From assembly GCA_964188305.1 (NCBI GenBank), contig OZ076885.1: DNA of 64,000 nucleotides. One strand, 5' to 3'. Of this stretch, positions 1 to 64,000 are shown piece after piece. Made by a program: the position numbers and the translations under genes. Position 1 is the stretch's first letter; the number at the start of each line of letters is the position of its first letter. This DNA comes from Podarcis bocagei (Eukaryota). Under the pieces are notes generated by a model that was given only the letters and a program-made list of their open reading frames with translations, was not told the origin of the DNA and ran no database searches.

Positions 1-320
1 GCTTCAGCTCGGCGCTCAGTGCGTTTGGCTAGTTCCCCCGATTTCAACTGTGGGGGCTTGCCATCAAAGACATAGACAGGCTTGATGCCATTTTCCACCA
101 TGCGGATGGTGCGGTAGAACATCCCCATCAGGTGGCTTGTGGTCTCGCCTTCTTCATTCTGCAGCATGTCAGCTCCCTGCCTTACAGCAATCAGGAACTG
201 GTAAATACTCATAGACGCATCAATGGCCACCTTCCGGCCAAAGTAACTCTTTATGTCACTCTCTCGAATGGCACCAGGAGCTATATCGGCAATCAGCTTG
301 GCCAAACCATGGATTCCCAT
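1..320 (-). CDS. FEN1: Flap endonuclease 1, N-terminal part (truncated by window edge)
   Basis: Reverse strand from ATG at 320 reads [48 protein letters not shown]...[38 protein letters not shown] (XPG-N domain). A pyrimidine tract plus AG acceptor at 380-379 puts the exon start at about 378. Confidence 0.98.
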
Positions 321-1169
321 CCTGGTAACTCAGCTTCAGTTGCAGTCTGCTTCTGTGATGATACAACACGGGAGAAACCTAAAAAGCAAAACAGAAGGCG
401 TGAACTGATGATTTAAAATGACACAAAAGCAAAAGGTTCAGCTGTTGGATCAAGGTATAATTTTCCCTACCAATCTAAGATTACCATGTAGTGGTTATTA
501 TTTTGATGAACAACAACAACTTATTTATTGCTTTACACTGAAACCTCAAGGCAACATACAACAAAATTGTAATAAACTATCAATACACTATAAATAGGTT
601 AAAAAAACACTATGCTCACTAATCAATTATGTACAGACTCCAGAGAAAGATGTGCAAATTACAAATAAGGTAAGGAATTTATTCTTTTTTCCAATTTATA
701 TCTTGCACTTCCTCTCAAAGGAATGTAAATTACATTCATATGCCACCCTTATTCTGCCATAGAACCCCATGGAAACCAAATGGGACACAGAGGTACATCA
801 CATCAACTGAGGAATGAAACCTGGGACTGGAATGACTGACTGTATCTGGGACTAGAATTAAAGGCTCAGAGTCTGGCATTGCTATTCTCCATTATTTCTT
901 CCTGCCCACTGTTAATGTGGCCTATTGCTGCAACACATCTTATTCTCTCTCAGGATCCATCTCTTGCTTTAACTGAATGGAGTCACATCACGGTTCAACT
1001 GGCATTCATGGTCCCTATTATTTCCAATGGGCATTCAGGCAGTTCAACCCCTGCCCCCTTCATATGCCCCAGCTGCAACAAAACATGTATAATAATAATA
1101 ATTTCTTATTTATACCTCGCCCACCTGGCTGGGTTTCCCCAGCCACTCTGGGCGGCTTTCAACACAATA

Positions 1170-1386
1170 CAGTGGTACCTCGGGTTAAGTACTTAATTCG
1201 TTCCAGAGGTCCGTTCTTAACTTGAAGCACCACTTTAGCTAATGGGGCCTCCTGCTACCGCCGGAGCACGATTTCTGTTCTCATACTGAAGCAAAGTTCT
1301 TAATCCAAGGTATTATTTCTGGGTTAGCAAAGTCTCTAACCTGAAGTGTATGTAACCTGAAGCGTATGTAACCTGAGGTACCACTG
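1170..1386. mobile_element. Tc1/mariner-type MITE family A (internally deleted copy)
   Basis: TA-CAGTGGTACCTCGGGTTA...TAACCTGAGGTACCACTG terminal inverted repeats; near-identical to copies at 43571 and 55089. Confidence 0.9.
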
Positions 1387-1599
1387 CATTAAAATACAGT
1401 AACGTATCTCCCATATTGATCAAAGCAGGCGCTGTAACTCTCCAAGGGCTTGACTTGACCCCCGACAGCGCACACTCTTCCACTGTCTCCCGAGACAGAG
1501 GGATGACAACACCACCACTTTTTTTAATCCAGTTGGTGGTTCAGAAGTAAGCAAAATAAGAGACAGCCAACCCAGATGACTCTTACTCGTTTCGCCCGT

Positions 1600-2460
1600 C
1601 TCAGACTGCAGTCTCGCAGGCATTTAACCTGGGAGCCAGGCCCGCTGAACTCTGTGGGACTGACCTCCGAGTGGACCCTGAGAGCCGGCCTACGCCGGCC
1701 GCCCAGCTGTCCCGCACTGAATGTAATGGGGCTGCTGCATCAACCTCCCGCCTTCGCCCTTCCACGCAAGCCTCCCTCCCTGCGGGGCAGGTTTCTGCTT
1801 GGGGCCGCGGCAGGGCGAGGGCGAACACGGCTCCCTCCCTCCCAGCCGGCCCTTTCCTCCGCCACCTCCCCCCCTCCCAGCCACGCAGAACGGGCGAGGG
1901 GCTGGTATTTGGGGTACCTTCCACTGCCACCTGCTCCCTCGCAGCCACGCGCGACCGAAGACCCGGCTGAGGACTCGGCTAAGCCAATCAGCGCCTCCCT
2001 TTTGGCGCCTTCTGAATCCCGCGCTCAGAGCATCAAAGAAGGCAGGGCGGGCGAGACGCCTGTTGGCTTCTGGGAAACGTAGTCCACGCGCTCACCGGCT
2101 TTTCCTGGTGGCCCGCTTCAGAGGTCTGAACGGACCACAATTCCCAGCAGGCCGTGCATAAGTGAGGCCTCTATCCCTCCTCCTTCTTCGTCCGGAGGGG
2201 GGGAGAAGATGATAGTCGGACTTCCGGCGGGGAAAGGGCTGAGCCTGCGCCGGAAGAAGAGACGTGTCCTTCCGCCACCTGTGAGGAGAAGCCACGGGAA
2301 GCGCCGGACAGAGCCATGGTGAGGGAGCGGGCCGGCCGGAGCGGAGCCGCCCCTGTCGCCCCTTTGCCAGCCTTTGCACGCCTTCCCGGTGCTGGGTCTA
2401 CTCGGTTATCCCGAGAGAGCCAAAGAGGGGCGGTCGGCGGGCGCAAATGGCCCGGTTTCA
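1600..2460. promoter_or_regulatory. CpG-island bidirectional promoter shared by FEN1 and TMEM258
   Basis: High GC and CpG density. CCAAT 1984-1988; E2F-like TTTGGCGC 2001-2008; two ZNF143/SBS-like motifs (2065-2085 minus, 2132-2153 plus); ETS/GABP motifs ACTTCCGG 2220-2227 and CCGGAAG 2250-2256. Confidence 0.85.
2316..2318 (+). CDS. TMEM258: TMEM258 coding exon 1 (start codon only)
   Basis: GAGCC-ATG|gtgagg: Kozak-context ATG directly followed by a donor; joins in phase 0 to GAG CTG GAG of the next exon, giving MELE-. Confidence 0.85.
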
Positions 2461-2605
2461 ATGCAGCAGAGAGGGAGGGAGGGAGAAATAAATGGTGTTT
2501 CTGTTACCACCTCCTCTGTTCCCTCGCCGAGATATCTCCTTAAAATCGGGGTTGCCCTCCAGGTGTTTCGATGGACTGCATCTCCCATCATTCCCGGCTC
2601 TTTAG

Positions 2606-2851
<246 letters not shown>

Positions 2852-3722
2852 TAGAGCGGCTCTGCTGAGTGTCCAGAGGCCTGCACCAGACACGTTTCAG
2901 TTGCCCACAGGGTTGTGGGGTTAGCTTTAATGAGATTTGGGGGAGGTGCTTGTACCTTTGCTTATTTTTAAAAGGGTGGGGAAAGCTGTCTCAGCATATG
3001 TTGCTGGACTACAAAACTCCCACCACCCATTACCATTCGCCATGCTGGTTGAGGCTTATGGTGACCAACAGCATCTAGGGTGCAGCTGGTTCTGCATTAC
3101 TGTTTTAAATTATTTTTAGGCCTTCGTTTAGCAAAACAATTAGGATGATGTACCATAAGGGTAATAAGATTCATATAAGCAAATGAAGGGGAGTAGAAAG
3201 TCAGCATAAATATTAAGCAAAAGATTTAGAAATATTATGCAGTAAGTTACTATTGCTTCTTAAAAGTTCAGACAAATAAAAATGCCTGTGTCTGGCAGCA
3301 GACTGAAAGCAAAATTGGCACCAGGTGATTGTCTTAAGGGCATTTCCATGTTGCACAAAAAAGAGCCTATTTTGCTGTCTGGACTGGGAAACTCATTTAG
3401 TGTCTTCTAATTTGGTGACTGATGTTTAATGGCATCAGATCTTTCTTTGATACTGTTCCTGATGCTGTGGGATAGTTGCTATCTTTTTCCTGAAATTTCA
3501 TTTAATTAATTTTATTCCTTGTATGCAGTTTGTCACACTGCAATTAAACAAGAATTTTTTTCTGTTATATTTTCTTGCTTAATTTTTGCATGCTGGGGCA
3601 GCTGAGAGGATGACAACCCTGTTAAAAAAAATGTCATGACCTTTTGCAAAAGTGTTGGTTTTTCATTGTGTATTGCTGGGGCTTTCTCCACTCTTCAGTC
3701 TCTGGTTTACTACTTTAACTAG

Positions 3723-3857
<135 letters not shown>

Positions 3858-5260
3858 CTAAGTCAGGAGCTTTCTCAGGTAAGAAATTAATACCTGATTC
3901 CACAATGAGATTTTTTTGGAACAAATTTGAGGGAATTTCCCAGAAAATATTAGGATTGAATTGTTAATTTGGTTTAAATGTTATATTGAAATAACATTCA
4001 GAGTTTCAGTTTGGTATTCACTTTGTTGGAAAATGTGCAACTATTTTAAGACTTCCATACTTCCATACAATCATTTATATTGTAAGGAGGAGAAATGAAG
4101 GCAATGAAAATTGTTGAGATACTAAACATGGCTAAACATGTTTTGGGCAGGGGCAGGTTCTTTGGTAGAACAACCGCTGCTATGGGCAGGGCAGGTGGTG
4201 GTGCGGAGTTCCCCCTCCTGTTGGAAAAATAGCTATGCCAGCCCCAAAGCTAGATAGTGTGGAGCCAATTTTGCAGGCATGTCAGGGGAGTGAGGGAGCT
4301 TTGGATCCTGCAGATCTATCGCTACTACCACCACCTCCAATGACTTATTTTTCCCATAACTGCCAGAATATCACTGGCTGTACATCTGTTATGGCAGAGC
4401 TTTACTCAGGAGTATCCAGTGGGTAGATGCTGCCATGCCGGCAGTGCAGTAAGACCCACACTGCTTCTTAAGGCCCCTCAGCCTGTCTTTGGCTGGCTAA
4501 AGGACTGCAGTAATCCAAAAACATGTTAGGGATCTCTATTATTATGTGTGCATTCATACTTCCCAGAAGCAGCTGCTTTGCAACTGTTTAAAACTGCAAA
4601 TTTGATTAGTATTGTGTCCAACAATCATGTTACTAATTTGTTTTGCAAAACAACGAAAGTTTAGAAATGGAAAGTTCTCTGCGGGAGGAAAGATTATAGA
4701 AAAATGTATTCCCCAGGTCACCGAGCAGGATATAGATATAGGGTGCACACACCATATAGTAGGCTGTCTGGTGCTTATTTAATAATTCTATTTTAACATG
4801 TAGAGTTCTGGCTTTTCTGAAGCTGAGTTTTTACCAGGCATGCTTGTGAATATAGACAAAGCCTTGTGTAGCATATTGCAACTACTTCACAAAGGATGTA
4901 GCAGGTAACAAAATGATGTGAACCTATCGGCATCTGCACAGTAAAATACAGTTGCTGAGCCTCTCTCTTTTAGTGCTCTTCGAACTGCAACATGTGCAAT
5001 AGTGAGCAGTTTTGTATCAGGTAGTTGCATTTGTCTGCCCCTTACCGTTAGTCACAACAATCTAAATTTAAAAAGCAAGAATGAAAGGCACAAATTATGA
5101 GGACAACTTCCCAGGCACGTAGAGCATAGAAGCCCCTCTAATTGTCAAGGACTTGTTTGGCTCCCCTGCTTGTATGTTTCCGTTTCGGACAGCAATATAG
5201 AAAACTATAATAGCCTGGGTACTTCAGAAAATAGTTTGATCCATTTGTTTTTCCTTTCAG

Positions 5261-5400
5261 GTTCCAGCAGCCTTACTGAAGCTCTTTTTTATTTTTGTAC
5301 GTAATGCAGCTCTTTGCAGCTTGGGCCTGCATAATCTTGATATATGGTTATAGCCCAGGGTCGCAACATTGGACCAATAAAGCTGACTCTGTGATGAGCT
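5261..5400 (+). other. TMEM258: TMEM258 terminal non-coding (3'UTR) exon with polyA signal
   Basis: Acceptor tttttcctttcag at 5260, AATAAA 5376-5381, GU-rich downstream element from about 5404. Confidence 0.7.
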
Positions 5401-5739
5401 GAAGTTTGTGTTGTTCTTTGTTCTTTGGGTGCACTTTTCTGCTGTATATGAAGACCCATAGGCCTACACCTGCTACAGGAGAGAAGGTACAAAGCAACAG
5501 AAATTGCTCTTTGAATAGGATGGATATAGGGGACACATAGTAATCATATGCCTGAAGGAATATTTTATCTCAACTTTTAAGAAATAAGCAATTGTGACAA
5601 CAGTCAGAATTTCATGAGACTGTAAATGTTGACATATCAGACTTTCCACTGCTGTGAGCAGGCTTTCAAACCCACCTTTAAGCACAAATGAACTTTTTCT
5701 TTTGCACACACACACAGTATGCTGGATACCAAACAGAAA

Positions 5740-6071
5740 GGGGAGCAGGTGGTGCTGTGGTCTGAACCACTGAGCCTCTTGGGCTTGCTGAGCTCCTGTT
5801 GCTCTGTCCCAGCTTCTGCTGACCTAACAGTTCAAAAGCACACCAGTGCAAGTAGATAAATAAGTACCACTGTGGTGGGTAAACGGTGTTTCCATGCGCT
5901 CTGGCACTTGCCATGGTGTTCCATTGCGCCAGAAGCGATTTAGTCATACATGACCCGGAAAGCTGTCTGTGGACAAACTTCGGCTCCTTCGGCCTGGGGA
6001 TAAGTGCTGCACCCCATAGACACCTTTGACTGGACTTAACTGTCCAGAGGTTCTTTACATTTACCTTTTAC
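5740..6071 (+). mobile_element. Sauria SINE
   Basis: tRNA-like head GGGAGCAGGTGGTGCTGTGG, characteristic body and a degenerate (ACCTTT)n tail. Confidence 0.8.
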
Positions 6072-7166
6072 TACACAAAGCATCCACACTAATTTTTCTT
6101 CCCTTCTTTCTGTTCTTTACTGAGAGAGAACCAATGGACTCAGAAGTACTGTAAATCCTACTTAGTTCAGTGGGACATATTCCCATGTAGGTAAATAAAC
6201 TCATTTCAGAGTAAGTCCCACTGAATGCAGTGGGACGTATTTCTGATTTAAAAAGGCACATGGGATCACAGCTGTGGTAGGCACTAGAGCTGAGATACTC
6301 CACTTCTGGATCAACATGCAGAAAAGGGCAGGCCACAATATTTGGGGCTCTTCAGCTTAAGGGGAAAGCCCGTTAAATAAAGGTGTCTGTGTGTGTCATG
6401 AGTAATGTCTATACAATTGTGCAAAGTGGAGAATATATGTGTGTGTGTGTGTGTGTGTGTAATACAGATAGATAAATCATCTCCTTCTCCCTACTACTTA
6501 TTGATTTTTCCTCTCAGATTGTGGTTTAAAGAATAATCTTTAGAGATGTCAGTTCCTTTTACTGCATTGCATTAAACTGCAAAGGCTAAAATAACAAGCT
6601 GACTTGAGGACATCACTGACTCTGAGCTACCTTTAAACTACAAGAGCTGGCACCAGGCTTTAAAAATAAAAATAAAATCCCAAGGCTATAGTAATTAAGA
6701 ATGTATATCAGAAACAAGGCTAGTAAAAGACATGTAGCCCACGGATTAGTGAGTGTAGTTTTGGTTAATTGCTTTCTCTCAATTCCATGTTTTAACTAAA
6801 TCCTTAATGAAAACTGCATTTTGCTCTTATAACTAAATGGCATTGAGTTCAAATTGAAAATAGCTGTGTTAACTGAATGTTTCTGTAGGAAGTGGTAGTC
6901 CAATACTGAAGGCATAGATTTTTTTATATAGTGATGTATGACTCTCAAACAGATATTTCTTCTCTAAAATGTCTGCTGACTTGTGTGCATGTAACTGGGC
7001 TTACTCTGGTAGTACAAATGCACTTCTTGCTTCAGAAATTCTCTTTTTACCCACAAAAAACTTTGCTTAGAGCCCCTACCATAACATTACTTGTAATAAT
7101 TCAGTTCTGTGAGATGGAGGAAGAAGCCATGAGCCAATCTTGGATACAAAGTAGTATACTTATATA

Positions 7167-7172
7167 TTTATT
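7167..7172 (-). terminator. Candidate distal MYRF polyadenylation signal
   Basis: AATAAA on minus at the end of a ~1-kb AU-rich UTR-like block. Other minus-strand AATAAA at 7483-7488, 7618-7623 and 11548-11553. Confidence 0.4.
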
Positions 7173-8894
7173 TTTATAGGTACATTTCTTATGAATAAAA
7201 GGTCTAGGTAAGCAAAACAAGAAGTAGAGGAGTTCTGGGCACCAGCACTCCAAAACAAAATATAAATACAGATCAGAAAAGCAGATGGTAGGGGGAAAAG
7301 CAACCACACATATCCTCCACCAAAGCAAAATAACAATAAAACTTCATTAATATAGTACGTACTACAGATATGACTCTGAAATTGAGGGCAATATACAGTG
7401 ATTAAAGCTGTGATAGCAACATTTAAAACAAAACAAATTAGTGCTTTATCTTCCTTAAGGCTCACAGTGGTGGCACAAAATTTTTATTTACAGGCTTTGA
7501 GCTTTTTCTTTAAACAACAACAAAAAGACAAAAGGCTTATGAATTTTCCTTGGAGAACTCATTCCCAGCCCCTCGAAACAGCCAGACTTTAAAAGTTGGC
7601 TCCATATCCACCCTTGATTTTATTCTTGGCTCCCCAAATGGCTAGAGAGATATGGCTTCATGTTCCGGTTCTAAGGAAGAAGAATTTCCTCCTAGGTCAG
7701 AAGCACCGGAAGAGCTCTCTCCATCAGATGCAGGAAAACACCCAGTTGTTAATCATCCTTCTATTTGGGGAGAGTATGTAATTGGTGCAGGTAGGGAGAA
7801 CATTTCCCGAGACAGGCGAGTAGCATGAAGATGCTGAGCTGGCCAGTCCAGGTGATGTCTATGATACCAGTTCAAACATGGGCAGGTAACACCTTGCTAT
7901 AGAACTCCTACTCTTTAATGCTGGTAGTCCCCTTGCCCACCCCAATACTGTGAAGCACTTTGGGATTTAAAAAAAAAAGTGCTATATCGATAAAAGTAAG
8001 TAGTTGTAGCAGTTTTAAACAAAACCATTAAAACTGTAATGTAAAAAGTGCTACTGTTACAAAGGATTATGCATATTGGATTCTCAGCATGGATGTGAAT
8101 GTACCAGTGAAAATAAATTTGACACATACACAGCCCTTCTCTCCAATGCCACCTGATAAGACCAGGAGAAGAAGAAAGTGATTGGTTAATTTACTTCTGA
8201 TGTCACCGTGTCCCTGCTGCCCTCACCCTGATCTTGATCGGTAACAAACTATGGATGAATGGTTTTATACATTTAATGCACTGAGGAGTGGGTAAGGGGA
8301 TAGTCTGGTCAAAATGTGAATGTCCTCACCAGATTGTTTTTAACCCAGCGGTTTCTTAACCACTAGTCTAAAGACTTCTTATTGCTGGTCTGTAGAAAGG
8401 AGTCTGCTTAAGCCTCCTGCTGCTGCTCAGGAGGAGAGCACCAAAACAGTGACCCACCAGGCCTAAGATGCCTCTCAGTCATTAAGCAACAGATCCTTCC
8501 TCCTCTATGAGCTGCTTCTTGCAGGGTGGTTTCTTCCCACTGCTGGAGTGTCCTAGGAAGCCCCAAAGGCCATGTTTGTTCTGCAGCTCCTCCCCACACC
8601 GTTTGGGTTGGCGATACAGGGAGGAGCTCCGGCACAAGCACCTCCAGTGGAGCACCAGATTCTCCCTTTGCTGGGAAGTGTGACGGGAGGAGAGGCTCCA
8701 TTTTGGCTCCCATTCTGCTGGAGTTAAAAAAAATAATCAAAAATTCAGCCTACGTGGAAAAAACAGGCAATTGGCACATGGGCCACAGAACACGGAGAGG
8801 AAGAGCAGCCTCTTATTGCTAGAAAATTGGAGCGTTGCCAGCCCCTGCAAGATCCTGACTTTCTAATACCAAGTTGAGAAGAATTATCTGAATA

Positions 8895-9249
8895 CAGTGG
8901 TGCCTCGCAAGACGAAATTAATTCGTTCCACGAGTTTTTTCGTCTAGCGAATTTTTCATCTTGCGAAGCACGGTGTCGGAAAAGTTTTGGAAAAGCTTCA
9001 AAAATCACCAAAAACCTCAAAAAAGGCTACCACACCGTGTTCTATGAGTTGCTCCTCGAAGTCAAGTCGCAACTGTATTAACGGTGTTAAGAAAAAGGAA
9101 ACAAACTTGCAAAAAACCCAAGACGTTTTCGTCTTGCGAAGCAAGCCCATAGGGAAATTCGTCTTGCGAAGCAGCTCAAAAAACAGCAAAACCCTTTCGT
9201 CTAGCGAGTTTTTCGTCTTGCGAGGCAATCGTCTTGCGGGGCACCACTG
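8895..9249. mobile_element. Tc1/mariner-type MITE family B
   Basis: TA-CAGTGGTGCCTCGCAAGACGA...TCGTCTTGCGGGGCACCACTG-TA; internal repeats of TCGTCTTGCGA. Confidence 0.92.
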
Positions 9250-9799
9250 TATTGTCCACGGCCAAGTACATTTTTTTGACACACTGATCGTGCTCAAGAA
9301 CAACTGTGCTCTAGCTGGGGGCGTTGCTGGATGCCTGCATGGTGAAGAGTCTTTTGGTACTGAACCTCCATGGATGATCAAAGCACATGCTTTGTGGACA
9401 AAGTAAGAAAGACCCCCGACAAATAACTCAGCAGGCATGGACCAATAGGAACAGCACTAGAAGATTGTGGTGGATTTAGCTGGGTAGCACCATTGTCTCT
9501 GTGAAGTATCTGTATAACCCTGCAGGTACAGTACTTTCACATGGTAAACACATGTTGTCCTATATAAGCCTCCTGTCTCACATGCCTTTGTCAGTTAATC
9601 TTGGGAGAGATTAAGGCAGGAGTGGGGAATGGCTTTTCAGCCTGCATTAACTTCTGTGGGCCATGTGCCAATGGTAGGCAGGGCCAAATGCAAAAGTGAG
9701 CAGAGCAATGACTGTCAATGCAGATCTCACTTTTGTACAGTAGGCTAATTTCCATATATACTCAGACACCTCTCTATCTTCCAGCCAGCTAAGCAAGAT

Positions 9800-10128
9800 A
9801 CCTGAAGGAGCGTCTCCATCCACAATGTTCAGCCCAGATACTGAGGTCTAGCTCCTTGGGCTTTCTGGCGGTTCCCTCACTGCGAGATTACAGGGAACCA
9901 GGCAGAGGGCCTTCTTGGTGGTGGTGCCCACCCTGTGGAATGCCCTCCCACCAGATTTCAAGGAAATAAACAACTATCTGACTTTTAGAAGACCTCTGAA
10001 GGCAGCCCTGTTTAGGGAAGTTTTTAATGTTTGATGTTTTATTCTGTTTTTAATCTGTTGGGAGCCGCCCAGAGTGGCTGGGGAAACCCAGCCAGATGGG
10101 CGGGGTATAAATAATAAATTATTATTAT
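9800..10128 (+). mobile_element. L2-clade LINE 3' fragment
   Basis: Encodes GTRQRAFLVVVPTLWNALP (LINE ORF2 C-terminal motif) and ends in (ATT)n. Related tails at about 1090-1165 (-), 14370-14494 (+) and 23378-23640 (-). Confidence 0.8.
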
Positions 10129-10623
10129 AGATGCATTATTAGAGCTCAAGGACACAGTCCAACCTGGCAGAAACACTTGTGAAGCGAGGCCAGCAAGGAG
10201 TGTGTCTTGACGGGAGAGAAGGCCAAGGGGTAGCTTTTGTTAAAGTGAATCCCATCAGGTGGCAGGTAGGCAGGGCAAAGCTTCCTCAAGCATTTCCTCT
10301 AACAAATCTTATACCGGTCACTGACACTGGCTCATTACAATGATCCCCCAAAGGTTTGTGAAAAATAATGAGATCTCCCCATAGCTCAGGTTTTTGTGTG
10401 TGTGTCTTACCTAAAAAGAAAAAGGCAATAGCCTCTATCCTGGGAGGGTGGTGTGTAGATGTGTGGCAGACTAAGACTCCACAGCAATTCAATGAAGTTT
10501 AGGTTAAGATCGCCCTTTCCACCCCCACCCTTTCCACCCAGTCCGTGTTGGCTCTACCAGACGTGTTGGAGTTGCGACAGGGGCAGAGGAAAGGGTGGGT
10601 GGGGGGAACCCACAGCAGTGGTA

Positions 10624-10792
10624 CCGTATTTTTCGCTCTATAACACGCACCCGACCATAACACGCACGTAGTTTTTAGAGGAGGAAAATCCGTAGGCATG
10701 CCACCCGTAGGCATTTCCTCCATAACACGCACAGACATTTCCCCTTACTTTCTAGGAGGAAAAAAGTGAGTGTTATGGTGCAAAAAATACGG
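10624..10792. mobile_element. pogo/Tc2-like MITE (CCGTATTTT TIR)
   Basis: TA-CCGTATTTTTCG...AAAAAATACGG-TA. Confidence 0.85.
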
Positions 10793-11250
10793 TAATTCTA
10801 AGGGTCTTCAGATGGGGCTCCCATATACTGCAGATCTGTTTAGGAGGAACATAGGAGGGGGAGAGAGAAGCAGGGGCTGTAAGGAGAAGCAAGAGTGCTT
10901 GCTTGTCAGTAACAGGCTGTTTCACAAGGGAGATTTCAACCAGTTTTGCATTACTGGCATTCAATGCAAGAACATTTTCACAAGTAACATTGAGTAACAG
11001 TGCAAACCTACACCCCTCTGCCCAGAAGCAAGTCCCAACAAATTCAATGGGATTTACTGAAGAGGTAAGAGTATGGAATTGCTACGAAACAGATTTCTGC
11101 ACTTCTTTCACTAGGGAGGAAACCCCTCCTTGGCTGCACTAAATGCCACTAACAGATTACATGACTGATGGGGCAAAATGAGACGTTAATAAGGGGGACA
11201 TAACTCCAAGTCTCTTATTGTGCCTGTTTGTTTCCCCTCTGTTCAGCAAT

Positions 11251-11268
11251 GGTGCCACCTGGTGGTGA
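11251..11268 (-). promoter_or_regulatory. CTCF-like motif
   Basis: CACCACCAGGTGGCACC on minus matches the CTCF core CCASYAGRKGGCR. Confidence 0.5.
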
Positions 11269-13629
11269 GCACTAGCAATTGCAACTACATTTCTCATATC
11301 CTTGTTCCTTGCGAAGACAGCCCGCAGCCATTATCAGATGCTATCAGTGCCCTTGTTCTGCTAGGTCTCCAATATCTTCCCCAGCCCATGCCTGTGTGCC
11401 CCTCTCGGCTGCTTCTAATGAATGGTAGTTCCTCAGTGCCAGGTGCCATTTCCCCTTATGCCCATTCATGGAATGTGCAGCATTGTACGGAAAAGTGGCA
11501 ACCGTCACTGGGCCGCCAACAGACACTGCAGACATTATCTACACATTTTTATTACTTTTATGCCACTTTTACTGTTCCAGCTCCCTTCAAAGAATCCTGT
11601 GAATCATAGCTTACTGGGGGTGCTGAAAATTTTATGTGAGAACTCCCCAAGCAGAACTATGGTTACCAGAGTTCTCTGGGCAAAGGGGTTGACTATTAAA
11701 TCTGTAATGTGAGCTGAGAGCAGCAAATGTGAAACTGGTGATAACTGGGGATGGGGGCGGGCGGGCGGGCGGGCCTGCCTACCTGAGCAATTTCATTACT
11801 ACTAATAAAATGGCAGATCCATCCAGGAATGCAGACACCAATACACATTTCACCAACACAGAGATAAACCCAGCCACCATCACAAAGTGGATTCCTACCT
11901 TAACACAGTTGTTCCTTTCAGTTTACAATAATGTGATTTAAAAACCATCAGTGCTTGGTCATTAGAATTAAACCAAAGGCAAGTATGTTTATATCTGTGG
12001 ATTTGCAGATTGATAACCTGATTCAGAATATATGAGCAGTCCCAGCAGCTAACCATTTTGCTTCTTATCTTTCCCATCCCTGTCCTCTCATCTTCCCTAA
12101 GTTGCTGTTCACACTCTTGCACAGAAATCTAAATAACTCGTTTTACAAAAAACAAAAACAGAGCTTGACTGAGTTGGCCTGTCCTTCCTTCCTCTGAATG
12201 GAAGTTAAAGGCCTGAAACGCTGGGTGGTTGTGCTTGTGCATTTGTCTTAACTCCTTGCGCTTCCCCGATTCAAAATGCGGACGCAGGCTGGTGCCCAGC
12301 GACAGCCCACTATGGTTTCCTATGAGAGACAAGTGGATCAATAATCAAACAAGCTGATCTTGTGTGGAGGGGGAGGGGGAAAGATCAGTGGTTTAGCAAG
12401 TTAACACCTTGTAACAGTAAGTTACCCAAAATACACCCAAAATATTCTTAAGAATGCCAAGGAGGCTTAAGGTCTGGAGTGAAAAAAATGTTCTGTTTGT
12501 TGCCTGACAAGTGACCCCTTGGGGATCAAAACACTTTTCAGTCTGGATATACGTTTAGTGTAGGGTAGATCTCTTCGGATGGCCTCCCTCTTCAACTTCA
12601 GGGATGGTCTCCTGCTGAGCAAGGGCCGTGCCATGTGCTTGCTGGGCTGAAAGGCATTTTTTGCTGCTCTCAATGTATGGGCCTCGGGAGGAGCCCTAGG
12701 ATGCCAATGCATATTATATCAGTCCAGAGGCAAAGCTCAGACACTGCTTTCCTCAAGTAGATTTGAGCTTGCTTCTTCAGAAGCTTATTTATCCAATCCT
12801 GAAAAAAGGCACATTGGGAATAAAACTAGCCTGCCTGAGAGTTGTTTTTGTGAGGTTACTGAGGTCTTCTCTCCCTGGAATGTAACTCTATGGCGAGAGA
12901 GGGAGGGAGGGGGGAAGCCAGAGGCAAATCCCATTGCTTTTCCATTGGTTGCTGCTGTTTGAAACGATTGGTCATTTGTGTGTTCCAGTGTCACCAGGAC
13001 TTCTGCAGAGCATAAGTTAAAGAGAGAAGAGGCTAGCTGCCAGCCAGAAGGTCAGAAACTCCAGTGTATGACTTGCAAACACAGCCAGGCAGAATATTCC
13101 TTTTACAGAAAGAATTCCAGTGTTTCAGCTTTAGAGAAGGACTCCCAGCGTCATCGTTGAGAAACGCCAGTGTCCAAGAAAGCTGCTTCGTTGGCTCTCT
13201 GGGTGCTGAGATCTCTTCCCAGCTAAACTGTATTTTGTAGTTCTGAGGTGCCCAAAGACATTGAACCCAGGCATGGCTCCAGTGTAGAACTTTCAAATCC
13301 AGTGTAAAAATGAGGAAAAAGAAGGGATGTCGATGTCTCTACAACAAGTAAGGCCTTTGGAGGACTGAATGACAAGCATCTGGCATGTCAAGGGGGAAAA
13401 AGATGCCTCAGTATTTCCATGTTTTGCTTGCTAGTGGCATCGTTCCCCCAAAGTTGTTTGGCACTCTAATGTTGATATTCCACCGCAGGGTGGGGTGGGG
13501 GAGAACCACACCAGCTGATGACAGAGGCAACAGGATAGGACTTGGGGGCTCATAGGAGGGAACATCCAGTCCAATGAGCCTTGTGGGCCCATTTCAGTTC
13601 CAGTCCAAGGGCAGTGGTGCTCCCGAGAC

Positions 13630-13716
13630 TCACTCACACAGCCAGTAGAATTGGAAGTAATAGTCAGTGAAGAGAGAGCCCATCTGCTCCACAGCAGTAC
13701 TGCAGTTTGCTTGGCC
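13630..13716 (-). CDS. MYRF: MYRF exon 27 coding part (stop TGA)
   Basis: GQANCSTAVEQMGSLFTDYYFQFYWLCE*; 87 nt. Confidence 0.94.
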   Translation of the reverse strand, partial: GQANCSTAVEQMGSLFTDYYFQFYWLCE

Positions 13717-13976
13717 CTGTGATGAAAGTGGGAGGAAGAAAAAGAAGGTTCAAGGGAACTGGAAACTGTCACAGAAGAACAAAGGTTAGCCAACAACAAC
13801 GAGAGGCATCTCCAAGGCCCTGTGTCTGGGTGCAAACACTCAGATATTTGGGTAAGGGGAGTTTGACTAAATTTTCTGACTCGGTCATCTTTTGATATAC
13901 CCCCCCCCCCCCGCTCTAAAGGATGAATCTAAAGGCTGTTACGTTGGGAGAGGATATTGCGGGTACTTATACTCAC

Positions 13977-14051
13977 AGGTTTAGCAAATCGGAAGTGATA
14001 GGTGAACTCTTGGAACGGCATCATCACCACAGGCCAATGGTATGTTACTCC
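13977..14051 (-). CDS. MYRF: MYRF exon 26
   Basis: GVTYHWPVVMMPFQEFTYHFRFAKP; 75 nt. Confidence 0.93.
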
Positions 14052-14450
14052 CTACGGAAGAAGTAGAAGAAACCATACCTGGGTTAAAAGGACCTCTTTC
14101 TCTGGCCTGTGATAGAGGGAGAGCTAATGGACCTTGCTCTCTGCCCCCCTCTTTGTAGTGGGAAATTGATGTGAGAGAAACAGGCAGCAAGATGCAGTAC
14201 TGCACTTACCACTGCCAGCGGCTGTGCCTCTCTTGTAGCCACGGGTTGGGTGGGCAGAGAATATGGGATGGGGATACACAGAATTAAGATCTTACTGAAC
14301 TGGAAAATGCAGTTTACTGAACCGTGAAGGTCAAACTACATATGACCTTAACTGTGTAGTTCGGCCCTTGTGTGGGCTTTTCCCCACAAAGAATGGTGGT
14401 AATCTGGGAAACCCAGCCAGATGGGTGGGGTATAAATAATATATTATTGT

Positions 14451-14494
14451 TACTACTACTACTACTACTACTACTACTACCACTACTACTACTA
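14451..14494. repeat. (ACT)n microsatellite at a LINE tail
   Basis: Direct reading. Confidence 0.9.
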
Positions 14495-15030
14495 GGTTCT
14501 ACACAGCGAGAGGGCTATTTCAGTTCTTTGCTCCCCATGCCAGCAATTGGGTGGAGGTGAAGACCTGCACTCAAGGGCATGACAGAACCATGCAGTTAAG
14601 GTCAAATGTCACTTGCCCCAGATTTGCTCTGAAAGAAGAGACAACACTTATTCTGAAAAACATGTGGTTAAAAATGTAGACCGTATGCCCAGCCAGCACT
14701 AAAAGCTGAACAAGCCAATGATGACCAGTTATGAAGATGGTTTACTTATGAATGTTTACACATTTTTATCTCCCAGGAAAGCCTCCACATACAACCTTGA
14801 CAGGTGTGCCTCTTTCTACCTCTCTCCTTTACAGCACAATACTATACATACAGAAGTTCAGTGAGCCTTACTCACAGTTCAGTGAGGATTGCAGCCTTAA
14901 AGAGGATCCAAAGGGCATTCACCCAACAGTGTGCAGAAACTAAATACACCAGTTTCCTTTTCTATTACGAGCAGCAACTTAGGGGTGCAACTGGCAAGCA
15001 CCTGCCAGCCATGATACTTTGTGGTCCTAC

Positions 15031-15136
15031 CTGGGTGCCTGCTGCATCAGAGAAGCTGTCCGCGTTCACAGTGTTGTGCTGACATGGGTTGCTGGAGGCG
15101 AAACCACAAAAATAGCCAGACACAGCAGAGGAGGCG
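15031..15136 (-). CDS. MYRF: MYRF exon 25
   Basis: NASSAVSGYFCGFASSNPCQHNTVNADSFSDAAGTQ; 106 nt. Confidence 0.88.
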
Positions 15137-16730
15137 CTGGGAGAGAGAGGAAAGGGCAGAGGAGGATGTTTAGTGGAGGCAAAAAGGTAAGCAGTTTTGA
15201 TACGCAACATTGTCACACCTTTAAAGACCCCCCCCCTTTTAATTGAGCATTCATCATAATTCATGCTCATTGTGCTATTGGAGTGGTTATACATGATTGC
15301 ACCTTCAATACCATTTGCGCCTGCAAAAAATTTGTGGCGGTCATACTGCTTCATTTACAATAGGTACATGCCCCGTAATTTCCTCCTAAAAATTCATACC
15401 ACGAAGGTACCAGTTTTACTTTTCTTTTTAAAAATCTCACTGTTGTTACCCTATAGTGCAGGCACCTCAAAACAACCAAAAGGCGGAACAATGTGCAGAT
15501 GGTTCAGTATAAATCTGCCACTAAAGGGCTAATAATATTGCCTTGCTGACATTTGCAGAATGCACTTACAAAAAAGGACTCACCAGTCTGGAGGGGACTT
15601 CTCAGTAACAGGAATGCCACAATTTCATCTTCTCTGATCTGTGCATTCCAGTTTTGTGAGCTACTTTCACCACTTTGCATATCCACCCACCAACCTACTC
15701 AAAGTAGCTCCTTCTCTTACTACTTCTATTTCAATATGTTTACAGAGGCTTGCAGTCTAAGTTAACTTAAAGAAATATATGGAAAGAACATTTCCAATTG
15801 CCTCCTTAATCACCCCTCTCTGTGGCCACCTGTGATGCCTGAAAAGCCTCTCTGGAGAGTGGGGAGGGGCTCCTGAATAATGTGCAGGAGCCCCACCCCC
15901 CTCAACTGGATCGTTGTTTTTTTCCAGGGAGCTGCAGGCAGGAGGAGAGAATGGGAGACCTTCCCTCCATGATAATCCAAATCATGACAGTCTGCAGCTG
16001 CACTTGGCAGCAGGCTACTTTGCATAGAGATGGTAGATTAAACTCCTGAAAGTCGACCCAGTACTTTCCCCCCTGGGTTACATGAAAGAGGTGGGGAGGA
16101 GGGTCAGGAGTGCACAAGCAAGCAGCAGTGGGACAAATCCCCTGGATCTCCTCTTGAGCTGTGTCCTGGCTGGAAGGAGTGGAGAGGCCAGCATAAGAGA
16201 GGATCCCCTTCGTTCAAGAGGATTTGCTCTCATCTTGCAAAGCTAAGTCAAGTGTGGGGAGGGAGAGGAGGATACCTGGAGAACAGAGTTCTCTCACAGG
16301 AAGCTGCCCCATACCCTATCAGACAGCTGGCCTATCTAGCTCAGCACTGTCTACACTGACTGGCAGCAGTTTGCCAGGGTTTCAGGCAGGGGTCTCCCTC
16401 TCTGTGTGCCCCACATGGGAATGCCAGGGACTGAACCTGGGAATTTCTGTATGCAAAGCATATCCCTCTGCCACTGAGCTAAAGCCCTTCTCCTTTCTCC
16501 TGCCTATGTCTTCAGGGCCGTGAAAGGCGTGAGAAGAAAGACACACAGCAGACAGAAGTTCCTTGCTTGTGGGCTCTTCTGCTTTCTCCACCTACAGTTC
16601 GGAGACCATGATGGAGTCCTTCTTGCTCACAACTCCCACCTGATATTCAGCTGGCTGCTGACCGTTGCAATGTCACTTGAGGCTGGACCCCTCCCCAGAG
16701 CCCCTTGTCTTCCCAGGAATTCTTACTCAC

Positions 16731-16805
16731 TTCATCTCCAGAGTAAGATTTGTGTTCACCGAAGTAAACTTGCTGATGGGGATGCGGTATGTGATGTTCC
16801 CACTC
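16731..16805 (-). CDS. MYRF: MYRF exon 24
   Basis: RSGNITYRIPISKFTSVNTNLTLEM; 75 nt. Confidence 0.92.
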
Positions 16806-17061
16806 CTATATGCAGAGACAGAAAACGGCAGCATAACATGTAGCAGCAGCCTCTAGTTGTGGAAGCTGTATCCCTCCCCATTGGAACCAGGCCATGCCGA
16901 CTCCTCTGCTGCACCTCCAGCTCACAATCCAATGCAATCCCTGGGGAGTTATATCATGCTGGACCCCGGCTGGTAGAACAGCCTTAGGCTGTGAAAGGCC
17001 ATTGTACCATCCAGCATTGTCCAGTATTGCTTGCTCTTGAGAGGGCAGGGACTCTCTAAAG

Positions 17062-17398
17062 CAGGGGTGGAGCACCTCTGACCTGGAGGCCACAAGCCAT
17101 TCTATCTGACCCCTGTGCCACATCCCTTTCTCCCCTGTTCATGCCCCTCACCAGTGCAACTCTGTACCCTCAGTGAGTGTTCACGCCTGCCTGGATTGTG
17201 TCCTTGAACTCTGATAAAAAATTTTAGTTGCCTGGAGGGAGGACAGAGGGGTGTGAGGGTGTGTGTGTGTGTGTGTAGAAACCAGCTTACTGTAGAAAGG
17301 AAACATTTACAATAGTTGTTCCACCTGCTTTTGCCTCTGGCAAAAGTGTGCTCAGAAGAGAAAGTGGCCCTGCGGCTGAGAAAGTTCCCCCACGCCCG
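17062..17398. mobile_element. Degraded hAT-type non-autonomous element
   Basis: CAGGGGTGG...CCCCACGCCCG ends; near-perfect 8-bp TSD CTCTAAAG/CTTTAAAG. Confidence 0.6.
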
Positions 17399-17840
17399 CT
17401 TTAAAGGTTTTAGGCAGAGTTTCTTCCTAGCCCTGCTAACAGAGACACCTTTAATTAGAAACACCAGAGATTTGAACCTGGGACCATTTGTATGAAAAGC
17501 AGGCGCACTACCAGCAAGATCCTATCTTCCCAGTAAATCCACAGTCTCTCTCTCACAGCAACTTGAGGATTCCGGTCAGCAGCATTCCACCTCAACGTGG
17601 CCTTCTGCCTGTGTCCAAACTTCCCCGCTGTTCCTTTACATGAACCCACATCCAATAATGATTCCATCACTAAACACAAAACCAGTTTACGCAAGTGGTC
17701 TTGGTGTGACAATAAAGATAATGCATGGGGAAATCCTGACTTGTTCATTTATCAGCTGCTTGCATTTCCCCCCTAGGAGAAGCCCAGTCTCCTGAGAACT
17801 TGGCCTAACAAAGGTTATGGCAGGACAGCACTTCACCCAC

Positions 17841-17928
17841 CTGCATTCATCTCCAGCAGCACAGGCCTGAGGCGTGATGACCACGTTGCTCTCTACAAGT
17901 GATATGGCCTGGAGAACAGGAGCTTTTC
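17841..17928 (-). CDS. MYRF: MYRF exon 23
   Basis: GKAPVLQAISLVESNVVITPQACAAGDEC; 88 nt. Confidence 0.88.
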
Positions 17929-18425
17929 CTGCAAGGGGGAAATCATCCATACAGGGAAGAAAGTTATTCTACACGGCAGGCAAAGCCAAGTCATGGGTGT
18001 TCGGAGAACCATCAGAGCTCCTAAGGCTATATAATACAGTCTTGTCCATCTGGTGCCCTCCAGTTGTTGCTGGGCTACAACTCCCACCATCCCTGACCAG
18101 CTGCTGGGGTTCCTGAGAACTGGGAGTCCAAGAACCTATGGAAGGCACCAGGCTAGGGAACAATGCTGGAAGGGATTTCTAAGGTCATGAAGTGGAGGCA
18201 AAGATGGCCACCAACCTGCGTGGCTTTAAAAGAGAATTAGACAAATTCATGGAGGACAGGGCTATTGATGTCTACTAGCCACGCTAGTTATGCTCTGCCT
18301 CCATGGTCAGAGGCAGTATCCCAGTTGCTGGAAACTGCAGGTGCAAAGTGTGCTGCTGTGCTCAGATCCTGTGTCAAGGTCTAAATATACAGCAAACAGT
18401 CACAAGGAAAAGAGGGGATGCTTAC

Positions 18426-18722
18426 CCTCCTGGCTGGTGCTTCCTGTGCTGGGCTCCTCGGAGTCCGATTGGCTGATGGTGCTGCGCCGCTGCCGTGTCT
18501 GCCCAGGGGAGAAGCTGTTGCGTGTTAGAGGGAGGTTGGAGATGTATTTGGACTTTCCTTGGATGTGGGTGAAGGGGGAGGATGGGCTGGCATTGGGGCT
18601 GCTGAAGCCCCGTGATCTCTCAGGGGTCTTTGGCCACTTTGTATGGGAAGTCACCTTGCCAGTGATTCCCCTCGATTTAGCTTTGATGTTGGTCACTGGC
18701 AGCAGTGACATGAGGCTTTGAT
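18426..18722 (-). CDS. MYRF: MYRF exon 22
   Basis: DQSLMSLLPVTNIKAKSRG...QGKSK...TRQRRS...TSQE; 297 nt. Confidence 0.9.
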
Positions 18723-19052
18723 CTGTGAAGGTAGAGCAATGAGAAAAGAATTATGGTTTGCACATTGAAATGGATGTGAGGGCAAGAATCCTCACTACTT
18801 TTTCTCCATACACCAAACTTATACCTACCCTCCCAACATTAAGTTATCATTGTACCTTATATGTTCAGGAAGTGCAAACTGCTGGAAACAATCCAATGCA
18901 AATCAGATAAAGGTATAGGAGTTAGTTAAACTTTCCATGTGGAAGCACGCAGGGGGAGGAAAGGGGACAGCATTCTGCCAGGCGAGCGGAAATGCCTTAT
19001 TGCTAAGCTGAATTCACAGCCCTCTGTGTGTTCAAGACAGAATAGGGTTTAC

Positions 19053-19226
19053 CTGTCCGGTTGTTGGTGGCTGGGGTGGTAGTCTCAGAAGCTGCATCAG
19101 AAGATACGTTGTTTGGAATGGTGTTCAGAAAAGGAGAACAGCACATGGAGAAACAAGGCGGGTCGAAGCAGACTAATATGCTATGGGCAGGCAAGTCATA
19201 GAGCGATTCAGGTACATGTGTTGTGG
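19053..19226 (-). CDS. MYRF: MYRF exon 21
   Basis: TTHVPESLYDLPAHSILVCFDPPCFSMCCSP...ATNNRT; C-x4-C-x3-CC cluster; 174 nt. Confidence 0.85.
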
Positions 19227-19675
19227 CTGTAGGAATAATAATAATGAAAAAATACCAGCACCAGTTCTATGTAGGTCAGAGTAAAATGGCAAAGAGACAG
19301 AGCAAGACACAACAACCTCCTGCATTGTAAGGCCTAGTTCATGCAACCACTTTGGGACTTATTTATTTCAATATGGGTCTTCTGCATGCACATGGACTGA
19401 GTTTGTCCATTAGCAGAGGGCATGTATTACATTGGCCCTCACCATTAATAGTGAGCAGAAGCTGCCCATGATGTGTAGTGCTGATTTTCTTTGAAAATGC
19501 AGCTTACTGCAGTAGGGCGACAGCTGCTTCTTGGGTGAAATGGCAGATCAACCTGCCCATCATGTGAACACACAAGAGGACCAGCCACGTTCCCCACAGC
19601 TGACTTTCCAGCTGAACACCTGACTGGCTTAGCCTGGGAGACGTTCTCACAGAGACAGCCACAACTGGTACCTAC

Positions 19676-19764
19676 CATGCTGTTTAAGGGAAGCATCATC
19701 AGGTGTGTTTGATGAGGCAGCAGTAGAAAACATAATCTGATTCTTATCAATGTTCTGACTGGAC
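19676..19764 (-). CDS. MYRF: MYRF exon 20
   Basis: SSQNIDKNQIMFSTAASSNTPDDASLKQH; 89 nt; phases 2-1 fit both neighbours. Confidence 0.8.
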
Positions 19765-21013
19765 CTAGAATGCAAGGGGGAGGGGAGATGTCACTTGAAG
19801 TCTTTACATATATATAGAAAAAATGGTATGTGTGCTAACAGAAAGAGATGGATTAATGAGGCAGCTGAACATCAAGGTTTGGAACGGAAGGGTGCAAACA
19901 GACTGTAGAAAGGAGGACAGGGAGGGGGAAAGCAAGACAGAAAGCAGGATGGGAAAAGGAGGACACCCTGACAAAGTGTCAATGGGTGAACAGATCAGGC
20001 AAAGCCTAAAATTGCTTCCAGGTATCCATTACAACCCTCCCGTCTCGACAGTCTACTCCAGGGATGGCAAATGCCAAAGGTGAGACGGAAAGAGAAGTTC
20101 AGAATCTGACAAATGGCTTCTGACCAGGGCCCTGATCTCTCTCAAGTCCATATTAATTGAAGAAGCACTATTTCCACTTGATGTGCCTATAGATGTCACC
20201 CCCCCCCCCACAGCTGTATCTATATGAAGTTGTAAACTGCATTCTGCAAGCGCAGAAATTCTTCCATCCACAACCTGAGGACTTATTCCCTATGCTGATG
20301 CACAGGAAAGAAAGCCTCAGGCCTTTCTTTTCCCTCACTGGTGAAGCAGGTTAGCTATCTGCTGCAGTGCTGGCTGCTATGTAGACTTCATGCTGTGAGA
20401 GTTCTGGGCAACAGCAGCAACAACAAAATTGTTTCCAGGGTGAGGGTGGGGTTGGGAAATGCCATTCAATTCCAATGAAATTTGAAAAGTGGGCTTACTT
20501 CTGATGAAACATGGTTAGGATGTAGATGTAGAAGAAAGGGCTTCTTCACCCAGCCCAGAGCTACACTCTGAAATCCATTACCAAAAGATGTAGTGACAGC
20601 CACCAACTTGCATGCTTTTAAAGGGGGATTAGACACATTTGTGGGGGATATCAGTGGCTATGTGCTACCTTCAGTGTCAGAGACAGTTGCTGGGTACCAC
20701 AAGTGTGGGAGTGCTGTTGCACTCAGGTCCTGCCTGTGGCACTTCTACTAGTTAGGCATCTGGTTAGCCCCTGTGAGAACCAAATGCTGGACTAGATAGG
20801 TCTTCCACTTGCTCCAGCTGAGCTCTTACATTCTCTCTCTCTGTCTGTCTGTCTCCCTGCTCTGTTTAGGAGGAGGAGTACTAAAATATAGGCAGCTTTA
20901 AAAAGAAAAAGAAAAACACAGAAGATGAAGAGTGGGTGGCATGGAAACACAAGTCATCATCAGAAAGGATGCAGCATTTACATCAACAGTATACAGAAAA
21001 AGAAGGACCATAC

Positions 21014-21094
21014 CGTGGACACAGGGCAACTGGGATGCCAGGACCTCTGTGCCGAAAGAGAGCCAGGAGGCAAGTGGTCGGCACAGCAAAAGAA
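21014..21094 (-). CDS. MYRF: MYRF exon 19 (symmetric, skippable)
   Basis: SFAVPTTCLLALFRHRGPGIPVALCP; 81 nt, phase 2-2; resembles the mammalian SFAVSTSCLLALL segment as I recall it. Confidence 0.88.
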
Positions 21095-22387
21095 CTGCAA
21101 GGCAACAGGAAAACAAAGGGGGGAGGGATGAAAGGCACAGACAACAAAAGTCACAAGGAGGGGTGATTTGGATGAGGAGGAAGGGTGGGCAGAGAAAAGA
21201 GGTGGGGAGAGAAATAAATGGAAAGAAAGGAAAACAAGTAGAAAAGGGAAAGAGAAAGATCAATCAATTATTTAGGAATAAGTATTCCTACAGTGGTGTG
21301 AACCATCTAAAACTTCTGAGTATGCACAGACAAAGAAGCTTGGAATGCTTATTCCCTATGGGCCGATTTCAATGCCATGCTATGGTGAATGTCCAGTCAT
21401 CGCAATCACTGCAGCTTGTCGGACAGAACAATCCCCTTCTCCTCCTTTAGCACTGTTCTGGGGGGTTCTCCCAATCCCCCCAGAGCCAGTTTTGGGGGTC
21501 CAGCCAACCTTGTTGTGCAAGCAGACACCCTCACATAAGGCTTGTGCTGATGGGACTCACTGGTGAATCCCACCCCAAGACTCTGACCTTCAGTTACTGT
21601 AAATTAGCCAACACATATTTGGAGTCATGCATCTCTATATATTTCTGTATTTCTGTGTATTCACCATGCAGATCTGGCATAGAATCTGACTTCCTGGGAA
21701 TCCCTCAATTCATGCCAGTAAGTTGTGGTTATGGGAGAGCCAGTGCCATTTAGTGGATAGAGTGTCAGACTAGGACCTGGGAGACCAGGGTTCAAATGTC
21801 CACTCAGCCAGAAAACTCATTGGGGGTTCTCCCCACCCTCCCAAGTGGATCTTGAGGGGCATGGGGGAGTGCAAGCGGGGAAAAGTCTCATTGCACTGCT
21901 GGGGGGTCCTTGCCCTGGCTTCTGTTAGTAGAATGGGGTAGCTGAAACCAGTCCTAAATAAAGAGATTTCCCTTAGGGACAATAAATAAAGAAATTCCCT
22001 CTGGGGCCACATCCATAAATCACAATAAATAAAAAATTTCCTCAGGGACTATATTTCCAAGAAACAGCTTTGATGTATTCCGTTTCACTCATCTCCTGGG
22101 CAGTGTTTATTATAAGGTGCTCCTTTTCTTTACCAAGCTGACAGCCCCAAACCCCAGCTGTATTAGAGATTCTTTAAGACACCCTCCCCCCTCTAGATAA
22201 CATATCTGGTCTTCTCAACACCTTCTTACACTCTTTTCCATATCTGATTTTCTAGCGCTCTTCTGGTTTGAAGGTTTCTTTCATGATTGTGCGCTTTCCT
22301 ACTTAGGGTTTCGAAAGGAAGATGCATTTCCTTCTGAGGAAGCAAGTAACCAAAGGAGGAATGGGGGCAGCAAAAGGAGCTACATAC

Positions 22388-22456
22388 CCTTCTATATCCA
22401 CAACGTCTTCCTCATTGCGGTAGCTCAGCACATAGAGGGTAGACATGGATATCACG
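22388..22456 (-). CDS. MYRF: MYRF exon 18
   Basis: SVISMSTLYVLSYRNEEDVVDIEG; 69 nt; donor gtatgt. Confidence 0.92.
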
Positions 22457-23377
22457 CTGCGAAAGAGAAGAGAAACGGAGCCTTTGGAAACATAAACTTT
22501 CAATATTTCAGGGAGGAAAAGGAAGTTGCCTCCAAACAGGTCAGCCTTTGTGTGTATGATTAACTCAAGTCCAGGGAAATCTTTACTCCACAGGACATCA
22601 AAGAGTACATATACTCAGTGGCATACCTCGCCAACTCAGTTTGAAAGTAAAATATGGTTAGAAAGGGCACTTGCCTAAGAACAACCACCCAGAAGTGCAA
22701 TTTGATTTGAAATCATATTTATTACAAGTGGACTCTGGTAGCCAGGAATCCATAGTAAAAAACAAAACAAAACAAAAAACAATACCAGGAAACACATCAG
22801 ATCAGTTTCTGCATGACATCCCATGGCTGCCTATCTAACATACAGGATTTGCCAACTAAAAGAGGAGACACCAGAACTCCAAATTTCCAACAAAGCCGCT
22901 TTCTAGTCTTAAAAAAAAACCAAAAACAGGTTTCTAGTTCTCCTTATTGCTGCGATTATTTTGGAAAATGTGGTGGCAAACCTCACCCCCTGAAAAGGTG
23001 GGAGGAGGGAGGGAAAATAAATTTTAAAAGTCCAGGTTCTTCAACTTTACTGCAAAGTGATTCACTTAATTTTCTTCTGATTTCAGGACAATAACTGTAG
23101 TTGCCATCAGTGCAGTTGTAGCAACCAGCAATACACTGGACAGGCTCAGCCGTGTTCATGAAAATTATATCCACACATTTGTCACATGCAACCTAAAATA
23201 GGTGGATTTTATGACTGAGGTACATTTCACTGTGATTCTATGGCAACAATCAAGAGACAAGAGCACAGTGCTAAGAAGAAAGCACTCATCGCTTCACCTT
23301 CATTTGGGATGAAACTGGCCCACCCCTAGATAAGCATAACCAGATAAGCATTCACTCACAGGCCAGAACCCCCCCCT

Positions 23378-23640
23378 AACAACAACAACAACAACAACAA
23401 CAATATTAATTTATTACTTATACCCCACTCATCTGGCTGGGCCTCCCCAGCCACTCTGGGCAGCTTCCAATAGGATATTAAAAACACAACAAAACATCAA
23501 ACATTAAAAACTTCCCTAAACAAGGCTGCCTTCAGGTGTCTTCTAAAAGTCAGATAGTTGTTCATTGCCTTGACATCTGGTGGGAGGGCATTCCACAGGG
23601 CGGGCACCACTATCAAGAAGGCCCTCTTCCTGGTTCAAAT
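23378..23640 (-). mobile_element. L2-clade LINE 3' fragment
   Basis: Reverse-complement match to 9895-10128, with an (AAC)n-derived tail. Confidence 0.78.
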
Positions 23641-23702
23641 TCTCAGTTCTGTGCACCACTCATCTGCTGAGTGTGAAATAGCCCAGGTGTGCAGACACCA
23701 AC

Positions 23703-23791
23703 CTGAATGCCATGATGATCACCAGGGCAATGATGGTGCCTTGAAGGAAACGTTGGCTGATGCACGCTTGGTCCGTGACCACAGAAGGGGA
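23703..23791 (-). CDS. MYRF: MYRF exon 17 (start of TM helix)
   Basis: [29 protein letters not shown]; 89 nt. Confidence 0.94.
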
Positions 23792-24509
23792 CTGCACAAG
23801 ACAAAGGGGAGGGAAAGAGAACCACCAGAAATTTCATCAGAAAGTTATCCCTGTATTCCTGTTCTGATCTTTCTGTGTCGTTCTTTTGGGGATAGCAGGC
23901 TGTAATGTGCCCCTTCCTCACTGACCCTCACCCACCCTCCCCAAGAAAGAGCCAAGATGTCTGAGGAGGCTTTGGTACCACATTTCAGAAGGCTACTAAA
24001 TAAAGGAAATAAAGGAGAACCCTGAGTTGGTGAAGGAATTATGAAATGCAATGAAAATGCAGACTTTTTGAAGAGGAAACAGAACACAAATTATTCACAA
24101 GGGAAGGTTGCTGGATGAAGCAGGAATGCAAGAGTCAGCTCAGACACCAGGAAATCAGATCAAGGAATGCATCATGTATACAAAAATAGTTCTCAGCCCA
24201 CAGAGACCATAAATATCACTGTGCAAGCGTTTTCAATTTGTATGTGCTAACGTTCACCCAACACCTTAACAAGCAGCCTCAGCGAACACAACTTGGCTTG
24301 TGGGACTCAAAGGCAAACATTCGATTCCATCTGCACACCATGATGGTGAGGTGCTGCACAATCAAGAGCCCCAAACCCAGCCTACAGAATCAGCAGCTGC
24401 GTCTTCTTTCAAGTGACAGAACCAGCTTCAACAACACAAATGTGCCTCATGCACATGAGCAATCACAGCTCATATTACAACATGTGTCTCCCTTACAAAG
24501 GCTTCTTAC

Positions 24510-24582
24510 CTTGCTGGACATTTTGGGGGGCCTCTTTTTGTGTGGCACACTTCCTGCACGGCTGAACTGACTCCCTGCTTGG
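24510..24582 (-). CDS. MYRF: MYRF exon 16
   Basis: [24 protein letters not shown]; 73 nt. Confidence 0.94.
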
Positions 24583-25516
24583 CTACAATGAAAGGAAAGT
24601 TAGGATGCACCCAGATCAGCACTCCTTATCATATTTAATTTCACTTCATTCTGCTCCTCCTCCCTCTCCCACTACCAATCTGTTTCTTAACAAACACTCT
24701 GTTTTCATAATTTTAGCACGTATACGCACGGACCACAATGAATTTGGTGCCGCTTTCTGGAGAATGGGGCGATAACCCAATATAGGATTGTGAAGTAGTC
24801 AATATTTGTTTTTTGCCAAGGAATAGGTATCTAGCTGGTTCACAGGCATAAACTCAACACAGGTGGGAGGGAATAAGGTGCAGCGAAGGGGTCCTTATAT
24901 GAAGGAGAATGTCAGGGTGCTACCAGAGAGGGGTTTAATTAGCAAATGGGTCATTCACAACAGTTTGGGTTTTGTTTTGTTTTTAAACTTACTGGGTGTC
25001 TAGTGAAGGTTTCTACTACTTTCACTATTCCTCTTTGAAAACAGAGTATTCTCTGAAACAGATTTTTAAACTGGGACTTTTAGATGCAGATTTACAGGAA
25101 AGTCATCTTTAGAGAGTATAGATGCTTGCTCTATCTGAAGATCTTATTCCTGTGGGAGAGGAGTAGGTAGACAGAGTCTTCTGAATCACTGGGACACTCT
25201 CTGTTCAGAGGCCCAAACTGAATACTTCTTCTGGGACCATGACCTCATAAGAGGCAGGAGAAGGGATCACAATATTTGCCCTCCCGTTAGAAGAGGCGTC
25301 AGTGGAGGAACAAGTTTTTTAGCCTGAGTACGTATCTGAGCATACTTCAAAGTTATTTTTGCTTTTCTACCAATGCAATCTTATGCTTACTTACTCAGAT
25401 GTTCAACTGTGTGGAACGTTATTTATTCCTAAAAGTGTGTATATCATTGCAGCCTGCGTAACAACCCATTTACTCAGAGCTGTATTGTTTAAAATACTCT
25501 AACTGAAAAGAAGTTA

Positions 25517-25738
<222 letters not shown>

Positions 25739-26408
25739 CTAGCATGGACAAAATAAACACTCTCTTTGGGTGTGCTCAGGTCCTCACATTATGCCCTTAG
25801 TTTTTGGTGATTTACAATCATTCCCTACCCTCAACACACACACACCCACTGCCGCCACCCGGCTCCTTCCATGCAAAGGCAAGAGCACCTCCACCTCAGA
25901 AAGATTGCTCTTTGATGCCTATAATCTACTTATCACACAGTTAACAGACCAATTTTATGCCTGTTTCCTCAGAAAAAAAATCCATCAATGGGGTTTCCTC
26001 CCAAGAAAACCTACATAGGATTTCTGCCTTAGATGACTTTGCCCCTAGATACTTATCACCCCCCTGTGTCTCCCGCCAGAATGGTCATCAGAGGGCTGCC
26101 TTCTGGGAGTGCTCTGTGTGCCTGAGGGTCTGGGTCTGTGTGTCCGTTTGAGGGCAAGGAAAGAAGCATTTTCAGTTCTTGCTCCCCAGCTTCAAATTTT
26201 TCTTCCAGAGTGGCCTCCAAACCCTGAACAAATATCTCTCAATTTCTCTCTCTCTCTCTCTCTCTCTCTCCCCCCGCCCCAATTTCAGCTTTGGCTTGGG
26301 TTTTGCTAAAAATATATAGAGTGGGAAATGATGCCCGAAGAGTCTGTCATTCCTATCAAACTTGTTTTCTGTTTGTTGCTTGCCTCCTCTTCTAAGGGCT
26401 CCACTCAC

Positions 26409-26518
26409 CTTATTCACCACTAGGAAGTTCTCTACAGTCCTCCCACTGGTAAAGACCATGTCCCCAGTATCTTTCACTGCTTCTGGGAGAATCTCCCTCA
26501 CCTCCTGAGCAATGACAC
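26409..26518 (-). CDS. MYRF: MYRF exon 14 (ICA domain)
   Basis: [37 protein letters not shown]; 110 nt. Confidence 0.96.
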
Positions 26519-27615
26519 CTGAACAGAAATGGGAAGCATGCATCACAGTAGCTCTGGGCCACAAAATATAAATGCAACCTTAGAATCCCAGAGGCACCTG
26601 CTAGGATCAGGTATGAGGGAGTTTGGACCAATGCTAGTAGGGGACTCTGTGACGCACATACCTCCAGCTATATACTGTTTATATAAAATATGCTGCAGGA
26701 GAAAACAACTCGAATGTAGCCTGTGGGAGGGTAGAAATAAGCAAGTAACTAAGGATAGCTTCGCAATTTATAAAGCAAATATGTGTTCCCAGGCAGGAGG
26801 ATTTATGTCAGCCTCTGCTAACCTGGCAGCCGTCAGATGTTTTTCACCACAGCTCCCATCAGTCATACCCATCATGGCCACACTGGCTGGAGATGGTTGG
26901 AGTTGTAGCTCAAAACATCTGGAGGGCGCTAGGTTGGGGAAGGCTGCTTTATTTGTCTGCTGCAGAAAACCTCCCTGCAGCCTCCCTGAGTGAAGACTGA
27001 TAATCAGGGCATACGTAAATCTGTTGGTGGGGCTTAAATAATTAAATTGTTTCTCCATGCAAAAGGAATACCTGCACACAGAAAGCTAGCATCCGGAAGA
27101 GACATGTGCTACTTCAGTGGTCATTATCCAGTTCAGACCTGAGATCCGCCTTTGTACTTTGTGAGACCCATTTCTTGATTTTTACCATAGATGTGTTCAA
27201 GCATTGCAGGGGGTTTGACAAGAGGGAGCCTCAGGATCCTCCCAACTCTACAATTCTATGATTCTATGAATGACAAAGACTGAGAAAGACCACAGCATTT
27301 CCCCCAAGCCCTGCAATACTGGGGACTTTCACTAACTGTAACCTCGAAGTAGAGTGTCATATATGTATAACATCAGAACCAATGATCAGATGACACATGC
27401 CGTATACATACAATTTAGTATGCCTAAGGGATGTTTCACAGAAGGACAGGAAAACGCTATTATTAAGGTCCCAAGTGCAGGCCAACAGTGGGTATATGTT
27501 AGATCATGGATATCCTGATTTGGGTGAAGGTGGATGTTGACACTTTTGCTAGCATTAAAACTCCTGAACAGCACAGGTGCAAGGATGAAGCTCGGGGTCA
27601 GTGAAAGGACTGTAC

Positions 27616-27724
27616 CTGTCTCTGATGTGTTCTCCAGGCCTACGGTGGCAGCAAACTCTGGCTTGTAGTTATAGTGCACCAGTCGCATACGGGAGATTCT
27701 CTTCAGCTGTTCTGTGGTATCCAC
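27616..27724 (-). CDS. MYRF: MYRF exon 13 (ICA domain)
   Basis: [36 protein letters not shown]; 109 nt. Confidence 0.96.
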
Positions 27725-27790
27725 CTGAAACCATAAGACCCACAATAATGACCTTGGTCTGCATTTCCTAAGCAGAGATCCTACTGACTA

Positions 27791-28015
<225 letters not shown>

Positions 28016-30347
28016 CTAAGAAAAGAAAAGAAAAGAGGGGAGAGATGCCCATAGGACATTAATGTCAACAACACAGAACTGCAGAGAGAAACAAAGTTAT
28101 TGGGGAGAAAAAACTGCTGTTTTTAGAATAAGACCAATGCAGAACAGTCGCCTCCCCTCTTCCTAAATGCAGGGGGAAATTCTTTTGCGCAAGTTAACTG
28201 ATTTGAATCATTGAAAACAAAAATGTTGCCCACCAACCAATATTGAAGCTGGGCAAGAGAAATAAGCAAATGAGTCAGCCAGGCACAGAATAACAAACCA
28301 CCAGAGCAATTGAAATCATGCAGAGTGGCAAGTCTTTGATAAGGGCCCTCCACAGTGTTTAGTGGCCCAACACCTCTGCAAGTATTTTGCACACTACACC
28401 TTATAGGCAACTCAGTGCACATTTTTGCAGTCAGATGAAATGCAAGTTGCTTTGCAGAGTATTTTGGGAATTCCAGTTTCATTTTTTCAAGTTTTATGAC
28501 CATCAGCATGGATAAGAACACACTGCTTTTTGTCCATGTTTGGAGACAGCGACACAGCCTCCAAGAAAACTTACTTTGCAGCGTAGTTAGACAAAATGCA
28601 CAACAGTAAGTTGTTTACAGCTTGCGGAAGGCTGTCTGGTTCACTTTGCAAGCTAAGCACAAGGAGCCTTGGTTCTGAGTCAGTGTGTGTTTACAGACCT
28701 GCTGAGATAAATGCCCTTTTCCAGCCCACAACGGATAAAGATAAAGTTGCAAGCTTTTCTCTCTCAGCAGGAGGGGTGTGTGGGAATTCTAGCTATGAGG
28801 CAAAGCATCACCATTGCAAAACAAATCCCCAAGGGATTGTTAAGGAAGTGACAGGGTGGCTTGCATGAGGGTTGTGATGGTGATGATAAATGTGCGATAA
28901 GCTAATTGGCAAAGCCAGCACCAGAGTGACAGGAGAGAACAGGAGGATCAAACATCTCAGATGGTGCTTATTTTCTCAATATGTTCCTGGGGCTTAAGCT
29001 TGCCGAGTCTGGAAGCCCCTGGCCCCTATTCCCAAATGTAGTAAGGGCAGATTGTGGCTTCTCAGGAAAAGGACCTTTTGCACATGGGTCAAGTCCAAGA
29101 AACAGCACTATTTGATGTAGGGGCTCAATGGCTCAGGTTTCCATGTGATGCCAAGCCAAACCACGGCTTACTGCAAATGTGTGGATTCCTGGAGAGGAGA
29201 TCATAAGTGCTTTGCTCCTCCACTGCCCTTGCTCCTGACTGCTTAGCATATTGTCTATGGAGACAAACTAGGAGCCCAGGTCCTGACAAGGGCTTGACCA
29301 AACCATGGCTGAAAACAGAGCAGTGCAGCAGCAGCAGGACTGGAGAAGGAGAACAGCAGCAGCAGCAGCAGCAGCAATATCCTCCCTGGGAACACACGTT
29401 CATGCTAAATCACAATTTGGCTTGGTATTGCATGCATACTGGGTCAATAAAAATTGCACAGAAACACAGTTTTGCATCTGATACGAATTGGGCTTCAGCA
29501 GCTAATTTCATGTAGCTCTTTCTAGGCACCAATGTTCCTATCTGATTCATTCTGCTCATTGTTCGTGCTTTACACAAACACCCCTCTGCAAACACTCCTA
29601 TGCATCCTTCTTTATCACTATTTCATGCAGTTCAGAGCTGCACTTTCACAATGCAAGTCTGTTCCAAAGCTGAACCTGGGGGTTTAGTTATTCTCAAACT
29701 CTGACCACCTTTCCCTCACATGTTCCCCTCAAAATTCTTGGCATTATGGACATAAGAGGAGAGACAGTCACTGTGATGCTATCCAGAGTTCAGAAAGTTT
29801 AGAAAGTGGGAGAAGCACAGTCACAGGAATGAGGAATTTTAACCAGCTAGGTACAGAAGTATAATTTCACTCCTTGTGTTCAATGGGAGTGTTATCTGAC
29901 ATAGTACTTTCCTATTTAACCATTACCTCTGCATGAAAGTACACAAAAACCCATTGTAGTCATGCTGCCGTTTGGCCAAGCCTCCGTGGACTGGGCAGGT
30001 ATTGTGTATTCTGTACAAAAAGCCAAGGTTTTTTAACAAAAACATTTGCTTTTGTACATTTGCACAGAACACACAATGGAAGCAGATTCCAGCATCTCAA
30101 GACTCTCAGGAGGTCTCTTTCTCCTCCCGCCCAAGCTCCTACCTCTCATGGGCTTCACCAGGCACTGTCTGGTGGAATTTCCAAATCCAAGGAGAAGCTT
30201 CTGTAGGGCTTCTAGTGGCAAGGGCTTCAGTGTCCCTCAGAGGCCTTTGCACTTCTCCATGACTATCAAAATATTTAATTCTATGCAAATTTACCATTTG
30301 CAAAAGTTCAGAGCTAAAAAACGTACACACTAACACAGTTCTGGTTA

Positions 30348-30680
30348 CAGTGGTGCCTCGCAAGACGAAAAGAATCCGTTCTGTGATTCTCTTCGTCTAG
30401 CGGTTTTTTCGTCTTGCGAAGCAAGCCCATTGACGGATTAGCGGATTAGCGCTATTAGCGGCTTTTAGCAGCTTATCTGCTGATCGGATCAGCTGATAAG
30501 CGGCTTAGCGGCTTAGAAGGGGGGGGGGAGGGAAAAAACCAGCAGGAACTCGCAAGACATTGTCGTCTTGTGAAGCAAGCCCATAGGAAATTCGTTTTGC
30601 GAAGCACCTCCAAAACAGAAAACTCTTTCGTCTAGCGAGTTTTCCGTCTTGCGAGGCATTCGTCTTGCGGGGCACCACTG
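30348..30680. mobile_element. Tc1/mariner-type MITE family B
   Basis: Same TIRs and TA TSD as the 8895 copy; different core with GCGGATTA-like repeats. Confidence 0.92.
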
Positions 30681-31492
30681 TATATGTCTAAAAAGTAATA
30701 CTAAATGGAGTTTGTTTCCCGTTATTCCTCTTCTGCGATTACATGTGTTATGAGCCTTATTCTAAGTACCCTCACAACTGTTTTAATGTGATCTGTCCTG
30801 CTGAAAATTTGCTGCTCTGTTCTTTGGGCAGATCCAAATAGTCCTAGTTTCATGAATCTATTGCACTGCATCAGTGTTCCAATCAGTCCTCTTAGCCCAG
30901 GCAAGCAAGCAGCTGCAGGATGCACTTTCTCATCCTTCATATCCCACCTTAAAACCCACTTTTTCATGAAGCCCTTGGTTTAAGATCCTCAGCTGAAACA
31001 AAAGCTAGCTGCATTTGCTCACATGCATTCCTAATCCACCTCTTACAACACTGCCTTCTCACCTGCCAATGTTTAGACTAAAGCTTCTCGAGACTGTGCC
31101 CTTTTTTTTTTTTTTTTTGCTTATGAAATCCTGCAATGGGTGGTGCTGCGTAAGTACTATTATATCACATGTAGAGGAATGATATAAAAGGTGTCATAAT
31201 AAGAGTGTCAGGTTTACAGGTTTACAGAGAAGCAGCCATGGATGTGACACAGCTTCTGACATGTTCCACAAGCACTCTGGCGCTCACACCATTTTCACTG
31301 CGGATTAAGTGAGTCAGCTGTGCGTCTGATGTGCAACCAAACCACATTTCTTGTGCTAGTGCAGACAGATCCTTAGCCTCACTGACAAGACTGGGGCAAG
31401 CTCTGCTCAGGGCAGAAGCATCTCTCATCCCATTCTACAAAAGAGCCCCCCATCTCCACCCCGGAGACTGCATAGTTCAGCATGCTACTTAC

Positions 31493-31558
31493 TTGTCTGC
31501 AGACTCCGGGGTCCCCGTCCGCCCTCTGTTTGTGTTTTAACCCCGAACCGGCCCTTTG
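31493..31558 (-). CDS. MYRF: Candidate MYRF cassette exon between exons 11 and 12
   Basis: tgtgtccatttcctctag|QRAGSGLKHKQRADGDPGVCRQ|gtaagt; 66 nt, phase 0-0, no stop, 5 CpGs. Confidence 0.55.
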
Positions 31559-32466
31559 CTAGAGGAAATGGACACAGCACTTAAAAAGGCAGCAGGGCGG
31601 AGACAGCCAACCACAAAGTCACAGCCTAGTGTCCTCCTTGTTTGCAAAAGGCTCTCTGGAAGCACAGGAGCCACCCTTGACCTCTTCAAATGCCCTTCCC
31701 CCAAGATCATGCTTCCTAAAGTCCAAGAAGCCAGTCTATTTAAGATGCTTACTCAGGCATCCAACTAGCTGAACCCATTTGAGAGCATCAGTTTCAGAAC
31801 TGACGCATTGGGGCCCAAAGCAATGTCTGGTGGAGACATGGGGAAGAGTTCCTTACACATTTGTGCCCACCTAGGTGTAATTAGATGTGGCTTTCCTATA
31901 AGTCACCCTCATGTGCTCCCCAAATCCCCTTCCCATGAACCTTTAAGCATGTGTCCGCACAAGTGCAATATTGTGAGTTGGTTTAACATCTGAGCCATAT
32001 GACTTGCCCTGTGCCTTGGAGCAGGACTGCATGCTGCTGAGCAAGCTTAATGGTGGCATCCAGGCAGCAGAACAGCACAATCAATGATATGACTGCAGGG
32101 CTGGTATCTTGTTGCACCATTCCTACTTGCAACCTTGGCTTTCTCTTTCTATTGCAGAGGGTGCAAGAGCTGTCTTACATTCCATGGCCCCTGGGCACCA
32201 TTTTCAGCAATAAACCTTCCAATCCTGCCCATATCTCCTTATCGGGAACCATAAAGCAAGTGATCTCTCTTACTTGGTGTTTGCAAAGGCCTTATTTGTG
32301 CAAAGGAGAAAATGAGGATGCAGAAAGCCAGGGAGGAGTTGGATAGTGGGGTCTGCAGATGGACAAGGGGCAGCAGCAAGGGGTGCTGTGGAATCAGGGA
32401 CAGTTTGGTACCAGTGTCAAGAATTCCCCATCAAGTCAAGTCAAGAGCTGTAGGTGCTCAGAGTTA

Positions 32467-32664
<198 letters not shown>

Positions 32665-32994
32665 TCAACATGATGACAATTTTTTAAAAAAAAATCAGTA
32701 AAAAATAAACATATTATAAATTAATTACAAACTTAATCTGATGTATTGCATTCCAACAACAATATTACATTCATTGCCTTTCTTCTGTAAAAAAACCTCT
32801 GAAATAATTTGAGGCCTAGCAGCTAAAAGAAATGATGACCTATACAGATACACTTCTTTTGTTCAGCATCTGCAGCATCTGAACCACGCAGGCACAGTGC
32901 AAAGATAACCTTTCAGGATCTAGAAAGACTTATACGTACAATTAAGAAAAACATAATCAGCTGGTGATCTGTTTTAATTTTTGTGTGTATTATA

Positions 32995-33070
32995 TAGGGT
33001 TGCCATATGTCCAGAACTTCCCGGACACAGCCGTTTCTGGATTTTCACTTTTTGAAATATGGCAACCTTA
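32995..33070. mobile_element. 76-bp hAT mini-element
   Basis: TAGGGTTGCCATAT...ATATGGCAACCTTA with a perfect 8-bp TSD GTATTATA. Confidence 0.88.
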
Positions 33071-33270
33071 GTATTATAGGTGTTGTAAATGGCTTTGATA
33101 TTTTTATGAAATTATACATATAACTATATAAATAAAGGACTTTCAATGGTGATAATATTTTGCAGCAAGTTTTACCCACCATTTTTTATTCTGCGGAGGT
33201 TTTTTACTTTTTATTTCTGCTATTTTATTAATGTAAGAATGTTCACATTGCAGGGCAGCACACACATTTA

Positions 33271-33313
<43 letters not shown>
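33271..33313. repeat. (TTAG)n microsatellite
   Basis: Direct reading. Confidence 0.92.
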
Positions 33314-33367
33314 ACTTTAATTACAGATTCTTTTGTGGGGGAGGAGACAGGTAGCACACAGCCCCTA

Positions 33368-33526
<159 letters not shown>

Positions 33527-34001
33527 TCAAAGAGAAAGCATATTCTTTTACCTGGATGGGACCAACCAAAGTGCGTAAAATTGAGGATGCAAGGGATGCA
33601 TGGTGGGGAGGAAATCTGCATTCAGGCGAAGTGTTTAATACAAGAGAGCACTAAGCGCACCTAAACTCCCAGGGAAATCAGTGGCACAAGAACAGAGCTA
33701 AGCACTTAAATCCCCACCCATTTCAATGAGGCACTGCTGTGCTGCTCCTGGGTGGGAAGCTTAATATGCAGTCCCTTTTGCATTCAGGTGTCAGCACACT
33801 CAAAAAGGAGAGGTAGTGCAAGAAGCAACACCGCCTGTAGGAAGAAGATGCACCAGCAGAAGTCAGATTAATGAGCATGAGCCGCCATGTCCAAGCTACC
33901 CTTTTTAGTGCCTAATCTTCTCTGGACTGCTCACACAAAGGTGTGTGCATGTGTTAGACGTGAGGGTTTGGAGGTGGGCCCACAAATGGAAGCAGTACTC
34001 A

Positions 34002-34136
<135 letters not shown>

Positions 34137-34886
34137 TCATGCATTCCCACAAGCAGCCACCTCTTTATTTTGAAACACTGCAGATAGATTATTTGACATC
34201 CTGGTGACTGGCACTCAGTATGTGTACTGCTCTGCATTCCCTCTTCTCCAGCTGTTAAGCTTGGGAGAGGTAGGAGAGGAGCAAGTAAAAAGGGTCATTT
34301 GCTGCATCCCAATATGAAAATAACCACACAAATTTAGTAATGGAGTCACTATTATTCTACTTGCATGCAGAGGGAGTGCTCCTTTGCTTAAATTCAGATC
34401 CAGTGGCATATTGGAAGGATGCTACATTTTAAACACTGAATATGAAGTTTTAACTCTGCTGTTTTAGTAGTTATTTGATTAGATTTTCTGCTTATTGAAT
34501 TTAGTGATTGTATATTCTATTTTCATGTTTTTGTTTTAATTGCATTGTAAGGTGTCCTGGGATAAATACATTTTGCACACTCAAAATTAATTGAGTGTGG
34601 GGTTATCTGCCTTGAGGAACTCTTGAACCACTGAAGGATTACAAAAGACTGATGTTATCAAACCTCCAGTTTTGAAAGCGTCAGCTCCCACTGCAACCAC
34701 TCAGGCTGTAAGATGGCTTGGAGCTAAGACTGCACAAACACACGGCCTGACAAGTCACATACACAGCCACCTGCGCAGTAAATACACTAAGTTTTTCATA
34801 GATATGATAAGTCACATAATTGCTGGTATCAACAGAGGTTGTGCTCCACCTCTTTAACCATTGCATATTCCCATCTTCACAATTAC

Positions 34887-35082
34887 CTTTACTCCATGCA
34901 GTTTCAGATAGAAGCATTCAAGCGGCTTCAAGCCTTCGGGGGTCTTGACATACTTAGGATCTCCAATCATACCAATATAGACGGTGACCTGGAAGTGATT
35001 CTTCTTCTGGCACACAAAAGCATCATCACCCACAGAGAAGTTGAAGCCTTTATCTGCATCCACCCGGTATGTGGGCATCGGT
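34887..35082 (-). CDS. MYRF: MYRF exon 8 (NDT80 DNA-binding domain)
   Basis: [37 protein letters not shown]...YLKLHGVK; 196 nt. Confidence 0.97.
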
Positions 35083-38000
35083 CTGTCACCAAAGGGAGAA
35101 GACGTGAACATTCAATGTCAATCAAGTTATTTTCTTGCAGATACTCTCACTCCAACAGACACAAATTGCACAAGCTACTTCTTCTGCCATCTGCAAAAAT
35201 AACATTTGCCTGGAAACGATAAACATTTGGAAGGTAACCATGTATCTCTTCCCCCCCATAACACAATTTGTCAGCTTGGACATAAGGCATCACCAGCAAG
35301 CATTCTTGAAGCATGAGCCATCCTACCCAGCCCTATCCTGAAAAAGTTTAGGTTACAGGGTTGTTTATCAAAGCACCCTAAACTGTTTGGGCTCCTCTCC
35401 CAATGCAAATAACAGCTTATAGGGGACAATTTTCAGAGACAACCTGGGTAGAATCCAGAAGGCCAAACAGAGATGCTGGAGGGCCCCATGAGATTCCCTG
35501 GCCCTGCCCTACAACAATACAATGAAGTAGGATAGGTTGAGAGATAGTGGGCTGGCCCAACAGCACCTATAGAGTTGCATGGCTAAATGGGTGTGTGTGT
35601 AAATCTGGATCTCTCTGGTCCGTCCACCACTCTGTCCATCACACCACCCTGGATTTGAGGTTGTATGTTGGGGTAGGGGAATTTGTAACTAGGTTTGAAG
35701 TGAGGATGTGACAACATAAGCTAATCCCAACATGTGAGTCCCAGATTTGCTAGCTTAATAGTTTCAGAGAAAACGTCAAAGGATATTTGACAGCTACAAA
35801 CAGGCAAAAAGTTCTCTTCTCATCCTAAAATTACCACTGTCAGTTAGCATTGTTCCTTCTTCAACTAAGGGAAATGGCAATGCTCCGGGGGTGGGGGAAA
35901 GGTAAACAGTATGAAGCAAGCAGCTCTGCTTTGATTTGTTTGGTTTTCCTACAGATCTGCCAACTAACAGCTGATTAGGTTGGCATTGCTTGCTAGCTCT
36001 GGTAAAGCAATTTATGATCATCCCGAGACTTGGAAATCTCCCACCTCAACTAGATTCCACCCACCCACCCAAATTGCCACTGAAGACATTTCCCCGTGAG
36101 ATGCATCTTCCTGGCTTCAGCACAAGGCTAGGTTCATTCTGGACTGCCATACGTCTTAAAACAGAGCTACCTGAAGTTGCTCCTTACACCTTCCAAACTC
36201 TTTTTCCGCCCGCCCCCCATCTCCTCCCCAATGCCTGAAGTGTATGTACTCAGGATACAAAGCGGCAGCAGCTCAGAGTGTCAAATAAGAGGGGGGAAGC
36301 AACATATGTAGCAGCTGGGGAGGTTTAATCTATGTCTCCTTAATGGACTAGTTGTCATGGAAACACTGAAAATATGTGGCCTTCGCCAACAGGCACGCAT
36401 ACACACAGCTCCCAATACGCCTGGTTTGTTCTGTGGGGAAGGCCTCTCTGCCTCACGGACCCACAGACATACATGAACATAAACTGCAACCAAATAGGTG
36501 CAAATAAAATAAAATCAAATAAATGCTGTTGAATTCAGCAGGCCGGCATGACCGAGTTACGGTATATTTTAAGTACTTGTTGGAGGAAATGCACCCTTAA
36601 AATTTGATTTTTCTCATTTGAGAAAGAAAAAACTCCCATTAATTTCATTTGGGCTTACTTCTTTACAGGCCCAAGTGTAAGAAGAGGCTCCCTATCAAGC
36701 TGGTTAGTGACAGAGGTCCTGAAGGTCTGCACTTCCTACTATAAAAACTGAAACTTTATATTTTTAGCCACTAAGGTGTACACTTTCAATGAGTTTTTGA
36801 GGGCTCAGTTAGCACTAGAATTCAACAGAGTCTTTCTTAATCTCTGGATGCTTTGGACTACAACTCCCACCAGGGCCAGCCAGCGTTGCCATGGTGCCCA
36901 GGGCTAGTGGGAGTTGTAGTCTGTTGGGGTTGGGAAGTCTTATTTAACAGATAAATGGTATTTGCTGGTATCTTTAACTCCTTAGGCTTCAGAAAGCTGT
37001 AGAGGGGAAGACTTGAACCAAGGGGCTTGATCGTGACAGGAAAAAGGAGGGACTGTTGAAAACAGGAAGGGCTAGCAACTGTTGAAAGAGTCAAAGCTCA
37101 AAACAACCACAGTAACAAGTGGGATAGACAAGAAGAACCCAAGATGGCCAGGAATTTCAAAATCCAGTGCAGGATTCTGTGTGTGGCCATGGCAAGAAGA
37201 ACATTTCAGTAAGTTGCTTTGGCCTCCAGAGGTCCAAAGCTGGCCATGGACATGCCGACAATCCTCCACAGACATGCCAGCAGCAACTGGATAAACTCTG
37301 TTTGCTGTCAGCACCCTTGGGTTGAGCGAACCTGGCAGGCCCCATAAAGAGCCATTTAATTCTTCCTCATAGCAACAGGGGGGACCCTGAGCTGCCAGAG
37401 ATGTGCCCTGAACGAAAACCAGATGGTGGTCACAGAGTAAGCTACCTTAGCCAGAAAGTATGAGAGGAATTTCTCTCCCCCTCTCTCCCCTTTCCATCAC
37501 ATTTTTGGTGATTCATTGTGCCATTCCCTCCTTCCTACAGTGCTTGCCATTCTGCCCTATCCAAAAGCCAAATTCTTCCCCTTCCACTCCCCCCCCCCAA
37601 AAAAAGTGGACACACGGTCATTCCTCTTCAGTTCTAAGCTACATCATTCCTCCTCAGGCTCTTCAGCTAGAATAGACATGGTTTCTGTTTGCCACTGAAA
37701 TTGTACTGGGCCTCTAGCCATTCACCACTGAAACTTGAGAAGAGAACAAAACTGGCAGCTTCCGCCATTCAATCAAACCACTTTCGCTACCCAGCCCTTT
37801 ACAAATGGCTCAGCAAATCCAACACGGATCAAGGACCGCAATCTGTTCAAACGAAAGCCCATATCTTTCTTTTTACAAAACGTGTACAAATGTTTAAAAC
37901 ATGTATTGGGTCAAAATGCAGAGAAATTCAAGGACAGATAATGAAGAAATGAGTGTGAGTTATGAGGTAAAAATGAAAAGGCAAGGGCGGGAGGACAGTA

Positions 38001-41000
38001 GCAACTCAGAACTGGAGATAAGGGCAGAAAGTTAGCCACCCCCAGAAACGCAATGAGCCATGCTCCTGTCACAGGAGGGTAACAGTATGCACAGAGGCCT
38101 CTTTACGAGGCAGATGTCTACGCCCATGGCAACAGATAGCACTACGGTTTCCACAGATAAGAGAGGCATCTCACATATTATATTCCACTTTGTTTTAAAG
38201 CCAGGATCTCAAAAAAATGTCCTGTTCTTCCAAAGCACACCCTAGCCACCTTGCAAATGAGGAGAGTGTGCCTGAATATTACAATCACTGTGGCATGAAA
38301 TGCGTGACGCCCCCTTCAAAAGTCTAAGCAATTATTTAAAATGGTATCTTTCATTAAAATTATTAAATCTGAATTGTAAAAGGAGGGGGGAATTGGTGAG
38401 GAAAAGCCACCTAGTCGTAGAGTGTGCAAATCATGTGGTCTGAGTGCTTCACAACCTATTTTTCTCCATTTAGATAAACTTGGGCCACAAACGCTTACTT
38501 TCTCAGCGAAATTCAAGGATTAGTATAGGTATATTTTTTATTTAAAAAATGTTTTATTCTGCATTTATTTCTGCTGCAACAGGGAGGATTGGCGCCTCTA
38601 GTTTGTAAAAGTACAACATGGTTTTCATTGAGGGAGAGATTACCCAAGTTAATTATTATAAAAACTATTGCTTTCACCTCACTGAGAACAGGGGATGTTG
38701 CTGAACATGTGCTGCCTACAGCCCATGGAAGGTTAGTGGGAAATGGCTATGTTGAAAGCCAAGTCGTTTTTAGTTATCCTCCTCTAAGAATGCCGCCATG
38801 GTTAAAGAGCCTTGTCAAGGAAGCAGCTAGACTGGAGGCAATGAGAGAGAATTCCTTCAGCAAAATAAAGTCATGCCAAAGTGAGAACAATGAATAATAT
38901 AGTGATGGGGCGGGGGGGGGGAGAGAAACTTCTGTCTCTACTTTCTCCACACCACACGTAATTTATAAACCTCTATCCTGTCCCCTCAAAAATTATTTCT
39001 AAGTGCAGTGGCTCCATCCTTTAACGAACTGGATTTCCCTTTTCTGCACCTTCTTCTCGCTTTTTTGGAGATGAGGCAACCAGAACTTTGCATAGTATTC
39101 CAAATGCTGTACAGCTACACCATGCATTTATATAAAGGCATTACAATAACACACATGGGTAGCTTGTAGGCTGTGGGCCTTCAGTGCAACCTTGTCTTCC
39201 ACACACTGCCAAAATTATACCGGAACTCAAATGGAGTATGAGATTCAGGACACAATCCAAAGTGATTCCTTACTTGGTGCAGAGTTAAAATTACAGAATT
39301 TGCTTCCACATGTTGTGGTGATGGTCTCCAATTTAGAAGGCTGTAGAAAGGCAATAGAAAAATCCACGAAAGAGAAGGCTATCAGTGGCTGCTCCAAGAC
39401 AGCTAATGTATACTACCTCCAAGAGGAAGCATGTTCTGCTTCTTCATCTCAGAGCCTGCTTAACCGCTTATCCTGGTAGACCACAATGGGGGAAAGGATA
39501 CTGGGCGAGACATGCCTTTGGCCTCTTTGTATGTTCCTTTGGAGCAATAAATATATATATATATTTCCCCTACTCCCCTTATATATGCACAGGGAAGGAA
39601 CGCAGATAAATTACCTTCTGCGAGACCTTGAAAAGGCAGCCCTCAGCAATGATGCTGTGCGTGGGCATCCTAGGCCATGCAAGGGCAGCCTCCCTCTAAC
39701 GCCACAGCTGGCTTGAATGTAAATCACTGGCCCTTTCTCTCCACATTGCTCTCATGAAGCCAGATAATCATCTCATTTTATTTGGTACCACAGACAAGAA
39801 AGGCCCTTCCCTCTCTCCCCAAAATGGGGCCAAATAGGAGATACAGGCTGCATAGAAACCCAGGGGCGGGGCCTTCTTGAGAGTAGGCAATTCCCGGAAT
39901 CTGTCTGACTGCTTGCCAGTTCTCTATCACCTTTGTGGAATGCAGGGAGGATCTGCAGCTGTTTCTCTCCCCCACCCCTTGAACGTTTGTCTCTCCTTCA
40001 CCCTGGAAGCTGCGTTCATTTGCTTCTTGCTCTCACCTTATGTGGCTGCCATAGCTTCCCAGGCACATCTTAGCTGGTCACCAAGAGTTTGCCAGTTATC
40101 CTGCCTCTGAGCTCTCCGATTCATGCCGTTCAAGGCTCTCTTATCCATATAACAATCACAGAATTGGAGGAGAGCACAAAGGTCATCTAGCCCAACCCCC
40201 TGCAATGCAGGAATCTTTTGCCCATGATCCTGAAATTGAGAGTCTCGTGCTCTCCCAACTGAGCTATCCTGCACTGTCTTTGGGCTCAAAATCAGTGCCC
40301 AAGGCATCTTAAAACCATTAAAAACAACCTTGTTTAAAGTCCCTCCATCCCTGTCACTTTTGTTTCCTCTATCTCTCATGCTTCCCACGTCTAACAATCT
40401 TTGCTTGATTACATTCCCCGTGTCCCTGCCAAACCCTTTTTCAATGCCACTTCTAGCTGCTCTTTTCTTACCATTCACTCTATCCACGTTCCTGCCCCTC
40501 CAATCTCTGTCCCTCTCTCTAGCACATTTCCTCTGTGAATCCCACCTCTCCTCCCAGTCAAACCAAGCTATACATAGGTGGAAAAAGTTATTGTTGTGGC
40601 CACAGAGCTGGGCCCTGCTACCATTCCCAGAAATCATTCCAAGCCCACTTTTTGGGATGTGTAATCTAAAATGTACATTGGTGAAGCTGTTCTGATGAAG
40701 ATAGGCAACTATATTTGCATGCATTGGCCACTCCTGGTTACCAGTGTCTCCTCCTCTCTCTTTATTGACTTTCCACCATTACAATTCTCACCTAGATTCA
40801 GACTGTAAGCTCCTCAAGGTAAGAGCTTATGGGTGGCATCCAATGGTGTCCTGTTGGCTTCCCATGAGCATCTGGTTGGCCACTGTGAGAACAGGGCGCC
40901 AGACTAGATGGGCCACATTTTTATGTTCTTATTTTGTCTGCCCACTTCCAGTTTATTTTATCTCCAGCCCTCTGGTGTAGATTTTGGGGCTGTGTGATGG

Positions 41001-41697
41001 ACTGCAAAGGGGGTGGGGTGGAAGGAGGAGCCCCACTGCAGGAGCGGGCACCTGCTTGTGCCACATAGGACTCTCCCCTGGGTAATTGGCTTATGTTAGC
41101 CTACAAAATGCCATGCATACACTTGCTGACCATCATCATTCAGCATAACATGGCTTTAGCTAAGAGATGCTGCCTTTATCTTTAAGTAGTCTAGACTAGA
41201 CTAAACCCCAACAGATATTAGACCAATGAAAAGATATCACACCACTTTGTATGCTTCTTTCATATTCATCTTTGATGCACGCATCATGGTTATTAGTTCC
41301 TTCCTTAAACTTCTGATTGCCTTTGCTTTGCCAGTGCACTCCAACCTGTTTGCTACTTTCTCTGTGTACTCCTTTTCACCTTATCATTTATCTGTTTGGA
41401 AAAGGTATATGCTCTCTCCATTATCAGTCAGTTTCCCAAGCCTACATTTCCTCACCTATTGTTTGTTTCCATCCCTTTGTTTTGGCTTCTACAGTTAGAG
41501 TTCTTTGAATTTTGCAGTCTTCTCACTCGGGGTGTTTCCAGAAGCCAAAAGATATATTATTTTATTTTGCTGCACAAGCATCAACATGGACTGCCTTCTT
41601 AAGAGGGGTCACCTTTGCTGATGAAACCTAACTCCCCTCTCCCTAAAACTTGAGTGCCTGCTCCTGGGGAAACCACTCTTACCCTTTCCCTCTAAAC

Positions 41698-41885
41698 CAG
41701 GGGTAGTCAACCTTTCTATACCTACCACCCACTAATGCATCTTTCTTGGTGGTAAGAATTTCCTTACTGCCCACCAGTGCTCAATGGTAGGAGTGATTCA
41801 GCTTGTGCTGTAGAACCCCCTACCGCCCACCTAGAATCCTGAAATGCCCACTAGTGGGCGGTAGGGACCAGGTTGACAACCCCTG
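41698..41885. mobile_element. hAT (Charlie-like) MITE
   Basis: TIR CAGGGGTAGTCAACC / GGTTGACAACCCCTG with a perfect 8-bp TSD CTCTAAAC. Confidence 0.92.
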
Positions 41886-42563
41886 CTCTAAACAGACAAT
41901 AGGACAGCATTTTTAAAAAGGCAATTGTCAAAAGGTGTCCAGGTAATGGAGAGGCGCAAATGCTATCACTTCGTGCCACACTTCCGAAAGTATAAAAATG
42001 ACTAAAACCCAGCAATTTCTACAAAAACCAGGATGACACCTGAGGAAATGTCAACGATGCAATAATTTGAGAGAAGTGTCATTGAGATTTCAGAAATCAA
42101 TGAACAAGCGAACAGTGTTGATGGAGGAGCAAAAAGGCTAGTGTGCCTTTTCTGTTTTTTTATCAGTTGATAATACACCCATTCAAGATAGCCTTCCACA
42201 ACTGATTGTCTTGTTTCTGATTGCTGCAGTTTTATTAGTCACATCTTCCTCATTTCTTTCTTTCCCTTTCTGTGTTTTTCTGTTCCAATTGTACAGCAAT
42301 GGCTACAGAAAATGTCTTTTAAATGTACTTTGTAGAGCACCTAATAACTGTAAGTGCTTAGTAAACAATATTGAAATTTTACTATTGTTAAAATGGTTTA
42401 AAGTGGCAATTTAAAGAGGTTCAAAGTTGCGAGGCTTTTCTTGCATGCTATATACACCAGCCTCCAGCTCCTTGTGCTACTCTTGAGCAAATATGAAGGT
42501 AAATCAGCTCCATTTCTCTGAGCCGGCATGCAGAGGAGTGTACACAGGCATCATCTCTACTCA

Positions 42564-42713
<150 letters not shown>

Positions 42714-43072
42714 TTACAAAACTGTGTATTTACACCTCATGCAAATAAGCCCTCCTGCTACAAGGGAAATATTCATTCTTGTCCGACGTCCCCATGGCTT
42801 TCCCACCATGCAAAACATCCCATCTTGGTTTTTGTAACCAAGGAAAGGAAAATGTTTTTCGTTCTCTGCTCTTTTCAACTTTGGGGAACTGCCTCCACAC
42901 ATTCTGTTTGGTATGAAACAGCACATTCTCCCTAGAGACACATGGCTCACACCTTCCTCATTTCTTCCTCATGGCCCCCATTCCTCAGTTTCTCCTCCCA
43001 TGCACCCACTCTATAGAACTCTTCCCCTTTTGGAACACGGATAACATATGACAATACTACTGGAGACTGTAC

Positions 43073-43245
43073 CTGGTGAGAGCGCCCCCTGCTGATGCCA
43101 AGGAGGTGTTTGGGCTCTGTCAGGGTTGAGAGGCACAGACCCTGTCCCTGGCTCCTGCTTTATCATCCCATTAAGCATCTGGGCATTGAGAGTATTTGGG
43201 GGTGACTCTGAGTGTTTCCTCTTCTTGGCAGGGTGCACTGGAAGT
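43073..43245 (-). CDS. MYRF: MYRF exon 6 (KKRK NLS, IKQE SUMO motif)
   Basis: [33 protein letters not shown]...ALSP; 173 nt. Confidence 0.93.
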
Positions 43246-43317
43246 CTGTGGGGGCCAAACACAGAAAAGAGACAGTGAGAACATTCCAACTTCACATAAC
43301 CCATAAAAATGTAAATA

Positions 43318-43568
43318 CAGTGGTACCTCCGCTGTCAACGGGATCCGTTCCGGAACCCTGTTTGCAACCTGAAAGGAACGCAACCCGCGTCTGCGCACGC
43401 GCAGGTCGCAATTCACCGCTTCTGCGCATGCGTTTGACGTCATTTTGCACGTCTGCACATGTGCGAATGACGAAACCCAGAAGTAACCCTTTCTGGTACT
43501 TCTGGGTCGCCTCAGGACGCAACCTGAAAAGACGTAACCCGAACCGAATGTAACAAGAGGTATGACTG
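43318..43568. mobile_element. Tc1/mariner-type MITE (CpG-rich subfamily) abutting the family A copy
   Basis: TA-CAGTGGTACCTC...GAGGTATGACTG-TA. Confidence 0.85.
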
Positions 43569-43570
43569 TA

Positions 43571-43812
43571 CAGTGGTACCTCGGGTTAAGTACTTAACTC
43601 GTTCCGAAGGTCCGTTCTTAACCTGAAACTGTTCTTAACCTGAAGCACCACTTTAGCTAATGGGGCCTCCTGCTGCCGCCGCGCCACCAGAGCATGATTT
43701 CTGTTCTCATCCTGAAGCAAAGTTCTTAACCCGAGGTACTATTTCTGGGATAGCAGAGTCTGTAACCTTTAGCGTATGTAACCTGAAGCGTATGTAACCC
43801 GAGGTACTACTG
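43571..43812. mobile_element. Tc1/mariner-type MITE family A
   Basis: TIR CAGTGGTACCTCGGGTTA, TA on both sides, 242 bp. Confidence 0.92.
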
Positions 43813-45822
43813 TATATATGGGGGGGGGGAGGATTCCACAGGGTACAGGAGGTGAGCATCAGCCAAGCTCTCACATAATTCTGTAGGTATACAAAGAGTC
43901 GCTCAAAAATTGTTGTCTGGTGCTGAAATAGAGGCATATTCTAAACCTGTACATTCCCTCCCTCTGTCCTCACCTGACCCAAGAGGGAAAGAAACAATTG
44001 GCAGGTTTCTTCTTAGGTGACTGAGGGGGTGTATCTGTGTCTAGGTTGTGCCAGACTTGAGAATGAAGCTATGGACACATGTGACTGAACCCTCCTCCAT
44101 ACAAATGTTGTTGTTGTTGTTTTAATCCCTGCACATAGAAAACTAGAATACTGTGAGTTATTCCTGGTGAGTGGAACTCACAACTGGGTTGCAGACTGAC
44201 CTAGGCGCGTCTCACCAACAACACATTACCATTCACAGAATCAAAGAATGCTATAGTCATCTAGTCCAACCCCTGGCAATGTTTGTACACATCTACGGTA
44301 AAAATCAATAAATGGATCTCATAATGCACATTTTGGATAAAGGTGGATCTTAGGTCTGAACTGGATAATGACTACTGAAGGCAAACATGTCTCTCCCATA
44401 TGCTAGCTTTCAGTGTGCAGGTATTTGTTATGCACGGAGAAGCATTTTAATGATTTAAGCCCCACCAACAGTTTTATGTATGCCCCGTTTTCAGAAAAAA
44501 CAGCTTCCCCACCCCACCCCACCCCACTGGCCCCACACACACAACCATGTTTCCCTCATCCCCCAGTTAGTTACAAATGCACGTTCAGATTGTAGAAGCA
44601 GTATGTGGGAAGGGCTAAGTAATCCCTCAGTCCCTCTCTCTACCAAACTCCTCCTCCTCAAACCTGCTCTTGAAGTAAGGTGAGCCATTCGAGGAGTGTT
44701 ACATGCATTTGTGTGTTTTTTCTAGGTCAGCCACAATTGACAAATGTGATAAATAATTAAAAGAGCTTATGTACTTGGTATGCATGCTGAAGGCACTAAT
44801 CTCTTTAATTTAAAAGGGTGTGTGTGTGTGTGTGTTACTACCATTGCAATAGTTGTTATGCATTATCGAAACAAAAACAATCTTTAAAATCACTTTTTAC
44901 AAAAGCAGTGCAATCCTGAATATATTTTCAAACCTTGTCAGGGACTTTGCCTCCAGCTATTAAATCTGAAATCACACCCCCGTGGATCTAGATGCATTAG
45001 TGCTGGGATTATGCTCTCCATTACCCCCAGTAATGATATTAATGATATGCTTAAATGTTGAATGTGTAATTTTATGTCTAGCGTCAATGGATAAAACAAA
45101 CACCATTAGTTGTACTGCTGGATAAGTGTTTAATGGTTCTTGTATTTGTTTAAAAACAAATTAAAAAATTGTTGCCACACACACACACACACACACAATC
45201 GTCCCCTGATAAACAGTCCTGTAAGGGGCACATGAGATTTCCAACAGAAGTCTCAGCAATCTTAACGAACAACAATTTGAATGAATCGTCAGTGGAAGAA
45301 AGGGCAAAGCTCTGCTTGTGGTATAGCTTTGCCTTTTGTATTTTTTCAGAACGCCAAGAGAACTTGGCTCAATTCTCATTTTGCTGCTCACTCTTTTCAA
45401 ACTGCACCTCAACAGCATATCATCATAGGCCCCTGACCTACCATATTAGTCCCTGTGACTATTATTGGGCCTCTTGCTATACATGTAATTCAATAGCAAA
45501 CTCTGCACATTTCTCAATTACTTTAGCTATATTTATTACATTTATATCACGCTGTTGCTGAAAAGGAGCTCAAGATTTTGTACTTGGTTCTCCCCATCCC
45601 GATTTTATTTTCACAACAACCCTGTGATCCAGGGTAGGATAGGAGAGAGTGACTAACCCAGGCCACCCAGTGAACTCTACGGCTGAGCGTGCATTTGAAC
45701 CTTGGTCTCCCATGTCCAACACTCGAACCACAAATGTCTACTGGGATCATAACAAGTCTCAGGGGCTCAAGTAATGCTTCTACTCCCTCCCTATCTCATC
45801 CATCGTTTCCCCGAGGACTTAC

Positions 45823-46150
45823 TCTGCTCCATGCTGCTGCAGTAGCTGGTGAAGCATCTGTGACTGCTGGGCATGGTGGAGATCTCCAGGTGACATGCCT
45901 TGTCCAATAGTGAACTGGGGCATCAGAGACTCAGCCTTCATGTACATGTCCCGCTGCATGCTGGGATAGTGATGGCTGTGCGGCTGCTGGTGTGGGTGAG
46001 GCGGTGGTGGTGGTGGTGGAGGCGGCCCTTGGAGGTGGGATGGTGGAGGGGGTGGCGGTGGCGGTGGAGGAGGGGGTGGGTGCTCCAGGCGGGAAGGGGG
46101 AGTTATATGACACATATTCTCAGGAGTCATGGTTCGAAGGAGGTGAGGAT
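45823..46150 (-). CDS. MYRF: MYRF exon 5 (polyproline)
   Basis: [25 protein letters not shown]12-SHLQG-P8...[12 protein letters not shown]; 328 nt. Confidence 0.95.
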
Positions 46151-47073
46151 CTAAAAAGACAGAAAGTCAGTAGATTAATTTGTGGCACACGTATAGCCAG
46201 ATTATGCTACAGAAAAACACCCCAGTCTCATTGAACATTCCTCTAGCCTTGGGCAGCCATTCCAGCTGTGTGTTCTGAATGAATACAGTATAAGGCCGCA
46301 GACATGGATGGCCTTAGGGAGATATTCCAGCCCATTTCCTTACATTTTCAGCACTCACTGACACAATAGTACATCTCGAGCCACTTTACTTGGGAGATAC
46401 ATGGTAAAACATGTAGGCAGCATTACTTCTATTTCATTGTATAGTGAGTAATAAGCTCTCTTTCAGTGAGCTGGAACGACGGGCAAACCTTTGACACTTT
46501 AAATGCGTATCTTGAAATTTCAACTCATTTAAAATTACTAAGATCATATTTTTTTTAAAAAAAGAATTAATTGCTAAATGTATAACCAAAGGGCAGCACC
46601 GCAAACAGAAACAAATGAGTAATCCAGCAAATACAGGAGAATGACTTCCTGCCCTCCTAAAAATCCAAATGATAAAAATCTGAATCTCCATGCGTAAAGG
46701 CTCTTTTTCAGCAAGCAGGTAAATTCATTCAAGAAATTTTATGATACTGAGCGCCAAACACACACAAAAAGCTGTTATGTGACTAGTCTGGTATATTATA
46801 AATGAGAGGTGAAGGGAAGCGGATGCTCTGTATGTTCTCTGTATTTCATGATATATATTTCCAGGCTCACATCAGGAACACTAATCTTGTTGGGACATTC
46901 GCCACGTTAAAGGTGAGCCTTCAAATGCTTTTTCCTTTACATACTCAGAAGTTTGCCTGTTCTTCAGGCTTCTCATAGTACCACTGTTATTATGTGGAGG
47001 TAGGACAAAGAGATTCTTATATAACTAGCTGGCAAAGTTCTTAAAAGTCTCAGGGTGCTGTTCTCCTAGCACG

Positions 47074-47242
47074 TCCTGTCAGCGCAAGGATTTCTGCTTG
47101 TGCAAGGGGACATTTCCCCACCCTGCTCTACGTACCCTGCAGCCTTCCCAAACCTGGTCCTAGAACAGATTTAGGGACGTACAAAGGGGAGAAAGGGAGA
47201 GACTGTTCCCTTGCCCAAGCAAAAATCCTTGCCCTGGCAGAA
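47074..47242. repeat. Palindromic element with ~39-bp imperfect inverted arms
   Basis: 47074-47112 is the reverse complement of 47204-47242 with about 6 mismatches. Confidence 0.65.
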
Positions 47243-50200
47243 CATCCCCCTTAGAGTTACGTCAGTTTCCACCCTCAGCAGGCACACATTCAAAGCAGAA
47301 TGGCTCCCAAATCAGTCCTGATTCAGGGACCCTCCTTGCTGGGAGTACTAGAAGGTTTCTCTCCTGTTTTGTCTCTCCACAGGGCGAAGTCAGGCTTTCC
47401 CTTATCAGAAGGCAGTTTTCTCCCCCACAGCAAGATAGCATGGCACCCTCGCTCCATGGGAATGTCAAAGGGCATCAACACATTGAAGAAATATATGCTC
47501 TATGGTCTTGAAAGGAGCAATAACTTGACCTCAGATTACACCAGTCCATGGAGTTAAAAATAAAGAGGTTATATATCCATGCAGTTAAAAGCATTAATGG
47601 GGCAGTAGAGTCAGAATTGTTGAGTTACGTGACTAAATCTGGCTTAATTTAACAACAACCGTTGCTCAAAGCCACACAAGGACAAAACCTTTCCACCATT
47701 ATCTACCAACAGCTTTTCTGTTTCATTTCATCACTTATTCATACAGAAATATCATCACCAAAGGTTGTTAGAAATGAGTTGAGAATATATACGTTCTGAA
47801 AAGCTTGGTGTTGCTGTTCAGTGTGCCCAGCAGTCAGCCAGGTTCTCTCACCAACTTTGAGTACAAATATAGACCTATTTTGAGGGGTGAGCCCACCATG
47901 GATCTCCACCTACCCCTTTTAGGTAAGGAATGCAACTTTCCTCAGAGAACTGAGGCCAGGAGCAACCAGTTCTCCCCATTTATAGTTGAGTCCATCTGCA
48001 CAGAGTGCTGGCTGGCTGGCTCAGGAGTCAATCACAAAGTCACTGCCCACACACCAGAGCAATGATTACTTTTTTTAAAAAACAATAATAATTTTTTAAA
48101 TTTTTTTTTTAAAGGCAGCAAATTATCGGATAAAAGAAGCCACCCCCTGAATTATTATTTTTTAAAGCCACTACTGAAACCCTTTCTGGATTGGTGCTGG
48201 ATTCAGAGATAGCTACATGTGTCACTGGAGAAGTGAAGGGGGCCTACAGAGCAGAGATCGAATCACCCCACTACCTCCTGTAGGTAGGTATCTCTGTAGG
48301 CACCCAAGATTCAGATTTGTCTAGTGAAGGCCTCATCGTGAACTACCACTGGAAAGACACAAAGAATGCTGGTGAAAAGTACACCACCAAACAAAGACAG
48401 AATTACAGGACTCATATGGAATGGAGGCTTATTTATGGCCTGTCTCCCAGCTTTTATATGTTTGAAATATAAACATGTTTCCAAAATGAGTTATGAAATA
48501 CCTGTTTCATTTCAAAACCTTCTTGTGCAGAAGACATTTCAGTGACTTTGGGGGAAATTACTGTTTTTAATAATACACACAAATCACATCACATGTGGTG
48601 GGGGGGGGGGCGGGTTAAAGACAAGACCACAGCAAACTCTCCTTGCTGGGCTTTTATTGATTTCATGCAGAAAGGGTGGCATGGAAGCCTACAGTACATG
48701 CAAAGATTTTACATATCTAGGAACAGGCTGTAGGACATTCACGAAAGCCCTTGACTCAAGTTCACATCCCTCCTTAGTACAACAAAACAGAAGTTTACTT
48801 AACTTTGAAGCCTGATTTAAAGTTAAGAATGTAGGGCTCTGGTTTGTCAGGGTATAGGGGTAGCTTTTTAAATTAGCTCTCCTTTGTATCTCAGCCAAAG
48901 GCAGGATAAAACTGCTCTTGAACCTCTAAAAGTTATAGTAAAATGGAATGGAACTTCACACAAAGACAAAATTATCTCATAGAACTCAGTACTACAAGTT
49001 GTGTTGACGGCCACCATTGGTCAATGAACTAGACTACAAACTATTATAATTTTCATTTTTGAAAAATGTCAGGCTTTACATTTTGCTTTGGTGAGACTAC
49101 AGAAGCCAGTATCAAATGTTTGACATTCACAGGTTAAAAACTGGCTGGGGCAACTGTTATGGCAGAATGAATATGCAAGCAAGTTGTGGAAAAATATGTT
49201 CTTGAAAGCCATATCTTATCTTCCACTTGTAAAAGGCTGACTTGGCTTCCAAATACACCTTGAAACAATGGAGGATTTTTTGAAAACCATGAGACCACAG
49301 AGGCAAGAATATATATATACTGGCACTCTGCATATGCACCAGGACTCAGTCAGATCCTGCCCCCTACAACGCCTGAGGTTCTACCTATTCCCCTCTCCAG
49401 GATAATGAGAGCAGGATGAAACCGTTCAGACTCCCTCTTCTGCTGCCTTGGTGGTGAGGGAAAGCAGTTCACTCTGTGGCAAGTAATCTGGCCTCTTCGC
49501 TATATTTAAAGAAGGGCCAGGAGGAATTCCAGGGATTTTTGTAGTGAGATAAACAGAACTCTTGACCTCTTCCATGGAGAAAGGAGAAGTAGCTGCTTCC
49601 ACTATGAACAGGGCTGAGGTTTTAAAAGAAGGGGCCAGTGGGGAAACATCAGAAAATTCCCGTCAACACACCAACGTATACTCCACCCAATTCTTCTCCC
49701 TCTGCTGCTAATTCTCCGGCGTATGAATCTAAATCTCCTGAGAGGAATCTCATTATGGGATGGCAAATGTAGGTAGTGGAGAAAGATTCTACCCTCCCAC
49801 TTCCCTCTCTTAACTTTTATAAAGCTTGGAGAAGGGCAGAGAAAGACTGAGTTTGCTTAACAAGTGGGGGGTGGGGGGTGGGGGACAACACAGACCCAGC
49901 CTCCATCGTGTATCTAAGATTTCTCTGCCTGACACAGGAAACAGAGGAGAGTCTCCCTGTACCAATCGGAACTAGGAAAAAGGTGGCAGGAGGCTCAGAG
50001 CGTACTTACCGTCTAATAGCAAGCTCATGGCAATTTCCTTGCTTTGGTCTTCATTACTGGAATAGGCTTGTTTTTACACAATTCTCCAGAAGTCAACATC
50101 TGACAGCACCGCCATCCACAAAACAAGGCTCAAACACTCCATTTTCACTTCTTCACTAGGCAGAAGTCAACAGTTTCCCCATTTTCCTCTTTCAAAAGGT

Positions 50201-50448
50201 AGGTTTACATCTTCCTCTCCCCACACACCTCTTTGTGCTCCTGCTCCTCCCCTCCTCCCCCACTCTTTCCAAAGGGTAGCAGGAAAACAATAGGCGTAAG
50301 TCTAGGAATATTTACTAACTGATAATCTCTTCACGTATTGCAGCAGTCTGTTTTTCCCCTGTCCGATAAAGATTTCAGAGCCAACCACTTTTGCCAACCA
50401 AAGAAGGGGGGGACGCCGGTGTGTTTGGGCTTGAATCTGAGCACTTAC

Positions 50449-50510
50449 CATTCACCTGCTGGGGGGAGTATGCCTCTGATCCAGAGTCCGGGGGAGAGTC
50501 GGGTAAAGTG
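50449..50510 (-). CDS. MYRF: MYRF exon 4 (phosphodegron-like TLPDSPPDS)
   Basis: TLPDSPPDSGSEAYSPQQVN; 62 nt; cag|...|gtaagt. Confidence 0.95.
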
Positions 50511-51574
50511 CTGAAGAGCAATGGAGGAAAAAATAGAGGGAAAGGTCAAACAAGCGTCTTGAGAAATTGATAAGGTGAAAGAATGCAAAATATCCTTCAA
50601 ACCTTGGGGAGAAGCAACAATTCCATGGATAACCCCACTGCCTGCAGCACCCTCAGCTGGTAGAGATTAACAATGGACTTGACAAGCATTTTTCTGGAAT
50701 TGTTCGCCAATACAAATCCTCCTGAGACTGAAGTCAGTCAGTGTGACCTCCTACAGACAGGTCTTCCTGCACAAATTCTCCCTCCAGCGAAAGACCCAAC
50801 CACTGGCCACTCCCCAAAATGCCAGGAAGCCCACCATGTCTAGCCCCCTTAACTACTCACTACAGCACCTCCCTATTAAAGAGTTTGCGACTGTTTAAAC
50901 TAGTATTATTTCACACCCAGCCTATGCTATTCTCACAGTGAGCCCTTTGATTTTATTCATAGGCATCTAACTTCATGGCCATTTTGTTGATCTCCTAATA
51001 AGACTCCTCTCTTCGCTCAGCAGCTTTTGCTCAGCTAAAAGAAGCCAAAACAGAAATCTATCTGTTCCCCAGAAAAAGATCATTAACAGATACAGAGGAG
51101 GCTTTTGGGGAATCTGGCTCTGTTACAAAAACTGACCCATCCGAAGAAAAAGCCATGAGTCTAAGGGCCAGATTATCCCATCATCAAGTATACCTGAGGC
51201 TACATGTGGAGCCCCTGGACTGAAATTGACAAAGCTAGCCCGAAGCAGGCAAAAGAAAAGGGTCTGGCCACAGCCACTGCAAAGTAAACCAAAACATTCT
51301 ATTTAACGACAAGAAAGAATTCTGAGTTTAGAGTTTTTGTTGCTGGTTAGCTTTCTGTCAGAGAATAAGGCACTTTTTATTAATGTCTGACACATTTCAG
51401 CAAAAACAGGCATTCCCCAGGGACTTTTCTACAAGAAATGGGACAACAATGAATAAACTATACTTAATCCATTGGAAATTGATTAAGAAGTGCAATAATC
51501 CTCAAGATATTGAAATTAGTTCTCCTTTTCAGTCTTTTACATTAGATGAGTCCCATTTTGTTAACTTCCTGTGT

Positions 51575-51887
51575 AGCATGTAGTATAAACACCAACAATT
51601 GGGAAACACTTGCCTGCGAGCGCTCCAATTGGAGAACAGCCTTTACCAAAGGTGTCATGGGCTTTGAAGACACTCAAACTCAGGACGCAAGGGAGAAACA
51701 TGCTAAGAGGAAGGCACCCTTGGCAAATCCACACCGTGATCAATTTCCACCCGGAAACCAATGTCCCCACTGTGGAAGGACGTGTGGATCCAGAACTGGC
51801 CTCCACAGTCACTTACAGACACATTGTTAAAACCGTGTTTATGGAAGACAATCTTACTTGGCTACGACTGATCACCAAAGAAGAAGA
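51575..51887 (+). mobile_element. RTE-clade LINE 3' fragment with C-terminal C2H2-like motif
   Basis: NWETLACERSNWR...CPHCGRTCGSRTGLHSHLQTH* followed by a short UTR and (GAA)n tail. Confidence 0.8.
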
Positions 51888-52853
51888 CGACTTACAGAGT
51901 GCCATTAATATGCACAGTGCTTTGCTGAATAACAAACAAGTAACAAATCTCAGGGGTCTTTAGGTACTTAGCTCAAACTGGGTTTTTCTTTGGTATGTTT
52001 CCAACAGAGGATTCAAAATGAGAGTGAGTCAACAACAACTAGCGTCCACTCTTCAGCCCCCAACTCCATGCCCTTCAAAATTAAGAGCTACAGTACACTT
52101 CTTTCCCTTTCAAATAAATTTCATCCCAAGCACCTGCAACTACAAGAAGAGAGCCTTGAAAACTTCCCTACTGGTTCATAAACTGGGATTCAGTCTCCAA
52201 ACACACCTACCAGTAGCTGATGGAGACTGCAATTGTGCTGACTGACAAGGTCAAGTAAACACAAAAGCCAGCAAGATGAGACTGAAATGGGGAAGGGAGG
52301 GAATGGATGTTGAAGTCTAATGAAACCAAGTGAGTTAATGGAAAGTCACTTCAGGACAACACTGACATTCTCTCCTGTGCTATTAATCGGACTACTTCTG
52401 TGAAGACTAGCTCATGACAGACCTTTCCAATACTACTCAGATTATTAAACTCGCACAAGTAGCAACGTCTAAATTGTCAGTTGGTAGCCTCAGCTATTAA
52501 GCTAGTTTGTTTCTCTTAAAGAAGTGTTAGTATCACTGCAGTCCACATAAAGCACATGCTTTGTTGGCAACATGAGTAAAGAGGGCAAGGGATAAATAGA
52601 CCATGGAGAATGCATTACTCTGTTAGCCAAGAGTTGCTTTCAGTTATACATTTCCCTGCTTGCTTTTTGAAAAAGTGAAAGAAAGCAGCCAGGAAATGTA
52701 TGGAGACCTCAGATGGCCTATTGCTGCTGGCGTGATGCAGCAAGTGTGTCAAAAAATAACAGAAGAGGATGAGACAGGAAATCTAGTTCCAAGCCCTATA
52801 CTGCTAGATACATAGTGGTCGGCTTTAAAAAATAAGGGTGAAGTGATGACAGA

Positions 52854-52882
52854 TATCTATCTATCTATCTATCTATCTATCT
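52854..52882. repeat. (TATC)n microsatellite
   Basis: Direct reading. Confidence 0.9.
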
Positions 52883-52922
52883 GGAAAGAAGTATATCATT
52901 CTTTTAAAAAGCTATTCTGAGT

Positions 52923-52994
52923 TAGAATCATAGAATCATAGAGTTGGAAGAGACCACAAGGGCCATCGAGTCCAACCCCCTGCCAAGCAGGAAA
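52923..52994 (-). mobile_element. CR1-type 3' tail fragment
   Basis: (ATTCTATG)n terminal repeat on minus; similar tails at about 27200-27269 (+) and 40155-40215 (-). Confidence 0.7.
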
Positions 52995-54434
52995 CAAGAG
53001 AGGTTGACTAGAGAGGAACAAAATCTTAACAAAGAGAAACTTCTGATTGTCAAGAGAAGAGAGAACCAGGGCATGGATAAGCATTTTTTTTTAAAGCACT
53101 AGAAACAGAAGAACTGTTCTTGGCAGTTTCAGAAAAAAGAATTAGCAACAGGCTGGATGAAGATGGAAAAGAAATGGAGGAGTACTATGGCTCCAAGTGT
53201 ACACACCTAGGAAAGGGGAATAGAAGTAAAAAATATCAGACTTTCAGCAAGGCTGTTAAAATAAGTGGGTGAGTATGGATATGTGTAATATTCTGAGAGG
53301 TCAAGCCTCAACATTTGAGCTAGGAAAATTATAGTTACACATTTTTTACAGACTGTGGACTGAGAGAAGAACGTGGTGCTTGCCAGATGTTGTTGGAATT
53401 CCATCAACCCCAGGCAGCATGACCAATGGCCAGGGATAGCAGGAGTTGAAGTCCAGGAAAGGAATAGGAAGCAGATGCACCAGCAAAGAGAGACAAGGGT
53501 TGCTGAAGAAATGGGGAATTAGATGGCCATGCTGTTGGATTAAAAATGAGAAGAGAGTGTACAGGATTGAATGATCAAGGAAAGAAAAATAATTGGAAAA
53601 CCTGGCAAAAAGAAATAGTTCAGAAAGTGGAACACTTCACAGGCAAACTGCTGTGTATCCAAATGAGAGGTGGGCTTAGGCACAAATGTATTCCACAAGG
53701 GGTTTAGAAACAAAGAGGAGAGAGATGGCTCTGTGCTCCATCGCCAGCCATCCCCCATGACACCAGCCTGTGCTATTTCTGATGAGAACCCCAACAACAA
53801 ACTGGAGATGAAGAGGATCTTCTCAGCAAAAAAAGATGGCAACAAACACGCTGGTAACTTTCCCAAAGTCCTGCCTATCTTCCTCCAAGCACCAACTGCA
53901 CACAATGAGCAGAATGGTTGCCTCTCCTCAATAATTAGTAGCCATGACTAGCAGGGCTATGGAAGTCAGAGGAAGCATACAGCACACCCCTTCTTTGGTT
54001 CTCAAAATAGCACGTTATGTCACGAAGCTCCTCATGCCTCTGTTCCTTACAGCAAAGCTATGGAACCTCAGGCTCAGGGGGCTAAATGTCCAGGCTTCTG
54101 AACTGAGCCCTCAGGAGTCTTCCCAGGTCACACAACACACCCTTCACAGGCCAGGTGCTCCTTGGTTGCTTTGCTGGGCTGGAATGTGCCCTTGAACTGT
54201 GACAGTGTCTCTTGTTTACCTGGAAAGAGGATGAAGGATGATGTGTAAACCTCTGCCTTTGCATGGTTGGAATGTAACTTACTATACAAGGGTAAGATTC
54301 ACATCCGTTGCTGTGACAGCTTTTGCACCTGGCCCTGCTCACCACTGGTATGAGGCCCCAGGAATGCTGTCCACAGGGGAATGTGGCCCTCGGGTTCCCC
54401 ACCTCTGCATTAAGACACAGGTATCTTCTGTGAC

Positions 54435-54540
54435 GTTTGACCAAACTGCAGGAGGCAGTGCAAGACAGGAGTGCCTGGCGTGCTCTGGTCCATGGGGTCA
54501 CGAAGAGTCGGACACGACTAAACGACTAAACAACAACAAC
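54435..54540 (+). mobile_element. Bov-B LINE 3' end (5'-truncated)
   Basis: CCATGGGGTCACGAAGAGTCGGACACGACT plus (CAA)n tail, flanked by a 12-bp TSD ATCTTCTGTGAC. Confidence 0.88.
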
Positions 54541-55088
54541 ATCTTCTGTGACTCTCACCTCTTTCTCCTGACCCTCACACTTGTGTTCTGGCCAGTTAGC
54601 TAGCCTTGACCTTAATTTTAGGTCAGTGGATTATCTATGGCACAGCCTCATTTGAAATTCTTCTTGTTGTGATCCAGCTGTAAGTGAGATGTGCACCTTC
54701 TGGAGGGCAAACTTGACAAATTTATTTGCTCTTTTCAAGGCCCCAGTAGACTTCCTTTGAATAACTTTCTCTTCTTGTCTGTCCATTAGATTTTCCTGCC
54801 CTGTACCTTTTCAGTTTCCTAGCCAAATATTTACAGAAGTGTTTGCATATATCCTTCACAGCACAGCCAGGCCGAGCCAATCCACGGAGTGAGCCCACCT
54901 GGCAGGGTGCATCCCACAGAGGAGCACTGCTTGTTTTGCAATCTTTGATCCAGAGAACTGATCAGAAAGCTTGGCAGAAGAAAAAGGATCTTGCATGGGA
55001 AAGAAAAAAGGAAACTTTTTCCAAGTAACATTCAGAACAAAGGGACCCCAATTGCTGTGGTAAAAGGAGGGAGATGAATCAAGGAGTA

Positions 55089-55330
55089 CAGTGGTACCTC
55101 GGGTTAAATACTTAATTCGTTCTGGAGGTCCGTTCTTAACCTGAAACTGTTCTTAACCTGAAGCATCACTTTAGCTAATGGGGCCTCCCGCTGCCGCCGC
55201 ACCACCAGAGCACAATTTCTGTTCTCATCCTGAAGCAAAGTTCTTAACCTGAAGCACTATTTCTGGGTTAGCGGAGTCTGTAACCTGAAGCGTATGTAAC
55301 CTGAAGCGTATGTAACCCGAGGTACCACTG
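55089..55330. mobile_element. Tc1/mariner-type MITE family A
   Basis: Perfect TIR CAGTGGTACCTCGGGTTA / TAACCCGAGGTACCACTG, TA TSD, 242 bp. Confidence 0.93.
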
Positions 55331-57763
55331 TACTAACTTCTGGATGGGATTCTATTGTAGGCTGGCAGTGCTGGATAGTATTTATAAGGACAGGGTAGCT
55401 TTTATTTTTATCTTTTTTTTAAAAAAAGGGTAAAGGATAGATATAAAAACATATAAATGTAAATATTACACGGAAAATGTGCATATTTATATTTACTTGT
55501 TTTATATGTTAATCCTTCATTTTCCCCCAATTTCTATTTCTAGAAATTGAAAAAGTGTTACGGTACAATGTTCATGAATTCTTCCTCTGAGACCAGTAAG
55601 GAAAGCATTTCTGCAGAAGTGTGCACAAAGAATTCAAGAAAAGGAACATCAGAGGTGCCATTCCTAGCAGACTGTGAAAATACATTTTCAATTGCTAGGC
55701 TGAAAAACAAAGCAGCACATTATTATTTGATCCTGTTGGTCTAAGGCTTTGAAACAAATGAACAAACAAACTAGATGCTTCCCCAAGGTTCTCAGCATGT
55801 AATACCTTTAGCTAATGTTCAGACAAGCTTTAGGGATCTTAACTGGGATTCCAGAGTAAAGATTTAATTCTACATTAACCTGTGCCTCAAGTGGATAACA
55901 AAATCTCTGCTTCTATTCCTGCATCTCCCCACAGGTAGTATACAGCAAAAAACAAAAAACAAAACCAAAAAACCCCACATCCTTATTAGAATGACGGTGT
56001 TTGCAAGTGTATTAGAACCATTCAGAAGTGGAAGGCTGCATGGAGACCAATAATTTGCTTCGTTGATGGCATCACAGCATCAGATCATCCTCTGTGATCC
56101 TCCACATTCTGCTAGCTTATGAAGAACCAGCCTCTGGGCTGAAGGCACAGAGTGCTAGTTATTCAGACATATCTTAACATTAGATATTTGATGCACTCAG
56201 CACATTCTTTGGTCCCAAATACAGCAGCAAGAGTAACTCCAACTGGTGAGAAAACAAGACCTGCCTGTGAAATGAGGACCTCTAAATCGATTTTTCATTC
56301 ATCCCCAAAGTGCTGTACAAGTACATAAATATCAAATCCATAAAACCCTCTCTCCCAACTCTAGGATTGACATTCATACCTATAGGACATACACCAAAAA
56401 AAATGGACATGTACTTTAAATCTGCCTGTGAAGTTCAGGCTGACTTACCTTCCCCTAGCCCCCTGCTTTCCATTTACAGTCCATCTAGTCCTTAATAATC
56501 ATGCAAAGTTCCCACCCCCACCAGCCGAACTGATCTTCTGCTTCCCTCATAACAACTGCAGTGGCTGTCAATAGTCTGTAACTGGCCCTTCCTCCTCAGC
56601 GAGTCAAAAGGTTCATGAGTACGGTGTTATTAACGGAACGTCTGAGAAGCTCACAGGCCACAGTGAGCCAGGACATAACTGGCTATGCACATGTAAGACA
56701 GCTGGGTATGTACATGTAAGACAGCTTTAGCAAGAAATCCAGATTTCTGTCAACCAAAGTTCAGTTCCTCCTCCTCCATTATCTATTTCCTGTTTGCCCC
56801 AGTAAGTCCCTTCCACAAAAGCATCACTTTCACAAACTCCCATAGCAATGAGCTCCTGCCACCATTCCATTCTCCTTGATCCAATGAATGTCCTTCTCCC
56901 ATTCAGTCATGATTCACCTTGGCAGAACAGGGGAAACACATCATCTCCCTAAATTCACCTAACTGATATTTATCATTTTTCCTCTGAAAGGCTATACCCA
57001 GTGTCAATTGTAAGGAAGTAGAAATTTGGGTTAGACTCCATGCTCTTCAAGCCTAATAAAAACGATATCTAGGGCACTCCCCGGGACCACTTGTTTTGGT
57101 GCCATAAAATAGAGTTTTGGTCAGACATCCCTTTGGAATAGTTTCCTGACAGGCACATACTTTTTCCCTGGAAAGATAGCAAGGGTACATTCAATACTGC
57201 AGTCTGTTCATTTCCCCTTAAAATGCCTAAAATCCACGTCCTGCAACTTCTAAGCCTTCCTATTTTCACCTGCAGGCTGCACAGACAACTAACTGGCCTT
57301 CTTTGTAACCATTGTAAATATCCATGAAGTGTCCAGTTAAGTTCCATCAGTGAAAACCATAACCAACAATAATCTGAATACTACTGTACTTAACTCTATA
57401 TAAATTATCTGTTGGTGTTTCAAAATCTAAAATGTGGTTTTAGCCTTCTAATTTTTACCATTCATGTGCCAACATTTCAGCTCATTCCCCACCTCCCAAA
57501 GTCACTCAAGTCCTGGCTCTTTTAGTAGATCATTCCATGAGCCTAGGAGGTTTTGCCAGCTCTCCTCCAGAAACCCAGTTCCTATGGACGAAGGTTTCCT
57601 TCTTACAACACACCATTGTTTTTCAATTTAGACTGCCGTGGACATAGTGTCATAAGAGAATTAGCAGAATCGTTCAGATACAACTTACCACTCTCAGGCC
57701 CTAGAACTGCACCCTCCCACCACCCCATCACCACCTCCTCCTCCTTTACTCAGCATCACTTAC

Positions 57764-58144
57764 CCAGGTGCGTAGGAGGCCTTCAGCTCTGATTTGATTG
57801 GAGGGGCAATGTTGGGCAGGCAGTGGCTGCTGAGGTACCCCTTGGGCATCACCATGCCATTGTTGTTATTGCAGTTGAGGTGAGTACTGTAGCTGGGTCC
57901 ACATGGACTGGGCAATGGGGGGCCATGCCGGATTGGAACTTGGCTGCCAGGGGGGCCATGGTGGAGACTGTGCCGGATGGGTACTTGGGTGCTTGGAAGG
58001 CCATGATGGAGGGGACCACTAGACGCAGCATTAGAAGCATGGCCAGCATTGGAGACAGATACACCGACACTGGCAGAGGTGGAAGGTTGGGCATGAGGGT
58101 AGCCAGCAGAGGCTGGGATTTCAGAGATGGAGTCCAAATCGGAA
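57764..58144 (-). CDS. MYRF: MYRF exon 3
   Basis: SDLDSISEIPASAGYPH...LNCNNNNGM...PPIKSELKASYAPG; 381 nt, phase 2-2. Confidence 0.9.
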
Positions 58145-59049
58145 CTGTAGGAGAGAAGTTAAAATAACCTGAGTAACATGTGCATATTGCACTTTTCAAT
58201 CTGCAGCCATACAGGGTGACTCAATAGCTATACACTGAATGATGTTGGCTCATTACATCATTAATTCTCCACTGAAAGAACAAAAAACCCCACCACAGAA
58301 TGTCTGAAAACATATAATGCCATTTGATCCATGATATGGAATAGAAATAGAAATGTGATGGCTAACTTGAAAGTGGAGATTACAACCACATTTATGACAT
58401 CCTGTTGGTGCATGTGTGTGTGGCAACAGGCATCAGCACTGTTCTCTGGCATTTGTTCCACAATGAGATCAAGAAAGAATCACGCACACACCTTGGATAT
58501 TCTTCTGAAAATCTCCTTTCAAATACTCACCAAACTTATACTTGGTCAACAAGATGTGATCTTCTGGCTGCTGGCCCTGTGCCACTAAGTGCCATCCAAT
58601 GCAGCACACAGAAGACATATAACCAATGCAGCACCTATTAGCCCAAAATGTAAGCTCCTGTCGGGTTCTCTCTTGCGTGACAGTCAGACTTAAATCCCCT
58701 ACAACCTTCTATTTGTACTAAAGTTATCTATTTCCTTTTCCTTTTGACTGTTTCCTATATAGCAAAGTCTGGTAATAGCAACCCCAAAGATATTCCTTTG
58801 GATAACACACAACAGAGCTCAGGTGTCTGGAATCCAAAACTTAACCAATGGCTCTCAAGAAAAGAAGAATAAAAAAAAAGATTTAGGAAGAACTGTGGAC
58901 GTGGTAGGGATAGACAGCTGAGCACAGTTGTGTGGAAGACAGATAGCAAAGGAAATATGATCACACCATGCAGCCACCATGGTCACCCTCACGGCATCGT
59001 GCAACCATCACTGTTTATTAGGAACATAGGTGCAAAAGAACGAACTTAC

Positions 59050-59137
59050 ATATCTGGAGAGTCTTCCTTGCCAATATATTCTTCCAGGATGCTGGTGTCA
59101 ATGTTTGATGGTTCCAGTGCTCCATTAATATCATGAC
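59050..59137 (-). CDS. MYRF: MYRF exon 2
   Basis: (G)[28 protein letters not shown](I); cag|...|gtaagt; 88 nt. Confidence 0.95.
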
Positions 59138-61541
59138 CTGAAACAAAAACAGGTTGCACAGGGAAAGCTATTAGCAAAATTCAGACAAAGTGCCACTGTT
59201 CCCTCAGGGCCAGACAGAGCTCTGATGATGGAAATTCCCCAGAACAAAAACGCTGGCTTAAGTCAAGGAACTGAATTGGCTTTAAAATGGATATTTGAAG
59301 GAGGAAGTGGCATCAGATTCAGATCTGAAGAATGGGGTATTGTTCCAGAAACATCAGCTGGAGGCCAAGAGATGGACAACGGAAGAATGGACACCAGAAG
59401 TAGAGGGCACAAAAGATGGATGGAGGAACCATTTTATTCAGTAGGGCTCAGAAATGGCTAAGGGATTTGAGTCAAATTAGAGGAACAATTGTTTAGGAAG
59501 GGGATAATCAAAAAAAGTATTATTTTTGAACTTTTATAGTATTTCAGAATCACCCATATCATAGAAGACATTTTAGTCAAAGTTACTTTAATGAACAAAC
59601 AGCAGTACTGTAATGATAATTTAGACAGAGTGACCTTTTCTGGGTGTAACACTTTACGAAAGACCTGGCTGAGACTCAATCTACTGTCTCTCTCCCTCCC
59701 CTTTCTACCTCCAATGTGGCTGTAGCCTCAGTTTAGTCTTAAACATAGTGGTCAAACTATGGTTAGTCTTAACTTTGTTTATGAAGCTGTCCTGTTTCTG
59801 TGAAACATAATTAAGATTAATCACAATTTAGGGCTCAGATATTCTGTTAAACCATGGATATCTAGAAATGAATGGAAGCAAAAGTTTTTGAATTTGTCCT
59901 TGTGTTTGTGCAGAGGAAAGGAGCCCAAGTCCAAAACTCATGCACAGAACAATGAAGAGCAATTTAAAATAAAAGTGTCTAATACGTACAATAAACAACT
60001 TGGGTAAACATACATAACCAAAAGAACAACCCCAGTAAGGAGAGGGGGAGCAGTAAATGAATGAATAGGCATAGACCATAACAACTGGCTTGTCTCTAGA
60101 AAGAGTCACAAACTGTTAGGATTACTTAGTTGTCATTTAGTCCTGGTAAAAAAATGTTTCTTCCTAGAGATTAATAGTCTTAATAAGAACCATTGCATTT
60201 ACTGAGGGGAGAGAAAAAAATCCAGTTGCACCTATTGCCTGTGACCCTGAAGACCAAACTAGACGAGACTATGGATATCCTTGATCAAATCTCCCATCTC
60301 TTTTGCAATTTTGAAAATAGCAAGGGGTCAATAGATTGGGCCTATGGTGTTGGGAAAGGAGGGTTAACTGTCCCCTCAATCTTCCTAATGAAAATTTGCC
60401 CTCCTCCCAAGCTGCTATTTGCTTTATGAGGAGAAATGTTTGCATGCCTGCTGTGCAGTTACCTGTGCCTGGTTTGCCTGTGGGAGGCAGCACTCGGGCA
60501 GCTCACTACACCATTCCCATGCCACAGCTGGGTTAAAATGCTATTACAAAAGCCTTGGTCCTACCAGTTTTTCATCTACAGAACACAGTATTTCCCATCA
60601 CCACCACTTTTCTTGCTGTGCCTCTTTGGAACAGACTATCAGCTCTTCCCCATTACTCCACTACCATATCCCTTTTCAGCTGCATACCCATCATACCCCA
60701 CCACAAGAATTCTGGGAACTGTAGTTTACCCTCATAGAGCTACAATTCCCAGCCCCCTTACAGCTTCCAGGATTCTTTTGAGTGGGGTGAGCTTTAAATG
60801 TATGGTGTATCCTATCTTGTTTAGAGAATGACTGGACTTTCTTTTCCTTTCTTCCAGGAAGTTCCCTCTTTCTCTTCTCTTGCACTGAAAAATGGATTGG
60901 GTTTGTTGATAAAAATAAACCTCCCGCTTTATCTGTTTCTCCAGGAGTCTGAAGCTTTGTGCACAATTCCTAAGTGCCAAAGGCATTATCAAGAAAAAGG
61001 GAGGGAGTCCTTCGCCCACAGCTCAGATAATGAAGAGACAACCTTTTCCTGAATGGCTCAATCACATTAGATTAGAATGAGAAGTCCCTCGCTCACCAGA
61101 CAAGTGCACACACACAGTCAAAGGCGTCTCTCACTCTCCACCCCTTAACAGCATTCTGGGTAAAGGTTAGTCAACCAACCAACCAACCAAAAAGAAAAAG
61201 GGGGAAAGGAGGGGAGGAAAACAGGGGGCTTCAACCTATCAGAATTTTACCCTGCGAAAATCCCTTTCATACCAAGACAAGCAAATCAGCAGAAATAAAT
61301 CCAGTGAGGAATTTTGCCAAAAGGGCTGGTGGGTGGGTTGAAGGGGGGAGAAAAATTAGAGGCACTTTTTCCCTTGGTCATACAAACTGAGAAAAGGTAG
61401 GTCAGAGACACAATTTCATAATAATGCATACAACCTTTGATTTGCCACACCAGAGAGAAATCACATGGGATAGTCTACTACTGTACAGCACTCTTGTCAA
61501 TGCCTACTGTATCAGCAACAGTTCATCACTGTCTATAAGTA

Positions 61542-61687
61542 CCGTATTTTTCAGTCTATAAGACGCCCCCATGTATAAGATGCCTCCTATTTGGGGGGAC
61601 AGATTTAAGAAAAGGGGGGAAACGCCCCCTAATTTTTGAAATTATTTTTTAGGGAGAAAACCTAGTCTTATACATGGAAGAATACGG
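61542..61687. mobile_element. pogo/Tc2-like MITE (CCGTATTTT TIR)
   Basis: TA-CCGTATTTTTC...GAAGAATACGG-TA. Confidence 0.82.
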
Positions 61688-61914
61688 TATCCACTTATCC
61701 CATTCAGTACAGTTGGAATTCTTGGGTGAAGATCACCTGATTCTTAGGAGTTACAGCGCAAGCCTATCAGTGTCCCCAGACTCAGAGCTTTCATTTAGAA
61801 AAAGGAGCAAGTCTCCAGCCCTTCTAGAGAGAAGGCCATAAATGCTCAACTAATAGCAAACGGAAACTTACTACACATATGCAAAATTGGGAACTTTAAG
61901 CCTTTGATGAAATA

Positions 61915-62154
61915 CAGTGGTACCTTGGTTTACGAACTTAATCCATTCCGGAAGTCCATTCTTAAACTGAAACTGTTCTTAAACTGAGGCACACTTTCCC
62001 TAATGAGGCCTCCCGCCGCCGGTGCCTTTCCACCATTCAGTTTCTGTTCTTAGACTGATGTAAAGTTCGCAAACCGGGACACTACTTCCGGTTTTGTGGA
62101 GTTCGTAAACCGAATAGTTTGCAACAGGGCTGTTCTTAAACCGAGGTACCACTG
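61915..62154. mobile_element. Tc1/mariner-type MITE, family A-related subfamily
   Basis: CAGTGGTACCTTGGTTTA...TAAACCGAGGTACCACTG, TA TSD. Confidence 0.88.
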
Positions 62155-63174
62155 TACCAGCAAAACTGCTGGACCCCAAAAGATAACTAAAATCCAGCTG
62201 GTAATGAACTAAAGAAACTGCTAACTCACAAGATGGTTGTGAGATTATGTATTTGTTGGTATAATGTTCACCAAAAACATCCATGCTTAAGTCTGGGGAA
62301 AATAAATGATGAAATCATTTCATATGGGGACTAGAACAATATGGCATTGTATTTGTGTCTTAAACGTTTTCATTACGTATGAAAAAAAACTGTAGCAAGT
62401 AACAGCTCTATGGACTGGAATATTTTAAATAATAAAGTTTCCTTTATTTATATTCTTAGTTACATGTTTATAAAGTGCATAAATATTATAGTAGGCATCA
62501 AATCATCTAAATCTGAAGTATCATAACATACAGCATACTGTTGTTATTTATGCATGTCTTCAGTGTCTATGATGCTGTGGCAAATAGGGCAAATAGACAA
62601 GTCCCTGTCCCAAAATGAGTTGGACCTAAAAGGACAAAATAAGTCTTTTTAAGTAAACCATTAAATAATCAGAAAGAGTCTGAAATGTTGTAATTTGGGG
62701 AGGTAAAGTGAAAGCCCTTATCTGCCAGTCATCAACAGTGTTCTTCCAGGAAACTTTTTTTTAGCCGAGCAGTTACATCTGACCCAGGGGTCAATTCAGT
62801 GTTTAATAAAGATGTTTGTACATTAACCTCAATGGAGGAAAAGCTGTAGAAAAATGCGAGCAGAACTAAACTTAATGGGTGGAATTCAACATCACGTTAT
62901 TATGACGTCTCATCTGAAAAAGCATATCAGCTTGCCAGATGGAACAATTTCCACCCTCCCCTCACCCCTTCTAGGGGCTCCTCTGAACCCCTTAGGCCAA
63001 TTTGGGGGGTTGTGAGGGGAGGAAAAGGGAAAGCCCCATAGTGCAAGAAGAAGCCCTTGTGCAGGGCTTCCACTGAAGGGGTTTGTTATGTGAATCCTGC
63101 CCAAAGGGACATAATATCCCCTAATTATGTAACTGTTACATCCATGTAGTGCAGTATTTAGAGTGTTGGAATGC

Positions 63175-63347
63175 TCGGCCATGAAACTCGCTGGGTGACT
63201 TTGGGCCAGTAGCAAGTCTCTCAGCCTAACCTGCCTCACAAGGTTGTTGCAAGGATAAAATGGGGAAGGAGAGAACCATGCACACCTTACCTTGAGCTCC
63301 TTGGGGGAGGAGGGAAGGTGGGCTATAAATGTAACAAATAAATAAAT
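63175..63347 (+). mobile_element. MIR/CORE-like SINE fragment
   Basis: GGGTGACTTTGGGCCAG...CTCAGCCTAACCTGCCTCACAAGGTTGTTG core with (AAAT)n tail; an inverted relative lies at about 45560-45725. Confidence 0.65.
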
Positions 63348-64000
63348 TTTTACAGCAATAATGGAGCCTTGCTTTGTGATGCAACAGTTGGAAACAAAAA
63401 CGACTGACTAAATTCAGCACACACGCATTTTTTTAAAAAATGTGTTGATATGAACAGAAAGCTTATGAAAGGCTCAGTGAGAAAAATCATTTGTAGGGGC
63501 AGGGGGAATGATATGATTACAATGCATATCCTTAGAAGAAAGACACTGGTGCTTTGCATGCTGCCTCCAAAGGGTTCTGTGTGCATTGGGAGAGATCCTG
63601 ATGTTGGCTGCTGCTCCCTCAAGCCGTTTGTGTCAGGTATGACTGTTCCACAGTGTTACCTTTCTGGCTTTGGTGGCAGGTCAGCTCCTACCTTCTGGCC
63701 ACCTTGCCTTGAAGGTCACTTTCATGAACACTTAATGGAGATGCAAGCAAAGGTGAGATAAGCAACCAGACGGGGAAGGTGTGTCAACTGGATAGCTTAG
63801 GGGAGTTACAACAGAACTGATAAGCAACCCTAAAAAAGAGTGCCGACTCCTGTTAAGTGGTTGCGAGTGAGTTGATGAGGAGACTGTTGTTCTTTTCTTG
63901 CTAAAAATAAGCAAATCCTCGCAGGACTTTTCTCAGCTTTAGGCTAGAGGCACTTGAGCCAGCTACTCTAGCTTTGGTGACATGCCAGTTCTGTTGGAGC

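Follow-up and report, generated by a model that had tools for sequence, protein, structure and literature searches.

Does the long intron that separates, in the MYRF gene of a lacertid lizard, the exon closing the DNA-binding domain (DBD) from the exon starting with ASNPG host an additional exon and, if so, is this exon used, how may its inclusion be controlled, and what would it add to the protein? The question is raised by a preliminary description of a 64,000-nt stretch of Podarcis bocagei DNA (the window, here always the whole stretch), in which a 66-nt segment of the minus strand had been proposed as an in-frame exon that splits the peptide IIVR/ASNPG. Slashes mark splice boundaries throughout. 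The elements of the locus are the following:

32512..32602, minus strand: upstream constitutive MYRF exon, encoding the last beta-strand of the NDT80-type DNA-binding domain; phase 0
31559..31628, minus strand: upstream intronic flank of 70 nt, with a pyrimidine tract, the acceptor AG (31560-31559) and three conserved YGCY motifs
31493..31558, minus strand: cassette exon, alternatively spliced, 66 nt, encoding QRAGSGLKHKQRADGDPGVCRQ
31487..31492, minus strand: cassette donor GTAAGT, kept in Podarcis raffonei and Tiliqua
27815..28015, minus strand: downstream constitutive MYRF exon, covering linker, beta-helical stalk and the first part of the ICA domain (...DIQE)
27725..27814, minus strand: 90-nt intron following the ASNPG exon; joint 27722>27813, CT..AC on the plus strand, in the RNA assemblies X1 and X2

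The host gene is MYRF (myelin regulatory factor). The downstream exon matches PDB entries 5yhu and 7dc3 with E values of 1e-27 to 1e-33, and tblastn with orthologues places the coding region on the minus strand, at 59147..13633. Isolated exon peptides gave no match in a Pfam search, being too short; PF05224, PF13884, PF13887 and PF13888 are present in the orthologues that match all the MYRF exons of the window. The order of the domains is that of the MYRF class, an NDT80/PhoG DBD being followed by Peptidase_S74/ICA and then by the MRF C-terminal domains. The MYRF of the window is about equally distant (95-97% at the amino acid level, variable exons) from those of Podarcis raffonei, P. muralis, P. 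lilfordi and Zootoca.

Re-reading of the minus strand found the splicing signals and the open frame as they had been described. The upstream exon ends with ATT GTT AGA/gtaagt at 32512 (...ERIIVR, phase 0), and the downstream exon starts with GCC TCC AAC CCA GGC at 28015 (ASNPG). The cassette sits between them in phase 0-0, bounded by TAG/C at the acceptor, where the sequence runs ...gtccatttcctctAG/CAA at 31558, and by CAA/GTAAGT at the donor, after 31493. The minus strand thus reads ...gtgtccatttcctctAG/CAAAGGGCC...TGCAGACAA/GTAAGTAGCATGC, and the interval 31558-31493 translates without stops into the 22 residues given above. Since inclusion of these 66 nt introduces neither a stop nor a frameshift, the cassette is not a poison (NMD-inducing) exon. 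Equally correct was the remark that CpGs are kept in an otherwise CpG-poor intron. Five are found in the 66 nt, with an observed/expected ratio of 0.86 versus 0.24 for the intron, and they are retained because of extreme purifying selection on the cassette.

The other CpG cluster of the intron is due to a SINE-like, CpG-rich repeat located at 30316-30715, a second copy of which is found at 8887-9256. Copies of this repeat elsewhere in the window are 83-91% identical. RNA depth on the repeat is very high in all the four runs described below; rearranged joints and loose ends are numerous, and this suggests an abundant family of transcribed repeats. A transposon origin of the cassette was considered and rejected: the CpG-rich repeat is a separate element, and no second copy of the cassette region was found within the window.

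The nucleotide sequence of the window (a lacertid) was compared with that of the skink Tiliqua, in an alignment that includes also Podarcis raffonei. Lacertid and skink cassettes are identical at 65 of 66 positions, the sole change being synonymous (GCG to GCA). The 70 nt upstream of the cassette are identical throughout (70/70), and 55 of the 60 nt downstream are conserved. The constitutive neighbours match at 81/90 and 175/201 positions (87-90%), and most of the 4.5-kb intron is unalignable between the two lizards. Third codon positions differ in 1 of 22 codons in the cassette versus 30 of 97 in the flanking exons (Fisher p = 0.013). The acceptor ...CCTCTAG/CAA and the donor CAA/GTAAGT are identical in the window, in Podarcis raffonei and in Tiliqua. 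The cassette is thus under very strong constraint, both as protein and as nucleotide sequence, and so are some 70 nt of the intron before it and some 50 nt after it; purifying selection acts here on protein and RNA alike.

Ultraconserved regulated cassette exons with conserved intronic flanks form a general class (see PMC2784930 on selection pressure at the RNA level on alternative exons). Such exons are likewise short, frame-preserving and optional, and display suppressed synonymous change and an invariant intronic flank. The MYRF cassette differs from them because it is found in squamates and turtles only and is not pan-vertebrate, and because it is not a poison exon. A second block of the intron, at 28494-28766, is alignable to the skink (74% over 278 nt), and a low-depth RNA contig of the X1 assembly (249 nt, depth 2.2) lies at 28582-28827. 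This block may be another conserved intronic element.

The proposal of an in-frame MYRF cassette exon is upheld: in at least 24 squamate species and 7 turtles, NCBI isoform models carry the same 22-residue insert, which splits IIVR/ASNPG. Most carrier species have also an annotated skip isoform, and both length and frame of the insert are kept in all carriers, be they geckos, snakes or turtles. Carriers were found by word searches seeded with bird and Elgaria MYRF, by a scan of the junction and by listing cluster members. A word search with the 40-aa insert region gave 14 candidates, all squamates; it covered cluster representatives only, and hence turtles were missed. According to the isoform models, the insert is carried by:

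Lacertids: Podarcis raffonei, Podarcis muralis, Zootoca vivipara
Iguanians: Anolis carolinensis, Anolis sagrei, Sceloporus
Amphisbaenian: Rhineura
Geckos: Eublepharis, Paroedura, Heteronotia, Sphaerodactylus, Gekko, Euleptes
Skink: Tiliqua
Snakes: Crotalus, Notechis, Pseudonaja, Liasis, Pantherophis, Thamnophis, Erythrolamprus, Pituophis, Ahaetulla
Turtles (cryptodires and a pleurodire): Chrysemys, Gopherus, Malaclemys, Mauremys reevesii, Mauremys mutica, Pelodiscus, Emydura

The peptide is identical in the Podarcis, Zootoca, Paroedura, Heteronotia, Gekko and Tiliqua isoforms, and features 1-3 substitutions in Anolis, snakes, Rhineura, Sceloporus and turtles. In squamates three positions only are variable (L/V7, H/L9, R/K21). 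The turtle insert reads QRASSG[V/L]KHK[R/Q]RADGDPGVCRQ. Its differences from the squamate peptide (G4S, L7V, Q11R) are amino acid substitutions that leave frame, length and both junctions intact. As carriers are found among both squamates and turtles, the cassette predates the split between the two.

Genomic loci were compared in Podarcis raffonei, Tiliqua scincoides, zebra finch and the rodent Psammomys. The cassette is located at L001:71390-71455 in Podarcis raffonei, where 66/66 nt are identical to the window, and at L004:30569-30634 in Tiliqua scincoides. No homolog of the cassette was detected, at either the protein or the DNA level, in the orthologous intron of zebra finch (816 nt) or of Psammomys (371 nt). 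The insert is in none of the isoforms listed for crocodilians (15), birds (>100), marsupials (15), rodents (15) and frogs (27), its absence from crocodilians and amphibians being based solely on isoform models. Protein models are likewise the basis for its absence from anguimorphs (Elgaria, Varanus) and from the single Sphenodon model. Conservation of frame or splice sites in other squamates or birds, set in the preliminary description as a touchstone for the exon, holds in squamates; turtle models keep the frame as well, and the zebra finch intron is without a homolog.

A profile-free search with the peptide encoded by exon 12 showed that IIVR/ASNPGQFE is a direct, almost invariant junction in the MYRF family across animals. 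Short inserts unrelated to the cassette were noticed at the same junction in other MYRF models, namely P0274 (Geotrypetes), P0282 (Ascaphus), P0032, P0075, P0132 and P0150, the inserted peptides being FPCVPLLPLQ, VT, VTA, VIQ, AFLFQ and TLSFCQ. These result either from alternative splice-site use or from annotation read-ins, and the tolerance of the MYRF hinge to insertions may be wider.

The cassette is to be counted as already known, because it is present in public RefSeq and GenBank models of many reptiles, close relatives included. The reptile RefSeq/Gnomon MYRF isoforms feature the same exon at the same junction, with no difference in kind. Among the models that carry the insert are Podarcis raffonei X1/X2 (XP_053252734.1, XP_053252740.1), Zootoca vivipara X1, Anolis carolinensis X1 and Chrysemys picta X2, all of them computed. 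No paper describing or testing the reptile cassette was found in the literature searched (MYRF alternative splicing, reptile exon), and the exon is already annotated and functionally uncharacterised. Of interest are its lineage-restricted ultraconservation, its location at the hinge of a trimeric transcription factor, and the donor-site hairpin described below. Squamates and turtles have kept the exon for over 250 million years, and it is absent in a bird and a rodent.

Four RNA runs were mapped on the interval 27700-32700. Two consist of raw reads (X13 and X14), and two are assembled transcriptomes, X1 from organism A and X2 from organism B, both relatives of the source with about 60% of 31-mers in common. 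In X13 and X14 depth is zero on every MYRF exon, the repeat at 30205-30705 alone being covered, and hence these reads are uninformative on inclusion. One contig from X1 (6711 nt, depth 24) and one from X2 (4597 nt, depth 32) each span 32511-32604 and 27813-28009. In both, the IIVR exon is joined straight to the ASNPG exon, as the two pieces lie 5 letters apart in the record, and these letters are the rest of GCCTCC. The contigs derive from RNA, since the 90-nt intron at 27725-27814 is spliced out. Depth is zero over 31374-31707, and no cassette inclusion was seen in the X1 and X2 contigs. In these two lacertid assemblies skipping predominates. The skip junction is found in the X1 and X2 contigs, and the inclusion junctions suggested as a check on the exon are seen in neither. 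Contigs lose rare variants, and minor inclusion is compatible with these data. Inclusion is suggested by gene models annotated by others and by conservation; Gnomon models can spread between species via protein alignment.

Candidate regulatory elements are found around the donor of the cassette:

31498..31512, minus strand: 5' arm of a predicted hairpin, in the last part of the cassette exon
31458..31472, minus strand: 3' arm of the predicted hairpin, intron +21 to +35, with a GGGG run pairing with CCCC in the exon
31481..31485, minus strand: GCATG, 8 nt into the downstream intron, in two lacertids; GCACG in the skink
31446..31451, minus strand: GGGGGG, a conserved G-run some 42 nt past the donor; going by its motif only, a candidate intronic enhancer

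The predicted hairpin has 14 bp (a 9+5-bp stem) and a 25-nt loop (31497-31473), in which the donor GTAAGT is contained. Its stability is -30.1 kcal/mol, with a z score of -4.5 and 0/200 shuffles as stable, for a 62-nt segment picked after viewing a larger fold. The fold of the whole 201-nt conserved core is unremarkable (z -1.0), and the local donor hairpin alone stands out. The same fold is predicted at the Podarcis raffonei (L001) and Tiliqua (L004) loci; all stem bases are invariant in the three sequences, and the hairpin is therefore without covariation support. Hairpins at donor sites tune the inclusion of MAPT exon 10 and, as TSL2, of SMN2 exon 7. In these, as in the cassette, a stable stem involves the 3' end of the exon and the proximal intron; unlike in these, the donor of the cassette is located in the 25-nt loop and not in the stem. 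Other elements, namely the three upstream YGCY and two G-runs close to +31 and +42, are conserved at the motif level only.

Taken by itself, the sequence of the cassette is suggestive and not decisive. On the minus strand of the window the cassette is the sole open, frame-preserving AG..GT pair of such strength, its donor being strong and its acceptor mediocre according to a rough PWM. The open frame runs for 37 codons beyond the donor, so that its openness is weak evidence, about 0.5 comparable decoys are expected, by estimate, in a gene of such size, and the GCATG motif occurs at chance density. The long open frame, the poor acceptor and the expected decoys, together with the fact that the cassette is covered by no contig or read in the four RNA runs (two of which lack any MYRF coverage), would suit a chance pseudoexon, namely an AG...GT pair of the intron whose frame is open by accident and which is never spliced in. 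Such a segment is at odds with the near-identity of cassette and flanks between lacertid and skink, in an intron for the most part unalignable, and with the same 22 residues, in an intact frame, in the models of so many squamates and turtles. Conservation effectively refutes the pseudoexon, which is left with next to no probability, and on these comparative grounds the exon status may be regarded as settled. Conservation also fits a non-coding intronic element, for example an enhancer or a splicing regulator of the neighbouring exons, which looks open and bordered by splice sites by coincidence and was put in gene models by homology-driven annotation. The substitutions distinguishing turtles from squamates, which spare frame, length and junctions, fit rather a translated exon; AG and GTAAGT are conserved; and isoforms with and without the insert have been modelled independently in many species, models from non-Gnomon pipelines included (Liasis 'isoform 8-T9'). 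These data make the non-coding element very unlikely, even if nucleotide conservation is above coding need (1/22 third positions changed, flanks invariant), a stable hairpin straddles the exon end and the intron, and inclusion reads were not seen in the RNA runs examined.

A further alternative concerns the control of the exon rather than its existence. The cassette had been thought to be activated by RBFOX, and included in neurons and muscle, via GCAUG at +8 and a distal UGCAUG. Both motifs are indeed present in the window, GCATG at 31485-31481, shared by Podarcis raffonei, and TGCATG at 31027-31022, and a downstream intronic position of (U)GCAUG is the activating one for RBFOX. The proximal motif is preceded by A and not by U. 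GCATG is found 156 times in the window versus 148 expected, the skink GCACG belongs to the handful of changes that the conserved downstream flank displays, and the distal TGCATG falls in sequence unalignable to the skink. Of the features of RBFOX exons, a proximal downstream GCATG is found, conservation and above-chance density are not, and RBFOX control is for these reasons unsupported. MYRF is, besides, chiefly an oligodendrocyte, epithelial and mesothelial factor, and not a neuronal or muscle one. RBFOX-driven inclusion in neurons and muscle is accordingly held as distinctly unlikely. The conserved donor hairpin would be a better regulatory lead, a good lead and not a finding.

The preferred reading, to which a probability of about 0.85 is assigned, is that of an old, genuine and optional MYRF cassette exon, which lengthens a tether in the protein, is controlled by its flanks or hairpin and not by RBFOX, and is predominantly skipped in the two assemblies. 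According to this reading, the ultraconserved flanks would control inclusion, the most plausible means being the 14-bp hairpin, which places the donor in its loop. Inclusion would extend by 22 residues the flexible, protease-sensitive tether connecting each DBD to the triple-beta-helix stalk, the part holding the released N-terminal trimer together. A longer tether could loosen or re-space the three DBDs, and the choice of DNA sites or cooperativity would be altered; autocleavage is less likely to be affected.

The region DBD-insert-ICA was modelled by AlphaFold2 on a 42-sequence alignment. The DBD has pLDDT values of 80-96, and its final strand (187-190) corresponds exactly to IIVR. The insert and the following linker (model residues 192-226) are coil, with a pLDDT of about 30. 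The insert, which places 22 basic, Gly/Pro-rich residues between IIVR and ASNPGQFE, is hence predicted to follow the final strand of the DBD immediately, as a disordered coil. In crystallisation, a non-cleavable MyRF is reported to break between DBD and beta-helical stalk (PMC8326128), and the junction is therefore exposed and flexible. The stalk stabilises the DBD trimer (PMC8326128), and a rigid DBD trimer is hard to square with the binding of three closely spaced DNA elements (PMC5473870). Dictyostelium MrfA, an orthologue of MYRF, features a long disordered linker between DBD and stalk (PMC8326128), which according to the authors frees the DBDs relative to the trimer stalk (PMC8326128, PMC5473870). 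The reptile insert is likewise extra disordered sequence at the DBD-stalk hinge; in contrast to the MrfA linker, which is constitutive and unrelated in sequence, it is 22 aa long, optional and splice-switched.

The preliminary description had envisaged that the insert might tune DNA binding, trimer geometry or self-cleavage. Effects on DNA binding and trimer geometry are plausible, since the insert extends the DBD-stalk linker by a disordered stretch. Self-cleavage is less likely to be affected, as MYRF autocleavage is reported not to depend on the DBD trimer (PMC5473870). On the basis of the model, the insert would most likely act as a longer DBD-stalk tether. As the hinge junction is almost invariant in metazoan MYRFs, the insert might equally disrupt, resulting in a weaker or dominant-modulating isoform, and a partly disabling or modulating isoform is equally open. 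Sites of modification or contact might be, speculatively, the conserved RxxS (Ser5), the invariant Cys20 and the KHKQR patch.

MYRF is a homotrimer in which a short stalk keeps the DBDs together, and the manner in which three DBDs bind to DNA sites is a structural question still open (PMC5473870). A natural, strongly selected reptile splice variant that adds 22 residues to the tether would provide a ready test of linker length versus DNA binding.

A more adventurous scenario sees in the cassette an ancestral sauropsid switch at the MYRF hinge, kept in ectothermic squamates and turtles, lost in birds and lacking in mammals, with the hairpin sensing, through RNA structure, a cue such as temperature. 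Were this true, the hairpin would set the amount of long-tether MYRF, re-tuning trimer-DNA geometry and target choice, and a structure-gated splicing switch would act on the architecture of a trimeric transcription factor. Crocodilian and frog models are without the cassette, which counts against such a switch, and the scenario is regarded as most improbable.

Beyond MYRF, an open frame on the minus strand (329-3) at the edge of the window resembles the first coding exon of FEN1. MYRF and FEN1 are neighbours in the same orientation in mammals, and the arrangement would hold here if the frame is FEN1. GC-rich open frames found at about 1500-2650 suggest a CpG-island promoter.
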